Below, one piece after another: positions 1 to 64,000 of a stretch of 64,000 nt of DNA (position 1 is the stretch's first letter; each line of letters starts with the position of its first letter). The translations under genes and the position numbers were made by a program. The notes below the pieces were generated by a model. The model made no database searches. It was not told where the DNA came from and saw only the letters and a list, made by a program, of their open reading frames with translations. This stretch comes from Thermodesulfobacteriota bacterium (GTDB lineage Bacteria > Desulfobacterota_D > UBA1144 > Nemesobacterales > UBA2774): assembly GCA_965216785.1 (NCBI GenBank), contig OZ244197.1, positions 25,120 through 89,119 on the forward strand, given 5' to 3'.

Positions 1-1192
1 CAAGGTTGATTGCATCAGGAATAGTCTCCCCAAGCGCCGTAACACCTAGCACCCGTCCGCCGTCTGTGACTATTTTACCATCTTCTTCCGCAGTACCCGC
101 GTGAAACACCACGACATCGCCCAAAGCCTCGGCTTCATCTATACCCTCTATTTGAAGCCCCTTTTTATAGTCCCCCGGGTAACCGCGGGACGACATCACC
201 ACGCACACACTAGCTTCGTCTCTCCACTCTATCTCCTCATCGGAGAGCCCTTTATCCGCAATAGCATACAGAATCGGCACAATATCCGAGCGCATTCTCA
301 TAAGTAACGGCTGAGCCTCAGGGTCCCCGAATCTGCAGTTAAACTCGAGTACCTTAAAATCACTTCCTTCTATCATAAGCCCTGCATACAATATACCTTT
401 GTACGGCCTGCCCTCGCGCGCAAGAGCCCTTACTGTAGGTACCATAACGCGCTCCATTACGATCTTTGAGAGCTCGGGCGTGATCACCGGTGCGGGAGAA
501 TAAGCACCCATCCCCCCTGTATTCGGCCCCTTATCTTCGTCTAATAGCGCTTTATGGTCCTGAGAAGATACGAGCGGAATCACCTTTTCACCATCTGTAA
601 AAGCAAAAAATGAGGCCTCCTCCCCTTGCAGAAACTCTTCAACCACAACGCTGTCTCCTGAGTCCCCGAAAATTTTCCTTTGCATTATATCATCTAGAAC
701 TTCAATTACTTCCTTTTCGCTCTGGCAGATTACCACACCTTTACCTGCGGCAAGACCGTCCGCTTTAACTACTAGAGGCGCTTTTACTTCCTTTACCCAG
801 CTGACAGCGTCTTCATAGTTTGTAAACGTAGAATAAAACGCCGTCGGGATATTGTACTTTTTCATAAGGTTTTTTGAGTAAACTTTACTGCTCTCAAGCT
901 CTGCCGCCGCTTGTGTGGGGCCGAAAATGTTTAGATTCTCTTCGTTAAATCGGTCGACAATTCCAAGCGCCAGCGGCTGCTCGGGTCCAACGACAGTCAG
1001 GTCAATTTCCTCTGCCCTTGCGAACCTTAGCAGTCCCTCAATGTCCGACACCTTAATATCCACACACTTGGCGTACTTTCGTATTCCCGGGTTTCCGGGC
1101 GCGCAGTAAAGTGATGTAACGAGCGGGCTCTTGCTTATCTTCCAGCAAAACGCGTGCTCGCGTCCGCCGCTTCCGACAACCAGTACTTTCAT
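1..1192 (-). CDS. purD: Phosphoribosylamine--glycine ligase (partial; C-terminus runs off the window start)
   Basis: Reverse strand translation from the ATG at 1192-1190 gives MKVLVVGSGGREHAFCWK..., a canonical PurD N-terminus. The frame stays open to position 1 with ATP-grasp-like content. It is absent from the ORF track because it is truncated by the window edge. Confidence 0.85.
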   Translation of the reverse strand, partial: MKVLVVGSGGREHAFCWKISKSPLVTSLYCAPGNPGIRKYAKCVDIKVSDIEGLLRFARAEEIDLTVVGPEQPLALGIVDRFNEENLNIFGPTQAAAELESSKVYSKNLMKKYNIPTAFYSTFTNYEDAVSWVKEVKAPLVVKADGLAAGKGVVICQSEKEVIEVLDDIMQRKIFGDSGDSVVVEEFLQGEEASFFAFTDGEKVIPLVSSQDHKALLDEDKGPNTGGMGAYSPAPVITPELSKIVMERVMVPTVRALAREGRPYKGILYAGLMIEGSDFKVLEFNCRFGDPEAQPLLMRMRSDIVPILYAIADKGLSDEEIEWRDEASVCVVMSSRGYPGDYKKGLQIEGIDEAEALGDVVVFHAGTAEEDGKIVTDGGRVLGVTALGETIPDAINL

Positions 1193-1334
1193 AAAGTCAT
1201 AACCTTCTTCTAATATTGTATGAAAATCTAAAGAGAGCGTTAATGTACCAGATTCTAACTATTTTAAAAGACCACAGAGAAGAGTTCTTGATATAACAAA
1301 AATATCCCGGGTATCGGCAAGCTTTAAGATTTGC

Positions 1335-3167
1335 TTATTCCACAGTAACTACCTTTGCTAGATTACGTGGCTGGTCGACATCCGTACCTTTATACGTGGC
1401 TATATAATAGGCCAGCAACTGGAGAGGCACTACCGATAGAATGGGGCTAAGGAGATAGCCGCACTCGGGAATTTCTATTACGTTATCTACTTTCCCCTGG
1501 AGCTCCTGGGTGAGTATGTCGGAAGTCAAAAATATGACTTTACCCTTACGCGCCCTCACTTCCTGAAGGTTCCCAAGGATCTTCTTATAGGTAATACCGT
1601 CTCTGGGTGCTATAAGAACAACAGGCATTTCCTCATCAATAAGCGCTATCGGACCGTGCTTCATTTCGCCCGCCGCATAACCTTCCGCATGAATGTATGA
1701 GATCTCTTTAAGCTTAAGAGCACCCTCAAAGGCAATGGGGTGATTGATGCCTCTTCCGAGGTAGAGGAAATTTTTGTACTGAAAATACTCCTTGGCAAGC
1801 CCCTCCATATCTTTATCAAGCTTAAGGGTCTGCTGGATCAGGCTCGGTATCTTAACTACGTCCCTTATAAGCTCGACCGCATGTTTTTTATTGAGCTTCT
1901 TTTTGACTCTGCCCAAATATAACGCGAACAGATAAAACACTATTAGCTGCGTGGTAAAAGCCTTTGTGGAGGCAACGCCAATCTCGGGTCCGGCGTGCGT
2001 ATAGATAACAGCGTCTGAGTCCCGTGCGATCTTGCTCATCAGGACATTAGTAACAGCAAGCGTTTTAGCCCCGTTAGTCTTTGCTTCATTCAGGGCTTCC
2101 GAAGTATCGGCTGTTTCGCCCGACTGAGAGACTCCGATGACAAGAGTGTTTTTATCTATAATCGGCTTTCTGTAGCGGTACTCAGAGGCTATATCCACTT
2201 CCACAGGCACCTTAGCGACTTTCTCAATCATATATTTACCGATTAGACACGCGTGGTAAGAGGTACCGCACGCAAGCGCAACTATTCTGTTTATATTTTT
2301 AAAATGTGCTTGGTCGAGCCCCTCAAGATATATATCGCCGGATTCCTCAGAGAACCTCCCTCGAATCGTATCAAGCACTGCATGGGGCTGTTCGTGGATT
2401 TCCTTAATCATAAAATGCCGGTAACCGGCTTTCTCAACGGAAACGGGATCCCAGTCTACTTTTTTTATGCTCCTCTTTACCTTGTTTCCGTTGGAGTCGG
2501 TTATGGAAACACGCTTTCTTTCAAGCACGGCAATATCACCGTCTTCAAGATAAATCACGTTTCTGCAAAACGGCAAAATGGCCGGCACGTCCGAGGCCAG
2601 GTAATTCCCGTCATCTCCGATTGCTACAATAAGAGGTGAGAACTTCCTAGTTGCTATTACTTTCTCCGGGTCTCTGTCGGATATAACCGCAGCCGCGTAA
2701 GAGCCTTCGACTTTATTGAACGCGGCCCTCACAGCATCTTCAAAATCCATACCGCTGTTTGAAAAGTCTTCGATCAGATGGGCAAGTACCTCGGTATCGG
2801 TATCCGAGCTAAATGTAAATCCCTTTTTTTTAAGCTCGTTCTTTAGCTCTGTGTAGTTTTCTATAATTCCGTTATGTACTACGGAAGTTCCGCTGGAAGA
2901 TTGGGGATGGGCGTTTTTTTCTGTCGCCCCACCGTGCGTTGCCCAGCGTGTATGGCCTATACCCAAAGAACCCTTTGGCGAATTTTTATCCACCTTTTTT
3001 TTCAGCTTCGCTAGCTTGCCCGTGCTTTTAATAACGGACGGACGCCCTTTCTGCATCACGGCAATGCCGGAGGAATCATAACCCCTGTATTCAAGACGCT
3101 CGAGACCTTCGAGCAAGACAGAAACGGTTTTTTCACGCTCCCCTACGTAACCCACTATTCCGCACAT
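1335..3167 (-). CDS. glmS: Glutamine--fructose-6-phosphate aminotransferase (isomerising)
   Basis: 610 aa with N-terminal MCGIVGYVG (Ntn amidotransferase catalytic Cys2) and two SIS domains. Length and order match GlmS. Confidence 0.95.
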   Translation of the reverse strand: MCGIVGYVGEREKTVSVLLEGLERLEYRGYDSSGIAVMQKGRPSVIKSTGKLAKLKKKVDKNSPKGSLGIGHTRWATHGGATEKNAHPQSSSGTSVVHNGIIENYTELKNELKKKGFTFSSDTDTEVLAHLIEDFSNSGMDFEDAVRAAFNKVEGSYAAAVISDRDPEKVIATRKFSPLIVAIGDDGNYLASDVPAILPFCRNVIYLEDGDIAVLERKRVSITDSNGNKVKRSIKKVDWDPVSVEKAGYRHFMIKEIHEQPHAVLDTIRGRFSEESGDIYLEGLDQAHFKNINRIVALACGTSYHACLIGKYMIEKVAKVPVEVDIASEYRYRKPIIDKNTLVIGVSQSGETADTSEALNEAKTNGAKTLAVTNVLMSKIARDSDAVIYTHAGPEIGVASTKAFTTQLIVFYLFALYLGRVKKKLNKKHAVELIRDVVKIPSLIQQTLKLDKDMEGLAKEYFQYKNFLYLGRGINHPIAFEGALKLKEISYIHAEGYAAGEMKHGPIALIDEEMPVVLIAPRDGITYKKILGNLQEVRARKGKVIFLTSDILTQELQGKVDNVIEIPECGYLLSPILSVVPLQLLAYYIATYKGTDVDQPRNLAKVVTVE

Positions 3168-4631
3168 TTATTTCTTTCCTCTCGCGCTAGTAGCACCGGT
3201 TTTTTTATTTTTGGTAGAAGATTTTTGTTTGCCCCTTACCGTACTCTTCTTTTTAGAGGCCTTCTCTCTTTTCTTTTTTTCCCAGTCTTCAATGACAGTT
3301 TGTCTCGCTCTGCCGATTGCGAGAGCGCCCTCGGGTACGTCCTGGGTAATCGTCGAGCCCGCTCCGGTTACAGCGCCCTTGCCTACTTTAACGGGCGCTA
3401 CAAGCATTGTGTCGCTCCCGATGAAGACACCGTCCGAGATCTCGGTTTTATGCTTATTAATCCCGTCGTAGTTGCAGGTAATAGTGCCAGCTCCAATATT
3501 CACTTCTTTCCCAAGCGTAGCGTCCCCTACGTAGGATAGGTGCGACACTTTTGAGCCCTGACCGACAGTGGACTTTTTAATCTCTACAAAATTCCCTATC
3601 TTGGCGCCTTTCAGGATTCGGGCCTCAGGGCGCAGGTGAGCGAACGGGCCCACACTGACCCCCTCACCTATCGATGCCCCGGTTATGTAGCATGAGGACT
3701 TCACAGTAACACCGTTTCCAATGACTGAATATTCAATCCATACATGGGGACCGATAATAGATTCGCTGCCGATTTTGGTTTTTCCGTAAATATGAGTGCC
3801 GGGATAAATAACGGTATCTCGTCCAATGACCACCTCAGGAGAGATGTAGGTCGAGCCAGGCTCTATTAGCGTTACGCCCGAGTTCATTATCCTTTCGTTA
3901 ACCCTCTCTCTCATTATAGACTCTATTTGAGAGAGCTCTAATCTATCGTTTATTCCCAAGACCTCAGTTGAGTCAGAGACCCTAACCGCCGAGACCCCGA
4001 GATTACGTTTACGAGCGATTTCAATTATGTCCGTAAGATAATATTCCTTCTGTTTGTTCTCAGGTTTAATGCCTCTTAATAGCGGCCATAAAACATCGCT
4101 ACTGACTATATATGTTCCGGAATTGATCTCTTTTATTTTTCTTTGCTCTGCCGTGGCGTCTTTTTCTTCTACAATACGCTCGAGTTCACGGGCCTTGTTT
4201 ATAACTACTCGACCGTATCCCTTCGGGTCGTCCACAGTTGCCGTGAGAACGGAAATTTTAGAGCCGCTTTTTTCATGAGCGCCCAGAAATCTTTTAAGAG
4301 ACTTTGAAGTAATAAGCGGGAAATCGCCGTTTAATATCAGAACATTGCCCCTGAATTTTGAAAGCTCGTTGCGGGCGCAGGCCGCCGCATGGCCAGTGCC
4401 GAGCCGCTGCTTTTGATGGGCGTATTTTATGCCATCCGATCCAAACTCGTCTTTTACTTCCTTAGCCCCGTATCCTACCACCATAACTGTTTGCGCCGGT
4501 GCGAGTGCACTCACGGCATCCAGTACGTATCTCAGAATCGGACGGCCCAGCACGGGGTGGAGCACCTTAGGCTTTGAGGATTTCATCCTCTTTCCAAAAC
4601 CTGCCGCAAGCACTACGACTGCAAGCTTCAT
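3168..4631 (-). CDS. glmU: Bifunctional UDP-GlcNAc pyrophosphorylase / GlcN-1-P N-acetyltransferase, with unusual Lys-rich C-terminal tail
   Basis: N-terminus MKLAVVVLAAGFGKRMKS...KVLH (nucleotidyltransferase G-rich loop). C-terminal left-handed beta-helix hexapeptide repeats. It abuts glmS (stop/start adjacent). The last ~40 aa are KKKREKASKKKSTVRGKQKSSTKNKKTGATSARGKK. Confidence 0.9.
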   Translation of the reverse strand: MKLAVVVLAAGFGKRMKSSKPKVLHPVLGRPILRYVLDAVSALAPAQTVMVVGYGAKEVKDEFGSDGIKYAHQKQRLGTGHAAACARNELSKFRGNVLILNGDFPLITSKSLKRFLGAHEKSGSKISVLTATVDDPKGYGRVVINKARELERIVEEKDATAEQRKIKEINSGTYIVSSDVLWPLLRGIKPENKQKEYYLTDIIEIARKRNLGVSAVRVSDSTEVLGINDRLELSQIESIMRERVNERIMNSGVTLIEPGSTYISPEVVIGRDTVIYPGTHIYGKTKIGSESIIGPHVWIEYSVIGNGVTVKSSCYITGASIGEGVSVGPFAHLRPEARILKGAKIGNFVEIKKSTVGQGSKVSHLSYVGDATLGKEVNIGAGTITCNYDGINKHKTEISDGVFIGSDTMLVAPVKVGKGAVTGAGSTITQDVPEGALAIGRARQTVIEDWEKKKREKASKKKSTVRGKQKSSTKNKKTGATSARGKK

Positions 4632-4636
4632 ATTAT

Positions 4637-4999
4637 TTACTCTACCCTCCCGTATCTGTCCTCAAGCCTTACCACATCGTCAACTTCGGGCGTCGAAGCC
4701 TCTAGCACATCACAATCGGAAATTGCCGTGAAGCGGTGTTTTGTGTAGGGCTTTATTCTAATAGACTCCCCGGGCTCCATATTAAATTCCTTTTTATCCT
4801 CACCTTCTATTTCAATCTCAATGAACATCTTACCACTGAGTAAATATATGGTTTCGTCCTTTTGTACATGATACTGGTAGCTTAGGCACTCTCCCTTGTT
4901 TACGTGCAGTATCTTGCCCACGTATTTATCCGTGTAAGCCCACCAAATCTCATATCCCCAAGGCTTTTCAACTCTTTTTATATTGTCTGTATAAGTCAA
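4637..4999 (-). CDS. Cupin-domain protein (small, mannose-6-phosphate-isomerase-type II-like barrel)
   Basis: 120 aa with EKPWGYE...H..K.E..Y...G cupin motifs. Only 5 nt downstream of glmU. Confidence 0.6.
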   Translation of the reverse strand: MTYTDNIKRVEKPWGYEIWWAYTDKYVGKILHVNKGECLSYQYHVQKDETIYLLSGKMFIEIEIEGEDKKEFNMEPGESIRIKPYTKHRFTAISDCDVLEASTPEVDDVVRLEDRYGRVE

Positions 5000-5076
5000 T
5001 TTTTCTCCAGATAGAATGAATTAAAATGAGTTGACCGTACCGGTGGGTCTATGAATATATTTACTAAAGGATAACA

Positions 5077-5508
5077 CTAAAAAGGTATGTCGTCGTCGGT
5101 TTTAAAAGAATCATCGTCAATTTCAAAGTCGCCTTCGGAGCTCGAGCTGTCTCTGGACGGCGATTCCGATCTGCTTCCCGCAGAGCTCAGCATCTCCATA
5201 CTTCTTGCAACGACTTCGGTAGTCCATCTGGTATTCCCTTCTTTATCTTCCCAGGATCTGGTCCGGAGCTGACCCTCGATATAGACCATCCGCCCCTTAG
5301 TCAGGTACTCACCGCATATCTCGGCCAGCCTGCCCCATGCGACTATTCTATGCCATTCGGTGTTTTCCTGTTTTTCCCCGTCCTTGTTCGTATAGCTGTC
5401 GGAAGTAGCGATCGTAAAGTTCGCAACCGCCTGCCCCCCGGTTGTATATCTGATCTCCGGATCCTTGCCCAGATTACCTATTAAAATTACTTTGTTTACG
5501 CCTCTCAT
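5077..5508 (-). CDS. ssb: Single-stranded DNA-binding protein
   Basis: OB-fold start [22 protein letters not shown], a Ser/Asp-rich linker and the acidic C-terminal tail DDDIPF characteristic of SSB. Confidence 0.9.
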
Positions 5509-5576
5509 TGATATTCCCCCGGTCTAATTTGGCTACTGCAGAAATTCTATCATCTGAGCACATTAAAATCCAGAAA

Positions 5577-6170
5577 TCAGAAAATATGTCTTGTAAGCGA
5601 AATAAACTGACGTAGGATTCTTCCCGTCATGCCCCAGATAATATATTGTTCATAAACGTATGCATAGTCTTCCCTGGGTATTCCATCCCTTTCTCTTAGC
5701 CTGAGCTTAAAGTTCTTCTCATCCATAAGGTGCGTTACCGGCACCCATAGGACCTGTTCAACCTCTCGCGCGCAGGGAGTGAATGAAACCTCCTCATTAA
5801 GTACGGATAGATAGGGAGTTACAATATAAGTCCTCGCGCGGGGGTTATTGGGATTTACATCATCGAGTTCGCCGAGAACTCGTCCGCTTTGAACAATATC
5901 GACCCCAATCTCCTCACGTGTTTCACGCACAGCGGTCTCGAGCTTGTCCGTATCCTCACCCTTCATCTTGCCGCCCGGAAACGCAACATGTCCCGAGAAC
6001 GGGTCGCTGTCGCTATCGGGTCTCTTTATAAAGAGCATGGAAGTCCCGGCAGGCTCTTCCTGTAATATCATCATCACGGCAGCGTGAACGAAGTCCCCTT
6101 CAATCGTTAGTTTATGGGGATCTCTTGCTGCCAGGAGTTTTTGTAATTTTTCGCTAGTTCCCTGAGACAT
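5577..6170 (-). CDS. NUDIX hydrolase (CoA pyrophosphatase-like)
   Basis: Nudix box GGKMKGEDTDKLETAVRETREEIGV (GX5EX7REUXEEXGU). Size is typical of NudL-type enzymes. Confidence 0.7.
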   Translation of the reverse strand: MSQGTSEKLQKLLAARDPHKLTIEGDFVHAAVMMILQEEPAGTSMLFIKRPDSDSDPFSGHVAFPGGKMKGEDTDKLETAVRETREEIGVDIVQSGRVLGELDDVNPNNPRARTYIVTPYLSVLNEEVSFTPCAREVEQVLWVPVTHLMDEKNFKLRLRERDGIPREDYAYVYEQYIIWGMTGRILRQFISLTRHIF

Positions 6171-6210
6171 TTTATTTCAGCTGCTATAGCTGGTTTTAAG
6201 CAGAGTATTA

Positions 6211-6741
6211 TTATTTGTTTATCAACTTCTTTTCAAAAGCATCTTTGAAAATCCGATAAGCACTGTCGTCAAAAAGTACAAAGTAGATTTTCTCGAGCGA
6301 TACTCCCTCATTATTAATATACCAAGAAGTTATATCTATCATAATCTCCGCACATTGTTCGAGCTGGAATCCCCCGACTCCTGTCCCTATAGCGGGGAAG
6401 GCAATAGTTTTAACATTGTTCTCCAGAGCCCTGAGAAGTGCGTTTCTTGTCGCGCTCTCAAGCGACTCCCTACTGACCAGAGCTCCCGGGTGCATGGCTG
6501 CAGCATGTATAACGTATTTGGCCGCAAGGTTTCCGGCTCCGGTGACAGCCGCCTCTCCGAGCTCAATAGGTCCGATCTCGTCACATTCAGTCTGAATGGA
6601 CGCTCCTCCGTTTTTTCTAATGGCTCCGGCCACGCCGCTTCCTAAGATAAGCTCGGTATTAGCGGCGTTCACTATAGCTTCGGCGGGGCACTTCGTTATG
6701 TCGCCCTTTAAAACTTCGATTTTATCCACTAAACTGATCAT
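6211..6741 (-). CDS. Macro-domain protein (ADP-ribose/O-acetyl-ADP-ribose processing)
   Basis: Macro-domain motifs GDIT...AIVNAAN...GGVAGAI and IAFPAIGTGVGG. The track ORF begins at 6786, but the macro domain starts at MISLVDKIEV (ATG 6741). The start is uncertain. Confidence 0.7.
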   Translation of the reverse strand: MISLVDKIEVLKGDITKCPAEAIVNAANTELILGSGVAGAIRKNGGASIQTECDEIGPIELGEAAVTGAGNLAAKYVIHAAAMHPGALVSRESLESATRNALLRALENNVKTIAFPAIGTGVGGFQLEQCAEIMIDITSWYINNEGVSLEKIYFVLFDDSAYRIFKDAFEKKLINK

Positions 6742-6848
6742 AATTTTACTCACATGATATCGGGCAAAAAGTAGCAAGTTGCGCACTTGACAAACAGCGC
6801 AGTAAAACTACTAATTTAATCTATAACTCCACAATCTACAACGACACT

Positions 6849-7754
6849 ATGGACACTAGATATTACATTTTAGAGGCTCTTTACAAGCTCTTCCCATTTA
6901 AGCTCACAGGCGATGCGGAGCTTGGTCCAGAAGATTGCTCAGTAACAGCTTCGTGCGTAATCAATTTTTACGGCAGGGCCTATTTACTCAGAAATATTCT
7001 TACATGCCTTAGCCAGCAGAGATTTGCAAAAGAGAGCTTCGAGGTGATTTTAGCCGAGGACAGGGGCGGCACAGAAGAAGGGAAACAGATAGTCCGGGAG
7101 TTTGAGAAAGAACTGAATATAAAATACTTTACTCTCAACGAGAATTTCGGCGTAATGGGCTACGCAAGAAACTTTGCCCTTTCAAAAACCACGGGAAATT
7201 ACGTGCTGTTTTTGGACGATGATACCGTGATTTTAGAGCGCGATTTCCTGAAAGTGCTAGTAAGAGAATTTGAGGAAACCGCAGCAGACGCCGTAATGCC
7301 ATACGGCAGCGCGAGCTTTTCAGTAATTAAAGACAAATACGATTACCATGACCCCTACTTTCCGACCAACAGGTGTATGGCATACAGACGTGAAGCGCTC
7401 AAAGAGCTTTCAGGATTCGTATCTGAAATCATTGGTCAGGAAGACGTGGAATTTACCGTTAGACTAATTGCATCTCAGAAAAAGATCTATCGCTCAAATA
7501 TGCTTTCATACATGCACCCGCCTCTTATTTACAAGGATACGAATAAAGCCGCGGCAGTCGGCTACTCGTTTACCAGACTGAGGAGCAGATATCCCCTTAT
7601 TATCTGGCTATTACTTCTGTTAAACGGGCTTAGATACCTTCCGCTTTATCTTCTTCCCTTCAGCACCAAATACAGAATGCAGGCTAAATTCAGCCTCGGC
7701 TTCGCAAAAGGAATCTGGTATTCGATAACAGGCAGAAAAATCGAGTACAGTTAA
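6849..7754 (+). CDS. Glycosyltransferase family 2
   Basis: GT-A fold features: early acidic AED, DDD (LFLDDDTV) and a membrane-associated C-terminus. First gene of the glycan locus. Confidence 0.7.
   Translation: MDTRYYILEALYKLFPFKLTGDAELGPEDCSVTASCVINFYGRAYLLRNILTCLSQQRFAKESFEVILAEDRGGTEEGKQIVREFEKELNIKYFTLNENFGVMGYARNFALSKTTGNYVLFLDDDTVILERDFLKVLVREFEETAADAVMPYGSASFSVIKDKYDYHDPYFPTNRCMAYRREALKELSGFVSEIIGQEDVEFTVRLIASQKKIYRSNMLSYMHPPLIYKDTNKAAAVGYSFTRLRSRYPLIIWLLLLLNGLRYLPLYLLPFSTKYRMQAKFSLGFAKGIWYSITGRKIEYS
7671..7750. repeat. Direct repeat copy 1 (3' end of the GT2 gene), paired with 12986-13065
   Basis: tacagaatgcag..cagcctcgg.....gcagaaaaatc.agta is shared at ~70% identity with 12986-13065. 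There it is a non-coding remnant that translates YRMQFKLSLG...* against the native YRMQAKFSLGFAKG. Confidence 0.6.
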
Positions 7755-7908
7755 GGTTCTAATATATAGCAAGCTCTGTTAATCTATAATTTAATCTATT
7801 ACATGTCTGAACACATACTAGGTGTTAAACTATTTACATTAATTAAATCGAGAACAGCATTGTATCCAAACTTTACATAATTGGCTTAATAGAGTTAGGT
7901 AAGCACAA

Positions 7909-8715
7909 ATGTTTGATTTAGAAAAAGATAGATCACTAAGAGACCTTATCGAAACACAAAACAATAATGTTATAGACAAATGGGAAGGATATTTCAGTGT
8001 TTATGACGATGAAACAGAATACTTAAGAAACAAACCAATAAATCTATTGGAAATTGGTGTTCAAAATGGCGGCTCATTAGAGGTATGGTGTAAATATTTC
8101 AGCAAAGCTAAGAATGTAATTGGAGTTGATATTGATCCCAACTGCAGTGGTATCTCATTTGATGATAAGAGAATAAAGGTAATTATCGGCGACAGCAATT
8201 CCACATCACTAAAAGATGAATTACAAAATGTATGTCCTTATTTCGACGTAATTATAGATGATGGATCTCACAAATCCTACGATATAATTAAGACGTTCAC
8301 AGATCTTATACCGTTATTGAATTCTAATGGGGTATATATAATCGAAGACCTTCATTGTAGTTACTGGCAAAATTTCCAAGGCGGAGTTGAAAGACCGGAC
8401 TCATCATTAAGCTTTTTTAAAAAAATAGTGGACGTAATTAACATTGAACACTGGCGGAATGGAAAAGATCTTAACTGGTTATTTAGAGATGTGGGTCTTG
8501 TAAATATCAACAGTGAATCCATCGAAGCGTTAAGCAGAATAAAAAGCATCTCATTCTATAATTCAATGTGCATTGTTAAAATGTCAGACGGTAAATATCA
8601 AACAATCGGTAAGAGATATGTAAGGGGAAGCGTCGGGACAATAGAAAAGAACGAATCTGATGGCACAGATATATCAGACGTAGATGAGCAGCAAGACTTA
8701 AACCCGTATAGTTAA
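7909..8715 (+). CDS. Class I SAM-dependent methyltransferase (CmcI/TylF-like O-methyltransferase family)
   Basis: LLEIGVQNGGSLEVW motif I, VIGVDID, and IIDDGSH acidic post-II. Typical of sugar O-methyltransferases in glycan loci. Confidence 0.6.
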   Translation: MFDLEKDRSLRDLIETQNNNVIDKWEGYFSVYDDETEYLRNKPINLLEIGVQNGGSLEVWCKYFSKAKNVIGVDIDPNCSGISFDDKRIKVIIGDSNSTSLKDELQNVCPYFDVIIDDGSHKSYDIIKTFTDLIPLLNSNGVYIIEDLHCSYWQNFQGGVERPDSSLSFFKKIVDVINIEHWRNGKDLNWLFRDVGLVNINSESIEALSRIKSISFYNSMCIVKMSDGKYQTIGKRYVRGSVGTIEKNESDGTDISDVDEQQDLNPYS

Positions 8716-8730
8716 TGTAAAAGCATTATA

Positions 8731-11700
8731 TCACTTTCTGTGATTTATTAAATCTGCATACCTGGAATTAAACAGTCTTAATGCTTTTTGATATAACTCA
8801 AAATCTAAAGAATTCAACTCTGTAATCAAATTCATTAAATTAAGATCCAGATTTTGTACTTTCTCTATGTAGTTCTTCCCTACATTCCGGACTAGGTATG
8901 GAATATCGAGCCCGAAATTAGCATTGAGTAAATGTAGCGATTTCTTATACTGCTCTGTTATACCGATAAAACCTATGTCTTCAGGTATAAGACCATTAAT
9001 AAATTCAAACTGTCTATTTTGAAATTTTTCCGTATGCACAAACTCCAACAAAGTCCCCTTATATCCGTGATGATTTACAAAATGATTATAGTCAGACAAT
9101 ACTCGTTGGACAGGCTCTCTGAAAAATACGATACAACGTTCTGGATTAACTATGCCCCGGTACCTTATAATCGGATAATGACCTATTATAAAAATTTTGC
9201 CCTCTGAGACAAGCCTATTCCTCAGAGATTTCAGGTCATTGCTTTCGTACACAAATTGTCTTATGCAGGGCGATGTCAGGGATTCATCTATTCCATAGTC
9301 ATACGCTATATATTCCTCACCATAAGTTTCTTCTATGCCATTCCTTAAGCTTGTACCCGCGGTTTTTGGAATATGTACGAAAAAGATTGGATCTTTAAAG
9401 CTAATATCGAAAGTGTCTTCTCTTCTAGCGCCGGGTTGAAATGTTTTTAAAGTATTAACGGACGTTGCAGAATTGTCATTTATATATTCAGAAACTGCAG
9501 ATTCCAGCCATGGTTTATATACTTTTGTAGATTGCGCAATCTCAAACGATGAAGAATATAGAGAAAGATTGGGATTATAAAATGGATCATTATCCAATGT
9601 ATATCCCCATTTTGTTCTCATATAAGATATTTCTTTCTTAAATCTGTTTAGTTTCTCTGGCTCAGAATCATATCCTCGAGACTTGCTTTCTAAATGGTAA
9701 AGCTCTGCATGAGGTGTCCATATAATCTTGTAACCGGCCTGCCGAATACGGATACAGAAATCCACATCATTAAATGCCACTGCCAGGTCTTTTTCATTTA
9801 GCCCTCCGATTTCATCAAACACTTCTCGTCTTACTGCCATACAGGCAGCAGTTACACAAGACAAACTATGAGTTAACATGAGCCTACAGAAATACCCAGG
9901 AAACTCTCGATCAGCATAGCGGTGTACATGGCTAGCAACACCTTCGATACCCAGAATAACTCCACCATGCTGTAGTGTATTATCGGAATAGTAGAGTTTG
10001 GCACCGACAGCGCCGACCTCGGCCCGAATTACATGGCTTACCATTTCGTCAAGCCAGCCTGGATTTATGATCTTGGTATCATTATTCAACAAAACACATA
10101 CTTCTCCAGACGAACCGGCAATTCCATTGTTGACAAGTCGTGAAAAATTAAATGGACCTGGATCTTTTACTACCCTAACATTATTGTTTGATTGGACATT
10201 CTCAAGAAACTCGAGAGCATCCTGCTCACTACTCCCGTTATCAACAATAATTATTTCAATTGGCTCATAATCAGTGCGGTTAAAAAGCCCGTCAATACAG
10301 GTCATGAGAAGCCCACTCTGATCTTTTGTAGGAATAATTACTGAAACGTGAGGACACTTTAAAGGTAATTCACGTTTTATGGATTGAAAACTTGAGTGGC
10401 CTTCGGAATTGGCTCTAGCACTCTGATTTGTCCGTTCGAAGTGTTCGTTTACTAACCTCTGTGCGGCATCGCGCGCTAGTTCTGATGAGCTGTTTGAAAA
10501 AGACGCATCAATTTCTCTCCAGTGATAAAGAATAAAAGGAATATGATATATCTCTGATTCCCTTATTATTTCCACTACCCTGAGAGCAAAATCCCAGTCC
10601 TGAGACCCCTCGAATCCTTCGCGGAATCCTCTCACTTTTTGGGCTAGGTCAGCTCTGTAAGCACCGAGATGACTGATCAAATTCTGACCCAGGAAAAGAT
10701 CATAGTCCCAGTCGGGTTTAAAATAAGGGGCAGAGCGCCTCCCTTCTGAATCTATCCGGTCTTCATCAGAATAAATTATTGCCGCATTAGGATTTTCATT
10801 TATTACATCTGTGACCAGATATAGTGCGTGCTCGGATAGTAAATCATCATGATCCAGAAGAACAATCCAGTCTCCGCTTGCCATTTCAAGAGCTGTGTTT
10901 GTACAGGCTGAAATGCCCCCGTTTTCCTGACGAAATGAGGGTCTTATTCGGGAGTCTTTCTCCTCATATTCCCTTAGAATATTGTGTACTTCCATCGAGG
11001 TCGAGGAATCATCAACTATGCAAAGCTCCCAGTTTTCATATAGTTGTCCTAAAACAGAATCGATGGCTTGTCTTAGATACTCGCCTTTCGTATTATATAC
11101 AGGCATAAGTACCGAGAACTTTGGATTGCTATCAAAAGACTTGATATGATTCCGTATCAGAGAGCGGTCTTTATCACTTAAGGTGTCATTTCCCTGTATC
11201 CATTTATAGTAATCGATATTATTTGAAGCATTCTTTTTGTTGAAGTATCTGGAGGTTCGTGGAATCTCATGCGGGAGCCGCTTTCCCCTCAGGTACCAGT
11301 ATAACCTACCGGAGAATGTCTCTATTCCTTCATTTTTAAGCAGCTCTATCCCCAGCCCGGCATCTTCATACAAAAACGCTACCTTGTTTTTGAGTAAAAC
11401 GAACAGGTCAGCAATGCCCCTTAAAGGATGTGTAATCCGCCATGACCAAGTTACAAGTATGTTGGCTATTGTTTCCTGCTGTTCTCGAACCTGTTTTGAT
11501 AATTCTAGATTCTTCCTATCTGATTCACTCAGCTTTGACTTTAGGCTATAAATTTTACTCTTATAGATTTCTTTTTCTTGTTGCAATATCTTGAAGCGTT
11601 CATCTGAGGACAAAAGCACCTCTTGCTCACCACTTAGTTCTTCAAGACGCTTTAGCAAGAGGTTTGTCTTTGCGAATGGATTCGATGTCGAAGAAGAACA

Positions 11701-12801
11701 AGATGGGCGATGCTGCCTACAGATATCCGCTATGTAGTCCCAGTGCTTTTCAAGCTTGCCCTGTGCTGCTTTCGTAAATGAACAAATACGAGGTGTTCCT
11801 GATTGTACCGCCCGCGCAAACTTTGCAATCGCACCTGAGTCCTGCGGCGAGGCATAGTAAACATTGTCTGATGCTTGCAACAGTGTGTATTTGCCACCTT
11901 TGGCTTCGGCAGGCCGGAGCACAGGCAAGCCATATGCTAGCGCCGAAATCGAGAGATGCAGGCTCTGGGCAATGACACCGGCGCTATGCGCTACGAGCCC
12001 GGCAATTTCAATGGGTGATGGCCACTCCGGCAGATGCTTCGCCTTTGGGAGGACTTTTAGAAAAGGCGAGACATCGTCACCGAGAGCGGGTCCGATCGGC
12101 AGCACGAGGACATCGAGATCGGAAGGCACATCAGGATGGTAGAGTAGAGCTTCTATAATTGCTACCATTGATGGGTACGCCTGAACAACGATGTATCTAT
12201 CTCTTAATTTAAGACGAGAGAGAAGGTTCTTCACCCGACTGCGTAAATCCTTTCGGGGAAAGTGGCGCGAGATTGCAAAGACGGTATCAGGAACAACACT
12301 GCACGTGCCGTCGAAACCGGCCCTGCGGAGCGCATCGACACTAGAACGATCTCGTAGAGCAACATAGTCGCTATTTTCGAGTACTAAAGGTAGGAGTTTT
12401 TCAGACCATTCTGGAAATGCATCCGACGCACTTGGCGCATTCCAAATTACCGGCAGACCTGAACCAATACCTGCAAGAGCCGGTGCGAGCCAGTATCCTG
12501 TTGGATGAGGAATCTCCGGGATCGGCGGTGCGTAGCCAGGTGCCACAGCTTTATCAAAGCGGATGAGGTGGCCCCCTCCGATCAGGATACAATCAAGCCT
12601 CTGTTGACCAGGCGGCTCCGTGTTCAAACTGGTGAGACTCTTAACGTCATAACACCATGACGGAGACCTCTTTTCATGATATGAATATCGAACAAGTTCA
12701 AAATCTTCGAGCCGTTCATTAAGCTCCCGCTCCGCGATCATTGGAAACAGCAGATCGCCGTAATTCTCGACATCAAAAGTTCCGAAGATACCAATGCGCA
12801 T
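8731..12801 (-). CDS. Four-domain glycan-modification fusion protein: polysaccharide pyruvyl transferase + coiled coil + GT2 + GT2 + sulfotransferase
   Basis: 1356 aa. N-terminus MRIGIFGTFDVENYGDLLFPMI (PS_pyruv_trans/CsaB-WcaK-like). A heptad-rich linker follows at ~aa 380-470. GT2 number 1 has FSVLMPVYN...CIVDDSS...LLDHDD. GT2 number 2 has VSVIIPTKD...IIVDNGS...LLNNDT. The C-terminus carries FFVHIPKTAGTSL (PAPS 5'-phosphosulfate-binding loop) and FFREPVQRVLSDYNH (3'-phosphate-binding motif) of a sulfotransferase. Confidence 0.75.
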   Translation of the reverse strand: MRIGIFGTFDVENYGDLLFPMIAERELNERLEDFELVRYSYHEKRSPSWCYDVKSLTSLNTEPPGQQRLDCILIGGGHLIRFDKAVAPGYAPPIPEIPHPTGYWLAPALAGIGSGLPVIWNAPSASDAFPEWSEKLLPLVLENSDYVALRDRSSVDALRRAGFDGTCSVVPDTVFAISRHFPRKDLRSRVKNLLSRLKLRDRYIVVQAYPSMVAIIEALLYHPDVPSDLDVLVLPIGPALGDDVSPFLKVLPKAKHLPEWPSPIEIAGLVAHSAGVIAQSLHLSISALAYGLPVLRPAEAKGGKYTLLQASDNVYYASPQDSGAIAKFARAVQSGTPRICSFTKAAQGKLEKHWDYIADICRQHRPSCSSSTSNPFAKTNLLLKRLEELSGEQEVLLSSDERFKILQQEKEIYKSKIYSLKSKLSESDRKNLELSKQVREQQETIANILVTWSWRITHPLRGIADLFVLLKNKVAFLYEDAGLGIELLKNEGIETFSGRLYWYLRGKRLPHEIPRTSRYFNKKNASNNIDYYKWIQGNDTLSDKDRSLIRNHIKSFDSNPKFSVLMPVYNTKGEYLRQAIDSVLGQLYENWELCIVDDSSTSMEVHNILREYEEKDSRIRPSFRQENGGISACTNTALEMASGDWIVLLDHDDLLSEHALYLVTDVINENPNAAIIYSDEDRIDSEGRRSAPYFKPDWDYDLFLGQNLISHLGAYRADLAQKVRGFREGFEGSQDWDFALRVVEIIRESEIYHIPFILYHWREIDASFSNSSSELARDAAQRLVNEHFERTNQSARANSEGHSSFQSIKRELPLKCPHVSVIIPTKDQSGLLMTCIDGLFNRTDYEPIEIIIVDNGSSEQDALEFLENVQSNNNVRVVKDPGPFNFSRLVNNGIAGSSGEVCVLLNNDTKIINPGWLDEMVSHVIRAEVGAVGAKLYYSDNTLQHGGVILGIEGVASHVHRYADREFPGYFCRLMLTHSLSCVTAACMAVRREVFDEIGGLNEKDLAVAFNDVDFCIRIRQAGYKIIWTPHAELYHLESKSRGYDSEPEKLNRFKKEISYMRTKWGYTLDNDPFYNPNLSLYSSSFEIAQSTKVYKPWLESAVSEYINDNSATSVNTLKTFQPGARREDTFDISFKDPIFFVHIPKTAGTSLRNGIEETYGEEYIAYDYGIDESLTSPCIRQFVYESNDLKSLRNRLVSEGKIFIIGHYPIIRYRGIVNPERCIVFFREPVQRVLSDYNHFVNHHGYKGTLLEFVHTEKFQNRQFEFINGLIPEDIGFIGITEQYKKSLHLLNANFGLDIPYLVRNVGKNYIEKVQNLDLNLMNLITELNSLDFELYQKALRLFNSRYADLINHRK

Positions 12802-12985
12802 ATGTGTCTCACAAAGTTACTTCAGAGGAATTTGTAAAAATTTGAGTTTTAAATTCATGCTTCTCTTATTTTTATCCTTTTGCACTAAATTAGTCTGTCT
12901 GTTTTAAAAAAGAAATACAATACTCATTATTTCCTGAACATTACGAACAAAACGGTTCGGAAACTATTTCCCCCTCATAATGAGT

Positions 12986-13065
12986 ACAGAATGCAGTTTA
13001 AACTCAGCCTCGGTGTTGTACCCATAATCTGTTATTAGTGACCTGCAGAAAAATCAAGTATAATG
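12986..13065. repeat. Direct repeat copy 2 (non-coding remnant of the GT2 3' end)
   Basis: See 7671-7750. Together the two copies bracket the ~5.2 kb segment carrying the methyltransferase and the 1356-aa fusion gene. Confidence 0.6.
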
Positions 13066-13102
13066 AATTCGCATTCTCACCCCTAACAGGCACATATTAT
13101 CA

Positions 13103-13876
13103 ATGATTAAAAGAGTAATACCCTATAAAGACCTCTTCATAGTCTACGTATGGAGAGAATATAATATAAGATACCGCCATTCCATCATGGGATTCCTGTG
13201 GGCTATTATTCAGCCCTTGAGCATGATGCTTCTCTTTACATTCGTTTTCACATACATATTGAAGATACAGACATCGGACTACCCGATAGCAATATTCTTT
13301 TACGCGGGACTCTTGCCTTGGACCTTTTTTTCTTCTTCAGTGAATTATTCTGTTTCAAGCCTTTCTGACAACTTTGATATAATTACAAAGATTTATTTCC
13401 CCAGGGAAATACTTCCACTCTCTGGAATATCCGTGGCTTTTGTCGATTACCTCATAGCCTCGCTCATATTTATACCTATGCTTGTAATATATAAAATCCA
13501 AATCACATTAAATGTGCTCTGGATCATCCCTCTTTTCATTCTCCTATTTATATTTACAATATCGATGTCTCTTTTGCTATCGAGCTTAAATGTGTATTAC
13601 AGAGACGTAAAACTTGCAATTGGGTTTTTGATACAACTTTTATTCTTTGCTTCTCCGATTCTTTATTCAATTGATGACCTGAGCATCAAGCTTAAATTGA
13701 TACTATTGCTCAACCCTCTTACATTTATTATTGAAAATATGAGAAGATGCTTGATTGAGGGGCGAGGAGTGGTGTTGTGGCAGTTTTTAATAGCTGCATT
13801 ATTGGTATTAGCATTCTTTTATCTAGCACATAAATTTTTCATAAAAACAGAAAGGGATTTTGCAGATGTCATCTAA
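13103..13876 (+). CDS. wzm: ABC-2 type polysaccharide/O-antigen exporter permease
   Basis: 257 aa with six predicted TM segments and the ABC-2 signature region. Its end overlaps the following ATPase gene by 17 nt. Confidence 0.8.
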   Translation: MIKRVIPYKDLFIVYVWREYNIRYRHSIMGFLWAIIQPLSMMLLFTFVFTYILKIQTSDYPIAIFFYAGLLPWTFFSSSVNYSVSSLSDNFDIITKIYFPREILPLSGISVAFVDYLIASLIFIPMLVIYKIQITLNVLWIIPLFILLFIFTISMSLLLSSLNVYYRDVKLAIGFLIQLLFFASPILYSIDDLSIKLKLILLLNPLTFIIENMRRCLIEGRGVVLWQFLIAALLVLAFFYLAHKFFIKTERDFADVI

Positions 13877-14597
13877 CACAGTCATAGAGTTTCAAGACGT
13901 GTGGAAGAAATACTCCACACAGGACATTTTCCATAAATCCATAAGGGATGAGATCGCCAATATATTTTCCAAGACCGACAGAGAAAACCTCGGGCACGGA
14001 GAGTTTTGGGCTTTAAAGGGGATTAGTATGTCGATAAAAAGGGGTGAGTGCATAGGATTATACGGACCCAATGGTTCTGGAAAATCTACGATTTTAAAAC
14101 TGATAGCATCAGTCACTTTTCCAAACAGAGGAGAGGTTAAAGTGGGAGGCAGAATAGCCCCGTTAATATCTGTAGGTGCTGGCTTTCATCCTGATCTTAC
14201 AGGAAGAGAGAATATTTACACCAATGGAACTATAATTGGAATGACTATCAAAGAAGTAAGAGATAAAATAGAGGATATCGTTCAATTCTCGGATATCGAT
14301 GAGAAGTTTATTGATATGCCAGTTAAGAAATATTCAACCGGTATGAATGCGCGGCTTGGCTTTTCTATTGCAATTCACAGTAGTGCGGAGATAATATTAA
14401 TCGACGAAATACTCGCTGTTGGAGATGAAGCTTTTCAGAAAAAATGTCTAACTAAGATCGAAGAGCTAATTGAGAAAAAAAGAACCATAATTATCGTGTC
14501 TCATAATAAAGACAGGCTCCGAGAATTGACTCACAGAATATTATTTATTCAAACAGGTGAAATAATTGATTCAGAATACCAAGAAAAGGTACTATAA
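13860..14597 (+). CDS. wzt: ABC exporter ATP-binding protein (short Wzt lacking the C-terminal glycan-binding domain)
   Basis: Walker A GPNGSGKST, signature YSTGMNARLGF, Walker B IILIDEILAVGD. At 245 aa it has no carbohydrate-binding extension. Confidence 0.85.
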   Translation: MQMSSNTVIEFQDVWKKYSTQDIFHKSIRDEIANIFSKTDRENLGHGEFWALKGISMSIKRGECIGLYGPNGSGKSTILKLIASVTFPNRGEVKVGGRIAPLISVGAGFHPDLTGRENIYTNGTIIGMTIKEVRDKIEDIVQFSDIDEKFIDMPVKKYSTGMNARLGFSIAIHSSAEIILIDEILAVGDEAFQKKCLTKIEELIEKKRTIIIVSHNKDRLRELTHRILFIQTGEIIDSEYQEKVL

Positions 14598-14626
14598 TTT
14601 ATGTCATCACATTATTCAAAGAGGAT

Positions 14627-16054
14627 ATGATGGGATATAACCCAAAAGTAGCAATCGTAATAGTTACATGGAACAAAAAGAAGTATGTAGTAGATCTACT
14701 GAACTCACTAAAAGACATTAACTATAAAAACTATGAAATATTTGTAGTAGATAATGCGTCTACAGACGATACTTGCAAAGTAATAAAAGAAAAGTATCCA
14801 TATGTGGATTTAATAGAGAATGAGGAAAATCTTGGGGGAACCGGCGGATTTAACACTGGGATGAAGTACGTTCTTGAGAAGGGCGGCTATAAGTATATAT
14901 GGCTCTTGGATAACGATGCAGTGGTAGAGAAAGATACACTAATCGAGCTTGTTAAAGTTATGGAAAACGACAACGGCGTAGGTATTACAGGTTCTATAAT
15001 AATGGAACCTGACAAGGAAATGATAGTTGAGCTCGGAGCATATGTATCATGGTCTATTGGAACATGGAAGCCAAATATGCGGAATAACAGAATAAGCAAA
15101 ATGGAGCATCTCGAGAATGCAGAGGTCGATTATGTAGCTGCGTGCTCGTCTCTAGTACGTACTGAAGTTCTTGAAGAAATCGGAGTAATGGATGAAAGAT
15201 ATTTTATACATTGGGATGATATTGACCTCTCTCTGAGAGCCAAGGCTGCCGGTTATAAGGTAATGGCATCACCAAAGTCTAAAGCTTATCACGGGATCGA
15301 GGACAAACCCATTAACCCTCTAATGTCATATTATGACATTAGAAACGGGCTACTTACAATCACAAAACATCAAGACGGTTTAAGCAGGTTTATATATATA
15401 ATGAACATGCTGAGGGGAACGAGTAAGGGTATCGTATACTCTATGTTAAGCGGACTTCACAATACTTCTAAGCTCCTGATTCGTGGGCCTATAGATTTCA
15501 TAAGGGGCAAATTTTATAAAACTAATATTCAGGTGATCAAAAGTGAATATGATGACCCGAAAGTTAGAAAATATAAAATAGAAGATTTACCGCTCAATAA
15601 TAATTCTAAAGTGATAATTCAACCTAATGCAAGCTACGCAGTCATTAAAAATATGGTACAAGAACTAAGAGAACTATATCCCGACTGCCATATTAGCTTA
15701 CTGATACAGCAAGACAGACAAGAGCTTTTTAAAGGCCTTAAGATTGACCGTTTTATTACTTTTGAAGGATACAGACAATCAACTATACAAACTATTTCGG
15801 TACTCAACAAGATACTACAATCGAATTATGATATTTGCATCAGCCCAAGCCGTTCACTTCTTCCGTTCTCACATGCTGTAAAAAAATACTTCTTGTATGA
15901 TCATCAAAATGACTATTTTGTAAAGAGTAATGAAAATTTATTTGCATCCTGGAAGCTCTTCGTATCATTCTTTGCGGGGGAGTTACTAGCATTTATTCTT
16001 TTACCCTTCGTATATCTTAAGAGCTTTCAATATGAGACAGTAAAGAGCTCTTAA
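14627..16054 (+). CDS. Glycosyltransferase family 2 (rhamnosyltransferase-like) with ~230-aa C-terminal domain of unknown function
   Basis: N-terminal GT-A motifs: VIVTWNKK, FVVDNASTDDT, LLDNDAVV. The C-terminal half has no recognisable motif. Confidence 0.7.
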   Translation: MMGYNPKVAIVIVTWNKKKYVVDLLNSLKDINYKNYEIFVVDNASTDDTCKVIKEKYPYVDLIENEENLGGTGGFNTGMKYVLEKGGYKYIWLLDNDAVVEKDTLIELVKVMENDNGVGITGSIIMEPDKEMIVELGAYVSWSIGTWKPNMRNNRISKMEHLENAEVDYVAACSSLVRTEVLEEIGVMDERYFIHWDDIDLSLRAKAAGYKVMASPKSKAYHGIEDKPINPLMSYYDIRNGLLTITKHQDGLSRFIYIMNMLRGTSKGIVYSMLSGLHNTSKLLIRGPIDFIRGKFYKTNIQVIKSEYDDPKVRKYKIEDLPLNNNSKVIIQPNASYAVIKNMVQELRELYPDCHISLLIQQDRQELFKGLKIDRFITFEGYRQSTIQTISVLNKILQSNYDICISPSRSLLPFSHAVKKYFLYDHQNDYFVKSNENLFASWKLFVSFFAGELLAFILLPFVYLKSFQYETVKSS

Positions 16055-16108
16055 CTTACATCCACAAAATTATTTGAGAGAAACAAATTGATTTAGAGAT
16101 AACAGGCT

Positions 16109-17020
16109 ATGTACTCTAAATTACCAAACTTTTTCATAGTAGGTGCTGCAAAATCAGGCACAACATCAATTTTTGCATATCTGTCTCAACACCCAGAAAT
16201 TTTTTTTAGCCCTCTTAAAGAGCCTAAGTTCTTTTCTGTCTCAGCAAACACATTTCCTCATAAAGGACCTGGTGATAGTGAAGTTGACAATACTATAATT
16301 AAAGATAAGCACGATTACCTTAATCTGTTTAAAGGTGCTAAAGATGAAAAAGTCATTGGGGAAGCTTCAGCTGATTATTTATATTTCTATAAGATTGCAG
16401 CACCTTTGATATACGAATGCAACCCTAATGCAAAGATACTTATAATTCTGAGAAACCCGGCTGAAAGAGCCTTTTCCGCTTATCGACACATGCTGAAAGA
16501 CAAAAGAGAAAGCCTCTCATTTGAAAACGCCATTGAAGCTGAAGAAAGTAGGATGGACAATAATTATGAGTTCATATGGTTTTACAAAGACGTTGGTCAT
16601 TACTATCACCAAGTCCTGGAATATTTAAAGACTTTCAATAAAGGTTCAGTAAAAATTTGCCTTTTCGAGGATTTAACAAAGAATTCAAGCGAAGTTACAA
16701 GGGAAATTTTAAAGTTCCTTGAAGTTGATGAGTGCTTCTCACCGGATATAAGCGAAAAACATAATGTATCGGAGATAAAACTTAACGAGTCGTTAGACCA
16801 ATTCCTAAGCAGGTATAATCATCCTGTTAAAAATTTGCTTCGCCCCTTATTCCTCAACACTTTAGGTAAAGATAATACAGAAAGATTAGTGAATTATTTC
16901 AAAGGTAAGAATGTTCTTAGAATGAGATCAAAAACGAGGAAATCCCTGATTAATTTATACAGGGATGATATTATAAAACTCCAAGATTTAATAAAGCGTG
17001 ATCTATCGTCTTGGCTTTAA
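16109..17020 (+). CDS. Sulfotransferase (PAPS-dependent, carbohydrate sulfotransferase-like)
   Basis: 5'-PSB loop FIVGAAKSGTTS and 3'-PB motif ILRNPAERAFSAY. 303 aa. Confidence 0.8.
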   Translation: MYSKLPNFFIVGAAKSGTTSIFAYLSQHPEIFFSPLKEPKFFSVSANTFPHKGPGDSEVDNTIIKDKHDYLNLFKGAKDEKVIGEASADYLYFYKIAAPLIYECNPNAKILIILRNPAERAFSAYRHMLKDKRESLSFENAIEAEESRMDNNYEFIWFYKDVGHYYHQVLEYLKTFNKGSVKICLFEDLTKNSSEVTREILKFLEVDECFSPDISEKHNVSEIKLNESLDQFLSRYNHPVKNLLRPLFLNTLGKDNTERLVNYFKGKNVLRMRSKTRKSLINLYRDDIIKLQDLIKRDLSSWL

Positions 17021-17090
17021 TTACTAGCATAATAACTTAGTAATGAAGGCTCTGAAATACAATTCCAGTTCTTGACCTCACGTACGAATT

Positions 17091-18401
17091 CTATCTCCCA
17101 AACGCCCCACCTATGAAAAACCCGTCCTTTATGGACTCGGCAATGCCTTGGAACACCCACCTGCCATAGCGGCCTATCTGATAGACTCCTTTTTTCTCAA
17201 GCTCTTTTATGGCATCTTCGCGCCAGCTGGAACCCGGCATAGACCAAGTGTAAGCAACGTCTATCCACGTAGGGTCTACAGTCTCGGCTTTGGTAATAAA
17301 TCCCCAGGATTTAAGCTCTTTTACTACGGAGTCTGAGTATTTTTTGATCTCTTTTGCGCTTGGCTTTTTACCGTTTTGGTAGGCTTTTTCAACATATATG
17401 CTCACTCGGTTATTGGCTTTCCTTGAACTTTTGGGCATAAAAGAAACATCTACATTTGTATAGAACCCAACCCTGTGAAACTTGGAATCGCTATCTGGGA
17501 TGTAGAGCCAGTGATCCTCGGGACATTTTCTGCCTTTAGTAGCGCCGATATTGAGTACCAGAACCGAAGTGTAATTGGATGGCTCCTGATCGATTTTTAC
17601 TCCCGCCATCTCCATAGCTTTATTTAGCGGCAGGGTAGATATAAGGCTTTTATAATGCGATCCCGAGCCGTCTGAAAAAATTACTTCCTTCTTCTTTGTA
17701 TTTATTTCAGCTACTTGTTTGTCATAGTTTACTTTGCAGTCTGCAGCCATTTTCTGGGCCATGGTGTTAAGACCTTGCTTTGGATATAGATACGTAACGT
17801 TGTATCCGACAGCGGGTGGAGCTTTGTCCATTGCCCCCTGCACTGCCACTTTAAGATCCACAGGGGATTTATAGGCGTCCTGAGGGGCAATATCAGTCCA
17901 TAGTCCTGCCGTATAGAGTTCGTGAAACGGGGCGAAGAAAAGCTCCATTAGCGTTTTTCCAAAACTCTTCTCGAGCCAGTCCCCCATTGTCCGGGGGGTA
18001 CCTTCCGGAGCGTTTATAATCTCGCTGATAGCTAGTGACGCTGTCTTTTTCCCTAGGTAGCTCAAATGGTTTTGTATTGGATATGGAACATAAAGGTCTT
18101 GTTTACTAAAATAGACTGCCGATTTTCTCTTGTACGATTTAACCGGAGTAAGTGATTTAATATAACGCAGTATCGCGGGGTCGCCGCCGAAAATCCAGTG
18201 TCCCCCGCCTATCTCGAACCTGTAGGCTTCCTCATCTTCAGGCGCTTTAAAGAGCTTCTTATTGCTCCCTGGTTTTAAATAATACGAAGAGCAGATTCCA
18301 CCCGGCACGTCCTGTGCTTCAAATACCGGCAGACCGGAAACAAGTCCCGCGGCAAGACCCGTAATCCCGCCGCCTAAAATTAGATTGTTAGAGTTTTTCA
18401 C
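17091..18401 (-). CDS. FAD/NAD(P)-binding oxidoreductase (amine-oxidase / UDP-galactopyranose-mutase superfamily)
   Basis: N-terminal dinucleotide-binding motif ILGGGITGLAAG...FEAQDVPGG. 436 aa. Confidence 0.6.
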   Translation of the reverse strand: MKNSNNLILGGGITGLAAGLVSGLPVFEAQDVPGGICSSYYLKPGSNKKLFKAPEDEEAYRFEIGGGHWIFGGDPAILRYIKSLTPVKSYKRKSAVYFSKQDLYVPYPIQNHLSYLGKKTASLAISEIINAPEGTPRTMGDWLEKSFGKTLMELFFAPFHELYTAGLWTDIAPQDAYKSPVDLKVAVQGAMDKAPPAVGYNVTYLYPKQGLNTMAQKMAADCKVNYDKQVAEINTKKKEVIFSDGSGSHYKSLISTLPLNKAMEMAGVKIDQEPSNYTSVLVLNIGATKGRKCPEDHWLYIPDSDSKFHRVGFYTNVDVSFMPKSSRKANNRVSIYVEKAYQNGKKPSAKEIKKYSDSVVKELKSWGFITKAETVDPTWIDVAYTWSMPGSSWREDAIKELEKKGVYQIGRYGRWVFQGIAESIKDGFFIGGAFGR

Positions 18402-18517
18402 TTTAATTTTTTCCGTCCTCCATAAAAGTTAGATCAATATATAACATGTTTAAGCCAAAGATTACAAATTTCGCACGTACACAAAATTTGGCAGAGCGGC
18501 CAGCAGTACTTTCAGAG

Positions 18518-20509
18518 CTAGATTACCGCTGTAATATTTCCCCACTTATCTACTTCACATTTATATTCAGGTGTAATAAATAGGGTCGAGGTTTTCTCTA
18601 GTACAATTGCAGGACCTCTGAATTTAAATCCCGGGTAAAACTCCTCCCTCCTATATATCTTAGCGTTTATTTCTTTGCCGCTTAAAATAAGAGTGCTTTT
18701 GATAAAGCTCGCTTTTCTCTTTGTTGCTATAAGCTCGGGCTGTGCGAGTTTCTTTTTCTTGCTGACTGCTCTTAAACGGAGTGTGACGACCTCGGTTTCA
18801 CTTTCGGTCTTCATATATCCAAATAGCTTTTTGTGCTTTTTATGGAATGCTCTTATGAAATTCTTACCGAAGGGTATTGTAATTTCATGGGCCTGCCTCT
18901 TATATCTCATATCGAGAAAGCGCTCGAATTTTAACTTGCCGCCCCCTATATCATCTTGAGCTTTACGCTCTAATTGTTTGAAACTCCCTTGAATTTTAGA
19001 GAGCGTTGCCTGTTTCTCAGTTAAGAATCTAGTTAAACTGTAGTCCCTGAACGTATCCGCCATAAGCATACCCATAGCGGACAAAACTCCCGGGTCTTTT
19101 GGAAATATCACGGTGTTAATCTCCATATCCCGGGCAAGCTCGCACGAGTGAAGACCTCCAGCTCCGCCAAAAGATACAAGGGCAAAATCCCTTGGATCGT
19201 AACCCCTGCCAATCGAGATAACCCGAAGCGCCCTTTCCATGTTTGCGTTTGCTACCTTGATAACACCTTCGGACACTTCACGAATAGTCATTTTCAGATC
19301 TCTGGCGAGCTTACCTAGCGCAGTTTTAGACTTAGATAGATAAATCCTCATCTGCCCTCCGAGAAACCATTTCGGATCAATCCTGCCAAGAACGACATTT
19401 GCATCCGTTACAGTCGGGAAAGAACCCTTACCATAACAGGCCGGTCCGGGATCGGCGCCCGCGCTTTCGGGACCTACTTTAAGCACTCCCCCAGAATCAA
19501 CATAGGCAATTGAGCCTCCTCCCGCCCCAATTGTCGTGACATCAATCATAGGGACTTTGATGGCAACTCCGTCAATGTGCATCTCTGTAGTAAACCCTGG
19601 AGCGTTGTCACAGAGGGAAACGTCTGTTGACGTTCCTCCCATATCGTAACCAATAACCTTGCTATAACCCATTTCCCTAGCGACTCCGAAGCTCCCTACT
19701 ACGCCCCCCGCGGGACCTGAAAGAAGTATCCTCACGGGTTCATCCGCCGCTTGATCGGGTGTTATGACACCACCGCTTGACTGCATAATAGATACCTGGT
19801 TCTTATTTTGGCCATTCCCAAGCTTTTTATCCAGGTTATTGTTTTTGTTGATGTTTTCTGAGAGAGCAGTCATATAAGACCTTACTTTTGGAAGGAGATA
19901 AGAGTTTGCGACAACAGTTGAGGTCCTCTCATATTCCCTGAACTCAGGCAGTATCTCCGATGAAACTGAGACCGGTATATTGAGGCTTCTCAAATACTCC
20001 GCTACTCTCTTTTCATTTTCGGGATTCGCGTAGGAATGTAGAAATGATAGCGCAATACCTTCTACTCGGAGCTCCTTAAGTTTAATAAGAAGCTTTTTTA
20101 AATCAGCCGCTTTAACCTCTAATTCGACTCTACCCTCAAAAGTGGTTCTTTCCTTTATTCCCAACCTGCAGTTTTTGTCCACTAGCGGCTTTGGAGCTTC
20201 CCAGAAAATATCGTAGAGCTCACCCCTGTTCTGTCTTCCGATTTCGATTACGTCTTCGAATCCCTCAGTTGTAATGAGCGCAAGACGCGCGCCTTTTCTC
20301 TCAAGAAGGGCATTTGTTGCAACAGTGCTTCCGTGGACAATGTTTAGCCCTACTCCTCGGGTATCGCCCTCAGTAATGTGTGCGAGCCCCGACAAGATAG
20401 CCTTTGAGGGATCTTCAGGGGTTGATGGTACTTTATAAGTTCGGAGCTCCGAGCCGTCATATACAACGAAGTCTGTAAATGTCCCTCCGGTATCTATGCC
20501 GATAAGCAT
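18518..20509 (-). CDS. Hydantoinase/oxoprolinase A-family protein
   Basis: N-terminal [15 protein letters not shown] (the HyuA/oxoprolinase acetate-sugar-kinase-like motif). 663 aa. No hyuB partner is adjacent. Confidence 0.75.
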
Positions 20510-20644
20510 TTAGGTATATAGACTCCTCTTATTCAGATTCTAGTAAGGAGAATCTCTGTATTACAAGTATTATTAGAAGTATTAAATCGAAATTTAGTAG
20601 GGAACAGATCAGAAAGTACATTCCTTAATCAGTTCGAAGGAAAT

Positions 20645-20854
20645 CTAATATTCGTCCTGACCTACAGGGTATACAACTTTAACTTTATCCTCTGCAATCT
20701 CTCTTAAAGCTGTAACAACGTCCTTATTGTCAGTTTCTTCAGAAAGAGGAACAGCACCTTTAACCAGGAGTCTCGCTCTTTTCATCGCCGCTACAGATAG
20801 TGCGAATCTGTTAACAACCTTCTCTAAACAATCTTCAATGGTTACTCTTGCCAT
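20645..20854 (-). CDS. rpoZ: DNA-directed RNA polymerase subunit omega
   Basis: 69 aa. [30 protein letters not shown] matches the RpoZ consensus. Confidence 0.85.
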
Positions 20855-20986
20855 TTGTATTCCTCTCAGTAGGGGGTTTTTATTACTACTAAAATATAAG
20901 TGAATACAGCAGATATGTAAAGAGACTGGGCCGTGGTCTCGGAATTAGCCCATTATTTAGTTAATATTACATCCGGAGGTAATAAA

Positions 20987-21652
20987 ATGGATTTAGATGA
21001 TATCAAGTTTGACGATAAAGGCCTGGTTCCCGTAATAGTACAGGACGCCGGTAACGGACAGGTGCTAATGTTTGCCTACGCGAACAAAGAATCACTTCAA
21101 AAAACAGTAGAGACCGGAAATACTCATTTCTGGAGCCGCTCCCGGGAAAAGCTCTGGATGAAGGGGGAAGAATCGGGAAACACGCAAACTGTAAAAGCCA
21201 TGTATATAGACTGCGATAACGACACAGTACTGGTAGAGGTGGAGCAAAAAGGGGTTGCATGCCACACGGGACAACGCACATGTTTTTACCGATCAGCTAA
21301 AAAGGTAGAAGAAAGTGCTCCTAGCTTTGTAGAAGACTCAGCAGGAAAAACCCTCCGGGATGTATACAACGTCATAGACGATAGAAAGCGCAACCCTAAA
21401 GAAGGCTCGTACGTGAGCGGACTCTTTGAGAAGGGGCTTGATAAAATACTAAAGAAAGTAGGCGAAGAAGCGGCAGAAGTTATAATCGCTTCAAAGAACA
21501 GTGATAAAAAAGAGATTATTTACGAGACCGCGGACCTATGGTTTCACTCCTTGATTACGCTCTCATATGCCGAAATCTCTCCCGAGGATATATATGGGGA
21601 GCTAGGCAGAAGGTTCGGAAAGCCCAAGGAAGCCTACAGAGAAGAATCTTGA
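20987..21652 (+). CDS. hisIE: Bifunctional phosphoribosyl-AMP cyclohydrolase / phosphoribosyl-ATP pyrophosphatase
   Basis: HisI core LVPVIVQD...WSRSR.KLW.KGE.SGN...DCD.D..L..V...G.ACHTG..CF is followed by a HisE MazG-like C-terminal half. Start chosen at the ATG 7 nt after GGAGG (20975-20979). Confidence 0.85.
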
Positions 21653-21659
21653 TAGTATT

Positions 21660-23429
21660 CTACTGCTCAGGATATAGACTAGGCAGCCTTTCCGATCTAT
21701 AAACTGTCCATCCGTTCATATTCTCGGGATTATCATCCTCTATAGATAGGTCAAAAACCTTCTCAGCCGGTGTTGTATGAGTTACTTCGATTATGCGTGG
21801 TGTGGTTATTGCTGTTGCAATATTATCTGTAGGAACACCTTCAGCATCCTTAGCAACACCTCCGTGAGTGATCAGCACATTACCAGTTACAGGCATATAG
21901 TCCGCATCGCCAATGAAAGGAGCGTAAAGTATTTCATCCGCAAATTCCCCGAATTCCCAAACCTGCTCTATCTCCATGTTGTCCAGATCAAGTGAGTATT
22001 CCACAGCTCTACTGAAGTTTTCTGACGCGGGGACAGTCTCATCAAAAGGACTTGCTTTCAAATTACCGTTATCGTATATCAATATATTTCCGTTAGGCAA
22101 TACCATAGGTGCATGCTGGTGAAATTGCCAAAGGAAATTCAGTCCGATAGGGTCAAAAAGTAAGTCACCAAAAATATCTGTATCCCAGTTAGCATGGGTA
22201 CCTATTATCCAAGACAGGTCTCCAGTTGCTCTGTCGAATTTGATTACAGCGTCTTGGTGTCTCAAGGAGACAATAATAGAATCATCGGATGGATCATATA
22301 TAACGGCATTTCCATGGCTCCAATCCTTGGTTCCTTGCTCGAATTCAGGAAAGGTCGCATTCCAAAAACCTAAAAGGGAATTATATCCTATTCTGAAAGG
22401 GTCCAGCATTTCCAGAATAGACCATTCATTTACAATAGTCCCATCTGTTGAGAGCTCTAAAACAGTATCCCCCGCAACAAAAGCACTCTCAGTCGGGGCT
22501 AACGGATCGGTATCACTAGCAGGAAAATTGTCTATTAAAATTACTTCAACGCCTAGTGTAAGTAAATTGCCATTTGGCATCTCGAACACTTCATGGTGAA
22601 ACACATCAGTATTTACGACAATACTGTCAGGACCTGCCGTACTACTTAACAGTGTATGCCATTGTCTTACAATATCTCCCAACATATTAATTTCAGTAAT
22701 AGTACTATTACTTTCAATAAATAGAATGTTTCCATTTGATATTCGGGTAACATCACCGTAAGCAACATCATCAAACCTTTTGTACCAAACGACATCACCT
22801 TGTGCATTTACAGCTACTAAAAAAGAGCCTAATTCCGTGTTAGCCACACGTGGTCTCAGAGGAAATATCGTAACACCAGGCTCCATCATCTCAGGATTAC
22901 TTGTTACCTCGATCGGGGGGAAACCCTCCGGCAATGGATCGGTGTCTACTAAGATTGGCTGATCAAACTGAGTTTGGTTTCCGAATGCGTCGCTTACAGT
23001 GATCTGAAGCATAAAACTGCCGTCCGGAGTAAAACCTAAAATCGGAAGTGAGTGCTCAATAGCCCGATCATCAAACTCAATTGTCAATGACTCGAATGCG
23101 CCTCTATTTAGAGTTGTAGTAGTTGTTGTAGCTTCGGTGATTGTAACGCTCACAGATGTAGGCTCATCTGTTCCAAGCTCGAGCAGTCCCGCAAGCGGGG
23201 TGTCCGGGTTGGGCGCCAAAGTGAATATAGGCTGGGACGTGAAAACAGGAGCGGTGTTATCATTTTCTATATTAGAAGAGTCACCGGATGCGGCATCTCC
23301 TTCAAACCCATTGAAATTATCGTCACAGCCTGCAGCCAACAGGATTAATGCAAGAACTGGCACTAATACAATGTAACGATTAGATAACCTCAGAATATTA
23401 AAAAAGTGTAATACTCCGTATTGACCCAT
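21660..23429 (-). CDS. Secreted lipoprotein, arylsulfotransferase (ASST)-like beta-propeller
   Basis: Signal peptide plus lipobox LLAAGC. Motifs FHHEVFEMPNGN and DWSHGNAVIYDPSDDSIIVSLRHQDAVIKFD resemble PAPS-independent aryl-sulfate sulfotransferase propellers. Assignment is from remembered motifs only. Confidence 0.45.
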   Translation of the reverse strand: MGQYGVLHFFNILRLSNRYIVLVPVLALILLAAGCDDNFNGFEGDAASGDSSNIENDNTAPVFTSQPIFTLAPNPDTPLAGLLELGTDEPTSVSVTITEATTTTTTLNRGAFESLTIEFDDRAIEHSLPILGFTPDGSFMLQITVSDAFGNQTQFDQPILVDTDPLPEGFPPIEVTSNPEMMEPGVTIFPLRPRVANTELGSFLVAVNAQGDVVWYKRFDDVAYGDVTRISNGNILFIESNSTITEINMLGDIVRQWHTLLSSTAGPDSIVVNTDVFHHEVFEMPNGNLLTLGVEVILIDNFPASDTDPLAPTESAFVAGDTVLELSTDGTIVNEWSILEMLDPFRIGYNSLLGFWNATFPEFEQGTKDWSHGNAVIYDPSDDSIIVSLRHQDAVIKFDRATGDLSWIIGTHANWDTDIFGDLLFDPIGLNFLWQFHQHAPMVLPNGNILIYDNGNLKASPFDETVPASENFSRAVEYSLDLDNMEIEQVWEFGEFADEILYAPFIGDADYMPVTGNVLITHGGVAKDAEGVPTDNIATAITTPRIIEVTHTTPAEKVFDLSIEDDNPENMNGWTVYRSERLPSLYPEQ

Positions 23430-23496
23430 TTATCCTTCCTCCTTTATCAATCAATAATACCTTATTTCGGAAATTCTACTCAGCTATTTTTTATTC

Positions 23497-23982
23497 TTAT
23501 CTATTTTTCTTAGGCCTGTCCTTCTCTTCTATATACTCACCTATCTTAGTATTTCTTCTGACCGAGGGGGGAAGGTTGGAAAGGTCCGGTTTTGGCATAT
23601 TAGTTGAAAGATCGCTCGTAAAAGCAAAACTAGAGACGACCTTCTCAACTTTCTTAGTGTCGCAAAACGGGCACCTGACTTTATTCTCGTCCTTATCTTC
23701 ATAGATAAGCTCGGAAAAACGATAGTTCTTCCCTAGATTGAAAAACACCAGAGTCGTTCCTTCATTAAGATAAAAATCCAAATCGACAGCGTCTTTATCA
23801 CGCTTACCGTGTTCACCCAAGATTGTTTCTTTCTCCGTATCATAAACTACTACATGATTTATATTGTCATACTTCTTAACCAGCTCGGATACGGTTTTTT
23901 TATTCGCTTTATTAGCAATTGACTTCAAAGAATCATCTACGTTTTTCCTGCATACCGTGCATTCATATTCAAATAGCGGCAT
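23497..23982 (-). CDS. FmdB-like zinc-ribbon protein with ~90-aa insertion (paralog A)
   Basis: MPLFEYECTVC (FmdB-type N-terminal CxxC). The second CPFC pair is ~95 aa later. Lys-rich. Confidence 0.55.
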   Translation of the reverse strand: MPLFEYECTVCRKNVDDSLKSIANKANKKTVSELVKKYDNINHVVVYDTEKETILGEHGKRDKDAVDLDFYLNEGTTLVFFNLGKNYRFSELIYEDKDENKVRCPFCDTKKVEKVVSSFAFTSDLSTNMPKPDLSNLPPSVRRNTKIGEYIEEKDRPKKNR

Positions 23983-24000
23983 CTCACTCCTCCGGATCTA

Positions 24001-24504
24001 TTATCTATTGAAATATTGATTCAGATGGTCCTGACCTACCCAATCGTTTCGCTGCTCTTCATCTTTTTGCTGCTTATACTCTAAATGCCATTGGAGCTCG
24101 TCCCCTGGACCGGGCGCCCTTTTACTTTTATCCTCGAATATGGCTTTAAACGTCGAGAACACTCTCTGAAGACCCTTGCCGTCACATATCGGGCACCTGA
24201 GCTTTTTTTCATCCTTCTTGTCGTAAATTAGCTCGCTGAATCTAAAATTCTTGAGCTCAAGATAAAGGACCTTTTTGTTTTCAAGAGTATATTTAAATCT
24301 TCTTAGCGTCCTGCTATCACTTTTTTCGCCCAAGGCGAAAAGGGGCTTTTTCTTCTTCCCTTCTGTTACTTCTATATAAGTGAACCCATCGTTACTTTTC
24401 TTAATCCTGGACGCATTGGTCTTGTTGAGTTTCTCTACAAGGGTGTCAATGTCTCTGTTATACCTCTCTATGCACTCTTCGCATTCATATTCAAATAGCG
24501 GCAT
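24001..24504 (-). CDS. FmdB-like zinc-ribbon protein with insertion (paralog B)
   Basis: MPLFEYECEEC...RFSELIYDKKDEKKLRCPICD. It shares the block RFSELIY[ED]K.DE.K.RCP.CD with paralog A. The two are tandem, 18 nt apart. Confidence 0.55.
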   Translation of the reverse strand: MPLFEYECEECIERYNRDIDTLVEKLNKTNASRIKKSNDGFTYIEVTEGKKKKPLFALGEKSDSRTLRRFKYTLENKKVLYLELKNFRFSELIYDKKDEKKLRCPICDGKGLQRVFSTFKAIFEDKSKRAPGPGDELQWHLEYKQQKDEEQRNDWVGQDHLNQYFNR

Positions 24505-24657
24505 TATGTCACTCTCCTAATTCGGTAGAGAAATAATAATAACTCAAATTTTAGGTTTGCTCTAGTTATACGTAACCCGGACGCAGTGGATTTGACAAAA
24601 TATCCCCTGCTCAGATACTAATCCAATAACCCCTTATTAAGTATATCGGAAAAAATT

Positions 24658-25449
24658 ATGTCTGTTACAGATGAGCTGATAGTTGAAGAAAAAGGCGCCA
24701 TATGCACGCTCAGATTTAATAGAGCAGAGAAGAGGAATTTGCTCACCCCCCAAATGCTGCTTGAGCTTAAGAGCACTTTTGAGAGACTGGCAGAAGAGAA
24801 CAGGGTTAGATGTGTCGTTATTACCGGGACGGGGGATAAAGCGTTTTCCTCTGGCTATGATATATCTGCAATTGGGGAAGACGATATGATCAGAAACCAT
24901 GAGGGAGAAAACCCTCTTCCTTTGGCGGCAAGAGCTATTGAAAATTTCCCATACCCAGTGATCGCCATGATGAACGGGCACGCATTCGGAGCCGGTCTTG
25001 AGATAGCCGTAACGAGCGACATTAGGGTCCTAGCACAAGGCTCTCTATTGGGCATGCCCCCGGCAAAGCTCGGTGTTGTTTATTCGTACAGAGGTGTAAA
25101 AAAATTCCTGAACCTAATCGGACCCGGATACACAAAAGAGCTCTTTCTTATCGGTAAAGCAATCAACGCAGAGAGAGCTGAAGCTATGGGGCTTGTGAAC
25201 TATTTGGTACCAGCAACCGAGTTAGAAAAATTTACTTACAGCCTGGCTGAGGAGATTTCGGAAAACGCTCCTCTATCGCTTAAGGCTCTTAAGGAAATGA
25301 CAAAAGTCTGGGAAAGAAAAAAGATTGTGAGTCCGACTGATGAGTCGCTTTTAAGAGAGATGATATTAGATGTACAGAACAGCGCCGACTATAAAGAGGG
25401 GCAGAGGTCATTCTCCGAGAAGAGAAAGCCAAAATTTAAGGGGGAGTAG
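24658..25449 (+). CDS. Enoyl-CoA hydratase/isomerase (crotonase family)
   Basis: LRFNRAEKRNLL..., VVITGTGDKAFSSGYDI (oxyanion hole) and GHAFGAGLEIA. Confidence 0.85.
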   Translation: MSVTDELIVEEKGAICTLRFNRAEKRNLLTPQMLLELKSTFERLAEENRVRCVVITGTGDKAFSSGYDISAIGEDDMIRNHEGENPLPLAARAIENFPYPVIAMMNGHAFGAGLEIAVTSDIRVLAQGSLLGMPPAKLGVVYSYRGVKKFLNLIGPGYTKELFLIGKAINAERAEAMGLVNYLVPATELEKFTYSLAEEISENAPLSLKALKEMTKVWERKKIVSPTDESLLREMILDVQNSADYKEGQRSFSEKRKPKFKGE

Positions 25450-25521
25450 ATAGATTGCGAAGCCAGCCATTTCTAAGACTAATAATTAACCCATTTAACA
25501 ACTCTTAATAATATATAATTC

Positions 25522-26418
25522 TCATTTGCCGTAGCCGAATTCACTAATAATACTATCTCTTTCAGTCCACTTATCGCTTACTTTAACCCAGAGCTCGAGG
25601 AAAACTTTTGTGCCGAGTATGCGCTCAATGTCAGCTCTTGCTAGGCTGCCGATTTCCTTAAGCATCTCACCGTTTTTACCGATGATTATACCTTTATGGT
25701 TTTTCCTCTCTACATAAACCACGGCGGATATTCGTACCAGATTCTGATCAGGCACGTCCGTAAATTCTTCGATCTGGACCGCAGCCGAATAAGGTATTTC
25801 CTTATGCGTAAGCTGGAAGATCTTTTCCCGTATGAGCTCCGCCGCAAGGAACCTCTCGGGCTGATCCGTGTACATATCCCCGGGGAAATATTTAGGCCCC
25901 TCGGGCAAATGCTCTTCGATCACACGTACAAGCTCCAAAGTGCCGTCAGAGTTCTTCGCCGAGATGGGAATAATGTCCGAGAATTTCCCTTCGAATTCAC
26001 GAGAGAGCTCGAGGATGGTGAGGATATCTTTTTTCTTAATCTTATCTATTTTATTTATAACCAGTATTGCGGGCTTGGGCAGCCTCTCTATGATAAACCT
26101 GTCACCCTTTCCGAAGGGGTTATCTACTTCTACCATCATTAGTATAACGTCCGCTTCCTGAGAGGCCGCAACCGCAGTCTGTACCATCGCTTTGCCGAGC
26201 CTGCCTCTGGCTTTGTGAATACCGGGAGTGTCAAGAAATATCATCTGTGACGTGGGAGTGGTTCTGATCCCGAGAATCTTGTTGCGTGTCGTGTTGGGTT
26301 TGTCGGAGACGGCGGCGATCTTCTCCCCTACAAGTGCGTTTATAAGCGTAGACTTGCCTACGTTCGGTCTTCCGATTACTGAGATAAACCCTGAATGAAA
26401 TTTCTCTTTATCGCTCAT
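25522..26418 (-). CDS. era: GTPase Era
   Basis: G1 GRPNVGKST, G2/G3 and a C-terminal KH domain. 298 aa. Confidence 0.9.
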   Translation of the reverse strand: MSDKEKFHSGFISVIGRPNVGKSTLINALVGEKIAAVSDKPNTTRNKILGIRTTPTSQMIFLDTPGIHKARGRLGKAMVQTAVAASQEADVILMMVEVDNPFGKGDRFIIERLPKPAILVINKIDKIKKKDILTILELSREFEGKFSDIIPISAKNSDGTLELVRVIEEHLPEGPKYFPGDMYTDQPERFLAAELIREKIFQLTHKEIPYSAAVQIEEFTDVPDQNLVRISAVVYVERKNHKGIIIGKNGEMLKEIGSLARADIERILGTKVFLELWVKVSDKWTERDSIISEFGYGK

Positions 26419-26439
26419 ATGATTAATCCTGCCATGACT

Positions 26440-27918
26440 CTATTCCTTTTCATATAAATATAAATTAAGCTTGCTAAAACTCCTCACAGGTTTTAAATTA
26501 TAGCCCTTTAGCACATCATTTTTAACTGATTCTTCATCGATCTTTGCGAATAGACCTATAACAACCCAAAATCTATCCGGAAGTTCACTTAATGCCTCAG
26601 AAGTAAGAGGTATGAAGTGTAAATCCTCCCTACCCTGGTAATATGCCGCCGTACTTACATCGAAAGACGGATAGACGAATACACTGTCGTTTTCCCGGGC
26701 TTTCTTTTCCACGTAGGTGACGGTCTCTCTCCATTGATGTTTTTGCGCATCGACATAGTAGATTCTGAGAGGCCATATGGATAGTACTAGTATAACTGCA
26801 GGGATAACGACTGTGAGTCTCTTATTGTGCAAGTTGCTGATACCTTTTGCTATGAGTAGAAAAAACGCAAGAGACGAGCCAATGATGTATCGTGTGTGAA
26901 GTATAGGAGTTGAAATATTAGATAATACAAAGGGAATAAGAATCGGCACTAGTAGCCATAGAAGAAGTAAATACATGCTGTATACATTTGAGAGGAAGGA
27001 ATTTGGAGCAGGAGCGCCTTTAATATCTAGAATATCTCGTATATGCTTCATATTGTTTATAGCTTTGTAATTGATAAACGAAAAAGCCGAAAGTACAAGA
27101 AACAAAATGAAGAGAACGTAGTCACGGCCGGAGAAATGGTAGAAGTACCTCGCAATATCAACCACTGTGGGCTCTGAAAGCCAGAAACCGCGCTGTATAG
27201 CGAGGGTGTTTTTGTACCATATTAAGAGTCCGGGGATAAATAGCAGGCCTATTATAACTTGAAGCGCTATCCACTTGGATAGTCTCAAACTGAAAACATC
27301 TCTGTTAACGAAATAGCGGGTAAAACAAAATATATTCTGCACAACCAGTATAAACACACCGTAAAAATGAGAGTACATGAGCAGCACGCTCGTTATGACA
27401 TAGCCTATAATATAGAGCGGATTCGAGCCGCTTAGGGTCTTTAAAAAGAAATAAAAAGAACATAGGGTGAGGAAAGCCAAGAGACTGTATGATCTGGCTT
27501 CCTGGGAGTACTCGATATGGAAAACCGAAACCGCTAAAATTAGTGAAGCTATTAATGCCGTAGTTTTGTTAAAAACCAGTCTCCCAACTGCGTATAACAC
27601 AAGAATCGAGCCTGTTCCTACGATTGCCGAGGGAAGTCTAAGCGAGAACTCCGAATGCCCGAAGAGGGAAACCCAGAAATGCATCAGCATATAGTAAAGG
27701 GGAGGATTGTTGTCGTTCTGACTAATCATCCAAGCGATGATTTCGCTAATCTTTAGCTCCGCGACCTGAGAAGTGACGACTTCATCAACCCATATGCTCT
27801 CCCCACTAAGATCATAGATCCTTAAGACGGCGCCCAGGAGTAGAATCAGTAAAAGGAGATAATTTTCTTCTATATATTTTAGTGAATGGTGGTTTTGCAA
27901 GTCGGTTTTCTCTATCAA
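26440..27918 (-). CDS. GT-C family glycosyltransferase (ArnT/PMT-like, GT39/83 fold), paralog 1
   Basis: Polytopic membrane N-terminus with RIYDL..ESIW.DE and NNPPLYYMLMHFW motifs. TTG start. Confidence 0.7.
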   Translation of the reverse strand: MIEKTDLQNHHSLKYIEENYLLLLILLLGAVLRIYDLSGESIWVDEVVTSQVAELKISEIIAWMISQNDNNPPLYYMLMHFWVSLFGHSEFSLRLPSAIVGTGSILVLYAVGRLVFNKTTALIASLILAVSVFHIEYSQEARSYSLLAFLTLCSFYFFLKTLSGSNPLYIIGYVITSVLLMYSHFYGVFILVVQNIFCFTRYFVNRDVFSLRLSKWIALQVIIGLLFIPGLLIWYKNTLAIQRGFWLSEPTVVDIARYFYHFSGRDYVLFILFLVLSAFSFINYKAINNMKHIRDILDIKGAPAPNSFLSNVYSMYLLLLWLLVPILIPFVLSNISTPILHTRYIIGSSLAFFLLIAKGISNLHNKRLTVVIPAVILVLSIWPLRIYYVDAQKHQWRETVTYVEKKARENDSVFVYPSFDVSTAAYYQGREDLHFIPLTSEALSELPDRFWVVIGLFAKIDEESVKNDVLKGYNLKPVRSFSKLNLYLYEKE

Positions 27919-27926
27919 TCTTTACC

Positions 27927-27975
27927 ACTAGTATTTATTTATTTGGGTGAGAGGTCAATTTCAGGATTAAATCAG
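27927..27975. repeat. Duplicated 5'-region segment (copy 1), paired with 29501-29548
   Basis: actagtatttatttatttgGgtgagaggtcaatt is near-identical to the segment upstream of paralog 2. The reverse complement contains TTGACC, a -35-like hexamer. Confidence 0.6.
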
Positions 27976-27996
27976 AAACTAAGATATTCTTAAAAC

Positions 27997-29472
27997 TCAT
28001 CTTCTGTAATGATAAAGTTTTAACTTGTGAAATTCCTTAAAGGACTCCACATTATAGTCTTCAAGGAGCTCCTGTGTAAGAGATTCTTTTCCCGCAGATC
28101 CGTGCCAGCTCATTACTACCCAGAAGTTATAGTTATCTTCATCGAGCTCTGAGAGTGACTCGCCGCTAAACTCTATCATCTCTAAATCATCTCTCTTCAA
28201 ATGATAAAGTCCGGTTCTTAATTCATAGTCGGGAGAAACCATTATAAGCTCTCCCGCATCCGCAGCTGATTCAAGGTAGGCAACGGTTTCCCGCCACTGG
28301 TGCTTATGGATTTTAAGGTAATATTCCCTAATATTTAAAAAGGAAAAGATTAGAACGATTCCCGTTAGAACTGCTAAAATTCTTTTATTCCCAAAACTCT
28401 CAATTCCCTTGGCAACTATAATGAAAAATGCAGCTGCCCCGCAAACTGCATAACGCACCTGGTACATCGGGGTAATCATTACTGATATCAAAAACGGGAT
28501 TATTATAGGTATAGATATCCATAGGACTAGTAAATATATTTTTTGTATGTAGGGAAGCTCCGTTTCACCCGATTTATCGTATTGGGATCTGATATAGCCG
28601 TTTAAGCTTTTTAGTCGGAATACGGATATTAGATTAAAAACCGCGAATACTGAGAAGATGGAGAACAAGACGAATAATGGCCAAGACCCGGAGTATGCTA
28701 ACACCGCTCCCGGTATCTCTTTAAGACTCGGAGCACTAAGCCAGAGTCCTTCCTTAGTGGCTCCTGCCTGCGCTATTAAATACAGGTGCGGCAAGTATAA
28801 AACAAACAAAATAAGCTGGAGCAATACCCATCGCCCTAAGCTTAATGACTTATATTCTCTGCTTAAAAGGAAGTTAGTGAAGATAAAAATATTTTGAGCT
28901 ATCAGTACAAATACGGCGTAGTAATGTGAAGATAGCAGGAGTAATGAGCTGATAATATATAAGGCACAAATCCAAAAGCTCTGTTGTTTAAGGAGCTTTG
29001 TAAAAAAATAGAAAGAAAGGATAGATAGTAACGCAAATAAGCTGTAGCTCCTGGCTTCCTGAGAAAGCTCTATTAACATTACTGAAGTTGCTAGAATGAG
29101 AGCTGAAAGAAGAGCGGTGTTTTTATTAAATAGGAGTTTTGCCATTTTATAAACGGCTATGATAGAGAGCACCCCGAATATAACCGAAGGAAATCGCACA
29201 GAAAAAGCGGAATCGCCAAAGAGCTTTATCCAATAATGCATAATCGAATAGTACAAAGGAGGGTGATTTTCGTTGTCCCTTAAGATTTCCTTTATAATTT
29301 CGACCGGACCATGTTTTGATATCTCTATCGTATAGGCTTCGTCAAGCCAGATACTCTCGCTACCGAGATCATAGATCCTTAAGATTGCGCCTAGGAGAAT
29401 GATTAGTAAGAGAAGATAGTTCTCTTCTATGAATTTTAGTGAATGGTAATTTGGCAAGGCAGCGATCCTCAC
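27997..29472 (-). CDS. GT-C family glycosyltransferase (ArnT/PMT-like), paralog 2
   Basis: Same motifs as paralog 1 (RIYDLGSESIWLDE, HPPLYYSIMHYW). GTG start. Confidence 0.7.
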   Translation of the reverse strand: MRIAALPNYHSLKFIEENYLLLLIILLGAILRIYDLGSESIWLDEAYTIEISKHGPVEIIKEILRDNENHPPLYYSIMHYWIKLFGDSAFSVRFPSVIFGVLSIIAVYKMAKLLFNKNTALLSALILATSVMLIELSQEARSYSLFALLSILSFYFFTKLLKQQSFWICALYIISSLLLLSSHYYAVFVLIAQNIFIFTNFLLSREYKSLSLGRWVLLQLILFVLYLPHLYLIAQAGATKEGLWLSAPSLKEIPGAVLAYSGSWPLFVLFSIFSVFAVFNLISVFRLKSLNGYIRSQYDKSGETELPYIQKIYLLVLWISIPIIIPFLISVMITPMYQVRYAVCGAAAFFIIVAKGIESFGNKRILAVLTGIVLIFSFLNIREYYLKIHKHQWRETVAYLESAADAGELIMVSPDYELRTGLYHLKRDDLEMIEFSGESLSELDEDNYNFWVVMSWHGSAGKESLTQELLEDYNVESFKEFHKLKLYHYRR

Positions 29473-29500
29473 TATTTATTAATACCAGTGCTTTATTATT

Positions 29501-29548
29501 ACTAGTATTTATTTATTTGAGTGAGAGGTCAATTGGAATTAGGATGAG
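29501..29548. repeat. Duplicated 5'-region segment (copy 2)
   Basis: See 27927-27975. Confidence 0.6.
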
Positions 29549-29716
29549 TGATAGAGGATTTTACCCCCAACCTACAATCTTCCCCTGCATTGGGGAGGGG
29601 AGATAAAATAGGCGAAAGCTAAAGGTAAGCGCACCTGATGCCGGCCCCTTGCGAATTTTATCTAAGAGGTTATGATTCCCTGTTTTTATAGACATATATA
29701 TGAATAAGGAGTTTTA

Positions 29717-31519
29717 GTGATGCTTGAACTGATGGGAGACTGGCAAAGGACTGATCGCTGCGGAGCACTAAGCGCATCTGACGTGGATAGGGATGTGCTG
29801 CTAATGGGGTGGATTCAGTCGCATAGAGACCACGGAGGGGTGATATTTATCGACCTCAGAGACCGTGAGGGACTGGTACAGATCGTATTTAACCCCGAGA
29901 TAAGTAAAGATGTGCATGAGATAGGAGAAACCTTAAGAGACGAGTGGGTAATAGCCGTTAAAGGCAAAGTGAAGAACCGCTCCGCCGAGACCATAAACCC
30001 CAACCTTCCAACAGGCGAGATCGAAGTGTTCGCAGACGAAGTAAGGGTGCTTAACACATCTAAAGTTATCCCGTTCCTAATTGAAGACGACATTAATGTA
30101 GACGAGCTATTAAGACTCAAGTACAGATATCTGGACCTCAGGCGCACAGCGATGAAGGACAACATAATTACGAGACATAAAACCGTCACCGCAACCAGGA
30201 ATTATTTAAACTCTGTGTCCTTTCTGGAAATAGAAACTCCTTACCTTACAAAATCTACCCCTGAGGGCGCGAGGGATTTCCTGGTGCCGAGCAGGCTTAA
30301 CCTGGGGCAGTTTTACGCCCTCCCACAGTCGCCCCAGATACTGAAGCAGACCCTTATGATCTCCGGGTTTGACCGCTACTACCAGATAGTACGCTGCTTC
30401 AGGGATGAGGACTTAAGAGCGGACCGTCAGCCAGAATTCACTCAGATTGACCTTGAGATGTCTTTTGTAAACGAGTCGGACATCAGGGATACAGTTGAGG
30501 GAATGCTGAAAGCTATATTCAAAGAAGCCGCAGGTAAAGAGATTGTAGCACCGTTCAAACGAATGAAATATGAAGAAGCTATGCTCCGCTACGGTACGGA
30601 CAAGCCCGACACCAGATTCGGGCTCGAGCTCGAGGATATAAGCGATGTTTTCAGGGAGTCTGAATTTAAAGTATTCAGCGGCGCGCTCGGGAAAGGCGGA
30701 ATTATTAAAGCTCTTAACCTGAAGGGGAAAGCGGGCGAGCTTTCGAGAAAAGAGATTGACGATCTGACTGAGGACGCCAAGACGCTCGGCGCAAAGGGGC
30801 TTGCCTGGATAAGGGTTTCAGGGGATGAGTGGCAGTCTCCTATAATCAAGTTTTTCAGTGATGAGGAAAAAGAGAACCTTCAAAAAACCCTGAACTTGGA
30901 AGTCGGCGATATAGTTTTCTTCGGAGCCGATTCGAGCCATATAGTAAACCTGGTGCTGTCGAATCTAAGACTGAAGCTGGGCGAGAAGTTCGGGATGATC
31001 GACCACGGCAAGTTTGAGTTTCTATGGGTAGAAGAGTTTCCGCTGCTCGATTATGACGAGAACGAGAACCGCTATACCGCCATGCACCACCCGTTTACCT
31101 CGCCCTTTGAAGAGGATATAGAGCTTCTTGAAACCGACCCCGGGAAGGTGAGATCGAGAGCGTATGATATAGTGCTGAACGGAGTCGAGATCGGGGGAGG
31201 CAGCATAAGGATTTATAGAAAGGATATTCAGGAAAAGCTATTCAGTGCAATCGGGCTGAGCAGCGAGGAAGCGGAGAGCAAATTCGGATTCCTACTCGAG
31301 GCTCTTGAGTATGGAGCACCCCCACACGGTGGTATTGCTCTTGGGCTGGACAGAATAGTAATGCTAATAGCAGGGGCAAGCTCGATAAGAGACGTAATCG
31401 CTTTTCCTAAAACGCAAAAGGGCGCGTGCCCGCTCACTGAGGCCCCGTCGGAAGTGGATATCGCACAACTGCTTGAGCTGGGTATAAAGCTCGATATAAA
31501 AGAAGAAGACAAGCAATAA
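29717..31519 (+). CDS. aspS: Aspartate--tRNA ligase
   Basis: 600 aa. N-terminal OB anticodon-binding domain, class II motifs FRDEDLRADRQPEFTQID and GGGSIR. Confidence 0.95.
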   Translation: MMLELMGDWQRTDRCGALSASDVDRDVLLMGWIQSHRDHGGVIFIDLRDREGLVQIVFNPEISKDVHEIGETLRDEWVIAVKGKVKNRSAETINPNLPTGEIEVFADEVRVLNTSKVIPFLIEDDINVDELLRLKYRYLDLRRTAMKDNIITRHKTVTATRNYLNSVSFLEIETPYLTKSTPEGARDFLVPSRLNLGQFYALPQSPQILKQTLMISGFDRYYQIVRCFRDEDLRADRQPEFTQIDLEMSFVNESDIRDTVEGMLKAIFKEAAGKEIVAPFKRMKYEEAMLRYGTDKPDTRFGLELEDISDVFRESEFKVFSGALGKGGIIKALNLKGKAGELSRKEIDDLTEDAKTLGAKGLAWIRVSGDEWQSPIIKFFSDEEKENLQKTLNLEVGDIVFFGADSSHIVNLVLSNLRLKLGEKFGMIDHGKFEFLWVEEFPLLDYDENENRYTAMHHPFTSPFEEDIELLETDPGKVRSRAYDIVLNGVEIGGGSIRIYRKDIQEKLFSAIGLSSEEAESKFGFLLEALEYGAPPHGGIALGLDRIVMLIAGASSIRDVIAFPKTQKGACPLTEAPSEVDIAQLLELGIKLDIKEEDKQ

Positions 31520-31546
31520 CCGGCAAGCTTTTAATAGGCCGAATAT

Positions 31547-31768
31547 TTATTTGACAACTTCGGGGGACTTACAGTTCTTCATAGCACTCTCAAGCCAATG
31601 ATCGGCTTCCTCTTTAGTCTCAAACTTCTCTGACCATAAGGTGTCGTTCCTGTACTCAAATTCCCACACCCAGCCGTCTGTGGGACGGCCTAAGCGGATC
31701 ACGAGCACCTGTTTCAGGTTTATCCAGCAAAGCTCCCCGACCTTGGATTTAATCTGAATAAACATCAC
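31547..31768 (-). CDS. Hypothetical small protein
   Basis: 73-aa ORF with no recognised motif. Confidence 0.3.
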   Translation of the reverse strand: MMFIQIKSKVGELCWINLKQVLVIRLGRPTDGWVWEFEYRNDTLWSEKFETKEEADHWLESAMKNCKSPEVVK

Positions 31769-31858
31769 ATCCTCCTATGTTACAGTGCTAATAAACTCGG
31801 TGAATAAAATTATCAATGCTATTATTCTTTCTTTTCTTGTTAGATTAATCAAGCCTTT

Positions 31859-32812
31859 TCAATTTTGTGAAAGACTCAGTGTCAGATCATCGACATTTTT
31901 AGGGAGCTTCTTAAAGTTTTCCTTTGAGGTCGAGTATATGGTGTCCTGAGAGTCAAACTTAATATAGTACTCGTCTTCGTCTTTGCGTTTGCCGAAGAAT
32001 AGTTTATGCGAGGCGCCGTTTTGGAATATCTCAATTTCAGCAGTCGGCAGATCTAATCCGAAGCTCTTTAAACTTTCGGGCTCACGGCTCACAACTCCGT
32101 TAATTTCCAGATCCGAAAGAGTCATCAGAAGCTGATCCGCCTTTTCCTGATCGAGCTTCACGTCTTCTGTAAGCGGCTCAGCAATCCATAGACCGTCTTC
32201 TCTTTCAAACTGAATGTAAAAATTCCCTACTCTTAGAACAATCCGGTTAACCAGATCGGGGATCAGAGCAATCACCCTTTTATCCCTGAAATCCTTACCG
32301 GAGTTATCTATTAATCTTGAGGCCGCAGCGTTATCAATGATGAGCACTCTGTCTTTATCAACGTCATAAACGTATGTGCCGGTCTCGCTCGGATTCTGAT
32401 TGCCGATTAGTAAGTAGTATTCGGCCCTGTCAGATATGACCATAAATTCCGAAGGGGGCTCGTGCAGACCGAATTGGTCCAGCTCAAGACCCTTTGAGGA
32501 AACAGTCTCTATAAGCTCCATAGACTTAATATCGTTGACTAAATCCTGAACATCCGCGCTGTCGGCCTTTGACCTGCGCTCCGAATCCGATACGAACCAT
32601 TGTCCGTCTTCATTGTCAAGATTGATTTCAGAGCCCGGTGATTTTAGCATTACAGAGAGAATTTCTTCTTTTTCGAGAGAAGGGAAAACCATTTTTTTAT
32701 CATCGGCTTCATCTTCCCCGTTAAATAGAAAGATCCCGCCCAGCAGTATGAGGAAGATCACTGCCGCTGCTAAGGTGCCTGAAAATTTTTTCAGATAAGG
32801 GCTTATTCCCAT
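31859..32812 (-). CDS. DUF4340-like membrane-anchored protein (GldG-associated)
   Basis: N-terminal TM anchor. Sits directly downstream of the GldG-like gene, as DUF4340 typically does. Confidence 0.5.
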   Translation of the reverse strand: MGISPYLKKFSGTLAAAVIFLILLGGIFLFNGEDEADDKKMVFPSLEKEEILSVMLKSPGSEINLDNEDGQWFVSDSERRSKADSADVQDLVNDIKSMELIETVSSKGLELDQFGLHEPPSEFMVISDRAEYYLLIGNQNPSETGTYVYDVDKDRVLIIDNAAASRLIDNSGKDFRDKRVIALIPDLVNRIVLRVGNFYIQFEREDGLWIAEPLTEDVKLDQEKADQLLMTLSDLEINGVVSREPESLKSFGLDLPTAEIEIFQNGASHKLFFGKRKDEDEYYIKFDSQDTIYSTSKENFKKLPKNVDDLTLSLSQN

Positions 32813-32881
32813 CTATTAAGAGTATTAGTTCAGAGTTTTATAATTACAATTTTATATGTGTCTGTATTGTCTCTTAGAATA

Positions 32882-34249
32882 TTACATCTTTCTTCTTTTC
32901 CACCATATTGCAACCCCAGAGAATAGAACCACAGCCGGTATGAGTATGACAGTAAAGAAAAAGATAATATTTGTCTGCTGATTAGTAATGGTGAGCTTTC
33001 CCTGCTCGGCGCTCTTGGGTCTGATGGAAATAAGGTTTTCATCACCCGAGACCCAGTTTACCGTATTCAAAAAAAGGTCTCGGTTCCCTGAGAAGTCAAA
33101 GAATATGTTCGACACGAAATCTACGCTACCGAAAACCGCTATCCTGCCCCTGGAGCCGTTCTCAGATACCGCGAGTACGCCTAAAGGGCCCGTCTTGTCA
33201 CTCTCTTCCTGCTGAGCCACACCCTGATCGAAATTCTCAAAATCAGTTTCCGACCAGCTGTACTGCCCAGTATGGGCCAGGACGACTGCATTCATGCCAT
33301 CGACATCGTGGGTATCTATACTCCGGGAGTAGGGAAATATGGTCGCGTAGCGAAAATCATCTGTGATTTCATGGGGGGTGTACTCGCCTACTATTGGGGC
33401 TATATCGCCCCCGCCTTCAAGCTTTGAGCTGGGGTCGACAATGATATCCTCTGAGAGCATTATTCCGTAAGATTTAAGGACAGATACTATCTCGCCGCCC
33501 GTACGGGGCTCGATCATAAAGACCGCCTTCCCTCCCTTTGAGAGGTATTCCTTTATATCCCCTATCTCCTTTAGAGTGAAGGCCTGTTTGGGCGCCGCAA
33601 GCACAATTACGGAGTTTTCAGCAGGAAGCGCCTGCCCTTTTGGTAAAAGTATTTCTCTTACGTTATAACCTTCGTCGATGAGCGCGTTCTTGAGCACGCC
33701 TAACCCTTCGGGCTCGACATCGTCCCCTATGTCCCTTTCGCCGTGACCGGTTATAAAATAAACTGTCTTATTAATATTTCTCGACAGTTTCAGAATAGCG
33801 TTTGTGATCTCCTCTTCGGAGTTATTTATTATGCCGCCTGAAAGCGGATCACCCAGTCTGAGCTTTATCGTTTCGTCCCCGTACGCCACAACAACAGAGC
33901 CGTATTCTTTAATTTCGTATTTCTTGGCAAGACCTGGTTCTTTGTCGGGGTTTATTACGCTTACACTTAAATTATCGGCGCGTCTGGTATAGTCCTTTAT
34001 CAAGTCTTGAAACTCACTCCTGTCAGCGCCGGTGTCTTTGAAGAAGGCGATAATTTCTATGGGGCTATCGAGCTCGTTTAACACCTCTACAGTATTATCC
34101 GAGACCGTGTAGAGCTTTGTGTCTGTGAGGTCGAATCTGAAATCGCTCTTCGAAGCCAGAAAGTTCAGGATAATGAGTATTCCGACTGTGCTTATTATGG
34201 ATATGAGCGCATTGGTACCGTATATGAGCCTTCTGTTCTTCATCTCCAC
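32882..34249 (-). CDS. ABC-type uncharacterised transport system auxiliary component (GldG-like)
   Basis: 455 aa. N-terminal TM, a large periplasmic domain, a C-terminal TM and a basic tail WWKRRKM. Confidence 0.6.
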   Translation of the reverse strand: MEMKNRRLIYGTNALISIISTVGILIILNFLASKSDFRFDLTDTKLYTVSDNTVEVLNELDSPIEIIAFFKDTGADRSEFQDLIKDYTRRADNLSVSVINPDKEPGLAKKYEIKEYGSVVVAYGDETIKLRLGDPLSGGIINNSEEEITNAILKLSRNINKTVYFITGHGERDIGDDVEPEGLGVLKNALIDEGYNVREILLPKGQALPAENSVIVLAAPKQAFTLKEIGDIKEYLSKGGKAVFMIEPRTGGEIVSVLKSYGIMLSEDIIVDPSSKLEGGGDIAPIVGEYTPHEITDDFRYATIFPYSRSIDTHDVDGMNAVVLAHTGQYSWSETDFENFDQGVAQQEESDKTGPLGVLAVSENGSRGRIAVFGSVDFVSNIFFDFSGNRDLFLNTVNWVSGDENLISIRPKSAEQGKLTITNQQTNIIFFFTVILIPAVVLFSGVAIWWKRRKM

Positions 34250-34992
34250 CTCTCTGATTCTAGCGCGGTGTGAGCGAGAAAGAGCCCGAGGTATACAAGC
34301 GATCCATAGTATACTAGATCTTTAATTCCGATAATACCTTTACCGAAAGGCTCGAAGTGGTTAATGACGGATATATAGCCGAGGATACTGCCGTCCACAG
34401 GTGACATAGCGCCCACCAGCCAGAGCACGAGGAGAACGCCGAAAGAGATTACGGCCGCTATTAGCTGGTTATCTGTGAGAGAGGAAGCAAAAAGACCGAT
34501 TGCGAGAAAAGAAGCTCCAAGCAGAAAGAGCCCGATGTAACCTGATGTGACGGCGCCGATATCGGGGTTACCGTGCACCATTAAAACAAATACATTTATC
34601 GAGGAAAGCGCAAGCATAATAACGAGAAGGATTAAGGCCGCAAGGTATTTACCGAGTATTATGGTTCTAAGCTTAATAGGGGAAGTGAACAGAAGCTCCG
34701 CGGTGTAGCTCTTTCTTTCATCCGCCAACTGTCTCATGGTTATAAGCGGTATTATGATGAGCAGCACCAGAGTGATGGTACCGAAGTAGGGAGCTAAAAC
34801 CAGGTTGTTTAGGTTAAGCTCACCCCTTTGGAGCTGAAAACCGGGATCTAGCTGTATGTGCAAAAAACCTTTTAAATATAGGAAAAAGAACCAGGCAGAT
34901 ATCGCCTGAAAGACTACGATGATGATATAGGCGAGCGGGGAAGCAAAATAGGATTTAAGCTCTCTTTTTAAAATAGGTGATATCGAATTCAT
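34240..34992 (-). CDS. ABC-2 family permease (GldF-like)
   Basis: 250 aa, six TM segments. Overlaps the GldG-like gene by 10 nt. Confidence 0.65.
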   Translation of the reverse strand: MNSISPILKRELKSYFASPLAYIIIVVFQAISAWFFFLYLKGFLHIQLDPGFQLQRGELNLNNLVLAPYFGTITLVLLIIIPLITMRQLADERKSYTAELLFTSPIKLRTIILGKYLAALILLVIMLALSSINVFVLMVHGNPDIGAVTSGYIGLFLLGASFLAIGLFASSLTDNQLIAAVISFGVLLVLWLVGAMSPVDGSILGYISVINHFEPFGKGIIGIKDLVYYGSLVYLGLFLAHTALESERWR

Positions 34993-34995
34993 TTC

Positions 34996-35919
34996 TCAGC
35001 CTTCGGATGAAATAACCTTTAGAAATATTTCCTCTAACGTATGCGTGAGGGGTCTTAGCTCAAGGAGGCCCCAGTCGTTTTGTACGGCCGTCTTTGCAAG
35101 CTCATCCCTTACATCGCTGCCGTTTGAAGGAACAATGACATACTCGCCCGGAGCGCTCATATTTACCTTTGATATGTTTTCTATGGACTCAATTTTTTCT
35201 TTTACGTTATCACCGTCATGCCTTAGCTTTAAGTAGAGACTCTCAGAGCTCTTAAGGTTCAAAGAGAGCGACTCAAGGGATTCTTCCAGCGCAATCCTGC
35301 CCTCGTTAATTATTATCACACGGCTGCATATCATAGTGACCTCGGGAAGTATGTGCGTGCTAAGTATTATGGTACGCTCACCGGCGAGGCTTTTGATGAG
35401 CTCGCGTATCTCGATAATCTGCACCGGGTCAAGCCCGTTTGTAGGCTCGTCGAGTACGAGTACCGAGGGGTTATTAATGAGCGCTTGGGCTATACCGACG
35501 CGCTGTTTGTAGCCCTTTGACAGATGGGCTATGATCCGCTTGCTTACCGATGTGATACCGCACTTGTCCATTACGTAGAGGATCCTGCCCTTTTTTTCCT
35601 TTGAGGGTACTTTTTTGATGTCGGCTACAAAATCAAGGTAGTCCTCAACATCCATGTCATTATAAAGAGGCGGGTTTTCGGGCAGATATCCGATCTGTTT
35701 TTTCGCCTGTAGCGGGTGGTCAAATATGTCGACGTCCTCAATGCGTACAGAGCCTTTTGTAGGAGGCATATAGCCCGTAATGATGCGCATGGTCGTAGTT
35801 TTACCCGCTCCGTTGGGACCTAAAAACCCAAGCACATCGCCCTTCTCGAGCTCAAAAGAAATGTTTTCAACGGCACGAAGGCTGCCGTAGTTTTTAGTGA
35901 GATTATGAACGCGTATCAA
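34996..35919 (-). CDS. ABC transporter ATP-binding protein (GldA-like)
   Basis: Walker A GPNGAGKTT, signature LSKGYKQRV, Walker B VLVLDEPTNGLD. Confidence 0.85.
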   Translation of the reverse strand: MIRVHNLTKNYGSLRAVENISFELEKGDVLGFLGPNGAGKTTTMRIITGYMPPTKGSVRIEDVDIFDHPLQAKKQIGYLPENPPLYNDMDVEDYLDFVADIKKVPSKEKKGRILYVMDKCGITSVSKRIIAHLSKGYKQRVGIAQALINNPSVLVLDEPTNGLDPVQIIEIRELIKSLAGERTIILSTHILPEVTMICSRVIIINEGRIALEESLESLSLNLKSSESLYLKLRHDGDNVKEKIESIENISKVNMSAPGEYVIVPSNGSDVRDELAKTAVQNDWGLLELRPLTHTLEEIFLKVISSEG

Positions 35920-36306
35920 ATAAGTATGTACTCCCGATGCCTATTACCCAATACCCTAAACCCACTCCGTATATATTTGAGGACTGCAAATAGAATAACC
36001 GTACCTTAATTCTATTCCAAACTGATTATTAATGATAGTTTTAATTCTCTGAGATTTGGGTAGAATTTACGGTTAGCCAAAGAAAATTGACTAAGCGTTA
36101 TAACTATGATATTAAACTGGATGTATTATTAAATAAGGGTGGCAATTTAGAGATATACCGATATTAAGAAAACGGATATTTAATCATATTTACGAACACC
36201 ATAGCATCGAAAATACATCATATACAATACAGGACTTGGAAGGCCTATTATTAAAAGCCTAAAAGCCGTGTTCTGTAAGTGATAAGACTACCGAAGAAGG
36301 GAGTTT

Positions 36307-37590
36307 TTGATGAGTAAAGAAGAGCTTAGTAACGACGACAAACTAGTGCTTGCGGTCAAAAAAAGGTACCACGATATGCTCGCTGAGGGTGTTGACCCCT
36401 ATGAGTGGGCTTATGCGTGGCGCTCTGAGATTAACCGAGGCGGTTTTAAAGCGGTTGATTTCCTTATGGACGAAATAGTGGATACTGGTAAGTGCGTCGG
36501 GTGCGCAGCCTGTGTGACAATTTGCCCGACCGATGTATTTGACTATAAGGACGAGCACCCTGTGGATACGAGAAAGGACGCATGCGTGCTGTGCGAGCTT
36601 TGCGCAGACGTTTGCCCGGTTCTCAGACCCCTGGATAAGGATCTGCACACACTTTTGGGCTTTAAGCAGCCGGTAATTGACGAGGGGTTCGGCCCTTACA
36701 ACTACGCCGTAATAGCACGGGCAAAGAATAAGGAGTTTTTGGAGAAGGGACAGGACGGAGGAGTAACGAGCGCGCTTTTGGTGCATCTGCTGGAGCAGGG
36801 CGCCATAAACGGTGCGGTGCTCGGAGACGTGCTTCCGGAAAACCCTCAGGTAGGCGTGCAGAAACTCGCCACCACTTCAGAGGAAATAGTTCAGTGCAGC
36901 GGCTCGCGATACACATATTCGCCCAACACTGTGGCATTGACCGAGGCTATGAGACAGGACGTGCGTCCTCTGGCAGTAGTTGGCGTGCCTTGTCAGGTGG
37001 ACGGAGTTCGTCAGCAGCAGTATAGCAGCATACGACTTGAAGTGGCCAAATGGTATCAGAAAAACGTAAGCCTGGTAATCGGGCTGTATTGCTCTGAGAG
37101 CTTTACTCACGAGCACATTACATATATAGCGAAAGAGCTTGATGTTGAGCCAAAAGATATTGTTAGAGTGAACGTAAAGGGCAAGGTAATAATCGAGCTC
37201 CGCGACGGCAGGGAAATAATTATGAAGCTCAAGGACTTTCATCCTTTCGCGCGGCCCGCATGCCTTTATTGTCTTGACTATTCCGCTGAGCACGCTGATA
37301 TCGGAGTGGGAGGTATAGGGCTTGACGGATGGACATTTGTAGCTGTCCGCACAGAAGCGGGGCACAAGGCGTGGCAGGCGGGAGTGGATGCGGATCTTTT
37401 TGAAATCATGGAAGTAGATGAAGTACCAAAGGCAAAGAGCCTGCTCATAAGGCTCTCTGAAATGAAAAGAAATAAACCCCTCCCTGCACTTATGCCTACG
37501 CTGCAGGAGAGGATTGAAATGGGCAACACAAACCCTAAGACTTTCTATAAAGATTACAATCCAAGCGATGGAGGAAAAAACGGTAAATGA
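36307..37590 (+). CDS. Ferredoxin-domain + coenzyme F420 hydrogenase/dehydrogenase beta-subunit-like (FrhB/FdhB family) flavoprotein
   Basis: Two 4Fe-4S motifs, CVGCAACVTICP and CVLCELCADVCP, followed by the FrhB-type N and C domains. Its stop overlaps the start of the next gene (ATGA). Confidence 0.65.
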   Translation: MMSKEELSNDDKLVLAVKKRYHDMLAEGVDPYEWAYAWRSEINRGGFKAVDFLMDEIVDTGKCVGCAACVTICPTDVFDYKDEHPVDTRKDACVLCELCADVCPVLRPLDKDLHTLLGFKQPVIDEGFGPYNYAVIARAKNKEFLEKGQDGGVTSALLVHLLEQGAINGAVLGDVLPENPQVGVQKLATTSEEIVQCSGSRYTYSPNTVALTEAMRQDVRPLAVVGVPCQVDGVRQQQYSSIRLEVAKWYQKNVSLVIGLYCSESFTHEHITYIAKELDVEPKDIVRVNVKGKVIIELRDGREIIMKLKDFHPFARPACLYCLDYSAEHADIGVGGIGLDGWTFVAVRTEAGHKAWQAGVDADLFEIMEVDEVPKAKSLLIRLSEMKRNKPLPALMPTLQERIEMGNTNPKTFYKDYNPSDGGKNGK

Positions 37591-39392
37591 GCTCCAATAA
37601 CGGCCAACCCGTACTCGAAGATATAAGCGTGATCGTAGCCGGACAGGGAGGTGACGGTTCACTTACAGTTATTACAATGCTTGCAGACCTGTTCCGGAAC
37701 AGCGGGCTTAACGTATACACGGAAAGAGACGTGCTCTCGCGTATCCGCGGCGGACACGCGGCGGCAACGATGAGAGCGTTTACCGGCCACCGCTACTGCA
37801 TAGGGAGCAAGATCACTCTCCTAGTGGCGCTTGACGAAGAAGCGGTAACGAAAAATGCGCGTCATCTGGACTCTGACAGTGTGATAGTGTTCGATGACTC
37901 AAGCGGCCCTCTACCCGACGGATTATTACCCAAGGGCGCCAAGCTCTATGCGGCCCCTTTCAATAGAATCGCTATGCGTACGATGAGACGCGAGTTATAC
38001 AAAAACAGTATCGCTTTCGGAATGGTGGGGCGTCTGCTAGGACTTGAAGACGAGCACATGCGCGAGACTTTCGTAAAGCGCTTTGAAAGACGTGGGCAGG
38101 TAATTTTAGACTATAACTTAGAAGCACTCGGCCTTGGACTGCACATGGCGGACGAGCTGGATATTAAGGAAGGACACGGACTTTATAGAATAGAGCGCAC
38201 GGACCCTGAGGAGCACCTCTTAATAATGGGGAACGAATCCGTGGCTTTCGGATTCATGGCCGCAGGCGGAAGATTCTTCACCGGCTATCCGATAACGCCC
38301 TCTACAGAGGTGCTTGAGACGCTGCAGAAATGGCTGCCAAAGTGCGGGGGAGTGGTAAGACAGACTGAGGATGAGCTTGCTGGCATAAATATGGCCATAG
38401 GCGCTGCGCTCACAGGCGCAAGGACTATGACCGCCACATCAGGACCCGGGTTTTCACTCATGCAGGAAGGAGTGGGACATGCCGGCTCTGCTGAAGTACC
38501 TATTGTCGTTGTGGACTGTCAGCGCTCGGGACCGAGCACCGGAATGCCTACAAGACCGGAGCAGAGCGATCTGAACCTTATGATTTTTGGAGGTCACGGT
38601 GATTTCCCGAGATTCGTTCTAGCCCCGGGACACCCGGAGGACTGTTTTTATCTCACTGTAGACGCTACAAACCTGGCAGATAAATATCAGCTGCCCGTGT
38701 TCATAGCAATGGACCAGGCGCTTTCACAGAACATTGCAACCGTAAAGCCCTTCGACCTGGACGAAATAACTGTTACACTAGGGAAGAGACTTAGCGCGGA
38801 GGATGTTGCAAAACTGGATACTTATAAACGCTACAGTTTCTCTGAGGACAATATCTCGGCGTTCGCCGCACCGGGAACACCGGGTGGAATGTCGCTTGTG
38901 ACCGGAAACGAGCACGATGAGTTCGGCCTCGTATCAACAGACCCCGATAACCGTTTGCGTATGATGGATAAACGAATGAATAAGATGGAAGACGCCAAAA
39001 AAGACCTTCCCAAAGGAAGGCTTTACGGGGATCAGGAATCTAAAATCGGGTTTATAGGCATAGGAATGATGTACGGCGTCATTTTAGAAGCCATGGAGAG
39101 GCTCGAACAAGAAGGAATCCACACAAAATATTTACAGCCAAGAACAATATGGCCTATGCTGGATGAGACAATAGATTTTATAAACGACTGTGACCGCGTA
39201 TATGTAATCGACTTAAACGCCGGGGCTCAGCTGGCGCGTCTATTTATGCACCAGGGAGCTGAGAAGAATAAGATAATAAGCATTACCAGATACGACGGGC
39301 TGCCTTACAGACCTGGTATACTGGTTAAACAGATACTTGAAGAAGAAGCTAAACTCTTAAACGGCCAAGGTAAGGAGGCAAAGCTGTTATGA
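37587..39392 (+). CDS. korA: 2-oxoacid:ferredoxin oxidoreductase alpha(/gamma-fused) subunit
   Basis: 601 aa. N-terminal gamma-like domain IVAGQGGDGS..., then POR/KOR alpha domains I-III. Confidence 0.8.
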   Translation: MSSNNGQPVLEDISVIVAGQGGDGSLTVITMLADLFRNSGLNVYTERDVLSRIRGGHAAATMRAFTGHRYCIGSKITLLVALDEEAVTKNARHLDSDSVIVFDDSSGPLPDGLLPKGAKLYAAPFNRIAMRTMRRELYKNSIAFGMVGRLLGLEDEHMRETFVKRFERRGQVILDYNLEALGLGLHMADELDIKEGHGLYRIERTDPEEHLLIMGNESVAFGFMAAGGRFFTGYPITPSTEVLETLQKWLPKCGGVVRQTEDELAGINMAIGAALTGARTMTATSGPGFSLMQEGVGHAGSAEVPIVVVDCQRSGPSTGMPTRPEQSDLNLMIFGGHGDFPRFVLAPGHPEDCFYLTVDATNLADKYQLPVFIAMDQALSQNIATVKPFDLDEITVTLGKRLSAEDVAKLDTYKRYSFSEDNISAFAAPGTPGGMSLVTGNEHDEFGLVSTDPDNRLRMMDKRMNKMEDAKKDLPKGRLYGDQESKIGFIGIGMMYGVILEAMERLEQEGIHTKYLQPRTIWPMLDETIDFINDCDRVYVIDLNAGAQLARLFMHQGAEKNKIISITRYDGLPYRPGILVKQILEEEAKLLNGQGKEAKLL

Positions 39393-40267
39393 CCACAGAG
39401 CCCAAGACTAAAACCTTTACACCCGCAAGACCTATATGGTGCGCTGGATGCGGAGACTTCGCTGTACAGGGAGTGCTTGAGAAATCACTCAAGAACATGG
39501 GTATACCGCCTCATAAATTTATGTTCCTGGCCGGTATAGGCTGTTCAGGCACTATCCAGAATAACGTTAAGTGCTACGGCTACCACGCGCTCCACGGAAG
39601 GGTATTGCCCGCTTCGATCGGAGCAAAGCTCGCAAACCCAGATTTAACCGTTGTTGCCGCGGGCGGGGACGGAGACGGATTCGCGATAGGCGCAGGCCAC
39701 CTGGTTCATACGTTTAAGAGTAACCCCAGCATTACATATATAGTGATGAATAACAGCAATTACGGCCTCACAAAGGGCCAGGCTTCACCTACAAGCCCCA
39801 CAGGGTACAGAGACAACCCGGAAACGGGACTGGACTCGATACTTCTGGGTCTAAGTTTTCCCTCAACGACATTTTTAGCGCGCGGTTTCAGCGGCAACGC
39901 CGCTCAGCTGGAGAGCCTTATGATGGCGGCGCTCGAGCACACGGAGGCGGGAAGAGGGTTTGCTTTCCTCGAAGTGCTCTCCCCATGCGTCACCTATTAC
40001 GACACGCACAGGGAATGGCGCGCCAAGGTATATAACATAAACGAGGAAGAGGGATTTGACACTTCGGACAGGGCCAATGCTTTCAAGAGAGTTCTGGAGC
40101 TTAAAGAGGAAAAACGCATCCCTATAGGTCTTATTTACAAAGGCGAGAACACTTCGCTAGAGAAGCTTATAGTGAACGAAAATGAAACCTACCCGGCTTT
40201 GCAGGAGATCGGCCACACGGATCATAGAGCCGAGTATGATAAGTTCATAAAGGCTTATCTGGGATAA
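39389..40267 (+). CDS. korB: 2-oxoacid:ferredoxin oxidoreductase beta (TPP-binding) subunit
   Basis: WCAGCGDF, then GIGCSG and the TPP/Mg site AAGGDGDGFAIG. Overlaps korA by 4 nt. Confidence 0.85.
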   Translation: MTTEPKTKTFTPARPIWCAGCGDFAVQGVLEKSLKNMGIPPHKFMFLAGIGCSGTIQNNVKCYGYHALHGRVLPASIGAKLANPDLTVVAAGGDGDGFAIGAGHLVHTFKSNPSITYIVMNNSNYGLTKGQASPTSPTGYRDNPETGLDSILLGLSFPSTTFLARGFSGNAAQLESLMMAALEHTEAGRGFAFLEVLSPCVTYYDTHREWRAKVYNINEEEGFDTSDRANAFKRVLELKEEKRIPIGLIYKGENTSLEKLIVNENETYPALQEIGHTDHRAEYDKFIKAYLG

Positions 40268-40586
40268 CTAATCGGCTACACTGCCCTTTATTCAATTTTT
40301 AGGAAATCCCAGGGTGTTTTTGTACCTAATTCACTCTTTTCCTAGACAAAATCCTAGTTGAATCTATAATGTCTAGTACCGTATCGGAAATGTGTATTTC
40401 AGCGTGAAATCCATAACGTTCGATTCGTCCAAAGATTTTGTTATTACAATAGGAAATATGGGGATTTTACGGGCCGTTTGAGATTGCGGGTCATATATTC
40501 TTATGCTAAAATTATAAGCGAAAATTGATGGATAAATATATCTCTCCCCAAAAAGCAACTCATAGTAATTCAACAGGATTAAAAAT

Positions 40587-43400
40587 ATGAATATTACCGA
40601 TATGTTTCACGGACCTAACTCGGGCTATATACTCGAGCTTTACGACCGTTATCTGGAAGACCCAAGCTCCGTAGACTCGGAAACAAGAGCGATTTTCGAT
40701 AACTGGAAGCCCGAATCCGAAGACGGAGCGCACGTAGAAGCCCGTCCGCAGGACATGGAGAAAATTGTGGGCGCGGCTAACCTTGCCCTGGCAATCAGGG
40801 CATTTGGTCATCTGGACGCTAAAATCAATCCTCTGGGAATCAAATGCTCAGGAGACCCCTCGCTTGACCCCGCGACACACAAAATAACGGAAGAGGACCT
40901 TTTTCAGCTGCCTTCAAGCCTGATCGGAGGCCCGATAGCAGAAACCACGACCAACGCTGCGGAGGCGATAGATAAGCTCCGCTCTGTATACTCGTCATCA
41001 GTGGGCTATGACTATTACCACCTGCACTCTATTGAAGAAAGAAGGTGGTTAAGACATGCGGCGGAATCTGGGACATTCAGACCCCCTAATGATCCTATTA
41101 ATGAGAAGAGACTCCTCGAGAGCCTTACTCAGACAGAGGTACTTGAGAGGTTCCTTCATAGAATATTCCCCGGAAAATTCCGTTTTTCCATAGAAGGCGT
41201 GGACACTCTGATCCCTATGTTTAACGAGATCGTGGGTCTGGCCGCAGAGTCTGACATCTATCATATTCTTATAGGGATGGCTCACCGCGGACGCCTGAAC
41301 GTCATGCACCACGTCATGAACAAACCCTACAAGGGGACACTGATTAAGTTCAAAGACCCTGTGCTTCAGAGAGACTTCAGGGACTATATGGGCTGGACAG
41401 GTGACGTAAAGTACCACGAAGGAGCGAGGCACGCTATTAAAAAAGGCAGGCCGATCGACATGGAAATCACGCTTGCCCCGAACCCCAGCCATCTTGAGTC
41501 GGTAAACCCGGTAGTAGAAGGTATGACGCGCGCGGCGGGAACGAAAGCGGATAGGCCCGGGGCGCCTGAGTTTGACCGCACTGTCTCGATGCCAATAATC
41601 GTTCACGGCGACGCTGCGTTCCCGGGGCAGGGAATAGTGTCGGAGACACTTAATCTGTCTCGTCTTCCGGGATACAGCACTGGCGGGACAATACATATAA
41701 TTACCAATAATCAGCTCGGTTATACCACACTGCCAAGGGACAGCAGAAGCACTCTTTACGCAAGCGATCTGGCAAAGGGGTTTGAGATACCGATAGTGCA
41801 CGTAAACGCGGATGACCCTGAGGCATGCATCGAATCCTCGAGGCTCGCCTTCGCGTATGTAGAGGAATTTCACAAAGACTTTCTGATTGATCTGGTCGGC
41901 TACAGGCGGCACGGCCACAACGAGGCCGATGAGCCAGCTTTCACACAGCCAAAATTATACGAGATTGTAGATAAGCATCCTACGGTTAGAGAGATCTGGT
42001 CAAACACCCTAATTGAAAGGGGCATTATAGATAGTGAAGAATCTGAAGAAATATTAAACAAATACAATGAGCAGATGCATAAAGACTTTGAATCGCTCGC
42101 GCCTGAAGACATACCAGAGGAGTCTCAGTCTGAGAGGCCGCCTGCGGGCGCGGCACAAAAGGTGAAGACATCTGTATCGGCAGGGGCGCTCAGGGAACTG
42201 AACCAATCGCTGCTTAAAGTACCGCCGGATTTTAAAATAAACCCCAAATTAAAGCGCGCAAGAGAACGCTGGGCGAATGCACTCGAAGGCACAGATAGCA
42301 AGACAGTGGATTGGGCGATGGCAGAGCAGCTCGCGTTTGCCTCTATACTGGCTGACGGCACTCCGATACGGCTGACGGGGCAGGATTGCGAGCGCGGCAC
42401 ATTCAGTCACCGCCACGCTGTGCTTCATGACTTTATGAGCGGAGAGTCTTATAACCCTCTCCAAAATATCCCTCAGGCGAAAGCGGCTTTTGAAATCTAC
42501 AACAGCCCGCTCACAGAGAACGCGTGCATCGGCTTTGAGTACGGCTACAACATACATAAGCCCGAATCACTCGTAATCTGGGAAGCTCAGTACGGTGATT
42601 TTATAAACGGCGCGCAGACTATCCTTGACGAATACCTGGTATCGGCAAGAGCCAAATGGGGCCAGACGCCTTCTCTTGTACTACTTTTACCGCACGCATA
42701 CGAGGGACAGGGCCCTGATCACTCATCAGGCAGAATGGGTAGGTTCTTAGATTCGGCTGCTGAAATAAATATGCGCGTTGCCAACTGCACGACTTCGGCT
42801 CAATACTTTCATTTACTTAGACGTCAGGCCGGAGTGCTGGATATAGACCCGCTTCCGCTGATTATTCTGACTCCCAAGAGCCTGCTTAGAAACTCATTAA
42901 TATTCTCATCCTTGAAAGAGCTGACGCAAGGAACTTGGCAGCCGGTTATCGATGACGATATGGATGATAAACAGGCTAAAAAGGCCAAGCGTCTGATACT
43001 GTGTAGCGGAAAGGTATACTGGGACCTGGTATCGAGTGAATACTATGAGAAAAACAAGGGGGATATCGCGATTACCAGGGTGGAGCAACTCTATCCCATA
43101 CCGACGGTCATGATTCGTAAGGTGTTTAGCAGATATCATAATCTTAAAGAAGTCGTATGGCTTCAGGAAGAGCCTGAAACGATGGGGGCCTGGATGTTTA
43201 TGTTCCCGTTCTTCAGAAAACTGATCGACGGCAGGTTTCCGCTGCACTACATGGGCAGGAAGCGTAACTCGAGCCCCGCTGAAGGGTCGCTGTCGATGCA
43301 CAGAGTAAATCAGCAGGCTCTGGTCCAGCAAGCATTCATGCTGGACAAAGAACTGCCCAATCTGGATGAACTTGGTATTACGTGGGTAAAAAATGTATAA
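40587..43400 (+). CDS. sucA: 2-oxoglutarate dehydrogenase E1 component
   Basis: 937 aa. N-terminus [30 protein letters not shown], with TPP and transketolase-like domains. Confidence 0.9.
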
Positions 43401-43417
43401 ATTATCGGAGAGAAAAC

Positions 43418-44686
43418 ATGTCGATTGATATTAAAGTTCCTGAGCTTGGAGAATCCGTAGTCGAGGCGACCGTAATCAGATGGTTCAAGTCCGTAGGAGA
43501 CCCCGTTAAAATAGGTGAGGCTCTCGTCGAGCTTGAAACCGAGAAGGCCAATTTTGAGGTTGCCGCTGAGAGACAGGGAGTACTGACTGATATTGTTAAA
43601 GGGGATGATGAGGACGTTGAGGTCGGAGACGTAATCGGGGTGATGGAGGAAGGCGCCGCAGCACAAAGCGGTGCGGAAGCAAAGGCAGAAGCTCATGAAG
43701 CCGAGGAAGTTAAAATTGAGGTGAATGAGGAAATAGAAGAAGTTACCGAAAGCGAGAAAGTGACGCCGGTTGCAAGACGTATAGCGGAAGAGCACGGAAT
43801 CGATATAAACCTGGTAGCCGGAACCGGGCATGGAAACCGCGTGACTAAGGAAGATGTTGAAAACTTTATCGCAAATCAAGGGAAAGGGGAACCTCGGGCA
43901 GAGGAAGTGTCAAACGCCGAGCCGATACGTAAAGATGTAGCACCGATTCCGGCAGAGCAGGCCCCGCAGATCACATTAGGAAGAGACGTAAGGGAAGAGC
44001 GCATCAAGATGTCCCGCAGGCGCAGAACCATTGCGCGCCGCATGCTAGAGGCCAAGCAGACGACAGCCATGCTTACGACGTTTAACGAGATAGACATGGG
44101 CGCTGTGATGGAGCTGAGGAAGCGAAGAAAAGAAATATTTAAGGAAAAATACGGTGTTGGCCTCGGGCTTAATTCGTTTTTTGTTAAAGCCGCCATCGGA
44201 GCGCTGAAAGAGTTCCCTCAGATAAACGCAGAGATCGACGGCGACGACATGATTATTAAGCATTATTATGACATCGGGATAGCGATCGGAGCCTCTGAAG
44301 GGCTTGTCGTACCTGTGCTCAGAAACGCTGACAGTATGACGTTTGCCGCAATAGAAAAAGCTATTAAAGAGTTCGCTCAAAAATCTGAAGACAACACGCT
44401 GTCGCTGGAGGACATAATGGGCGGCACGTTTACCATCACTAACGGAGGCGTATTCGGCTCAATGATGAGCACGCCCATATTAAACCCTCCGCAGGTCGGG
44501 ATATTGGGGCTCCATAAGATAGAGCCAAGACCGGTTGTAATTAACGGACAAATTGAAATTAGATCGATGATGTACGTTGCCCTCAGCTATGACCACAGGA
44601 TAGTGGACGGACGAGAGGCGGTGCAGTTCCTGGTGAGGTTAAAGGAGCTTATCGAGGATCCGGAGTCGCTGCTTCTAGAAGGGTAA
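43418..44686 (+). CDS. sucB: Dihydrolipoyllysine-residue succinyltransferase (E2)
   Basis: Lipoyl domain [10 protein letters not shown]...ETEKA, an Ala/Glu linker, an E3-binding domain and the catalytic [11 protein letters not shown]. Start set at MSIDIK, 6 nt after GGAGAG. Confidence 0.9.
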
Positions 44687-44705
44687 AACACTCTCGGACG
44701 CGGCT

Positions 44706-45440
44706 CTAGTTTTTAAAACCTACTTTGTTTTCTTCCCAATAGGGATCCGCGTACTTTTGAACCCCTAAACCAAGTAGATCGAGGAACCATATCTTAATAT
44801 CGCTTGCTAGAACCCGGTAGATGCCGCCTTTGTTAAAACGTCTTGGCGAGGTTTTTACGGCTCTGCTCAAAAGCTCTAACTTCCCTTTATTCCTTAATAT
44901 TCTGCAGAAGTGGGCTGACTCTAAAAGAGGTATACCGGGGTAACCCCCTACCCTGTTAAATACCTCAGCGCGTACGAATATACCCTGGTCTCCGTAGTAG
45001 CGCTGCCTGACTCTGTAGCGCACGCGGTTTACAAGTTCGACCACGCGGAGTCCGAATTCAGAGCCGCTCAAAGAGAATTCAAACGCTCCGCCTATGGTAG
45101 CCGCATCGCTAAGAGATTTCTCGATCAGGAGATCATACGCGGGAGGAAGGATGGTGTCGGCGTCCAGAAACAAATACACATCTCCGCTAGCAATGGAAGC
45201 GCCTTTATTCAGTACATGTGACTTTCCCGAGTTATTATCATCACATTTGACGAGCTTTGCTCCTAAACTCTTTGCAATCTCGGGCGTCCCGTCCCAAGAA
45301 CCTGAGTCCACGACTATGAGCTCATAAATATTTTTTGAGTATGCGTTTTCTTTTGCCTTGAGAATGGTGTCGGGTAGGTAATCGGCTTCATTAAGAGTTG
45401 GGATTATTATGCTCAGCTTCATGGTCGTATCTGGAATCAA
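44706..45440 (-). CDS. Glycosyltransferase family 2 (small, TIGR04283-type)
   Basis: LSIIIPTLNE...VVDSGSWDGT...LFLDADT. Confidence 0.7.
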   Translation of the reverse strand: MIPDTTMKLSIIIPTLNEADYLPDTILKAKENAYSKNIYELIVVDSGSWDGTPEIAKSLGAKLVKCDDNNSGKSHVLNKGASIASGDVYLFLDADTILPPAYDLLIEKSLSDAATIGGAFEFSLSGSEFGLRVVELVNRVRYRVRQRYYGDQGIFVRAEVFNRVGGYPGIPLLESAHFCRILRNKGKLELLSRAVKTSPRRFNKGGIYRVLASDIKIWFLDLLGLGVQKYADPYWEENKVGFKN

Positions 45441-45537
45441 TTGGGTTATCTAAAGTATAGATAAGTATTAGATGAGAAAGTAGGGATTTGTATTCAAAAA
45501 GCAAGAATTTCTCAGATACTAGCTAACAATTTGATAG

Positions 45538-48066
45538 TCATGAAATGGCCGGAAGATCGGCTACAGAACTGAATTTTCTGAGAACCTCTTCTAATAGGCC
45601 CGGGTATTCAGAGAGCTCGGGGTCGGCCCTGACAAGATCGAACGCTTCTTCTCTGGCCTCGCTTAAGATCCTAACATCTCTCAAGAGATTCGCGAACATG
45701 AACTGAGGTAGACCGGACTGCTTTGTGCCGAGGAAATCACCAGGGCCGCGTATTTGTAAATCGGCCTCAGCTATCTTAAACCCGTCTGAGGTCTGCTCCA
45801 TAATTGTAAGCCTCTTGTCGGCGTCCTCTGAGCGCTTGAAACCTGAAAGCAGAATACATATAGAATCGTGCTCTCCCCTTCCGATCCTGCCCCTTAGCTG
45901 ATGGAGCTGGGTGAGACCGAAGCGCTCTGCGTTTTCTATAACCATTACGGCGGCGTTCGGAACATCGACCCCTACCTCAATGACCGTTGTCGAGACAAGA
46001 ATCTGTAAGTGGTTTGAGATGAATCTCTTCATTACGGCTTCTTTTTCCTCGGTCTTCATCCTGCCGTGGAGGAGCCCTACTTTGTACTCGGGGAAGACGT
46101 CATTACTTAACTCCTCCGCCATTTGAGTTGCGTATTTCAAATCTTTGAAATCAGGATTCTCGGACTCTTCAATCATTGGATACACAACGTAGGCCTGTCT
46201 TCCTTTCTGAATCTCCTTCCTTACGGTTTCATATGCTTTTTCACGCGAGCCTTTGTGATCATAGTAGAGTTTTGTTTTAATTTTCTTTCGTCCCGGTGGG
46301 AGCTCGTCCAGGACCGAGACGTCGAGGTCGCCGTAAACCGTAAGGGCAAGTGTGCGCGGTATGGGTGTTGCCGTCATGACCAGCACATCGGGGTTTGTGC
46401 CCTTACTCATAAGCTCGGCCCTTTGCATTACACCAAAACGGTGCTGCTCGTCTATGACAACGAGCCCGAGGTTCTTGAAGTCCACTTTTTCCTGAAGGAG
46501 CGCGTGAGTGCCGACTGCTATCTGCGCTTCGCCCGACTGAAGAGCTTTGTAGTAGGTATTTTTCTCGCTCTTTCCGAGGCCGCTTTTGAGAAATACGACG
46601 CGCATACCCATAGCTTTTACATAGCTCAACACTGAGGCTAGATGCTGCTCCGCCAGGATTTCCGTCGGGGCCATGAACACTGCCTGGTAGCCGCACTCTA
46701 CTGCCTTTAGTATAGATAGCACGGCAACTATTGTTTTACCGCTGCCGACATCGCCCTGAAGGAGCCTGTTCATTGGTGTCTCAGAGCGCATGTCGTTTTC
46801 TATCTCGGAAACTGCTCTTTTCTGAGCCTCCGTGAGATCGAATGTGAGGCGGGTGAGGAGTTTTGATGTAAGCTTTCCCGTGGGTGAAAAGGTTATCCCG
46901 GGAAGCCTTGCGACGTCACGTTTCTTGAGCGCAAGGCCAAGCTCCGTTAAAAAGAACTCGGAGTAGGCAAGCGTCTTATGCGGCTGCGAAAGATAAACGG
47001 AGTCCGCATCTGCTAGGTCCACTACACGATCGCCCCGGGCCGGGAAATGGACCCTTTCAAGCGCGTTATCAAAAGGGAGAAGCGCTCTATTTTTGTTAAC
47101 GTATTCGGGGAGACTGGATTTTAGCGCCGGGCTGTACGTGTCGACGACAAACTTCATGATACTTCTCATCCGTCTCTGCCCTATACCTTCGGTTAAAGGA
47201 TATATGGGAACAATGCGGTTAAAATGGACGTTGTCGTGGTCTATATCCTCCCCTTTATCAATTACCTCTATATCCTCAGGTCTCGGGTGAACCACCTGAA
47301 GCGCGTCCCTGTATCCGAACGAGACCTCGCCGGTGAGTATTACGGAAGCCTCTTTCTTGTAGGCCGCCCTTAGATATTTCTCACTGAATTTAAACCATAC
47401 GAGGGTAACCATCCCCGTACCGTCAGATACGACGACCTGATACATGGAGCCTCTTCTGGTGCGCACCCTGCCGGAGAGCATTATCTCACCCATAAAAGTC
47501 TCACGCTCTCCGGCTACTAGCTTTGAGATGCTCTTTACAGTAGTTCTGTCCTCGTACTTTCTGGGGAAATAGTAGAGCGCGTTTTCGATATTCTCTATAC
47601 CCTTTTTCTTTAGAAGCGATGCTATTCTGGGCCCTACCCCCTTTACGTACTGTATGGAGATTTCAGACAAATCATCACCCTTTGACACAGTTTCATTGCT
47701 AATACGCTCTGGGGTTTTAGAATTACGAGAAGGTTCTTTTTTCTCCGTGGGTTTTGGCGTTCCTGCCTCTTTGGCCACATCTTGCGCCGCCTCGCGCATC
47801 ATTGCCCGCACATCGTGAAGAGCTCTTTTAATTAGCTCTTTTTTATCAGGCTCTGAAAGCCCGTCATAACCTGAAAATGAATCTTTAAGGGACTGGAGGA
47901 CTGATATGGTCTTTTGGGATAACGGAAGTGAGAGCGCTTTTAGTGTGAGATCGTCTACGAGCCCCGACAGCGACTTTACTTTATCTATATTTGAATAATT
48001 GTTCTTTGAGATAAATGTAAGCGGTTTCTCTAGCGTAGTTAATATTGCTCTTAGCTCATCTGACAT
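45538..48066 (-). CDS. recG: ATP-dependent DNA helicase RecG (with ~140-aa N-terminal extension)
   Basis: Wedge/OB domain and SF2 helicase motifs (GDVGSGKT, DEQHRFG, C-terminal TRG-like). 842 aa. Confidence 0.9.
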   Translation of the reverse strand: MSDELRAILTTLEKPLTFISKNNYSNIDKVKSLSGLVDDLTLKALSLPLSQKTISVLQSLKDSFSGYDGLSEPDKKELIKRALHDVRAMMREAAQDVAKEAGTPKPTEKKEPSRNSKTPERISNETVSKGDDLSEISIQYVKGVGPRIASLLKKKGIENIENALYYFPRKYEDRTTVKSISKLVAGERETFMGEIMLSGRVRTRRGSMYQVVVSDGTGMVTLVWFKFSEKYLRAAYKKEASVILTGEVSFGYRDALQVVHPRPEDIEVIDKGEDIDHDNVHFNRIVPIYPLTEGIGQRRMRSIMKFVVDTYSPALKSSLPEYVNKNRALLPFDNALERVHFPARGDRVVDLADADSVYLSQPHKTLAYSEFFLTELGLALKKRDVARLPGITFSPTGKLTSKLLTRLTFDLTEAQKRAVSEIENDMRSETPMNRLLQGDVGSGKTIVAVLSILKAVECGYQAVFMAPTEILAEQHLASVLSYVKAMGMRVVFLKSGLGKSEKNTYYKALQSGEAQIAVGTHALLQEKVDFKNLGLVVIDEQHRFGVMQRAELMSKGTNPDVLVMTATPIPRTLALTVYGDLDVSVLDELPPGRKKIKTKLYYDHKGSREKAYETVRKEIQKGRQAYVVYPMIEESENPDFKDLKYATQMAEELSNDVFPEYKVGLLHGRMKTEEKEAVMKRFISNHLQILVSTTVIEVGVDVPNAAVMVIENAERFGLTQLHQLRGRIGRGEHDSICILLSGFKRSEDADKRLTIMEQTSDGFKIAEADLQIRGPGDFLGTKQSGLPQFMFANLLRDVRILSEAREEAFDLVRADPELSEYPGLLEEVLRKFSSVADLPAIS

Positions 48067-48258
48067 TGATAAGATTTTACAGTGACTTATGAATCTATTT
48101 CAAGTTTTGGAGCAGGGAAGTCTTAATCTATTGCTATGAAAAGATACACGAGTAGCTGTGTAATATTGCACAACTCTTGAGCTTTGGAGTCTCCTTTGTG
48201 CAAACACTGATTATCTAAGCTGCTGTGATTACAACAAATATTGAAATTTCATATAAGT

Positions 48259-48274
48259 GGCATATATATTGCAA
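48259..48274 (+). promoter_or_regulatory. Sigma-54 (-24/-12) promoter motif TGGCAT-N5-TTGCA
   Basis: gTGGCATatataTTGCAaat has correct GG-N10-GC spacing. It is intergenic, ~115 nt upstream of and co-oriented with the sigma-factor gene. Confidence 0.55.
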
Positions 48275-48387
48275 ATTTTAAGATAAAAACCGGATTAGGT
48301 AGGATGGCGGAGGATATTTACAGACTTAATAATTGTCCGCTCGGGGTTTATTCACACCAATTTATATCTAAATAAAGGAGAGTGACA

Positions 48388-49530
48388 ATGAAATATCAAG
48401 AAGCTCAGACAGCTCAGAACGAAAGCCCTTCCTTTAGTGATACATATGATAAATCCGCGGACAGTGTGGGCAATGAGAGGGAGCAGTTCTTCAATGTCCA
48501 AAATAGCGAAAGCGATTCGATAAAAGAAAACCACTCTGTACTGCGCCCACAGGAAAATAGAGCCCATACGGACGACCAATTCAGAATAATGAACGATTAC
48601 TTTAGTGATATAGCCAATGAACCCTTACTTACCCTGAGAGAAGAAATAGAGCTTCCGACAAAGATTAAAAAATGCGAATCTAAAGCAAAACAGATAGAGT
48701 CGTGGCTCGAATCAGAGGAGCAAAGCAAACAAAATGAGAGGGGCTGTCAATGCTTAATAAAAAACACTCAGAGATTACAAGCCTCACATAGAGCGTACAC
48801 AGAAAGATCCAAACAGCTTAAGAAGAGATTTGCTAACGCTAACCTGAGGCTGGTCATAAGTATAGCGAAGCGATACGTGAATCATGGCCTTCCTTTTCTA
48901 GACCTCATACAGGAAGGAAATATAGGGCTTATGAGGGCTATAGACCGATTTGATCATACAAAGGGATACAGATTCTCGACCTATGCTTCCTGGTGGATAT
49001 ACCAGTCTATTACAAGGGCGATATTGGTGCATAGAGGAGCAGTTAGGGTCCCCGTATACCTGCTTGAGGTAACGAACAGAGTCTACAGAACGAGATCAAT
49101 CCTACTTAAAGAAACCGGAAAGAACCCCACTTCTGAAGAGATAGCGGAGCAGTCCGGTGTGCCGATTAAGTATGTTAAGCGAATACTTAAAATTACAAAT
49201 GAATCAGTTAGCCTGGACTCGCCTATTGACGGTGAAAAGAGAACGCTCTACGATTTCATAGAGAACAGCGATTCGATTTCCCCTGACTATATTATCGTTG
49301 AGGATGAGCTCAAAAAAAGCATACGTCATTCCCTGTCGCTACTGAGCCCTAAAGAAGAAGAGGTACTTAGAATGCGGTTCGGAATAGACAGGAAAGATAC
49401 CGTGACACTGGATGACATAGGCAAAAAATTTCAACTTACGCGAGAACGAATCAGGCAGATTGAGAAAAAGGCTCTAAGGAAACTATCTGTTTGCAAGATG
49501 AGGGAAGCTCTTAAAAACTTCCGCACATAG
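48388..49530 (+). CDS. RNA polymerase sigma factor, sigma-70 family (group 2/RpoS-like size)
   Basis: Region 2 motifs [19 protein letters not shown] and [11 protein letters not shown], plus region 4 [30 protein letters not shown]. Start set at the ATG 7 nt after AAGGAGAG; the track uses an upstream GTG. Confidence 0.85.
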
Positions 49531-49706
49531 AGCTATTTGATAAGAAATCTGGAAATAATAGCAACTTTGTTTAATTTGCTACTGCTTTAAATAACACTAC
49601 TTCACTTGTGTGATTTGACACATTTGAGTGAATCTTATATAATGTTTTTTCACAATACCTGCACTAAGCAATTGATATTATTATATATTGCAAAATAACA
49701 GTGTCT

Positions 49707-49722
49707 TGGTACGGAAATTGCT
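49707..49722 (+). promoter_or_regulatory. Weak sigma-54-like motif TGGTAC-N5-TTGCT
   Basis: cTGGTACggaaaTTGCTc has correct spacing, but C to T at -24 position 4. ~57 nt upstream of the small secreted protein gene. Confidence 0.3.
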
Positions 49723-49778
49723 CTAATCAATAATGCCGGCCATAGGTGGCAGGCAAATCAATCCAGGAGGGTTACATT

Positions 49779-50006
49779 ATGAGATTACTCACCTATTTGT
49801 TCGCGCTCATGCTGGTAATGGGCGTTTCATTCGGCGGGGCTTCAATTATCACGAGCCAGCCAGTTATGGCAGAAGAAGGCGAAACTGCAGGCGGCGAAAT
49901 GACAGATGAGGCCGCAGGCGATGACGAAGGCGCGGAAGCAGCTACAGATGAAACCGCTGAAGGCGAAATAGAAGGCGGCGAAATGGCTGATGATGCCGAG
50001 AAATAA
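49779..50006 (+). CDS. Small secreted acidic Glu/Gly/Ala-repeat protein
   Basis: Signal peptide MRLLTYLFALMLVMGVSFGGASI. The mature part is ~45 aa with repeated GGEM[TA]D[ED]A. AGGAGG lies 8 nt upstream. A GC hairpin terminator follows. Confidence 0.5.
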   Translation: MRLLTYLFALMLVMGVSFGGASIITSQPVMAEEGETAGGEMTDEAAGDDEGAEAATDETAEGEIEGGEMADDAEK

Positions 50007-50030
50007 GATTTTGAGTTTTTGACTATAATC

Positions 50031-50059
50031 GGGGGGAGTACCATGCTCCCCCTTGATTG
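50031..50059 (+). terminator. Rho-independent terminator hairpin
   Basis: ggggggag-taccatg-ctccccc followed by ttgattg. Confidence 0.5.
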
Positions 50060-50107
50060 CCTCCAACCTATCTATAAAGTAATAAAATCCTATGATATCT
50101 TTTAGGT

Positions 50108-50320
50108 ATGTCTTTTCTTACGGCGGTATTGGTTGTATCGAATTTTTATCTGGCGCAAATGGGATCTGAATCTATCCAGATACAAAACCATCCGAAACTA
50201 TATTGCGACAGGGCGTATGAGATATGCCTGACAAAGATATGCATGAGCCAGGACCCGGTGGAGAAACAAAAATGCATGGACCGCTGTTACCAAGATTTAC
50301 TGGAATGTGAGAAGAGGTAG
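50108..50320 (+). CDS. Small cysteine-rich (6 Cys) protein with hydrophobic N-terminus
   Basis: Cys pattern C-x5-C-x4-C-x10-C-x3-C-x6-C. No strong RBS. Confidence 0.3.
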   Translation: MSFLTAVLVVSNFYLAQMGSESIQIQNHPKLYCDRAYEICLTKICMSQDPVEKQKCMDRCYQDLLECEKR

Positions 50321-50399
50321 TTGAAGGGACTCGGTATTCACCTTACGATTGTAAATTCTAATAGTTTTAGCCCTCCGGATATTTAATCGAAGATCAGCA

Positions 50400-50711
50400 C
50401 TATGTATTATCAGTATCGTTAGAATTATTGGTATCGTCGTCAGCCCGTCTGGAAAAAAGCCCTTTTATCTCTTTTCCGAGAATAGACCAGAAATCTTTAA
50501 GATTGGTATATTTATGGTCGATTTCTTCCAAATAATCGTCTAGATTGTCGATGGCTTCGTGCTGCTCCTCTTCCTTCTCTTTATTTAACTGCTGCTTTAG
50601 ATTTGTCAGAGAGTCTTCAAGATCGGTTATTTTACTCTCAAGCTCTTTTTTGCGGTCATTTGTCAATTTCATATTCATCACCTTACGCTCTCCTGGCTTC
50701 AATCTACTCAC
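50400..50711 (-). CDS. Coiled-coil protein coupled to the Na/Pi cotransporter (possible PhoU-like partner)
   Basis: Start overlaps the nptA stop (ATGA). The protein is heptad-rich. Confidence 0.4.
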   Translation of the reverse strand: MSRLKPGERKVMNMKLTNDRKKELESKITDLEDSLTNLKQQLNKEKEEEQHEAIDNLDDYLEEIDHKYTNLKDFWSILGKEIKGLFSRRADDDTNNSNDTDNT

Positions 50712-51913
50712 CAGCCAAGTATTTGGCTTACAAAGATAAATATCAAAGGCACTATGAAAAATACTGAAAAAATATACGCAACAACATAAAGCTTATTCTT
50801 TACGGCAGCGTAAGCAAGCTTTTGTGCCGCGATTAGCGGTATTGTTCGCAAAAACGGAATACCGAATATCACTACGACACCAAGCACATTATAGACCAGA
50901 TGGATTAATGCTATCTCTAACGCAAAAATAGCATTTGACCCGGTAATCGCGGTTGCGGCAAGAAGCGCCGTTATACATGTACCTATATTAGCTCCCAACG
51001 TAAACGGATACACTTTTTTCAGACTAAAGACACCGCTCCCCGCAAGCGGAACGATGAGGCTCGTTGTCGTAGATGATGATTGTACAAGAACAGTAATAAG
51101 CGCTCCCGCGGTAATCCCTGAGAGGGGACCGCGTCCCACGGCGCTGTGCAGTATTTCCTTTGCGCGCCCGACCATTAAAATCCTGAGCAATTTGCCTATG
51201 AACGTGATTACCAGAAATATCAGCGCTATGCCGATCACTATCATCGCTATCCCCGCTATAATTTCGGGAAGCCATCCTAGTACGGTTTCATGCAAAAAGT
51301 TAACCGGAGGGTTAATTATAGGCTTCATAAAATTCAGCCCTTTCATGGACATTGGGTTACCGCCAACCAGGATCTTGGCCAGAAACGCGCCTATTTTGTC
51401 CAAAATACCAAAAGCTATTTCCAGAGGCAGGAATATCAGAACATTCATAATATTAAAAGAATCGTGGACTGTAGCTGCCGCAAACGCTCTTTTGAATTCA
51501 TTACGTTCTTTTACATGCCCTAAGCTGACAATGGTATTCGTTATCGTCGTGCCAATATTCGCGCCCATCACCATCGGAATGGCTGTGGTTACGGGAAGTC
51601 CACCCGCTACAAGACCAACTATAATTGAAGTGACGGTGCTCGAGGATTGAACAAGCGCAGTGGCAAAGGTGGCGATGAGAAGCGCGGTTATGGGGTTACT
51701 TGCAAAGGCAAAAAGCTGTTTTGCCTGATCGCCTGCGGCCAGTTTAAAGCCACTCCCGATTAAAGCTACTGCAACCAATAACAAATAAATGAGACCAATT
51801 ATGAAAAGCCACTGTACCCATTTGGATTGAGTAGAAATTCCGGATAAACCTTCCGACTTATCGGCATGTCCAGTAACTGTTGAGGGTATGGTTTTACCTC
51901 TTGTGATATCCAT
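50708..51913 (-). CDS. Na+/phosphate cotransporter family protein (NptA-like)
   Basis: Two Na_Pi_cotrans repeat units with QSSSTVTSI / QSSSTTTSL motifs. Confidence 0.85.
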   Translation of the reverse strand: MDITRGKTIPSTVTGHADKSEGLSGISTQSKWVQWLFIIGLIYLLLVAVALIGSGFKLAAGDQAKQLFAFASNPITALLIATFATALVQSSSTVTSIIVGLVAGGLPVTTAIPMVMGANIGTTITNTIVSLGHVKERNEFKRAFAAATVHDSFNIMNVLIFLPLEIAFGILDKIGAFLAKILVGGNPMSMKGLNFMKPIINPPVNFLHETVLGWLPEIIAGIAMIVIGIALIFLVITFIGKLLRILMVGRAKEILHSAVGRGPLSGITAGALITVLVQSSSTTTSLIVPLAGSGVFSLKKVYPFTLGANIGTCITALLAATAITGSNAIFALEIALIHLVYNVLGVVVIFGIPFLRTIPLIAAQKLAYAAVKNKLYVVAYIFSVFFIVPLIFIFVSQILGW

Positions 51914-52040
51914 TTATAATCTCAGCAATAACTTTAACCAAATACGCTTTATGTGCAAAAGGTAAGCTACAACATAAATCCAGGGTTATATCGTTTTGAC
52001 AACCGGATAATTAAATGTATTAGGGAGTTCCAAGAGGAAA

Positions 52041-52085
52041 TGGTCGGGGTGGCCGGACTTGAACCGGCGGCCTCTGCGTCCCGAA
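52041..52085 (-). other. Orphan tRNA 3'-end fragment (T-arm + acceptor strand + encoded CCA), candidate integrative-element att remnant
   Basis: The reverse strand reads ...GCAGAGGCCGCCGGTTCAAGTCCGGCCACCCCGACCA, with a canonical T-stem/loop GCCGG-TTCAAGT-CCGGC. No matching 5' acceptor strand (CGGGGTG), D-arm or canonical anticodon arm lies upstream. Confidence 0.6.
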
Positions 52086-52361
52086 CGCGTAGGGACAAAA
52101 AGTCCTAAACGTTTGATATAACTATAAGTTCCTGAATATATTCGAATAAAAGAGATTAACCACAATTCTAATATATCGATTGTTTAGAATGTTTTGATTT
52201 AGTATAGACACCTATTTGGACACCTAATCGACTGAATATGCAGAGTGGGTCAAACCTCACCAAACATAGCGCCGACAACTATTATTGATTGGTATATCTT
52301 TGGTTCAATGTTTATGCTTGGCATCTTTGCATTTATACATGCTTAATTTTATCTCAATCGA

Positions 52362-53318
52362 CTATTTCTTATTTACCTGTAGAAACCCGATATTTTGGTG
52401 CTTATCAAAAGACATAATGATATTATCAATATCATATTTGGGAATATCGCTCGTACAATCTAACAATTCAAACTGATCACGACCAATGAGTTCCCAATCC
52501 ATAAAGCTTTCCATATAACCTATTTCTCTCATTTCTGGTAGAACATTTGTAATTAATAGCACACCTTGCGGCGATAGTTTCTGAAATAGTTTGTGAGTAA
52601 GCTTTTGTGCTGTTCTTTGTTTCAAATAATCATATAACCCTGAAGCATAAATTAAGTCATATCCTGAATGCTTGAAATTGTTTCTCAAAATATCGACAAC
52701 AGAGACAGCACTAGCCTGGACACTACTACCAGAGTAATTTCTGTTCACGTAGTTAACACTTTCTATGTCCTGGTCTATTGCAGTGTATTCTTCTATTTCA
52801 TCATTTCTAAAAGATTCAGATAGTTCAATCTCTCTTAGATGACCGCACCCTATCGACAGAACTTTTGTCTTATCGGTAGCACGGGCAACGCTGTCTATGA
52901 CTCTAGCAATATATTGCCTCCGAAGGCGTACGGAATCACATGCAGTCGTATTGAAAGTGTATTCTCGGATTTCGTTACCGAGTTCGTTAACACCATCAAA
53001 ATTCACACTTGGATGTCCATATATCATATCCAATAGGTATGCATCTCCAGCATATCCCCTGGGCTTATTGTAAGCCCTCTCTGTTATAGGGTCTTGATAT
53101 ATAAATTCTTTTATAGGATGGTCCATTAGATAATTCCCTACGATATATTTCCACTCACCTACAGAGCAATTTAGCTTTAGATGTCTTAACCCGGCGTAAA
53201 AATTATCTAGCGCCTCAGTAATTTTACTATTATTTATTTGATTGTATGCTTCCTCTAGTAGACAAGACGTAAAGTCATCACTATATATTTTCCGGGCTAA
53301 ATTATTTTGTGTCATCAT
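52362..53318 (-). CDS. Class I SAM-dependent methyltransferase with ~130-aa N-terminal extension
   Basis: Motif I VLSIGCGHLRE, acidic DQD, and post-I LIYASGLYDYL. Confidence 0.6.
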   Translation of the reverse strand: MMTQNNLARKIYSDDFTSCLLEEAYNQINNSKITEALDNFYAGLRHLKLNCSVGEWKYIVGNYLMDHPIKEFIYQDPITERAYNKPRGYAGDAYLLDMIYGHPSVNFDGVNELGNEIREYTFNTTACDSVRLRRQYIARVIDSVARATDKTKVLSIGCGHLREIELSESFRNDEIEEYTAIDQDIESVNYVNRNYSGSSVQASAVSVVDILRNNFKHSGYDLIYASGLYDYLKQRTAQKLTHKLFQKLSPQGVLLITNVLPEMREIGYMESFMDWELIGRDQFELLDCTSDIPKYDIDNIIMSFDKHQNIGFLQVNKK

Positions 53319-53350
53319 TCTCTCCTTTTAGATTATGGTTTCAAGTAGCT

Positions 53351-53533
53351 TTATGAGATTTCAATATTTCCAACTACATCCTTTAACTGTGATCCGTCCT
53401 CATGGGTGTATAAAATGTAAAGGGATACTTCTTTCACCCTCTCCTCTTCGGACTCTTCTGAACTTGCGGCATTAGCCGTCTTCTCCAGAAATGCTTTCAC
53501 AACTGCTAAATCTGATTGCTCTATTATCATCAT
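53351..53533 (-). CDS. Small acidic hypothetical protein (first gene of the sigma-54-driven leftward unit)
   Basis: AGGAGG lies 8 nt before the ATGATG at 53533. The track ORF begins 21 nt earlier at 53554. A sigma-54 motif lies just upstream. The methyltransferase gene starts 33 nt downstream. Confidence 0.45.
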   Translation of the reverse strand: MMIIEQSDLAVVKAFLEKTANAASSEESEEERVKEVSLYILYTHEDGSQLKDVVGNIEIS

Positions 53534-53570
53534 GACTAAGACCTCCTTTTTCATTATGTGACTTTATAAA

Positions 53571-53586
53571 TGCAACCGGTATGCCA
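53571..53586 (-). promoter_or_regulatory. Sigma-54 promoter motif TGGCAT-N5-TTGCA (reads leftward)
   Basis: The reverse complement of aaTGCAAccggtATGCCAaat is atTTGGCATaccggTTGCAtt. Confidence 0.55.
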
Positions 53587-53639
53587 AATATATAACTCTC
53601 CTTCATCATTAAGTTTTCTAAATTTCAATCTTGTCGGCA

Positions 53640-53656
53640 TGTAAACTACGTTTACA
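53640..53656. promoter_or_regulatory. Perfect inverted repeat TGTAAAC-tac-GTTTACA between divergent sigma-54 promoters (candidate enhancer/UAS)
   Basis: 7-bp arms. A further GTAAAC half-site lies 20 nt downstream (53661-53666). Confidence 0.45.
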
Positions 53657-53730
53657 TATCGTAAACTCCGTATACATATCAGTGATTCACACACACTAAC
53701 TTATTTAATGATTAAAGAGGCTTACGTTTT

Positions 53731-53746
53731 TGGCATTCTGATTGCT
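53731..53746 (+). promoter_or_regulatory. Sigma-54 promoter motif TGGCAT-N5-TTGCT (reads rightward)
   Basis: ttTGGCATtctgaTTGCTc. Predicted TSS ~25 nt before the AAGGAGG RBS of the collagen-like gene. Confidence 0.55.
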
Positions 53747-53781
53747 CTTTAAGGATATAGAACTTTAAGGAGGTAGTTAAA

Positions 53782-54576
53782 ATGAGGATATTGATATTTC
53801 TGAGTGTTTTATTTAGCGGTTTATACTTTTCACAGGATGTAACTGCCGAGGGTATAGTATTCTGCCAGAGTAAAATCTTTAAAGTCGTAAGATACAGGGG
53901 CGGCGAGCCCGGAAGCTGTAAACGATTTGAAAATGAGATTGTTATAACTACCGAAATCGGTGAGGCTGGACCTCCCGGGCCTCAGGGACTAGCTGGACCT
54001 GCAGGACCTCAAGGTGATCCTGGACCGGATGGACCAGCCGGACCTGAGGGGCCACAAGGACCGGCAGGACCTATGGGAGATGTCGGACCGGAGGGCCCAC
54101 CAGGTGATATAGACCAAGGTCTTTTGGATGATCTTCAGGAACAAATTGATATTCTAGCAAGTAAGGCATGTGGAGATGGAGAATTAGATATAATTTTTGG
54201 TGAAGAGTGTGATGATGGAAACGAATTAGACCAAGACAGTTGTTCATCTGATTGCTTAATCACAGGCCCAAGTGGTCCTTTTTGCGGTAATAGAACAATT
54301 GAAGATCCTGAAGTATGTGATGCCGATATAATTCTGACTAGTTGTATAGACTTGGGATTTGTAACAGGAGACCTAAGATGTTCGGACGACTGCCTATCTT
54401 TTGATACATCAGGTTGTCTTGACTCAGTATGCGGCAATAACAACCAGGAAAGTGGTGAAGTTTGTGATGGAACAGATTTGGTTGGTATAGATTGTACTGA
54501 CTTTGGATTCACAGGAGGTTCCTTAGCATGCGGTTTTGACTGTGTTAGTTTTAATACATCTAATTGTTCTAATTGA
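53782..54576 (+). CDS. Secreted collagen-like (G-X-Y) / Myxococcus-type cysteine-rich repeat protein
   Basis: Signal peptide. About 17 uninterrupted GXY triplets ([50 protein letters not shown]). Four cysteine-rich repeats of the CG[DN]G..E.GE.CDDGN / C.D.GF..G.L.C..DC.SF.TS.C type. Confidence 0.75.
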
Positions 54577-54664
54577 ATAAAGATGTCTCTGACGAATTAG
54601 GTTGTTTTATCTTGAATCTTTATAATTTATTGTCAATACTAGGTTAATTATGATTTCATAGATT

Positions 54665-57600
54665 TTGAAAGGAGTATGTTCTTTGGAGTGTTCAGCTTGT
54701 AAATCTGCAATCACATCAGGTGAAAAATTCTGCGGCAATTGCGGAAAGAAAGTAGGGGTTGAGTGTCAGAGCTGCGGCAATGAAAATCCCCTTAAGAACA
54801 AGTTCTGCTCAGAATGCGGCAGCAAACTGAGTAACGGAACTGTATCTAAACCTGAGAGCTTCTCAAAAGATATTCCTGTACAGCTTGCCAGAAAGGTGAT
54901 AGAAGAAAAAGCACATCTTGAAGGCGAGCGTAAACAGATAACGGTCCTATTTGCGGACATATCAAATTTTACAGCATTATCCGAGAAGCTCGATCCGGAG
55001 GACGTAAAGAACCTAGTGGACGGATGCGCCAAGCTTATCATTCAGGATATTTACCACTATGAGGGTACGGTAGACAAATTTACAGGCGATGGTGTTATAG
55101 CCCTATTCGGCGCTCCAATTTCACTAGAAGATCATGCAGCCCGTGCATTGAGCTCAGCGATTAAAATCCAGGAATCTGTGAAGGAATACAGCCGTAAAAT
55201 AAAGAGCGAATTTGGGTATGAATTAGAAATGAGGATCGGGATAAATACAGGGCTCGTTGTGGTGGGGAGTATAGGGAACGACCTTAGCATGGATTATACG
55301 GCTATGGGCGATACGATTAACCTCACTTCGAGACTCGAATCGTTTGCTGAACCCGGCACAATTCTGGTCAGCGAAAATACTCAAAGGTTAGTGAGTGACA
55401 GATTCAGTTTCGGTCCGGGCGAAGAATACCGAGTAAAAGGAAAAAAATCGGCCGTAACAGCTTACAAGGTATTAGATACGAAAGAGGATGTAACGCTTCG
55501 CGACTTTCAGACTGAAGGTAGACTGACCAGATTCGTCGGGAGAAAAAGAGAGATAAATACCCTCACTGATAGAATCGACCTGGCAAAGGAAAGCCAGGGG
55601 CAGATTATCTCCGTTATAGGGGAGGCTGGACTTGGGAAAACCCGCCTTATCCATGAGCTTAGAGACTTATTAGGAAATGAAGACCTTAGATGGGTAGAAG
55701 GCAAGAGCCTGTCTTATGGCAAGTCGATACCATATTTCCCTATCATTAACCTGCTGAAAAGTTTTTTTAGGATCGAGTCTGATTATAGCGAGCGGGTAAC
55801 TAAAAATAAAATCGAGAAGGAAATCAGAGAGATTGACTCAGATTTATTGTGGACTCTTCCATTCTTATACAGCCTGTTATCAATCGGCCCCTCCGATAAG
55901 AGTATTGAGCAAATGCACGAACGGGAGATAAGGAGGAAGAGCTACGAGGCTGTTAATTCCATCTTCCAGAGACAGAGCAGAAAGCAGCCGCTACTTTTAG
56001 TAGTCGAAAACCTCCACTGGGTGGACAGCGCTTCAGAGGAGCTTATAAATCACATTGTGCACAATATCGCCAGAAGCAGAATTATAATACTGGTCTCAAC
56101 CCGTCCGGGACATTTACATCTGTTTTCCGATAAATCCTACTATACTCAGATAATTCTAAGCCCCCTTTCAGACGCCGATTGCGAATCTATGATCAAGCAG
56201 ATCCTGAAAACTCAAGACGTGTCGCGGGACTTACAGGATTTAATTTTGAACAAATGCGAAGGAAACCCATTGTATCTGGAAGAGGTCGTTAAGGATCTAT
56301 TAGAGCAGGGCGCTATAAAGGTATCCATGGGAAAAAGCTCTCTCAGTAAAAAGGGCCATGAACTGGCAGTCCCGGGGACGATACTTAGTATTATAATGAG
56401 CCGGGTGGACAGATTAGATGAGAACCTTAAAAATACGCTCCAGTGCGCCTCCGTGATAGGGAGAGAGTTTTCGTTCCCTCTACTGAACGGCATTACAGGC
56501 GGCGGCATAGAATTACATGAAGACCTTGAAAAACTGAAAGAACTTGAGCTGATATACGACAAAGGACCCTCACCTGAGCCTGAATACTTGTTTAAGCACG
56601 CGCTCACTCAGGAAGCCACCTACAACAGCCTTCTCTTCGGTAGAAGAAAAGACCTTCACCTATCAATCGGGAAGCTACTCGAGAACACACATAAAAACAG
56701 GCTCGAAGAATATTATGAGACCCTGGCTTACCACTTCTATCACGGTGAAGACGTAGAGAAGTCTTTAGAATATATGACTCTAGCTGGAGACAAGGCTTTC
56801 AGGCTCCACTCTACTAGAGAGGCCATGGAGTTCTACCAAAAAGCTATTGAGCTCATTATTAAGCAGCCTGAAACCGAGGAAAATAAATCAAAAAGAGCAA
56901 ACCTTACCATAAAGCTGACAAGGGTGCTCAGATTTTTCGAATCCCCTAAAAATATACTAGAAATGCTCAAAAGCATTGAGGATATTGCTGATACACTCGA
57001 AGACTATAATCTAAGGTCCAGAATAATGTCTCTGATCGGTTTATTTACTGTGCTATTGGCTAAGAATCAGGAAGCCGGAATCCCCTATTGTGAGAAGAGT
57101 ATCGAGATCGCGAGCACTTTGAAAGATGAAAAAATCACATCACTGGCGTTCTATAGCCTCACAATGGCCTACTATTTTACAAGAGGAAAAAACGAAGGAG
57201 CCGACCTTTTCAAAAAAGCTTACAAAATTTCAAATAATGCCGGAGATTATTTTGAGGCGAGTCATATTCTGCTGCTCCATGGTATTTCACTTTGGCATTG
57301 GGGAGACTATGAGAAAGCCCAACAATACATAAAGAATTCTCGGGACTACGCTGAAAAAAGAAAAGCTCCTACAATGGCTGCACACAGTTATTGCGCACAT
57401 GGGGGTTACGGGGTGTTTTATGGAAACTTCACACAAAACTACGTCGACGACTGTAAAAAAGCGATGCAAATGTTTAAAGAATTAGACGACGTGTACTACT
57501 ATCTTATAGTTTCAGGCTGTTACTGGTACGGAGTTTACAAAACGACAGGGAATAAAGAAGCGGTTAAAAATCTCGAGGAGACAATAAAGAAAAAAGAAGA

Positions 57601-58036
57601 AAATGATATGTGGATATGGCAGCCGATGCTTTATTCATATTTAGCTGAAGCATACTGTGATTTAGGTATTGAAAGGGAAGCGCTCGCATCATGTAAAAAA
57701 TCGATAGAAATAGCAGAGGGAGCCGGGAACAAATTAGAAGCAGGCAGAGGCAGGATCGCCTTAGGAAAATATTATATAGATAAACAAAATCGAGACTTGA
57801 AAAAGGCGGAAGTGAGTTTTAAAGAAAGTGTTGAAAACTTTGATGTTATTGAAGCAAATTCGGGCCTTTGTATGAGTTATTTCAATCTCGGTGCACTTTA
57901 TAAAGAACAGAAAAACTATAAAGAAGCAAAAGCTTATCTTTCTAAAACTATACCGATGGCTAAAAAAGCGGGGTTATGGTGGTATTTACGGAGCTCAGAA
58001 CTCCTCTTAAACGATATAAAGGAAAGCACATCATAA
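54665..58036 (+). CDS. Double zinc-ribbon + class III adenylate/guanylate cyclase + STAND (AAA_16) NTPase + TPR signal-transduction protein
   Basis: N-terminal CxxC x4. Cyclase core ITVLFADISNFT...FTGDGVIALFGAP. P-loop VIGEAGLGKTRL, Walker B LLLVVENLHWVD and the GNPLYLEE motif, then multiple TPR-like helices. The start may instead be the TTG at 54683 (SD AAGGAG 8 nt upstream). Confidence 0.8.
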   Translation: MKGVCSLECSACKSAITSGEKFCGNCGKKVGVECQSCGNENPLKNKFCSECGSKLSNGTVSKPESFSKDIPVQLARKVIEEKAHLEGERKQITVLFADISNFTALSEKLDPEDVKNLVDGCAKLIIQDIYHYEGTVDKFTGDGVIALFGAPISLEDHAARALSSAIKIQESVKEYSRKIKSEFGYELEMRIGINTGLVVVGSIGNDLSMDYTAMGDTINLTSRLESFAEPGTILVSENTQRLVSDRFSFGPGEEYRVKGKKSAVTAYKVLDTKEDVTLRDFQTEGRLTRFVGRKREINTLTDRIDLAKESQGQIISVIGEAGLGKTRLIHELRDLLGNEDLRWVEGKSLSYGKSIPYFPIINLLKSFFRIESDYSERVTKNKIEKEIREIDSDLLWTLPFLYSLLSIGPSDKSIEQMHEREIRRKSYEAVNSIFQRQSRKQPLLLVVENLHWVDSASEELINHIVHNIARSRIIILVSTRPGHLHLFSDKSYYTQIILSPLSDADCESMIKQILKTQDVSRDLQDLILNKCEGNPLYLEEVVKDLLEQGAIKVSMGKSSLSKKGHELAVPGTILSIIMSRVDRLDENLKNTLQCASVIGREFSFPLLNGITGGGIELHEDLEKLKELELIYDKGPSPEPEYLFKHALTQEATYNSLLFGRRKDLHLSIGKLLENTHKNRLEEYYETLAYHFYHGEDVEKSLEYMTLAGDKAFRLHSTREAMEFYQKAIELIIKQPETEENKSKRANLTIKLTRVLRFFESPKNILEMLKSIEDIADTLEDYNLRSRIMSLIGLFTVLLAKNQEAGIPYCEKSIEIASTLKDEKITSLAFYSLTMAYYFTRGKNEGADLFKKAYKISNNAGDYFEASHILLLHGISLWHWGDYEKAQQYIKNSRDYAEKRKAPTMAAHSYCAHGGYGVFYGNFTQNYVDDCKKAMQMFKELDDVYYYLIVSGCYWYGVYKTTGNKEAVKNLEETIKKKEENDMWIWQPMLYSYLAEAYCDLGIEREALASCKKSIEIAEGAGNKLEAGRGRIALGKYYIDKQNRDLKKAEVSFKESVENFDVIEANSGLCMSYFNLGALYKEQKNYKEAKAYLSKTIPMAKKAGLWWYLRSSELLLNDIKESTS

Positions 58037-58068
58037 TTGACAATTTACTCATGGATAGAAGGTGAACT

Positions 58069-58818
58069 ATGGCATTTGAAGAAATAGAGAATAAAGTTGT
58101 TCTAATAACAGGGGGCTCGGAAGGTATAGGATTTGGGATTGCAAGAACTTTCGTCAATGCCGGTGCTAGAGTAGCTATCACAGGACGAAATATAAATAAA
58201 TTGGACAAAGCCAAAGAGCTTCTTGGAAATGATGTATTTTCGATTAATGCAGATGTTGCTCAAACCGAAAATTCCGCTGCCACTATTGAGAGAGTTGTCA
58301 GCGAATTTGGGAGATTGGACATACTAATTAACAACGCCGGAGAGGGGAATCAAAAACCGTTATCTAAATGCGATATTAACGACTATGACTTTGTTTTTAA
58401 TACGAACGTAAGGGGGTTATTCGCTCTGACTCAGGCCGCAACCCCTGAGCTTAAAAAAACAAGTGGGAATATCATAATAATAGCTTCGTCACTCGGTTTA
58501 AGACCGGCGCCCATGTACGGGGTCTATTCGGCTTCCAAAGCAGCTGTTATCATGTTCGCTCAGATGTGGGCTAAGGAACTTGCTCCGGACGTAAGAGTCA
58601 ATTCGATAAGCCCCGGCGGTGTAGATACACCGTTATGGGACAAGCTGGTTGGTAAGGAAAAAAAGGAAGATGTTCTCAGCTTTGTCAAAGAACGTCATCT
58701 GGTAAAAAAGCTCGGCAGCCCGGATGAGATCGGAGGAGCGGCTCTTTACCTTGCTACTGAAGACTGGGTAACCGGAAGTAATTTGGTGATAGACGGCGGT
58801 CTTTTCTATTCGATATGA
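58069..58818 (+). CDS. Short-chain dehydrogenase/reductase
   Basis: TGGSEGIGFGIA Rossmann motif, NNAG, and catalytic S...YSASKAAV. Confidence 0.85.
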   Translation: MAFEEIENKVVLITGGSEGIGFGIARTFVNAGARVAITGRNINKLDKAKELLGNDVFSINADVAQTENSAATIERVVSEFGRLDILINNAGEGNQKPLSKCDINDYDFVFNTNVRGLFALTQAATPELKKTSGNIIIIASSLGLRPAPMYGVYSASKAAVIMFAQMWAKELAPDVRVNSISPGGVDTPLWDKLVGKEKKEDVLSFVKERHLVKKLGSPDEIGGAALYLATEDWVTGSNLVIDGGLFYSI

Positions 58819-58867
58819 CTCTAAAATTCACGAATTAGAATCCCAAATTAGCTTCACTTTTCTTCAA

Positions 58868-58886
58868 CTGTAAACATCCATTACAG
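58868..58886. promoter_or_regulatory. Inverted repeat CTGTAAAC-N5-TTACAG (shares the TGTAAAC half-site with 53640-53656)
   Basis: ~150 nt upstream of the sigma-54 motif at 59036. Confidence 0.35.
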
Positions 58887-59035
58887 TTAAAATAACTATT
58901 TTCTGTTGTTAAGTTCCTTAAATCTCCCAAATTTTAAGTATATATTCAAATTCCAAGATTCACCCTCCTGGCAATCTCTGTAAGCAGGGTTGACACTTCT
59001 GTCAAATTATTCAATGTTTTCAGATGTTTAGAATT

Positions 59036-59051
59036 TGGCACACTGCTTGCA
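59036..59051 (+). promoter_or_regulatory. Sigma-54 promoter, perfect consensus TGGCAC-N5-TTGCA
   Basis: tTGGCACactgcTTGCAaaa. The GGAGG RBS and the ATG of the YdhR-like gene follow within 55 nt. Confidence 0.65.
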
Positions 59052-59088
59052 AAAATATTAAATCAAAAATCACTTGGAGGTGATCGAT

Positions 59089-59430
59089 ATGATAGTAGTT
59101 CAGATTATTAACTTTAACTTAAGCGGTATGAGTGAGACGGAGTATGAGCAGACCTGTGATAATTTAGCCGGCTCATTCGCTGAGGTTCCAGGACTTCTGG
59201 CCAAATACTGGCTATCTGACCGGGCCAATAACAGTTACGGCGGGGTGTATTTATGGGAAGACCGTACGTCGCTTGAGCGTTTTACCCGCTCAGAGCTTTT
59301 TAATAGTGTTGCCACTCATCCCAATCTGGTAAACATCTCTTCACAGGTATTCGATGTGCTGGAGGGCCCTACCCGAGTTACAAGGGGCTTTGACGCTGTA
59401 AGCGCAATTGAAAAAGCCCGTGCGGTTTAA
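59089..59430 (+). CDS. YdhR-like putative monooxygenase (Dabb/ABM fold)
   Basis: VVQIINFNLSGMSETEYEQ...GLLAKYWLSD..NNSYGGVYLWEDRTSLERF..S.LF resembles YdhR (PF08803). Based on recall only. Confidence 0.5.
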   Translation: MIVVQIINFNLSGMSETEYEQTCDNLAGSFAEVPGLLAKYWLSDRANNSYGGVYLWEDRTSLERFTRSELFNSVATHPNLVNISSQVFDVLEGPTRVTRGFDAVSAIEKARAV

Positions 59431-59457
59431 GTACAAAAAACTCAAGGAGGTGTACAA

Positions 59458-59733
59458 ATGAAATTTATAGCGGTCCATCCACTAAATAGTCCTATAAGAG
59501 AGGACCAGATTACCGACGCAGCCAGAGCGTGCAGGGCGGAGAACAGTAACAACGCCTGCTGGATAGACAGCTGGACCCAGCTTAACGACGAAGGAGAGAT
59601 CACAGTTATCTATTGTCAGTACGACGCAAAGGACGCAGAATCCGTAGCAGATCTTCTTAAAAAGGGAGCACCAGACCTTCCGGTCGAGGGTATATACCTT
59701 ATGGGTAAGCTCGAAGCAGAAAATTACAGGTAA
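59458..59733 (+). CDS. DUF4242 (SCO4226-like, putative nickel-binding) protein, copy 1
   Basis: MKFIAVHPLN...CWIDSW..DEGEITVIYCQYDAKDAESV...EGIYLM. Confidence 0.6.
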   Translation: MKFIAVHPLNSPIREDQITDAARACRAENSNNACWIDSWTQLNDEGEITVIYCQYDAKDAESVADLLKKGAPDLPVEGIYLMGKLEAENYR

Positions 59734-59742
59734 AAACAGTTC

Positions 59743-59779
59743 GGGCGTTAGGTACGTATTGTATCCAACGCCCTTATAC
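59743..59779 (+). terminator. Possible terminator hairpin
   Basis: gggcgtt-N17-aacgccc followed by ttatacc. Confidence 0.35.
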
Positions 59780-59796
59780 CTGGGCGAGAAAGTGTC

Positions 59797-59826
59797 TTGA
59801 ATTAAGAAAATCTAAAGTGATATAAT
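59797..59826 (+). promoter_or_regulatory. Sigma-70-like promoter TTGAAT-N18-TATAAT
   Basis: About 19 nt before the GGGGAGG RBS of the EBP-STAND gene. Confidence 0.45.
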
Positions 59827-59844
59827 GTCTTAGGGGAGGTTGAC

Positions 59845-62505
59845 ATGCAGCGTTCCGCGGTAGAAAAAAATAAGATCATCGGCTCAAGCGCAAAGCTTTC
59901 TGAGGTCGTGGACTTAATTTTGAAAATCGCCGATACACCGACCAACATACTTATCACTGGTGAAAGCGGCACAGGAAAGGAGCTTGCCGCAAGTCTACTG
60001 CATGAAAAGAGCAGCCGCTCAGATAAACCTTTTATGGACATCAATTGTGCGGCTATACCCGAGACGCTTCTGGAGAGTGAGCTCTTCGGTATTGAAAAAG
60101 GGGTCGCGACGGGGGTTGAGAGAAGAGAGGGTAAAATCGAGCTATCCGCAGGGGGGAGCCTTTTCCTTGACGAAATAGGCGACATGAGCCTCGGCGCTCA
60201 GGCAAAGCTGCTCAGGGTCCTTCAGGAAAGGAGCCTTAAAAGAGTAGGCGGCAAAAGCGACATCGCCGTTGACCTGAGGATAATCGCAGCCACGAACAAA
60301 GACCTTCTTTCGGAGATAAAAAAGGGGAAATTCAGAGAGGATCTTTATTACAGGATCAACGAAGTACATATTAAGATGCCTTCCCTGAGGGAAATACGTG
60401 AGGATATACCCAGTTTGTCCGAGCATTTTCTTCATTCACTCTGTCATGAGCTCAATATGAATACACTCCGGTTTAGTGATTCAGTCCTGGACCGACTATC
60501 GAGCTACAGCTGGCCCGGAAACATCAGAGAGCTTAAAAACGAGGTTAAAAGGGCAGCGCTCCTGGCCGATGGCCATATAATAGAAGAAAGAGATTTATCT
60601 CCAGATATTTTGAATTTCTTTAAAAACAAGGATGCCAGTCAAGGTCTTGTAAGTGAAGCAACTTCGCTACCTCGAGCAGTAGAAGAGCTCGAAATCCAGA
60701 TGATAAAGCAAGCCCTAAAATCATGTCAGGGAAACAGGGTAAAGGCCTCTCAGATGCTTGGAATATCAAGGCAGGGACTAATAAAAAAGATAAGCAGATA
60801 CAGGATAGATCAGGGTAGCTCTCAGAAAAAGAAAATTTCAGACCGATTGCTCAAGTCAAGCAAAAGATCGTTTGTCGGAAGAGCAAATGAGATTAAAGAA
60901 ATAAAGGATCTAATCAAGTCCAAGAAGTCTACTTACTATGTCTTATTTATTCACGGCATAGGAGGGATTGGGAAGACAAGTATGGTTAAGGAACTTTTAA
61001 ATTCCTTGGACGCTAAGGTTAGTACAATTTACCTTGATTGTAGAGACATAGAGCCGACGGAGAACGGTTTTCTAACATCGCTGGGTAATGAACTTAATCT
61101 CAAGAGCACCAGAATTACAGTAGAGCGTGTTTTAAAGAGTTTGGAGAAGAGAAAGGAAAGAACACTACTGGTACTCGACACCTATGAGACTTTCGGACTT
61201 ATGGATACCTGGCTCAGAAAGACTTTTATACCATCTCTACCTGAGAATTTTCTTACAATAATCATCGGAAGACACCCGCCAAATAATTCATGGTTTACAA
61301 GCTCAGGCCTTGGGACTCTTATTAAGAGTATTGAGCTTGAGGAGCTTTCTTATGAGGACGCGATCAACTTCTTAATACTCCGTGGGCTTACGTCAGAAGA
61401 AGCAGAAAAGACCTATTCATTCGCCCGGGGGCACCCGATGGCTCTTGAGCTAGCAGCAAATTCGGTATCATCAAAACCCACTCGAGACATTTCATACAAA
61501 TCATTCCCTAACATTATTCATCAGCTGACGCAGGATTTCCTGCTGGGTCTAGATAAGAAGACCAGAAAGACGCTCGAGAGCCTCTCTTTAGTGAGGCGCT
61601 ATGACGACACCCTACTGAAACACTTACTAAACGAAGACTACGAAGAAGGTATCTTTGACAATCTCTTAGAGCTCCCATTCGTCAGCCTAACAGGAGAAGG
61701 ATGCTTGATACACGATATAGTAAGGGAAACTATAGCTCGTGAGCTATCACTCCGTGATCCGAAGAGGTATAAGGATTCGAAAAAAGCCGCATGGGTATAT
61801 CTGAATGAACAATCGCTTGCGAAGCACGGTGAATCACTCTGGCAAGCTACTGCCGATTTGCTATACACTATAGAAAACCCGGTTGTAAGGGATGCTTTCT
61901 TTCCTAAAGGTGCAATGGGTTATGTCGTCGAGCCACTATCTCATGAGGATAAAGAGCATGTAATTGATATTGTGCGTGAGTCCGAATCGGGTGAACCTGC
62001 CGATATAATTGAGAACTGGCTCACATATTATCCGGGCAGTTTCAGTGTTGTTAAAGATATAACCGGTGAAGTTGAGGCGTTCTTTATTTTATGCGAGCCT
62101 AATGAGATCGATAGGAGCCCTTTATCTGAGGATAAAATACTCGACGTTTGGTTTAAGCACTTGGAATCTAATCCTCTAGATTCCACAGACAAAGCGCTAT
62201 TTCTAAGGAGGTGGCTCAGTAGAGGACATGGTGAAGGTCTTTGTCCTGCACAAGGAGCTTCATGGCTCGACGTTAAGAGAAACTACATGGAGCTTAGACC
62301 TAAATTAAAAAGGCTTTATACAACACTGACTGATTTAGAAAACTATAAGCCTGTCGTATTACCGTTAGGTTTTTCTCTTTTAGATAGTTCAGAGATTGAG
62401 CTCGAAGAAACAACTTACTATTCCGCCATTATTGATTTCGGACCGGACAGCGTCGACGGATGGCTCAGAAAACTTATCGGTCTTGAGCTTGGTATTGGTC
62501 AGTAA
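59845..62505 (+). CDS. Fusion: sigma-54 enhancer-binding AAA+ core + Fis-type HTH + NB-ARC/STAND NTPase + C-terminal domain of unknown function
   Basis: aa 10-245 are an EBP AAA+ core (GESGTGKE, ESELFGIEKG-GVATGV, GGSLFLDEIGDMS, SWPGNIRELKN). HTH at ~aa 285-315. P-loop FVGRANEIKEI...IHGIGGIGKTSM, Walker B LLVLDTYE and GHPMAL at aa 330-560. It has no N-terminal receiver, GAF or PAS domain. Confidence 0.8.
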   Translation: MQRSAVEKNKIIGSSAKLSEVVDLILKIADTPTNILITGESGTGKELAASLLHEKSSRSDKPFMDINCAAIPETLLESELFGIEKGVATGVERREGKIELSAGGSLFLDEIGDMSLGAQAKLLRVLQERSLKRVGGKSDIAVDLRIIAATNKDLLSEIKKGKFREDLYYRINEVHIKMPSLREIREDIPSLSEHFLHSLCHELNMNTLRFSDSVLDRLSSYSWPGNIRELKNEVKRAALLADGHIIEERDLSPDILNFFKNKDASQGLVSEATSLPRAVEELEIQMIKQALKSCQGNRVKASQMLGISRQGLIKKISRYRIDQGSSQKKKISDRLLKSSKRSFVGRANEIKEIKDLIKSKKSTYYVLFIHGIGGIGKTSMVKELLNSLDAKVSTIYLDCRDIEPTENGFLTSLGNELNLKSTRITVERVLKSLEKRKERTLLVLDTYETFGLMDTWLRKTFIPSLPENFLTIIIGRHPPNNSWFTSSGLGTLIKSIELEELSYEDAINFLILRGLTSEEAEKTYSFARGHPMALELAANSVSSKPTRDISYKSFPNIIHQLTQDFLLGLDKKTRKTLESLSLVRRYDDTLLKHLLNEDYEEGIFDNLLELPFVSLTGEGCLIHDIVRETIARELSLRDPKRYKDSKKAAWVYLNEQSLAKHGESLWQATADLLYTIENPVVRDAFFPKGAMGYVVEPLSHEDKEHVIDIVRESESGEPADIIENWLTYYPGSFSVVKDITGEVEAFFILCEPNEIDRSPLSEDKILDVWFKHLESNPLDSTDKALFLRRWLSRGHGEGLCPAQGASWLDVKRNYMELRPKLKRLYTTLTDLENYKPVVLPLGFSLLDSSEIELEETTYYSAIIDFGPDSVDGWLRKLIGLELGIGQ

Positions 62506-62536
62506 AATTAATCTAATTTATTATTGGATTAAGCAA

Positions 62537-62576
62537 TTAGGGTATAGCGTGTAATTCTCAGCACGCAATACCCTAA
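62537..62576. terminator. Bidirectional terminator (15-bp near-perfect hairpin between convergent genes)
   Basis: ttagggtatagcgtg-taattctcag-cacgcaataccctaa, with T-runs on both flanks. Confidence 0.5.
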
Positions 62577-62587
62577 TTGTTAAATTA

Positions 62588-62869
62588 CTACCTGTAATCT
62601 TCACCATATACCTCGGCTATCTGAAAGATACCATCAGATGGCGGCAGCTCTGGTACGGATGATGAGAGGGTCGCGTGAATGGAATTAACATCTTTACTGT
62701 CCCACTCACAAAAAACTCTCGACACTTTTCCGTCATCAGTCAACTGAAGCCAGCTCCTGACCCAGTAAGCATCAGTGCTGAGGTTGGCCTTGCACTTTTG
62801 TGCAATCGGCACAACGTCCTCGCCGTTTACTGGTGGGTTAACCGGGTGAATAGCTATATATCTAGGCAT
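62588..62869 (-). CDS. DUF4242 (SCO4226-like) protein, copy 2
   Basis: MPRYIAIHPVN...YWVRSW..DDGKVSRVFCEWDSKDVNSI...DGIFQIAEV. Paralogous to 59458-59733. Confidence 0.6.
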   Translation of the reverse strand: MPRYIAIHPVNPPVNGEDVVPIAQKCKANLSTDAYWVRSWLQLTDDGKVSRVFCEWDSKDVNSIHATLSSSVPELPPSDGIFQIAEVYGEDYR

Positions 62870-62911
62870 ATACTTATACCTCCTATTAGGATTTAATAAT
62901 TTAGATTTCGA

Positions 62912-63967
62912 TCAATACCGAGACATAATATTCTCATGAAAACTATTCATAGCTTTTATAGGATCAGGCACAGGGGCTATCATTATCTGATTTATACCCT
63001 GTGACTCCATCCTTTTAATCGTGTCGATGATCTCGCTGCTGGTTCCAACGAGAACTGATGCTTCTATCATCTCCGGCGTGAGCACATCGTTAAATTCCTC
63101 GTTCCAGAAAAAATAGTTACTGTAGTAGGCAAGGTGTCTTCTTTCGGGGTTGTCCAGGTCTGAAGGATACGCGTTTGTGAATTTCATGACCCCGTCCCTT
63201 AAGCTCTCAGGAAGCGGCTCGCCCGGAGTTGTACCTGTGTTTTTCCCGTGGTTTTCAAGTGACTTCGCGAGTATATTCAGACATACAGAGACCATAGGTC
63301 CCAGCTGATGTCTGACTGATTCAGTTTCAAGAGATTCGCCTTCATCCAGAATATAAAAAGCGCTAAGAACCATGGTATATATGTCCTCAGGGTTTCTTCC
63401 TGATTTCTTCGCGCCCTTTCTGATTCGCTCCATACAATAATCTATGTACTCCTCGTCTATCGCCCCAAGAAGCATTACACCGTCCGCAAGCTCTCCGGCA
63501 AGCTCAAGAGTCTTTGGTCCGCTTCCGGCCATAAATATTGGTATTTCGTCTTTGGTATTTATAAAGCCCATATCTGGACTCAGGAATTTAACAGGTCTCT
63601 TCCTCTCCTGAGATAAATACTTATCCGGGCCTTCACTGTATTCCGCCTCTTCACCCTTGAGCATTTTTCTATATATGCCAACGTCATTCCGAAGCTCATC
63701 AAGCTTAGCTATCGGCATACCCCAGGCCCGTCTCGCGGTGTTACCGGTACCGATCCCGAGAACACACCTGCCGGGCGCAAGCTCGTTTAGAGTAGCCATG
63801 GCTCTTGCGGTAACTGGAGTCATCCTGGCGCGCGGGCATGTGACGCCAGGGCCAAGCTTTATTTTTTTTGTATTGGTGGCGCAAAGGGTTAACGTTTCAA
63901 AAACATCGCTCCCTATGCTGTCATACGGCATAAAATGTGTGAACCCCTTATCTTCGCCATGGGCCAC
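62912..63967 (-). CDS. Luciferase-like monooxygenase (LLM-class flavin/F420-dependent oxidoreductase)
   Basis: TIM-barrel LLM family with an LGIGTGN loop. 351 aa. Confidence 0.75.
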   Translation of the reverse strand: MAHGEDKGFTHFMPYDSIGSDVFETLTLCATNTKKIKLGPGVTCPRARMTPVTARAMATLNELAPGRCVLGIGTGNTARRAWGMPIAKLDELRNDVGIYRKMLKGEEAEYSEGPDKYLSQERKRPVKFLSPDMGFINTKDEIPIFMAGSGPKTLELAGELADGVMLLGAIDEEYIDYCMERIRKGAKKSGRNPEDIYTMVLSAFYILDEGESLETESVRHQLGPMVSVCLNILAKSLENHGKNTGTTPGEPLPESLRDGVMKFTNAYPSDLDNPERRHLAYYSNYFFWNEEFNDVLTPEMIEASVLVGTSSEIIDTIKRMESQGINQIMIAPVPDPIKAMNSFHENIMSRY

Positions 63968-64000
63968 CCATTGCCATGAATGTATATGTGAGGGAAAATG

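Follow-up and report, generated by a model that had tools for sequence, protein, structure and literature searches.

We report a surface-glycan locus, within a 64-kb stretch of DNA (hereafter the window), in which one polypeptide of 1356 residues appears to unite chain building, sulfation, measuring and pyruvate capping. On balance, and with modest confidence, we read the locus as a ruler-terminator system for a pyruvate-capped, sulfated glycan. The case for cap-based control of chain length comes from a head borne on a candidate coiled coil, and not from the shortness of the exporter subunit Wzt.

Gene content of the locus

Profile matches confirm, at the domain level, the proposal of the first-pass annotation that this is a genuine surface-glycan gene cluster, predicted to be ABC-transporter-dependent and to encode pyruvyl-, sulfo- and methyl-transfer activities. 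Its seven open reading frames have the same coordinates and domains as in that annotation, and a flavoenzyme gene follows them:

6849..7754, plus strand: GT2 glycosyltransferase, 301 aa (PF00535, E 8.5e-20)
7909..8715, plus strand: class-I sugar O-methyltransferase, MycE/TylE/CmcI-like, 268 aa (Methyltransf_24, E 5.9e-7)
8731..12801, minus strand: terminator/ruler/polymerase/sulfotransferase fusion, 1356 aa (domain calls and AlphaFold2 models)
12802..13102, no strand: intergenic spacer from which the fusion gene and wzm diverge (GC 0.33)
13103..13876, plus strand: Wzm, ABC-2 permease, 257 aa (ABC2_membrane PF01061, E 1.4e-15)
13860..14597, plus strand: Wzt, nucleotide-binding subunit, 245 aa (243 from ATG), without a carbohydrate-binding module, CBM (ABC_tran PF00005 only)
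14627..16054, plus strand: GT2, 475 aa, with GlfT2-like catalytic domain, 225-aa C-domain and hydrophobic C-terminal segment (PF00535)
16109..17020, plus strand: stand-alone PAPS-type sulfotransferase, 303 aa (Sulfotransfer_3 PF13469, E 2e-16; Sulfotransfer_1 PF00685, E 2.5e-15)
17091..18401, minus strand: UDP-galactopyranose-mutase (UGM)-like flavoenzyme, 436 aa (eukaryote-type UGMs 3ukk and 3ute in the PDB, 6e-15)

The first-pass annotation had overlooked the head, helix, GT2 and sulfotransferase anatomy of the fusion, the adjacent UGM-like gene, and the GlfT2-like nature of what it called a GT2 with unknown C-domain.

The fusion gene and wzm diverge from one 300-nt region, an arrangement shared with the related loci L001 and L005. 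GC content is mosaic across the locus: the right arm (wzm, wzt, GT2 and sulfotransferase) forms a low-GC block, in contrast to the UGM-like gene, whose GC of 0.459 is genome-like. The 64-kb window contains one exporter only and no PAPS synthesis genes; neither an initiating transferase nor a final acceptor (ligase) was seen. An ASST-like lipoprotein and tandem GT-C genes had also been linked to the locus, and these links we find unsupported. The lipobox of the former is real, but a hydantoinase and hisIE intervene, while the latter lie on the far side of era; nothing ties either to the locus.

Several products would supply side-chain or decoration chemistry. The 301-aa GT2, which L001 (97%) and L005 (87%) retain alongside the methyltransferase and the fusion, would be an adaptor or side-chain transferase. 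The methyltransferase had been labelled CmcI-like, a fair description: its closest solved relatives are the sugar O-methyltransferases MycE (3ssm, 6e-19) and TylE (8ia9, 1.6e-15), followed by CmcI (2br3, 3.8e-6). In the 475-aa protein the GT2 domain spans residues about 6-250, and the last 225 residues have no Pfam match at a threshold as loose as E <= 1; the protein matches galactofuranosyltransferases in the PDB (9dtp, 5.6e-12; 4fix, 3.3e-11) and GlfT1 in NCBIfam (2.3e-17). The UGM-like protein has an N-terminal GxGxxG motif and probably supplies the galactofuranose donor, and its adjacency would make it part of the locus. Together, these two genes suggest that the glycan contains galactofuranose.

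The fusion protein

The reading frame of the fusion is unbroken across 4 kb, and its parts, from the N-terminus, are as follows (all on the minus strand):

11713..12801: pyruvyltransferase head, residues 1-363, candidate chain terminator (PF04230)
11446..11679: single unbroken 78-residue helix, residues 375-452, candidate coiled-coil ruler of about 11.5 nm (DSSP of the AlphaFold2 model)
11419..11445: SWRITHPLR, residues 453-461, conserved post-helix motif (homologue motif search)
10645..11115: first GT2 module, residues 563-719 (PF00535)
9679..10353: second GT2 module, residues 817-1041 (PF13641 and PF00535)
8734..9414: Sulfotransfer_2-type PAPS-dependent carbohydrate sulfotransferase domain, residues about 1130-1356 (profile, homologues, motifs and fold)

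PS_pyruv_trans (PF04230) matches the head at residues 13-295 (E 2e-28), and the AlphaFold2 model, with pLDDT mostly >90, has a GT-B-like fold. Its conserved NxGD (N13-D16), R150xxxS154 and H282 agree with published pyruvyltransferase motifs (PMC10629545); compared directly with solved pyruvyltransferases, the head gave no significant sequence match, and its fold match is a generic GT-B. The helix that follows is rich in E, K, Q and L and has weak phmmer matches to the coiled coils of ROCK1 and SynGAP; it is a candidate coiled coil, on the strength of a monomer AlphaFold2 helix and of a heptad signal that is marginal (p about 0.045). The motif S[WF][RK]xTxP[LI]R, perhaps a site of docking or membrane association, recurs in 48 homologues that bear the head and lies at discrete distances from it, with spacers of 75 to 314 residues falling into length classes, which is what a ruler would predict. 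The GT2 modules at 563-719 and 817-1041 have a Pfam profile E of 1e-47, and the best PDB match of the first is the chondroitin synthase K4CP (2z87, 5e-24).

The annotation of two sulfotransferase domains, for which a profile search of the motifs had been named as the check, is confirmed: profiles, motifs, homologues and folds all bear it out. The fused domain matches Sulfotransfer_2 at residues 1130-1245 with 20.0 bits, under the Pfam cut-off of 22 bits. Four independent lines reinforce this weak match. The domain matches heparan sulfate 6-O-sulfotransferase (5t03) in sequence, with both PAPS motifs aligned, and has 81 homologues, most of them free-standing proteins of 310-340 aa and many carrying PF03567 and annotated 'sulfotransferase family 2'. 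Across a 45-sequence alignment the columns H-x-P-K-T-A-G-x-S, G-H and R-x-P...S are invariant (here H1143, K1146, H1208, R1228 and S1236), and the AlphaFold model (pLDDT 87.4) finds its best PDB folds in heparan sulfate 6-OST, the bacterial sulfotransferase 3rnl and heparan sulfate 2-OST. The stand-alone enzyme, with motifs GAAKSGTTS and LRNPAERAFS, matches 3rnl over its full length (1.2e-68), and also heparan sulfate 3-OST and NDST. PAPS-binding motifs and fold are thus held in common with 6-OST, 2-OST and 3rnl; unlike those enzymes, one copy here is joined to a bacterial glycan polymerase, a fusion for which this clade and a single further protein, P0008, gave the only examples in our searches.

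In its anatomy the fusion follows Klebsiella WbbB and O7 ORF6: terminator, coiled-coil ruler, polymerase. In each of the characterised systems the terminator occupies the coiled coil's distal end, a placement taken to mark the strategy (PMC11231755). WbbB of Klebsiella pneumoniae O12 and Raoultella terrigena likewise has an N-terminal terminator, an extended helical spacer, two C-terminal glycosyltransferases and a Wzm/Wzt locus (PMC11231755), but its head is a beta-Kdo glycosyltransferase, whereas a PEP-dependent pyruvyltransferase takes that place here, both glycosyltransferase modules here are GT2, and a sulfotransferase is added at the C-terminus. ORF6 of K. pneumoniae O7 has the same order of parts (methyltransferase-kinase head, coiled coil, two GT2 modules), and both loci have additional stand-alone glycosyltransferases; unlike ORF6, the fusion has no detected kinase or internal CBM domain, its cap would be pyruvate, and the sulfotransferase domain is extra. 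Nearer still to ORF6 is P0005 (L002), 78% identical to the fusion from residue 394, in mid-helix, through the C-terminus, in which a Methyltransf_24 head (E 8.8e-25) replaces the pyruvyltransferase. O-methyl, sulfate or pyruvate had all been offered as caps. The placement of the head on the 78-residue helix upstream of the GT2s, and its exchange for a methyltransferase in this relative with the same body, point to pyruvate, rather than sulfate or the methyl of the stand-alone methyltransferase, as the likely cap.

Exporter and chain length

In agreement with the first-pass annotation, Wzt has no C-terminal carbohydrate-binding domain, and a tblastn search of the whole window with the CBM of a relative turned up no Wzt_C remnant (best E 0.56); the next gene begins 30 nt downstream. 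NCBIfam matches are to galactan Wzm/RfbD for Wzm (2.5e-16), and to TagH and galactan Wzt/RfbE for Wzt. From this shortness the earlier work had concluded that chain length is controlled by terminal modification. That step is unjustified: judged by analogy with characterised CBM-less systems, which work otherwise, a short Wzt is not in itself ground for, or proof of, capping-based control. In Klebsiella O2a/O1, chain length comes from the coupling of polymerisation to export (PMC10629545, PMC11231755).

We postulate that the glycan is assembled in the cytoplasm in lipid-linked form and exported through the Wzm/Wzt transporter. The two GT2 modules of the fusion would polymerise the repeat unit, and the adjoining Sulfotransfer_2 domain may sulfate the chain during synthesis, while the long helix would keep the pyruvyltransferase head about 11 nm off. 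Once the chain reaches the head, a pyruvate ketal placed on its non-reducing end would stop elongation. The 301-aa GT2, the MycE-like O-methyltransferase, the membrane-anchored GlfT2-like GT2 (supplied by the UGM-like mutase) and the second sulfotransferase would contribute primer, side-chain and decoration chemistry, including galactofuranose, O-methyl and further sulfate. Since Wzt lacks a CBM, there would be no proofreading of the cap at export, and length would come from ruler and terminator alone. The product would be a polymer resembling an O-antigen, made by a diderm host with Dadabacteria as relatives. The reading frames, domain identities, motifs, predicted folds, long helix and exchanges of modules between relatives are what the analysis shows; we infer all of the enzyme activities, the cap role of pyruvate and the timing of sulfation.

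Precedents fall on both sides of the ruler-terminator reading. WbbZ, the terminal pyruvyltransferase of K. pneumoniae O1, shares its enzyme family with the head, where the NxGD, RxxxS and H motifs are present, and its pathway likewise uses an ABC transporter with a CBM-less Wzt; that it can stop polymerisation in vitro favours our reading. However, its terminal pyruvate is dispensable, with capped and uncapped chains both exported (PMC10629545, PMC11231755); by analogy, the one characterised terminal pyruvyltransferase with a CBM-less Wzt speaks against our reading because it does not set chain length. By the same kind of analogy, Wzt bears a CBM in all ruler-terminator systems characterised so far (PMC11231755), including those of WbbB, where it is needed for export, and of O7 ORF6; the present Wzt has none. 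Perhaps length is set as in Klebsiella O2a/O1, where polymerisation would be obligatorily tied to an exporter that is non-specific, with the pyruvyltransferase merely decorating some ends or internal residues and the helix serving oligomerisation or as a scaffold. The CBM-less Wzt and WbbZ would fit this, yet we regard it as unlikely: WbbZ is free-standing and has no coiled coil, whereas the head here is tethered covalently, with a 78-residue helix between it and the polymerase modules, is exchanged as a unit for a methyltransferase, belongs to a family with discrete spacer-length classes, and is joined to a CBM-bearing Wzt in Pseudomonas, all of which is typical of terminators.

A decidedly less probable alternative is that the left arm (GT2, methyltransferase and fusion) serves a different glycan from the right arm (wzm, wzt, GlfT2-like GT2, sulfotransferase and UGM), or that recombination recently brought the two together, the original partner of the fusion having been a CBM-bearing Wzt; the fusion would now lack a matching exporter, or else the exporter would handle a distinct galactofuranose-containing polymer. 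The left arm recurs in L005 at an identical chromosomal position (GT2 87%, methyltransferase 81% and fusion 78% identical), there beside an unrelated exporter (wzm 34%, wzt 39%) whose Wzt carries Wzt_C (E 4.5e-25), with a GT2 gene fragment between wzm and the fusion. The GC mosaic, and top NCBIfam matches of Wzm, Wzt and GT2 to a mycobacterial galactan exporter and GlfT1, point the same way. Against this stand the intact fusion frame, the single exporter and the shared divergent region, and a short Wzt recurs beside proteins with a pyruvyltransferase head in unrelated phyla: in L002, L006 (Chloroflexota), L010 (Achromobacter arsenitoxydans) and, in Acidobacteriota, L034, L075 and L079. This recurrence also favours the ruler-terminator reading. 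The L005 CBM, moreover, may recognise a methyl cap made by that locus's own extra methyltransferase and coiled-coil GT4, and not pyruvate. There is also a real, if minority, possibility that the product is not a lipopolysaccharide O-antigen but an exopolysaccharide, secreted or capsule-like, or else a glycan attached to protein or cell wall, made by the same Wzm/Wzt chemistry. Neither waaL nor genes for LPS core or lipid A occur in the window, and the host belongs to an uncultured lineage whose placement comes solely from its AspRS, 80% similar to those of Ca. Dadabacteria / Thermodesulfobacteriota MAGs. Equally, the window has no KpsC/S/E/D, OPX/PCP or LCP genes, and the architecture is that described for O-antigens (PMC11231755). 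This last alternative touches the final acceptor only and is compatible with the assembly mechanism proposed above.

Module exchange and an unusual pairing

Besides many different multi-glycosyltransferase polymerases, the fusion partners of the head family include RgpF and, in Pseudomonas, Wzt-CBM itself, and the distribution of the family suggests that the head acts as an exchangeable terminator module. The same family occurs in the Pseudomonas Wzt-CBM-pyruvyltransferase fusions (about 900 aa) and in stand-alone head-plus-helix proteins of 440-470 aa adjoining a long Wzt; unlike the present locus, those candidate systems carry the CBM on Wzt and have no sulfotransferases. Pyruvate termination has been proposed, without validation, for candidates in Burkholderia and Pseudomonas (PMC10629545). 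At the other end of the protein, a near-identical strain has a different sulfotransferase as the tail. The identical pairing of exporter and polymerase is found only in L001, whose DNA is about 98% identical and hence not independent. As the right arm is a low-GC block unlike the right arm of the sister genome L005, this exporter and this polymerase could have been joined recently. An exporter without the usual cap-reading domain, beside what would be a pyruvate-capping ruler-polymerase, is an unusual pairing.

Gene content of the locus and its surroundings

The seven open reading frames that the first-pass annotation had assigned to a glycan locus all keep their coordinates, and Pfam confirmed each call. 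They are listed here with one sequence motif of the fusion protein.

Features of the glycan locus (positions in the window)
6849-7754: GT2 glycosyltransferase
7909-8715: class-I methyltransferase
8731-12801, minus strand: fusion protein of 1356 aa, with PS_pyruv_trans at residues 13-295 (E 2e-28), GT2 modules at 563-719 and 817-1041, and Sulfotransfer_2 at 1130-1245
11419-11445, minus strand: post-helix motif SWRITHPLR, residues 453-461 of the fusion
13103-13876: Wzm, PF01061 (1.4e-15)
13860-14597: Wzt of 245 aa, PF00005 (6.3e-19), ABC_tran domain only
14627-16054: GT2 glycosyltransferase of 475 aa
16109-17020: Sulfotransfer_3/Sulfotransfer_1 protein, PF13469 (61.3 bits) and PF00685 (57 bits)

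The genes wzm and wzt are encoded together and overlap, as is expected of an ABC-transporter-dependent locus, and the best named NCBIfam relatives of their products are the galactan exporter proteins Wzm/RfbD and Wzt/RfbE, plus TagH. A single protein, the fusion, carries two GT2 modules, the arrangement of a cytoplasmic multi-module polymerase, and no family of the Wzx or Wzy type was detected among open reading frames of at least 110 aa in the 64-kb window. Neither a Wzt_C remnant nor a degraded carbohydrate-binding domain (CBM) was found in the window; Wzt here lacks the C-terminal domain by which ruler systems recognise the cap and control export. The nearest relatives of the methyltransferase are MycE and TylE, both of them sugar O-methyltransferases, with CmcI more distant. 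A second ABC-2 exporter in the window, unrelated to Wzm/Wzt, is a GldA/F/G-like system (ATPase, ABC-2 permease and ABC_transp_aux) with a DUF4340 protein at 31859-35919 on the minus strand.

Galactofuranose in the product is suggested by two moderate sequence similarities. An open reading frame at 17091-18401 (minus strand), convergent with the stand-alone sulfotransferase gene and absent from the first-pass annotation of the locus, matches eukaryote-type UDP-galactopyranose mutases (6e-15), its match in Pfam being to Amino_oxidase alone. The catalytic domain of the 475-aa GT2 is nearest to the galactofuranosyltransferases GlfT2 (5.6e-12) and GlfT1 (2.3e-17), far below the equivalog cut-offs; the last 225 residues of this protein match no Pfam family at E <= 1, and it ends in a hydrophobic segment. 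Because the similarity of the mutase-like protein is moderate and its gene has a genome-typical GC content, we infer, rather than assert, that this gene belongs to the locus.

The window's AspRS shares 80% identity with proteins whose names come from Candidatus Dadabacteria and Thermodesulfobacteriota MAGs, and the NCBI taxonomy ranks Dadabacteria as a class within Thermodesulfobacteriota. This makes a diderm host probable and an O-antigen-like glycan plausible. A Chloroflexota host, to which the best GTDB match of the head points, was rejected on the AspRS evidence. Genes for a ligase or for lipid A are absent from the window, and no PAPS-generating genes (ATP sulfurylase plus APS kinase) lie within its 64 kb. 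Scans of the window for tRNAs and Rfam families gave no matches, and no operon structure was read from the promoter/terminator scan because its counts equalled those of shuffled controls. The window also encodes two tandem zinc-ribbon proteins of 161 and 167 aa (23497-24504, minus strand) and a collagen-triple-helix-repeat protein of 264 aa (53782-54576, plus strand).

It had further been proposed that an ASST-like lipoprotein and tandem GT-C genes nearby add periplasmic modifications. Nothing beyond proximity supports this, and both were left out of the system. The ASST-family arylsulfotransferase (21660-23429, minus strand; PF05935, 7e-70) has a real lipobox, LLAAGC; its gene is separated from the glycan locus by a hydantoinase gene and hisIE, and no link between the two was found. 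The two tandem, paralogous PMT_2 (GT-C) membrane glycosyltransferases at 26440-29472 (minus strand) lie between era and aspS, and neither a polyprenyl-phosphate GT2 nor a small flippase was seen beside them.

A fusion with a predicted pyruvyltransferase head and a sulfotransferase tail

The N-terminal head of the fusion scores 100.6 bits against PF04230, for a cut-off of 25.3, and its motifs N13xG15D16, R150xxxS154 and H282 show little or no variation among 62 sequences. NxGD, RxxxS/T and H are the motifs conserved among glycan pyruvyltransferases (Kelly et al., PMC10629545), and the head thus combines an above-threshold profile match with the motif set of polysaccharide pyruvyltransferases. 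We regard it as a predicted pyruvyltransferase, of whose family the PEP-dependent transfer of ketal-pyruvate to a sugar would be expected. No pyruvyltransferase turned up when the PDB was searched with the head by phmmer. The fold of the head is GT-B-like and adds no specificity, since its Foldseek matches were all generic GT-B enzymes and epimerases, as has been reported for the Klebsiella O1 terminal pyruvyltransferase WbbZ as well (PMC10629545).

In an AlphaFold model of residues 1-560 (mean pLDDT 82.7), a confident globular head (1-363) is followed by one unbroken helix (375-452) of 78 residues, whose length as an extended coiled coil would be ~11.5 nm, and then by a low-confidence linker leading to the first GT2 module. 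The linker (453-560) matches no Pfam family at E <= 1. The helix region is rich in E, K, Q and L and weakly matches known coiled coils, and its single-register heptad test is marginal (p ~0.045). The order of head enzyme, long helix and two GT modules is that of WbbB (Klebsiella O12) and ORF6 (Klebsiella O7), in which the coiled coil is a molecular ruler, and this layout is regarded as a marker of the ruler strategy (PMC11231755). Both GT2 modules lie downstream of the helix and on one protein with the head, whereas the polymerase modules of ruler systems (WbdD-WbdA, WbbB, O7 ORF6) are either so placed or recruited at the membrane-proximal end; the predicted head, mounted on the helix and swapped as a module, is a putative distal chain terminator, the heptad signal being marginal.

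The two sulfotransferase domains, called at first from motifs, were upheld by profile searches. The stand-alone protein aligns end to end with the bacterial sulfotransferase 3rnl (1.2e-68), also matches heparan sulfate 3-OST and NDST, and carries the PAPS motifs GAAKSGTTS and LRNPAERAFS together with its above-threshold profile matches. The fused tail matches Pfam Sulfotransfer_2 (PF03567) weakly, at 20.0 bits for a cut-off of 22; it also matches heparan sulfate 6-O-sulfotransferase 5t03, with HIPKTAGTS and FFREPVQRVLS lying on the PAPS loops in the alignment. A database search gave 81 homologues of the tail. Most of them stand alone, are 310-340 aa long and come from genera that include Marinobacterium, Halomonas and Vibrio; PF03567 and the name sulfotransferase family 2 are frequent among them. 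An alignment of 45 sequences has invariant columns H-x-P-K-T-A-G-x-S, G-H and R-x-P...S (H1143, K1146, H1208, R1228 and S1236 in full-protein numbering), which were taken to represent the 5'-PSB and 3'-PB motifs of PAPS-dependent sulfotransferases. The tail's AlphaFold model has a pLDDT of 87.4, and its best PDB folds are HS 6-OST, 3rnl and HS 2-OST; profile, both motifs and fold together identify the tail as a sulfotransferase. A sulfotransferase fused to a glycan polymerase is new, and was seen only in this clade and in one further homologue, P0008. Literature searches for a sulfotransferase with Wzt, or for Dadabacteria with a sulfotransferase, turned up nothing useful.

Modules that differ between close relatives: head, tail and exporter arm

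Close full-length relatives of the fusion were found in metagenome assemblies only. One of them (locus L001) comes from essentially the same strain, its DNA being 97-98% identical on both sides and its Wzm, Wzt and 475-aa GT2 99.6-100% identical to those of the window. The first ~900 residues of its fusion are 100% identical, identity falls to 70-92% at 900-1050, and from about residue 1100 the protein has a different Sulfotransfer_2-like domain, only 16-34% identical to the window tail and keeping FVHIPKTAGT and VRHPLNQVMS. This is a strain-level cassette swap of the sulfotransferase tail. The recombinant 3' end of the fusion gene runs from 8724 to ~10010 in the window and from 6450 to ~7700 in L001.

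In locus L002 it is the head that differs: the fusion relative P0005 is 78% identical from residue 394, in mid-helix, to the C-terminal end, but where the window protein has its pyruvyltransferase it has a Methyltransf_24 head (E 8.8e-25), together with a longer helical region. The Wzt of this locus is also short (248 aa).

The sister locus L005 differs in its exporter arm. It occupies the same chromosomal site, with flanking Macro, NUDIX, SSB, GlmU and GlmS proteins 80-97% identical and a cupin gene adjoining the shared flank, and its GT2, methyltransferase and fusion are 87%, 81% and 78% identical to those of the window, the sulfotransferase being a separate, overlapping open reading frame. 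Its wzm and wzt are unrelated to the window's (34% and 39%), and its Wzt does carry a CBM (Wzt_C, E 4.5e-25). At L005 5152-7353 (minus strand) lie a GT4 that has a C-terminal coiled coil of its own (residues ~345-480) and, beside wzt, a Methyltransf_23 enzyme; given these, the CBM may read a methyl cap rather than pyruvate. Between its wzm and fusion genes L005 also has a fragment from the C-terminus of the 301-aa GT2 encoded at 6849-7754 in the window (L005 9655-9863, combined E 4e-11), with a very weak echo at the equivalent position of the window (12964-13035, E 0.13); the fragment may be a scar left by recombination.

That close relatives exchange the head, the tail and the exporter arm as cassettes is a new observation, and the base composition of the window agrees with the picture of exchangeable modules that the relatives provide. 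Within the one fusion gene GC forms a mosaic (0.515 for the head, 0.378 for the helix, 0.413 for the GT2 modules and 0.352 for the sulfotransferase tail), with 0.34-0.375 in the methyltransferase gene and the wzm-wzt-GT2-sulfotransferase arm and 0.46-0.50 in flanking genes.

Proposed chain termination and an exporter without a carbohydrate-binding domain

Relatives of the head extend well beyond this clade. A scan of GTDB species representatives gave 260, the best (57%) from a Chloroflexota MAG and none from the source genome itself. As the first 360-460 residues, the head recurs N-terminal to many different multi-GT proteins (GT2, GT4, RgpF), and it is also found on 2OG-oxygenase fusions. In Pseudomonas it is C-terminal in proteins of ~900 aa that start with Wzt and Wzt_C, such that a candidate terminator is physically joined to the exporter. 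These are P0051-P0069 (loci L021, L027, L028, L035, L038, L043 and L048), of ~870-931 aa, made up of the Wzt NBD, the Wzt_C CBM and the head with its helix.

After the long helix, 48 head-bearing proteins among the homologues P0001-P0108 share the motif S[WF][RK]xTxP[LI]R, and the Pseudomonas fusions end ~20 residues past it; the motif may serve for docking or membrane association at the ruler's base. Between head and motif, the spacer has discrete length classes of ~75-89 (mode exactly 89), 140-148, 158-175, 191-196 and 215-314 aa, as one would expect if the family consisted of rulers that differ in length.

An ORF and phmmer census of 85 loci counted 7 with a short Wzt and ~32 with a long or fused one. 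In Pseudomonas and other Proteobacteria, Wzt is mostly long (419-445 aa) and adjoins the head or is fused to it. A short Wzt (239-260 aa) lies beside head-bearing open reading frames in L006 (Chloroflexota), in L010 (Achromobacter arsenitoxydans SY8), and in L034, L075 and L079 (Acidobacteriota). The pairing of a predicted ruler/terminator with a CBM-less exporter recurs in several phyla. L010, which bears a 1512-aa head protein, could serve as a tractable model for it. In this cultured isolate, wzm, a short wzt (250 aa) and two head-bearing open reading frames (532 and 1512 aa) follow one another at L010 6517-14515.

From the short Wzt, the first-pass annotation had concluded that chain length is controlled by a terminal cap. 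By itself this argument is invalid, with Klebsiella O2a/O1 as counter-example: there Wzt is likewise CBM-less, length is set by the coupling of polymerisation to export, and the WbbZ pyruvate is dispensable (PMC10629545, PMC11231755). What was missing is supplied by the swappable head on its predicted coiled coil, which also singles out pyruvate as the likely cap. In the mechanism that is best supported, the two GT2 modules of the fusion would polymerise the repeat, the adjoining tail would sulfate the chain, the pyruvate cap would be added when growth has brought the chain end to the head, distal on the helix, and Wzm/Wzt would then export the chain without recognising the cap. A more far-reaching reading, put forward tentatively and somewhat more apt to fail than to hold, is that a single polypeptide builds a glycan, sulfates it, gauges its length, caps it with pyruvate and passes it to a CBM-less exporter, in a ruler termination without an export checkpoint, and that the head (pyruvyl or methyl), sulfotransferase tail and exporter arm are swapped as cassettes between strains, varying the surface antigen.

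Two rivals chiefly compete with the best-supported mechanism. Pyruvate may be merely decorative, as its dispensability in Klebsiella O1 might lead one to expect; the mounting of the head on a long helix, and its replacement as a unit, speak for the cap. Alternatively, the two arms of the locus may have been joined recently and be mismatched, or serve different polymers, a possibility to be set beside the unrelated exporter of the sister locus on one side and the recurrence of the pairing across phyla on the other.

In the studied model, control of length by a ruler and terminator is always coupled to a Wzt CBM that checks the cap. All terminated examples carry this domain (PMC11231755), and the system predicted here differs from them in combining a ruler/terminator with a CBM-less exporter. 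This pairing of a pyruvyltransferase-headed, ruler-type protein with a CBM-less Wzt is new. Pyruvate as the length-setting cap has been proposed and never validated: coiled-coil systems of this kind were put forward from bioinformatics for Burkholderia and Pseudomonas (PMC10629545), and no later validation was found in the literature searched.

Little is known of the genetics of sulfated surface polysaccharides in bacteria, and the presence of a sulfotransferase on the polymerase itself, with a different one in its place in a near-identical strain, suggests that the sulfation pattern is a strain-variable antigen. Because E. coli makes PAPS, parts of the locus could serve the glycoengineering of sulfated glycans. 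With a natural ruler system that has no CBM, and a sister locus that has one, it would be possible to test directly if the export checkpoint is needed.

Follow-up and report, generated by a model that had tools for sequence, protein, structure and literature searches.

A decayed glycosyltransferase gene end upstream of wzm as the probable scar of a gene-cluster replacement in a Dadabacteria glycan island

Results

Organization of the glycan island

The locus lies in a 64,000-nucleotide stretch of contig OZ244197.1 (hereafter the window) from an uncultured Candidatus Dadabacteria bacterium, and its features are collected in Table 1. On its left, the glycan island is bounded by the resident GT2 gene, a conserved border; this gene has 751 homologues, the majority of which, among those listed, also encode 301 aa, and its synteny with the Macro-NUDIX-SSB-cupin-GlmU-GlmS genes is kept in all relatives. 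On the right, the FAD-dependent oxidoreductase gene also borders the island in L098 and L096/L097, and it shares a contig with GT2 and wzm in several other lineages. Between these borders, wzm and wzt (PF01061 and PF00005) adjoin a glycosyltransferase gene (PF00535), the arrangement of an ABC-transporter-dependent glycan locus.

Table 1. Features of the glycan island and its borders (window coordinates).
Feature	Coordinates	Strand	Basis
Resident GT2 glycosyltransferase, 301 aa, W-type	6849..7754	+	Pfam PF00535, E = 8.5e-20
Copy A core	7671..7754	+	Last 28 codons plus stop codon of GT2
Relic of ancestral GT2-wzm spacer and of wzm start	7755..7820	+	blastn colinearity, identity to L008
Methyltransferase, 268 aa, inserted segment	7909..8715	+	PF13578; GC3 0.32
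Four-domain gene, 1356 aa: pyruvyl transferase, two GT2 domains, sulfotransferase	8731..12801	-	Pfam
Upstream region of four-domain gene	12802..12933		Conserved with L005
Second GT2 3′-end relic, probably L012/L013-like (D-type)	12934..13067	+	Alignments A4, A5
Copy B core	12985..13067	+	Well-preserved last 83 nt of GT2 relic
Spacer between relic and wzm, 35 nt, L012/L094 type	13068..13102	+	Spacer comparison
wzm (257 aa; 13103-13876) and wzt (245 aa), ABC exporter	13103..14597	+	PF01061, PF00005
475-aa GT2 and 303-aa sulfotransferase, rest of low-GC island	14627..17020	+	GC3 0.36, 0.32
FAD-dependent oxidoreductase, conserved right border	17091..18401	-	PF01593

Two genes occupy the segment between the resident GT2 gene and wzm. 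Apart from the window, the methyltransferase was restricted to L002, L004 and L005 among the fetched loci. The four-domain protein matched PF04230, PF00535 (in two stretches) and, weakly, PF03567; in L005 its gene is broken into ORFs of 1121 and 239 aa. Upstream of this gene, positions 12856-12870 were aligned with GT2 nucleotides 661-678 (alignment A4, repeat family D6), a plausible but short match that is not statistically secure; this may be a further small GT2 relic, followed by an AT-rich insertion of ~63 nt.

GC comparison of the segment with its flanks, which had been proposed as a check in a preliminary description of this DNA, does not mark the insert. The low-GC variable island extends from 7755 to ~17090 rather than from 7755 to 12985, and the four-domain gene is itself compositionally mosaic (GC3 by domain of 0.47, 0.37 and 0.32). 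GC and GC3 were rejected as markers.

A second, decayed copy of the GT2 3′ end precedes wzm

The two core sequences in Table 1 paired in both MAFFT and Smith-Waterman alignments (84 versus 83 nt, one 1-nt gap, ~73-74% identity). The local alignment score was 38. When the 300-nt intergenic region was shuffled 100 times with dinucleotides preserved and each shuffle was searched against 6.8 kb, the scores had a mean of 14.4, a standard deviation of 1.65 and a maximum of 19, such that the repeat lies 14 standard deviations above the shuffles. Copy B sits in the 300-nt gap between the divergent four-domain gene and wzm, and its reading frame is disrupted by a frameshift and stop codons, all overlapping ORFs being 37 aa or shorter. 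The core contains TATAAT at 13059-13064, in the string AAGTATAATGAA at 13056-13067. The preliminary description had the GT2 end at 7671-7750 recurring at 12986-13065 as a decayed, non-coding copy of ~70% identity, to be checked by pairwise alignment; its coordinates were right within 1-4 nt, and the character of the copy and its identity above background were borne out.

Empty sites in related genomes and the left junction

Inspection of related genomes revealed the uninterrupted arrangement. GT2 is followed by wzm after 32-50 nt in L006/L007, L008-L010, L001, L012, L013, L095 and L098, and the order Macro (minus strand), GT2, short spacer, wzm, wzt, variable transferases and FAD-oxidoreductase is ancestral and is found in all outgroups. 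The insertion of the methyltransferase and four-domain genes is limited to the subclade of the window (L004, L005 and L002). Thus the claim that the segment between the copies was inserted relative to related genomes holds, with empty sites in L006-L010, L001, L012, L013, L095 and L098.

The resident side of the insertion retains more than the GT2 gene. Positions 7755-7802 are a relic of the ancestral GT2-wzm spacer, and 7803 begins the ATG of a wzm relic comprising the first ~6 codons of a wzm of the 282-aa type. Colinearity of the window with L006 and L001 in blastn reaches 7811, and the spacer and wzm start of the window, L004, L005 and L002 are 74-77% identical to those of L008. These comparisons place a putative illegitimate junction at ~7820/7821, past the old spacer and wzm start. 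On the right, the GT2 relic extends beyond 84 nt and has suffered an internal deletion, which would put the junction at 12934 or to the left of it. The repeat therefore does not delimit exactly the acquired DNA, as had been proposed.

The right-hand copy is part of a longer GT2 relic

Copy B is where a more extensive relic is best preserved; this relic covers 12934-13067 in the window, and in L005 its length is 226 nt. The window relic spans GT2 nucleotides ~679-906 minus an internal deletion of ~87 nt between 12955 and 12956, and the L005 relic is colinear with nucleotides 680-906 of the L012 GT2 gene. The relic cannot be translated: the first ~680 nt are gone, a 1-nt frameshift and the 87-nt deletion interrupt it, and the stop codon has become GAA. 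Significant colinear homology, untranslatable truncation and an intact GT2-wzm arrangement in relatives are all found, as expected of a gene relic. Copy B, its spacer and wzm are together colinear with the GT2-wzm junction of related genomes.

We compared the three available B copies (window, L004 and L005) with the two GT2 lineages, using alignment A4 and a re-alignment, as MAFFT alignment A5 placed the relics of the window and L004 wrongly. Upstream of the core, the L005 relic scored 28 against the L012 GT2 gene (shuffles, 11.3 ± 1.5), versus 14-17.5 against W-type GT2 genes, which is within the shuffle range; over this upstream part its distance was 0.39 to L013 and 0.51-0.55 to W-type genes, with a bootstrap fraction of 0.99. 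At diagnostic sites, the window and L004 copies had 10-12 D-type states versus 1 W-type state. The upstream part in L005 had 9 D-type states versus 1 W-type, whereas its core had 4 W-type and 0 D-type. In the 84-nt core alone, which holds just 2-3 strict diagnostic sites, the window copy was 0.22-0.28 from both D- and W-type genes (bootstrap 0.43-0.51). Most of the weight for the D-type assignment comes from the upstream part, which is short and decayed (48-51 nt in the window, 142 nt in L005). Direct Smith-Waterman comparison of the window and L004 upstream relics with GT2 was not significant because of the 87-nt deletion, and their homology rests on the multiple alignment through L005.

The neighboring sequences gave a similar picture. 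The window spacer before wzm matches the L012/L094 spacer, and the window wzm and wzt products are 76% and 74% identical in amino acid sequence to those of L012, whereas identity to the 282/430-aa type carried by the closest backbone relatives is no more than 34-39%. The backbone genes, in contrast, group the window with W-type relatives, whose exporter is of the 282/430-aa type. From these data we conclude that copy B probably did not arise from the resident GT2 end, the upstream part of the relic being closest to the distant L012/L013 GT2 lineage, although a very old relic that kept ancestral states could also account for the D-type sites. It is probable that the exporter and the downstream transferases came in together with the relic. 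The preliminary description had offered either a cassette inserted by recombination at the GT2 3′ end or a duplicated gene end after gene replacement; the second is the closer of the two, except that the duplicated end is probably non-resident.

The island is mosaic in structure. Genomes that are 99.5-100% identical elsewhere differ within it by patches of 200-1400 bp. When metagenomes were scanned with the N-terminal domain from the four-domain protein, the matches were distant relatives and one full-length homologue (L014, 70% amino acid identity), which lies in an unrelated context beside a large PAS sensor gene; the 4.6-kb region upstream of it contained no rRNA. A donor arrangement of methyltransferase, four-domain gene, full GT2 and 257-aa wzm was not found in these searches, the metagenome scan included.

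Conservation of the GT2 tail

The 84-nt block is the most conserved GT2 stretch among lineages and is the part always left attached to wzm, with which it stays through four different rearrangements. In deep lineages, identical codons were used at conserved degenerate amino acid positions with a frequency of 0.75 in the last 28 codons versus 0.50 elsewhere in GT2, an excess with p = 2e-6 for pairs that are not independent; GT2 copies separated from wzm showed a similar synonymous rise (0.58 versus 0.40). A TATAAT sequence overlaps the GT2 stop codon in 10 of the 11 wzm-adjacent copies and in 1 of the 4 separated copies. In a scan for sigma-70 and terminator consensus sequences, neither copy B nor the spacer yielded a site, and promoter-like sites in the region were fewer than expected from shuffles. 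Rfam models scanned over 6500-14000 at a permissive E-value gave no relevant match (a chance mir-374 hit only, E = 0.86), and RNAalifold applied to 12 core copies predicted 4 pairs at -0.79 kcal/mol with no compensatory changes, that is, no conserved structure. The conservation of the tail and its constant attachment to wzm may point to a cis-signal or to an anchor for recombination.

Discussion

We consider it probable that this scar records a gene-cluster replacement with illegitimate joins and that the two copies are the 3′ ends of different GT2 genes. From the comparisons described above we infer the order and mechanism of the joins as follows. In the ancestor of the subclade comprising the window, L004, L005 and L002, the resident GT2-spacer-wzm arrangement (282-aa type) would have been broken after about codon 6 of wzm and joined to a foreign block carrying the methyltransferase gene, the divergent four-domain gene and an L012/L013-like GT2 tail. 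This tail, of ~226 nt or more, would have brought along the spacer and exporter genes that belonged to it. The scheme calls for a minimum of two illegitimate joins, one at ~7820/7821 and the other no further right than 12934. For the outer crossover, a homologous exchange within the conserved right flank is probable, as in homology-facilitated illegitimate recombination or a two-step equivalent. The two junctions could be located and conserved flanks are present; the junction microhomologies have decayed beyond reading. The redundant second GT2 gene would then have decayed to a relic, with a further 87 nt lost in the window, while in L005 everything rightwards from the start of the 84-nt core would later have been swapped for an allele of the 282-aa type.

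An in-situ duplication would also generate two copies. In this case, incoming DNA, circular or linear, carrying the methyltransferase gene, the four-domain gene and a patch of resident sequence (GT2 end, spacer and wzm start) would have integrated by a single, Campbell-type crossover, after which copy B decayed. In its favor, the insert is bracketed by direct repeats, each copy is followed by a spacer and wzm start as in a single-crossover product, and in L005 the cores are 86% identical with both spacers of the W-type. Against this, in each of the three genomes no W-type GT2 comes as close to the upstream part of the relic as L012/L013 does, and the two spacers of the window differ in type, its exporter being of the L012 type. 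In L005, a change of lineage signal where the copy B core begins suggests that this core was replaced later. We regard in-situ duplication as unlikely.

A different insert, with a minus-strand methyltransferase gene, occupies the same place in L011, where a decayed GT2 relic of ~70 nt precedes the spacer (score 19 versus 11.6 ± 1.4 for shuffles). This raises the idea of an ancient landing pad, in which the relic formed once, before the split of L011 from the W-clade, and cassettes between copies A and B were since swapped or lost. Selection would have kept the relic as the carrier of a wzm promoter or leader, and loss would have occurred by recombination between A and B. The raised synonymous conservation of the last 28 codons and the distribution of TATAAT fit such a history. 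However, the L005 relic upstream of the core still has ~61% nucleotide identity to L013, which is too high for neutral DNA older than a split across which backbone proteins are 64-87% identical. Moreover, the B cores of the window and L005 share just 65% identity, each being more similar to functional GT2 genes than to the other, and copy B lacks a sigma-70 consensus. We regard this history, taken as a whole, as quite improbable.

We give almost no credence to a transposon or integrative element with the repeat as target-site duplication or att sites. Although direct repeats flank a discrete 5-kb low-GC segment, this segment encodes just a methyltransferase and a glycan-modifying multidomain enzyme, and the repeat is at least 84 nt long, diverged (74% identity) and derived from a gene. 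Pfam searches found no transposase, integrase or recombinase domain in the segment, no tRNA was present in 5000-19000, and there were no terminal inverted repeats at junctions 7821 and 12933; target-site duplication and attL/attR sites are effectively refuted. Chance similarity in AT-rich sequence, which predicts the other pairs of 20-30 nt at 70-77% identity seen in the region (D2, D3, D5 and D7), is refuted by the repeat score and by the colinearity of copy B with the GT2-spacer-wzm junction of at least nine other genomes.

As the probable product of a gene-cluster replacement, the repeat is an ordinary kind of scar that is unusually legible. For E. coli O antigens, 9 remnant anomalies among 178 serogroups have been compiled in a review (PMC7685785). 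As in those O-antigen and capsule loci of Enterobacteria, a truncated non-coding piece lies at the junction of blocks of different ancestry in a low-GC, highly mosaic polysaccharide locus between conserved genes and is read as the trace of a relatively recent rearrangement (PMC7685785). Here, however, the host belongs to Candidatus Dadabacteria, the flanks are GT2 and FAD-oxidoreductase rather than galF and gnd, no IS or H-repeat is involved, and the relic is the tail of the border gene itself, attached to wzm.

[quoted passage not shown] There too, incoming modules displace residents and leave orphaned 3′ pieces downstream, successive events build mosaics, and one conserved anchor is combined with one illegitimate join (PMC5361080). 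The orphans in those systems include functional immunity genes under selection (PMC5361080), whereas here the orphan is a non-coding gene tail, and how the anchor is oriented and how many events took place are reconstructions. The locus also resembles Wzm/Wzt export loci in having a permease and an ATPase beside glycosyltransferases, methyltransferases and sulfotransferases. The 245-aa Wzt of the window is without the Wzt_C carbohydrate-binding domain, in contrast to the 430-aa Wzt of its closest backbone relatives, which has it.

This locus is a new example of ordinary biology, a gene relic from cluster rearrangement, and it leaves the general understanding of glycan-locus evolution unchanged. 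What it offers is a view of surface-glycan diversification in an uncultured phylum that can be reconstructed at base level, with an island between two conserved genes probably rebuilt by mixed homologous and illegitimate recombination. It also carries a warning for annotation: the 5.2-kb segment alone should not be read as the acquired DNA.

Any function of the core we likewise infer. One tentative possibility, which we hold doubtful, is that the last ~84 nt of GT2 serve a dual use, encoding the C-terminus while providing a cis-signal for wzm-wzt, such as a -10 box over the stop codon, and an anchor for crossovers. If so, every separation of GT2 from wzm must leave a copy of the tail before wzm, and lineages exchanging glycan islands would cross over preferentially at this block. 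A wzm expression signal in the tail would explain its survival through each rearrangement and would provide a handle on Dadabacteria promoters, about which, to our knowledge, nothing is known experimentally. Four events fit a dual use of the tail: the insertion in the clade of the window, the replacement in L005, the insertion in L011 and an inversion in L094.

A decayed second copy of the GT2 3′ end precedes wzm

The final 28 codons and stop codon of the resident GT2 gene (copy A) recur between the start of the divergent four-domain fusion gene and the exporter gene wzm (copy B). Pairwise alignment of the two cores (84 and 83 nt) required one 1-nt gap and gave ~73-74% identity. When the 300-nt intergenic region 12802-13102 was aligned locally with the 6.8 kb upstream, the score of 38 was far above those of 100 dinucleotide-preserving shuffles (14.4 ± 1.65, maximum 19). 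The imperfect direct repeat reported in the preliminary description was thus confirmed, as was its view that copy B is a non-coding, decayed remnant: copy B is frameshifted, its stop codon has become GAA, and all ORFs overlapping the region are ≤37 aa. Chance similarity is ruled out by the shuffle test and by colinearity, and its probability is practically nil. We conclude that the repeat marks a recombination junction, occupied by a gene relic, within a hypervariable Wzm/Wzt glycan island. Features of this kind are known; this one is from a new phylum and could be reconstructed in unusual detail.

Features of the glycan island and of related loci (window positions unless another locus is named)
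Feature	Position	Strand	Description
GT2 gene	6849-7754		301 aa; PF00535
Core of copy A	7671-7754		84 nt
Decayed ancestral spacer	7755-7802		copy of the 50-nt spacer
Low-GC island	7755-17090		
Four-domain gene	8731-12801	minus	1356 aa; pyruvyl transferase, two GT2 domains, weak sulfotransferase match
Four-domain gene, L005	12035-16100		two overlapping ORFs
Four-domain gene, L004	5396-9457		
Secure relic	12934-13067		
Core of copy B	12985-13067		83 nt
Spacer	13068-13102		35 nt, between relic and wzm
wzm	13103-13876		PF01061
wzt	13860-14597		245 aa; PF00005
FAD-oxidoreductase gene	17091-18401		
Window-L004 patch 1	6600-7600		89-97% identity
Window-L004 patch 2	8600-10000		57-79% identity; sulfotransferase domain and part of adjoining GT2 region
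Window-L004 patch 3	12850-13035 (L004 9506-9690)		about 80-88% identity; covers most of the relic
Zinc-ribbon paralogues	23497-23982, 24001-24504	minus	~161-167 aa
Membrane-protein paralogues	26440-27918, 27997-29472	minus	~491 aa

The segment between the copies is an insertion

The nearest relatives of the GT2 protein are from Candidatus Dadabacteria MAGs, and 13 related loci (handles beginning with L) were fetched for comparison. Gene order in the left flank was identical in all 13 (GlmS, GlmU, cupin, SSB, NUDIX, Macro, then GT2), with GT2 on the opposite strand to the genes preceding it. The entire island was visible in locus L098, in the order hydantoinase-FAD-oxidoreductase / HAD hydrolase, GT4, wzt, wzm (257 aa), GT2 / Macro. 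Because the FAD-oxidoreductase borders the island in the window, in L098 and in loci L096/L097, we conclude that the variable glycan island is delimited by GT2 and this gene, which in several further lineages also shares a contig with GT2 and wzm.

The distance from the GT2 stop codon to the wzm start is 32-50 nt in many relatives. Such empty sites were present in L006/L007 (GT2 82% identical to that of the window at the amino acid level), L008-L010 (81%), L012 (68%), L013 (67%), L095 and L098; L001 (82%) has the same spacer, its contig being cut off early. Besides the window, a methyltransferase gene and the four-domain gene lay between GT2 and wzm only in three members of its own subclade, L004, L005 and L002 (GT2 97%, 87% and 87% identical; the L002 contig stops within the four-domain gene). 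Relative to the ancestral GT2-wzm junction the segment is thus an insertion, acquired a single time by the subclade's ancestor.

The insertion is bordered by the old wzm start on its left and a probable foreign GT2 tail on its right

Colinear homology with insert-free relatives extended beyond the GT2 stop codon, through a decayed spacer, to ~7811-7820. The ATG at 7803 and the next ~18 nt are a relic of the start of a wzm gene of the 282-aa type; the spacer/wzm-start sequence is ATGACAGAAACA in L008, ATGACCGAAAAAACA in copy A of L005 and ATGTCTGAACACA in the window. In gapped colinear alignment, the window, L004, L005 and L002 were 74-77% identical to the L008 spacer and wzm start. Foreign DNA therefore begins on the left at ~7820/7821 rather than at 7755. 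The resident locus formerly had a 282-aa-type exporter, which its closest backbone relatives still hold. Locus L002 (UBA2774; 10931) lacks 89 nt that in the window (7807-7895) separate the relic ATG of wzm from the ribosome-binding region upstream of the methyltransferase coding sequence. In L002 the methyltransferase gene nearly abuts the old wzm start, suggesting that it may be expressed from signals that formerly served wzm.

Upstream of wzm in L005, 226 nt are colinear with GT2 nucleotides 680-906, and a multiple alignment showed that the relic is common to the window and L004. The latter two have an internal deletion of ~87 nt (between 12955 and 12956 in the window), which limits the secure relic in the window to the stretch listed in the table. 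Upstream of the 84-nt core, the L005 relic scored 28 against GT2 of L012, a distant lineage shared with L013 (D-type), versus shuffles of 11.3 ± 1.5; against GT2 genes of the resident lineage (W-type) it scored 14-17.5, inside the shuffle range. The relic has the L012/L013 motifs CTGAACAnTAC and CCGAAGCT rather than the resident TACAAGGATAC and CCGCTYTAT, and its frame-corrected translation reads YPFAIW, again of the L012/L013 kind, rather than YPLIIW. At diagnostic sites, those with one fixed base in W-type GT2s and another in L012/L013 GT2s, L012/L013 and W-type states numbered 10 and 1 in the window relic, 12 and 1 in the L004 relic, 9 and 1 in the upstream part of the L005 relic, and 0 and 4 in the L005 core. 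Distances of the L005 upstream part were 0.39 to L013, 0.45 to L012 and 0.51-0.55 to all W-type genes, and its L012/L013 affinity had a bootstrap fraction of 0.99; the shorter upstream parts of the window and L004 followed the same trend more weakly (0.75-0.83). Distances in the core alone failed to separate W-type from L012/L013 origin. By these sequence comparisons, copy B is probably not of the resident GT2 type.

The 35-nt spacer of the window resembles those of L012 and of metagenome contig L094, unlike the 50-nt W-type spacer. With L012, the window shares 76% identity in wzm and 74% in wzt, and with L094 84% in wzm; with the 282/430-aa type found in L005, L006, L008 and L011 it shares only 34-39%. 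The backbone from GlmS to Macro showed uniform closeness to the window in the order L004 > L005/L002 > L001/L006/L008 > L011 > L012/L013. Since an L012-like spacer, wzm and wzt are set in a W-type backbone, we conclude that a W-type genome carries an L012-like block to the right of the four-domain gene, starting within a GT2 gene. Affinity in L005 changes where the core begins: core, spacer, wzm (282 aa) and wzt (427 aa) all belong to the W-type. This is most simply explained by a homologous replacement that came later and crossed over within the conserved core. The glycan-binding domain Wzt_C is absent from the window Wzt and present in the 427-432-aa Wzt of L005 (17375-18658), L006, L008 and L013, so that the exporter exchange also altered the probable mode of chain-length and terminus recognition.

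GC3 was 0.44-0.58 in the backbone and FAD-oxidoreductase genes, 0.49 in GT2, 0.32 in the methyltransferase gene, 0.47, 0.37 and 0.32 by domain in the four-domain gene, and 0.32-0.40 from wzm to the sulfotransferase gene. Low GC3 thus defines an island from the methyltransferase through the sulfotransferase gene, and comparison with the flanks did not single out 7755-12985. The preliminary description was right that the segment was inserted, as the empty sites in relatives bear out. Its proposal that the repeat delimits exactly what was acquired fails at both borders (the left junction lies further in, and the relic of copy B is longer), and neither the resident gene as source of copy B nor GC as a marker of the insert was upheld.

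Replacement of a gene cluster is the likely origin of the scar

We consider it likely that the scar reflects gene-cluster replacement rather than target duplication. The resident GT2-spacer-wzm282 would have been broken some six codons into wzm, and the broken end joined to a block containing the methyltransferase gene, the opposite-strand four-domain gene and, from a second and foreign GT2 gene, a tail to which that gene's spacer and exporter genes remained attached. The methyltransferase and four-domain genes may have come together with the foreign GT2-wzm block or may have been acquired separately. This model requires at least two illegitimate joins, and the outer crossover would probably have been homologous, within the conserved right flank. 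The pattern is like the homology-facilitated illegitimate recombination proposed for ‘orphaned’ 3′ gene ends in T6SS and Rhs loci (PMC5361080), and gene remnants are among the anomalies catalogued for O-antigen clusters of E. coli (PMC7685785). A homologue search for the four-domain gene did not find the donor arrangement. The sole other full-length homologue (L014, 1-8719; 70% amino acid and 74% nucleotide identity) is divergent from a PAS-domain sensor gene of >1386 aa that runs off the contig end. The 4.6 kb visible on the sensor side held no GT2, wzm or methyltransferase gene, and on the other side the contig ends ~80 nt past the homologue.

Duplication in situ by a single crossover would also yield GT2 end, spacer and wzm start on both sides, and at first sight it fits L005, but we regard it as unlikely because it leaves both the L012/L013 affinity of the relic and the differing spacer types of the window unexplained. 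It is improbable that the relic is very old and was retained as a promoter while cassettes were swapped between the copies. Although in L011 the same site is occupied by a different insert and the spacer is preceded by ~70 nt of decayed GT2 relic (score 19; shuffles 11.6 ± 1.4), the L005 relic upstream of the core is too well preserved for such an age, and the window and L005 cores are 65% alike, less than either is to functional GT2 genes. The L011 insert (7147-8263; GT2 73% identical) is a 274-aa methyltransferase gene on the opposite strand, and the spacer following the relic there is a well-kept W-type one. Recombinase, tRNA and terminal inverted repeats are all absent, which excludes insertion of a mobile element; its probability is very low.

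The GT2 tail is conserved and recurs before wzm

The core is the most conserved GT2 stretch between W and D types (77-86% nucleotide identity, versus 58-68% in the preceding 60 nt), and the deletion in the window removed most of the remaining relic. Survival of just 84 nt is therefore partly trivial. In pairs of deep lineages that have GT2 adjoining wzm, identical codons at conserved degenerate amino acids made up 75% in the last 28 codons versus 50% elsewhere (Fisher p = 2e-6, the pairs not being independent); GT2 copies separated from wzm had a synonymous excess too (0.58 versus 0.40). The terminal codons GAG TAT AAT TAA create a TATAAT overlapping the stop codon, at 13059-13064 in copy B of the window; the hexamer is retained in 10 of 11 wzm-adjacent copies, including all three B copies and a 25-nt relic in L094, and in one of four GT2 copies separated from wzm, where synonymous TAC and AAC occur. 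Four rearrangements have left a GT2 tail before wzm: the window-clade insertion, the L005 replacement, the L011 insertion and, in L094, an inversion by which a truncated cupin gene became fused to the final 25 nt of GT2. Gene order in L094 (1-460) is SSB, truncated cupin (both on the wzm strand), GT2 tail, spacer and wzm, which is another breakpoint within the tail. A consensus promoter scan gave no site at copy B, and RNA family and structure searches gave no family match and no conserved structure for the core. The sequence patterns are consistent with the core being either an embedded cis-signal for wzm or a habitual crossover anchor. The one idea that merits testing is a possible dual use of the GT2 tail.

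Short-patch exchange continues within the island

The window and L004 are 99.5-100% identical across most of 12.6 kb and differ in three patches. Their divergence is far above in-place drift, and we conclude that short-patch exchange is ongoing among alleles of this architecture. The third patch is non-coding, ~185 nt long and ~20% divergent, with neighbouring sequence 100% identical over 1.8 kb to the left and 2.9 kb to the right. It must therefore be an import from a third allele that shares this architecture, so cassette-bearing lineages must outnumber those sampled.

The four-domain fusion is unstable: the ORFs in L005 encode 1121 aa and a 239-aa sulfotransferase. The fusion appears to be a recently assembled gene whose C-terminal domain is exchangeable.

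The window also contains two tandem paralogue pairs. The membrane proteins are judged to be PMT_2-type glycosyltransferases from the Pfam labels on syntenic genes of ~486-489 aa in L096 and L098; this kind of protein is encoded by a single gene in L096 and has a different arrangement in L098.

Follow-up and report, generated by a model that had tools for sequence, protein, structure and literature searches.

Organization of the locus

The window (the whole 64,000-nucleotide stretch of DNA analysed) contains one ORF at 8731..12801 (-) that starts with ATG, has no internal stop and encodes 1356 amino acids; the single polypeptide of the original prediction was thus borne out. The N-terminus of this protein, MRIGIFGTFDVENYGD, agrees with the N-termini of the homologues P0001-P0003. 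A single reading frame encodes a PEP-type pyruvyl transferase domain, a predicted helix of 78 residues, a pair of GT2 modules, and a carbohydrate sulfotransferase of the PAPS type. The content and order of the domains also held as first described, with all four catalytic modules upheld by Pfam, family profile, Foldseek, and invariant residues. None of the catalytic motifs is disrupted.

Divergent from the large gene lies a glycan ABC exporter. Its ABC-2 permease gene, wzm (13103..13876 (+); Pfam ABC2_membrane), matched the galactan export permease Wzm/RfbD and KpsM in NCBIfam, both under the cut-off. The ATPase gene, wzt (13860..14597 (+); 245 aa), had ABC_tran as its only Pfam domain, and its NCBIfam matches were TagH and Wzt/RfbE-like. 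They are followed by a 475-aa GT2 (14627..16054 (+); Pfam GT2 at 10-184), a candidate adaptor or primer glycosyltransferase with best NCBIfam matches to a rhamnosyltransferase subfamily (E=4.6e-27, below the cut-off) and GlfT1, and by a stand-alone second sulfotransferase of the Sulfotransfer_3/1 type (16109..17020 (+); 303 aa; Pfam Sulfotransfer_3 E=2e-16, Sulfotransfer_1 E=2.5e-15). Convergent with the large gene is a 268-aa Methyltransf_24 methyltransferase (7909..8715 (+); Pfam E=5.9e-7), and a 301-aa GT2 with a hydrophobic C-terminus (6849..7754 (+); Pfam GT2 E=8.5e-20) bounds the glycan locus on the left. Neither rml nor PAPS-synthesis genes were found in the window.

The genes flanking the large gene are common to the window and locus L001; L001 and L091 are orthologous loci with 78% identical proteins. 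L001, L090, and L091 all keep the Methyltransf_24 gene next to the large gene, and a Methyltransf_24 gene also occurs near the pyruvyl transferase fusions of L088 and L089. The 301-aa GT2 is conserved in L001 and L090; in its place L091, whose contig ends there, has only an unannotated ORF fragment of 106 aa. In the orthologous loci L001 and L091, Wzt (427 and 421 aa, respectively) carries a Wzt_C carbohydrate-binding module (CBM). No such module was found in the Wzt of the window, nor in those of L082, L084, and L090; cap-dependent export is therefore not supported for the window locus. Wzm/Wzt were not found within 8-10 kb of the pyruvyl transferase fusions in L085, L087, and L088.

The pyruvyl transferase, helical spacer, and GT2 modules

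Residues 1-363 (11713..12801 (-)) form the pyruvyl transferase domain, the proposed chain-capping terminator, with PS_pyruv_trans matched at 13-295 (E=2e-28; 100.6 bits, cut-off 25.3). Searches with this module, including its family profile, gave no sequence-level match to solved pyruvyltransferases, and structure comparison was unable to tell the domain apart from generic GT-B enzymes. Members of the same clade, with 43-46% identity to residues 1-300, are fused to Wzt-Wzt_C in many Pseudomonas genomes. The unit of pyruvyl transferase and helix is found fused with a wide range of GT sets, RgpF, GT4, and WbsX among them. In P0005, a Methyltransf_24 domain replaces the pyruvyl transferase and is followed by the same helix end, two GT2 modules, and the sulfotransferase; P0008 has an N-terminal pyruvyl transferase and a C-terminal sulfotransferase in a similar layout.

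Residues 375-452 (11446..11679 (-)), proposed as a coiled-coil spacer or molecular ruler, are predicted by AF2 to form one continuous helix with pLDDT of about 75-89. If straight, a helix of this length extends about 11.7 nm at a rise of 1.5 A per residue. Its composition is high in L, E, K, S, and Q, and the family profile of the region matched many coiled-coil proteins in the PDB weakly. The heptad periodicity was not significant; 9% of shuffles gave a value as high as the one observed. Of the coiled coil originally claimed, the single long helix is thus predicted and significant heptad periodicity is not, so we prefer to call the putative element a long helical spacer of coiled-coil-like composition.

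The spacer is followed by residues 454-530 (11212..11442 (-)), which comprise a WRITHPLR motif and, according to predicted secondary structure and pLDDT, amphipathic helices at 460-488 and 493-504 and a disordered linker at 506-528. A motif of the form W[RK]x[TS]xP[LIVM]R or W[RK][LIVM][TS]xx[LIVM]R follows the pyruvyl transferase module in 36 of 120 homologues. The hydrophobic moment of helix 460-488 is 1.09, compared to 0.55 in shuffles. No transmembrane segment was detected in the large protein (the highest 19-residue Kyte-Doolittle mean is 1.46), and a search of the protein for a membrane anchor found none. The region possibly functions in oligomerization or membrane association.

The two GT2 modules, each a proposed polymerase half, occupy residues 531-800 (10402..11211 (-); a GT-A fold type) and 801-1098 (9508..10401 (-)). 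Pfam matched Glycos_transf_2 at 563-719 and Glycos_transf_2 / Glyco_tranf_2_3 at 817-1041 (E=1e-47 for the pair). The first module, which contains the acidic motifs LLDHDD and SDEDRID, had a phmmer match in the PDB to chondroitin synthase K4CP (2z86, E=8.5e-23); the second contains LLNNDT. Taken together, the two modules (about 520-1098) are found at 30-61% identity in 80 genome loci from many phyla.

The sulfotransferase module and its exchange

Residues 1138-1356 and the stop codon (8731..9390 (-)) encode the sulfotransferase. Pfam recovered PS_pyruv_trans and both GT2 domains as originally predicted; the expected Sulfotransfer_2 match, at 1130-1245, stayed below the cut-off (E=8e-4; 20.0 against 22 bits). 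A profile of 72 family sequences matched heparan sulfate 6-O-sulfotransferase (5t03, E=4.6e-20) and 2-O-sulfotransferase (4ndz, E=5e-10) in the PDB, and the same two structures were the top Foldseek matches of the AlphaFold model of the domain (pLDDT 88). The residues of the HIPKTAGTS, GH, and R...S motifs never vary across the family, whose invariant positions are H1143, K1146, T1147, A1148, G1149, S1151, G1207, H1208, R1228, S1236, and D1333. Profile, confident model, and invariant motif residues establish the C-terminal domain as a PAPS-type carbohydrate sulfotransferase, homologous to the heparan sulfate 2-O- and 6-O-sulfotransferases of the Sulfotransfer_2 family.

The linker between the second GT2 and the sulfotransferase (residues 1099-1137; 9391..9507 (-)) is disordered (pLDDT below 50), is unconserved among close homologues, and is the point of fusion or fission. 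In the syntenic locus L001 the frame breaks at this linker, and the sulfotransferase is a separate 239-aa ORF that shares 20 nt with the end of a 1121-aa gene. The conspecific contig L090 has an allele of 26% identity in place of the sulfotransferase domain; the window locus and L090 are 99-100% identical apart from the swapped cassette. Among relatives the sulfotransferase is absent, a separate gene, or a different allele, and fusions of a single GT2 or GT92 with a sulfotransferase recur with the order unchanged. The modules are exchangeable cassettes, by which the locus would vary how a single conserved backbone is decorated.

The separate, overlapping ORF in L001 and the sharp shift in GC across the gene, from 51.4% where it encodes the pyruvyl transferase to 34.9% where it encodes the sulfotransferase, would fit an artefact, in which mis-assembly or a sequencing frameshift joined separate genes or the gene is a decaying pseudogene. 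We consider this highly improbable. The in-frame junction of the second GT2 and the sulfotransferase recurs in four other assemblies (L082, L085, L086, and L090; L085 and L086 encode the same protein, P0002), which argues against chimeric assembly, and the identical in-frame architecture is present in samples DRR538840, SRR21285598 and SRR21285587 (both with identical P0002), and JGI 3300022665. The intact catalytic motifs and the near identity of L090 outside the cassette also speak against it.

Comparison with characterized systems

The four modules were originally described as normally separate genes. This is correct for Wzx/Wzy loci; however, in ABC-transporter-dependent glycan pathways, the type suggested by the adjoining wzm/wzt, polymerases and polymerase-terminators normally have several modules (PMC11231755). 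In the characterized systems, two GT modules alternate to polymerize the repeat, and the chain is capped by an enzyme positioned at the other end of a coiled coil, a characteristic marker of this strategy; in WbbB (Klebsiella O12) and ORF6 (O7), the terminating enzyme is distal on the coiled coil and the two-GT polymerase is C-terminal (PMC11231755).

The large protein resembles Klebsiella pneumoniae O7 ORF6, compared by description only, in having a terminator, a long coiled coil or helix, two GT2 modules, and a wzm/wzt locus (PMC11231755). The terminator of ORF6 is an N-terminal methyltransferase-kinase, and its C-terminal GT2 modules are rhamnosyltransferases; P0005, too, has a methyltransferase in the terminator slot; unlike ORF6, the large protein has a PS_pyruv_trans terminator, an added C-terminal sulfotransferase, and a Wzt lacking the CBM. 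WbbB of Klebsiella O12 and Raoultella terrigena likewise unites polymerization and termination in one polypeptide, with the N-terminal terminator distal to the coil (PMC11231755). No homology to WbbB was detected: WbbB consists of a GT99 beta-Kdo terminator, a coiled-coil ruler, and two polymerase GT modules, with GT99, GT102, and GT103 as the families of its modules in contrast to PS_pyruv_trans and two GT2 here, has no sulfotransferase, and belongs to a system whose Wzt bears a CBM.

Among pyruvyltransferases, the closest known systems are WbbZ, Pvg1p, and CsaB; at the sequence level, no solved pyruvyltransferase was matched. WbbZ, which caps the Klebsiella O1 antigen, stands alone as an enzyme and has no coiled coil; it shortened WbbY products in vitro in a PEP-dependent manner (PMC10629545), and terminal pyruvate does not control O1 chain length (PMC11231755). 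That a pyruvyl transferase may terminate chains and regulate their length in Wzm/Wzt systems was proposed earlier for Burkholderia vietnamiensis and Pseudomonas protegens, as bioinformatic predictions, in a 2019 study as summarized in PMC10629545; none of these cases is described there with an integrated sulfotransferase. Pyruvate termination itself is thus not new here. New are the fused sulfotransferase and its exchange between otherwise nearly identical contigs. Dedicated sulfotransferases also serve in the making of the bacterial sulfated polysaccharide synechan (xss cluster; PMC8205485). In contrast to synechan, the sulfotransferase of the large protein is covalently joined to the putative polymerase, in an ABC-transporter-type locus. 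The synechan sulfotransferases are reportedly separate proteins of a Wzx/Wzy-type pathway.

Proposed function

We propose, with a probability of about 0.6, that the large protein is a multi-module polymerase-terminator that makes a cell-surface polysaccharide by the ABC-transporter-dependent route, with a spacer-held pyruvate cap and backbone sulfation. The two GT2 modules would take turns in elongating a polymer of repeat units, which grows from a lipid-linked primer on the cytoplasmic side of the membrane, and the sulfotransferase directly behind them would sulfate backbone sugars during addition. The helix would keep the pyruvyl transferase about 11-12 nm away; when the chain reached that far, a pyruvate ketal would be added to its non-reducing end, stopping extension and setting the chain length, and Wzm/Wzt would export the completed chain.

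This proposal draws on the identities of the domains, the adjoining exporter, the layout shared with WbbB and ORF6, and the presence of Wzt_C, the second hallmark, in orthologous L001 and L091. The Pseudomonas fusions tie the pyruvyl transferase clade to the exporter, the terminator slot is swapped for a methyltransferase in P0005, and pyruvate can terminate chains, as in WbbZ (PMC10629545). It is also favored by the exchange of modules among relatives, by the joining of the pyruvyl transferase and helix unit to many GT sets, and by the coupling of sulfotransferases to GTs in recurrent fusions, with P0008 repeating the overall layout. Several observations count against it. The window Wzt lacks the CBM, the heptad signal is not significant, no Wzm/Wzt were found within 8-10 kb of the fusions in L085, L087, and L088, and the window has no rml or PAPS-synthesis genes. 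The N-terminal domain is inseparable from generic GT-B enzymes by structure, no membrane anchor was found, and the sulfotransferase takes up the C-terminal position that lies near the membrane in WbbB-type proteins. Chain length in Klebsiella O1 is not controlled by the terminal pyruvate (PMC11231755).

Some of these observations would suit a polymerizing GT2 pair whose pyruvyl transferase ketalates every repeat or many of them, in the manner of Paenibacillus alvei CsaB, with chain length resulting from coupling to a CBM-less exporter, as in Klebsiella O2a. The CBM-less Wzt of the window, L082, L084, and L090 and the weak heptad signal agree with this, and most characterized pyruvyltransferases act on internal or side-chain sugars (PMC10629545). 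We nevertheless regard it as unlikely: a per-repeat enzyme is expected beside the polymerase, where the sulfotransferase lies, rather than a long helix away, and both the orthologous loci with Wzt_C and the Pseudomonas fusions point to a recognized terminal cap.

Rather improbable, in our judgment, is an assembly line that does not polymerize, in which each module acts once on a single acceptor and the helix is only a dimerization element or scaffold. It would build a defined sulfated and pyruvylated disaccharide, which could serve as a side branch, as an adaptor, or as a single repeat. All four predicted activities do reside in one chain, several pyruvyl transferase fusions lack nearby wzm/wzt, and the window Wzt has no cap-binding module; but dual-GT proteins adjoining wzm/wzt are polymerases in every characterized case cited (PMC11231755), and neither the placement of a 78-residue spacer between pyruvyl transferase and GTs in particular, nor the methyltransferase swap in the spacer-distal slot, nor the Wzt_C modules of the orthologous loci would be explained. 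This reading corresponds to the original prediction that two sugars, a pyruvate, and a sulfate are added onto one acceptor, which overlooks the logic of the helix: characterized systems polymerize and then cap, and Wzt_C occurs in L001 and L091.

The marine glycan mimicry suggested originally is a speculative part of that interpretation; no observation points to a marine origin. In an AspRS comparison, Candidatus Dadabacteria and Thermodesulfobacteriota MAGs came nearest to the host among named organisms (about 80% identity), and a relationship to Candidatus Dadabacteria is probable.

A single polypeptide with four catalytic modules

Positions 8731..12801 on the reverse strand of the window hold one ATG-initiated ORF of 1356 codons, and the N-terminus of its product aligned with the N-termini of homologues. 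No database record matched the 1356-aa sequence exactly. An ORF of this length cannot have arisen by chance in DNA of 44% GC. The original prediction that one polypeptide combines a pyruvyl transferase, two family 2 glycosyltransferase (GT2) modules, and a sulfotransferase was borne out by this single ORF, with Pfam matches, profiles, and structural models for the modules. That the fusion is an artefact is highly improbable; this reading is essentially excluded. Close relatives from other samples show full, split, swapped, and sulfotransferase-less architectures.

The Pfam family PS_pyruv_trans (PF04230) matched residues 13-295 with E=2e-28 and a score of 100.6 bits (cut-off 25.3), nearly over its full length (profile positions 1-274 of 280). 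An AlphaFold model of the N-terminal 560 residues (pLDDT 84) contains a compact pyruvyl transferase domain at residues 1-363. All three pyruvyltransferase motifs listed in PMC10629545 (NxGD, Rxxx(S/T), and H) were found, as N13-Y-G15-D16, R150-DRS-S154, and H282; among 43 homologues, no variation occurs at G15, D16, R150, or H282, and conservation of N13 is 90% or higher. Judged by sequence, the domain probably belongs to the CsaB/WcaK/WbbZ/Pvg1p-type family, with PEP-dependent ketal pyruvylation as its predicted activity. Structure comparison did not distinguish the domain from generic GT-B enzymes. A phmmer search with the domain against PDB sequences gave no match, and the profile of the 43 sequences had no PDB matches beyond coiled-coil proteins and the 2OG-oxygenase segment that some fusion partners bring in; WbbZ and Pvg1p were not among the matches.

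In the 560-residue model, a single continuous helix of 78 residues (375-452) separates the pyruvyl transferase from the GT2 modules. It is followed by a low-confidence loop with the sequence WRITHPLR, by amphipathic helices at 460-488 and 493-504, and by a disordered linker (506-528) that leads into the first GT2 module. The long helix has a coiled-coil-like composition, and the profile of this region weakly matches coiled-coil proteins; since residues 375-452 gave no significant signal in a heptad FFT and register test, we do not claim a coiled coil as proven. No transmembrane segment was found in the 1356-aa protein. WRITHPLR (residues 454-461; window positions 11419-11442) comes directly after the long helix, and a motif of the form W[RK]x[TS]xP[LIVM]R or W[RK][LIVM][TS]xx[LIVM]R occurs past the pyruvyl transferase in 36 of 120 homologues, regardless of the domains that follow. 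The motif may serve in oligomerisation or in docking to the membrane.

Pfam placed Glycos_transf_2-type domains at residues 563-719 and 817-1041 (E=1e-47; PF00535 in two stretches, 162.7 bits, above the cut-off), and the protein has the acidic DxD-type motifs LLDHDD, SDEDRID, and LLNNDT. In a PDB sequence search, the GT2 part matched K4CP, a chondroitin synthase that also has two GT2 domains (E=8.5e-23). The core formed by the two GT2 modules (residues ~520-1098) was found at 30-61% identity across 80 genome loci from many phyla; roughly one locus in four lies close to a recognisable wzt, and rml genes occur at some.

The sulfotransferase domain

The Pfam evidence for the C-terminal module (residues 1138-1356) fell short of the curated threshold, with Sulfotransfer_2 scoring 20.0 bits at 1130-1245 against a cut-off of 22, but profile, fold, and invariant motif residues all identify the module as the predicted sulfotransferase. 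The alternative allele in the close relative P0001 scored 23.6 bits, above the same cut-off. With residues 1097-1356 as query, 113 homologues were found, mostly stand-alone proteins of 168-431 aa, many of them named 'sulfotransferase family 2' and many containing PF03567. A profile of 72 homologues matched heparan sulfate 6-O-sulfotransferase (HS6OST, 5t03; E=4.6e-20) and 2-O-sulfotransferase (HS2OST, 4ndz; E=5e-10), and the same two structures were the top Foldseek matches (probability 1.00) of an AlphaFold model of the domain (pLDDT 88.4). Eleven residues are invariant in the 72 homologues: H1143, K1146, T1147, A1148, G1149, and S1151, which lie in HIPKTAGTS, and G1207, H1208, R1228, S1236, and D1333. 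From general knowledge of sulfotransferases, we infer that these residues serve PAPS binding and catalysis; we take HIPKTAGTS (PKxGxT/S) to be the 5'-phosphosulfate loop, R1228...S1236 the 3'-phosphate motif, and G1207-H1208 to hold the candidate catalytic histidine.

The word-indexed homologue search missed two of the fusion proteins, P0002 and P0005, whose C-terminal domains share 64% and 76% identity, respectively, with the query, so fusion proteins can be missed by searches of this type; an exhaustive search found P0002. The sulfotransferase family comprises 3519 cluster representatives. Among the best 150 of these, the query's own cluster was the only one with a protein of more than 1100 aa. 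Six of ten mid-size representatives tested (581-1034 aa) were single GT2/GT92-sulfotransferase fusions with the domains in the same order.

Relatives and exchangeable modules

Close relatives combine the modules in different ways. P0002 (loci L085/L086) has the full architecture at 70% identity, with no Wzt within 10 kb, and rmlA-D-like genes occur at its locus. P0001 (L090) also has the full architecture, with the other sulfotransferase allele and a Wzt of 243 aa that has no carbohydrate-binding module (CBM). In P0005 (L082), a Methyltransf_24 domain replaces the pyruvyl transferase, followed, as in the window protein, by the helix end, both GT2 modules, and the sulfotransferase; the Wzt has 248 aa and no CBM. 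P0004 (L091) ends after the second GT2 module, with no sulfotransferase gene after it, and its Wzt (421 aa) carries the CBM Wzt_C. At the locus of P0003 (L001), which shares flanking genes with the window, the sulfotransferase is a separate ORF of 239 aa that overlaps the large gene by 20 nt, and the Wzt (427 aa) again carries Wzt_C. L001 is collinear with the window at ~81% DNA identity up to position 12961, just upstream of wzm, where the similarity stops.

L090 was compared with the window in segments of 200 nt. Over 3342-8600 and 10200-15957 most segments are 99-100% identical, with a few at 88-97%, whereas over ~8720-10000 the identity is 57-79% with gaps. This divergent region corresponds exactly to the sulfotransferase domain and the end of the second GT2 module. 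The sulfotransferase domains of the window and L090 are 26% identical, and both are Sulfotransfer_2. Taken together, the relatives show the large gene to be a mosaic of exchangeable modules.

The pyruvyl transferase and helix also occur as a module of ~460 aa in other company, fused to RgpF, GT4, WbsX, 2OG-oxygenase, or methyltransferase modules. Many genomes of Pseudomonas have this module joined to the C-terminus of Wzt-Wzt_C. In P0008, an N-terminal pyruvyl transferase and a C-terminal Sulfotransfer_2 enclose different glycosyltransferases. Nine loci were inspected for adjoining Wzm and Wzt genes, which are present in six (the window, L001, L082, L084, L090, and L091, not L085, L087, or L088); in the Pseudomonas locus L083 the fusion to Wzt is direct. 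The L083 gene (8001-10709; Pseudomonas chlororaphis, CP011020.1), like those of P0051-P0069, encodes a protein of ~900 aa with a Wzt ATPase, Wzt_C, and a pyruvyl transferase of the same clade. The Pseudomonas fusion gene adjoins genes for a 2OG-Fe(II) oxygenase and multi-glycosyltransferase proteins.

A stand-alone Methyltransf_24 gene adjoins unrelated pyruvyl transferase fusions in L001, L088, L089, L090, and L091, accompanied in L001, L088, L089, and L090 by a small GT2 gene (6849-8715 for the pair in the window). Sugar O-methylation is one candidate role for this methyltransferase. As a source of the N-terminal methyltransferase of P0005, the stand-alone protein was rejected, there being no significant similarity between them.

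Genomic context

Transcribed divergently to the large gene are wzm (13103-13876) and wzt (13860-14597); the latter encodes a protein of 245 aa with ABC_tran only and no CBM. After wzt come a GT2 of 475 aa that resembles rhamnosyltransferase and GlfT1-type enzymes and a second sulfotransferase (16109-17020), which is unrelated to the fused one. On the other side of the large gene lie the Methyltransf_24 gene (7909-8715) and a 301-aa GT2 (6849-7754), and beyond these, housekeeping genes (a macro-domain protein, NUDIX, ssb, glmU, and glmS). No rml, PAPS-synthesis, or other donor-pathway genes were found within the 64-kb window. Scans for promoters and terminators across 6000-18500 returned about as many hits as expected from shuffles (39 versus 34.5 and 10 versus 8.3, respectively). 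The AspRS shares ~80% identity with proteins of Candidatus Dadabacteria and Thermodesulfobacteriota MAGs, and the host was placed by these neighbours. The contig that carries the window measures 3.12 Mb.

Within the large gene, the GC content is 51.4% in the pyruvyl transferase, 40.6% in the helix and linker, 42.6% and 39.9% in the first and second GT2 modules, and 34.9% in the sulfotransferase. The neighbouring genes (wzm, wzt, GT2, second sulfotransferase, and Methyltransf_24) have 34-38% GC versus 44% for the whole window. The GC differences suggest that the modules have different origins.

Comparison with polymerase-terminator systems

In PMC11231755, two glycosyltransferase modules are described as the polymerase, contained in the same polypeptide in Klebsiella O12 (WbbB) and O7 (ORF6), and the coil as a molecular ruler in characterised systems. 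Taken one module at a time, the 1356-aa protein appears to match this scheme, with its 78-residue helix at the position of the coil. The Wzm/Wzt exporter, expected in coiled-coil terminator/polymerase systems (WbdD, WbbB, and O7 ORF6), is present at the locus in the window and in L001, L082, L090, and L091; a C-terminal cap-recognising CBM is absent from the 245-aa Wzt of the window and present in L001 and L091. As for the terminator, the O1 antigen of Klebsiella is capped by the pyruvyltransferase WbbZ, which in vitro makes the products shorter (PMC10629545). According to the same article, pyruvate-based termination has been proposed, though not validated, for B. vietnamiensis and P. protegens, and, as of 2023, pyruvate chain termination with length control was without 'critical validating biochemical evidence'.

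We favour a polymerase-terminator with co-polymerisation sulfation, at a probability of roughly 0.6, on account of the fit to the Klebsiella scheme, the methyltransferase swap, the loci with Wzt_C, and the Pseudomonas Wzt fusions; the last three are independent lines of support. The polymerase would sulfate the backbone during polymerisation, and the spacer-held pyruvate cap, as the residue at the non-reducing terminus, would stop polymerisation and set the modal chain length of the glycan. The original prediction had the fused modules act as an assembly line on one acceptor, which we now rank below the polymerase-terminator and consider quite improbable. A polymerase with internal pyruvylation has the better standing of the two alternatives, though it too is unlikely. 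The main weaknesses of the polymerase-terminator reading are the CBM-less Wzt in the window, the unproven coiled coil, and the lack of an identified membrane anchor.

The type of machine and the idea of a pyruvate terminator are already known in the literature. Our literature search found no description of a covalently integrated carbohydrate sulfotransferase, of strain-level replacement of a sulfotransferase cassette, or of a natural variant series around one conserved di-GT2 core. We therefore put forward, tentatively, that this may be the first carbohydrate sulfotransferase inside an ABC-transporter-dependent polymerase-terminator: an uncultured Dadabacteria-like lineage would make a backbone-sulfated glycan with its length set by the spacer-held pyruvate cap, and the sulfotransferase would be a swappable cassette that changes the sulfation pattern of strains, and so a surface antigen or phage receptor.

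As a compact single-polypeptide system, the protein would be a convenient test case for pyruvate-based termination. Its natural variants are set apart solely by the terminator, which is either a pyruvyl transferase or a methyltransferase, or by the sulfotransferase, which comes as two alleles, as a separate ORF, or not at all. Defined sulfated polysaccharides, otherwise rare, might be made in bacteria with the help of a polymerase that contains its own sulfotransferase. The sharply bounded cassette swap shows a route for surface-glycan diversity through domain exchange inside one gene.

The O-antigen cluster of Aeromonas salmonicida, of the ABC-transporter-dependent type, encodes a 216-aa sulfotransferase-domain protein between wzt and a WbbB-like polymerase, and no sulfate is known in this O-antigen (PMC4483657). 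Here the fused sulfotransferase may have an analogue in split form.

Other genes in the window

A PAPS-independent arylsulfotransferase of the ASST family (589 aa; 21660-23429, reverse strand) lies 4.6 kb from the glycan locus and brings the number of sulfotransferase-type genes within 15 kb to three. At 23497-24504 (reverse strand), adjacent proteins of 161 and 167 aa each have an N-terminal zinc-ribbon motif, with Zn_ribbon_8 matching below threshold. Two tandem genes at 26440-29472 (reverse strand) encode PMT_2/ArnT-like GT-C glycosyltransferases of ~490 aa, which could add periplasmic-side sugars. In a 264-aa ORF at 53782-54576 (forward strand), residues 60-109 match the collagen triple-helix repeat; the ORF next to it (52362-53318) has no Pfam match. 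At 36307-44686 (forward strand), a 2-oxoacid:ferredoxin oxidoreductase set (FrhB-like, POR alpha/gamma, and beta) is located immediately 5' of the E1 and E2 genes of 2-oxoglutarate dehydrogenase.
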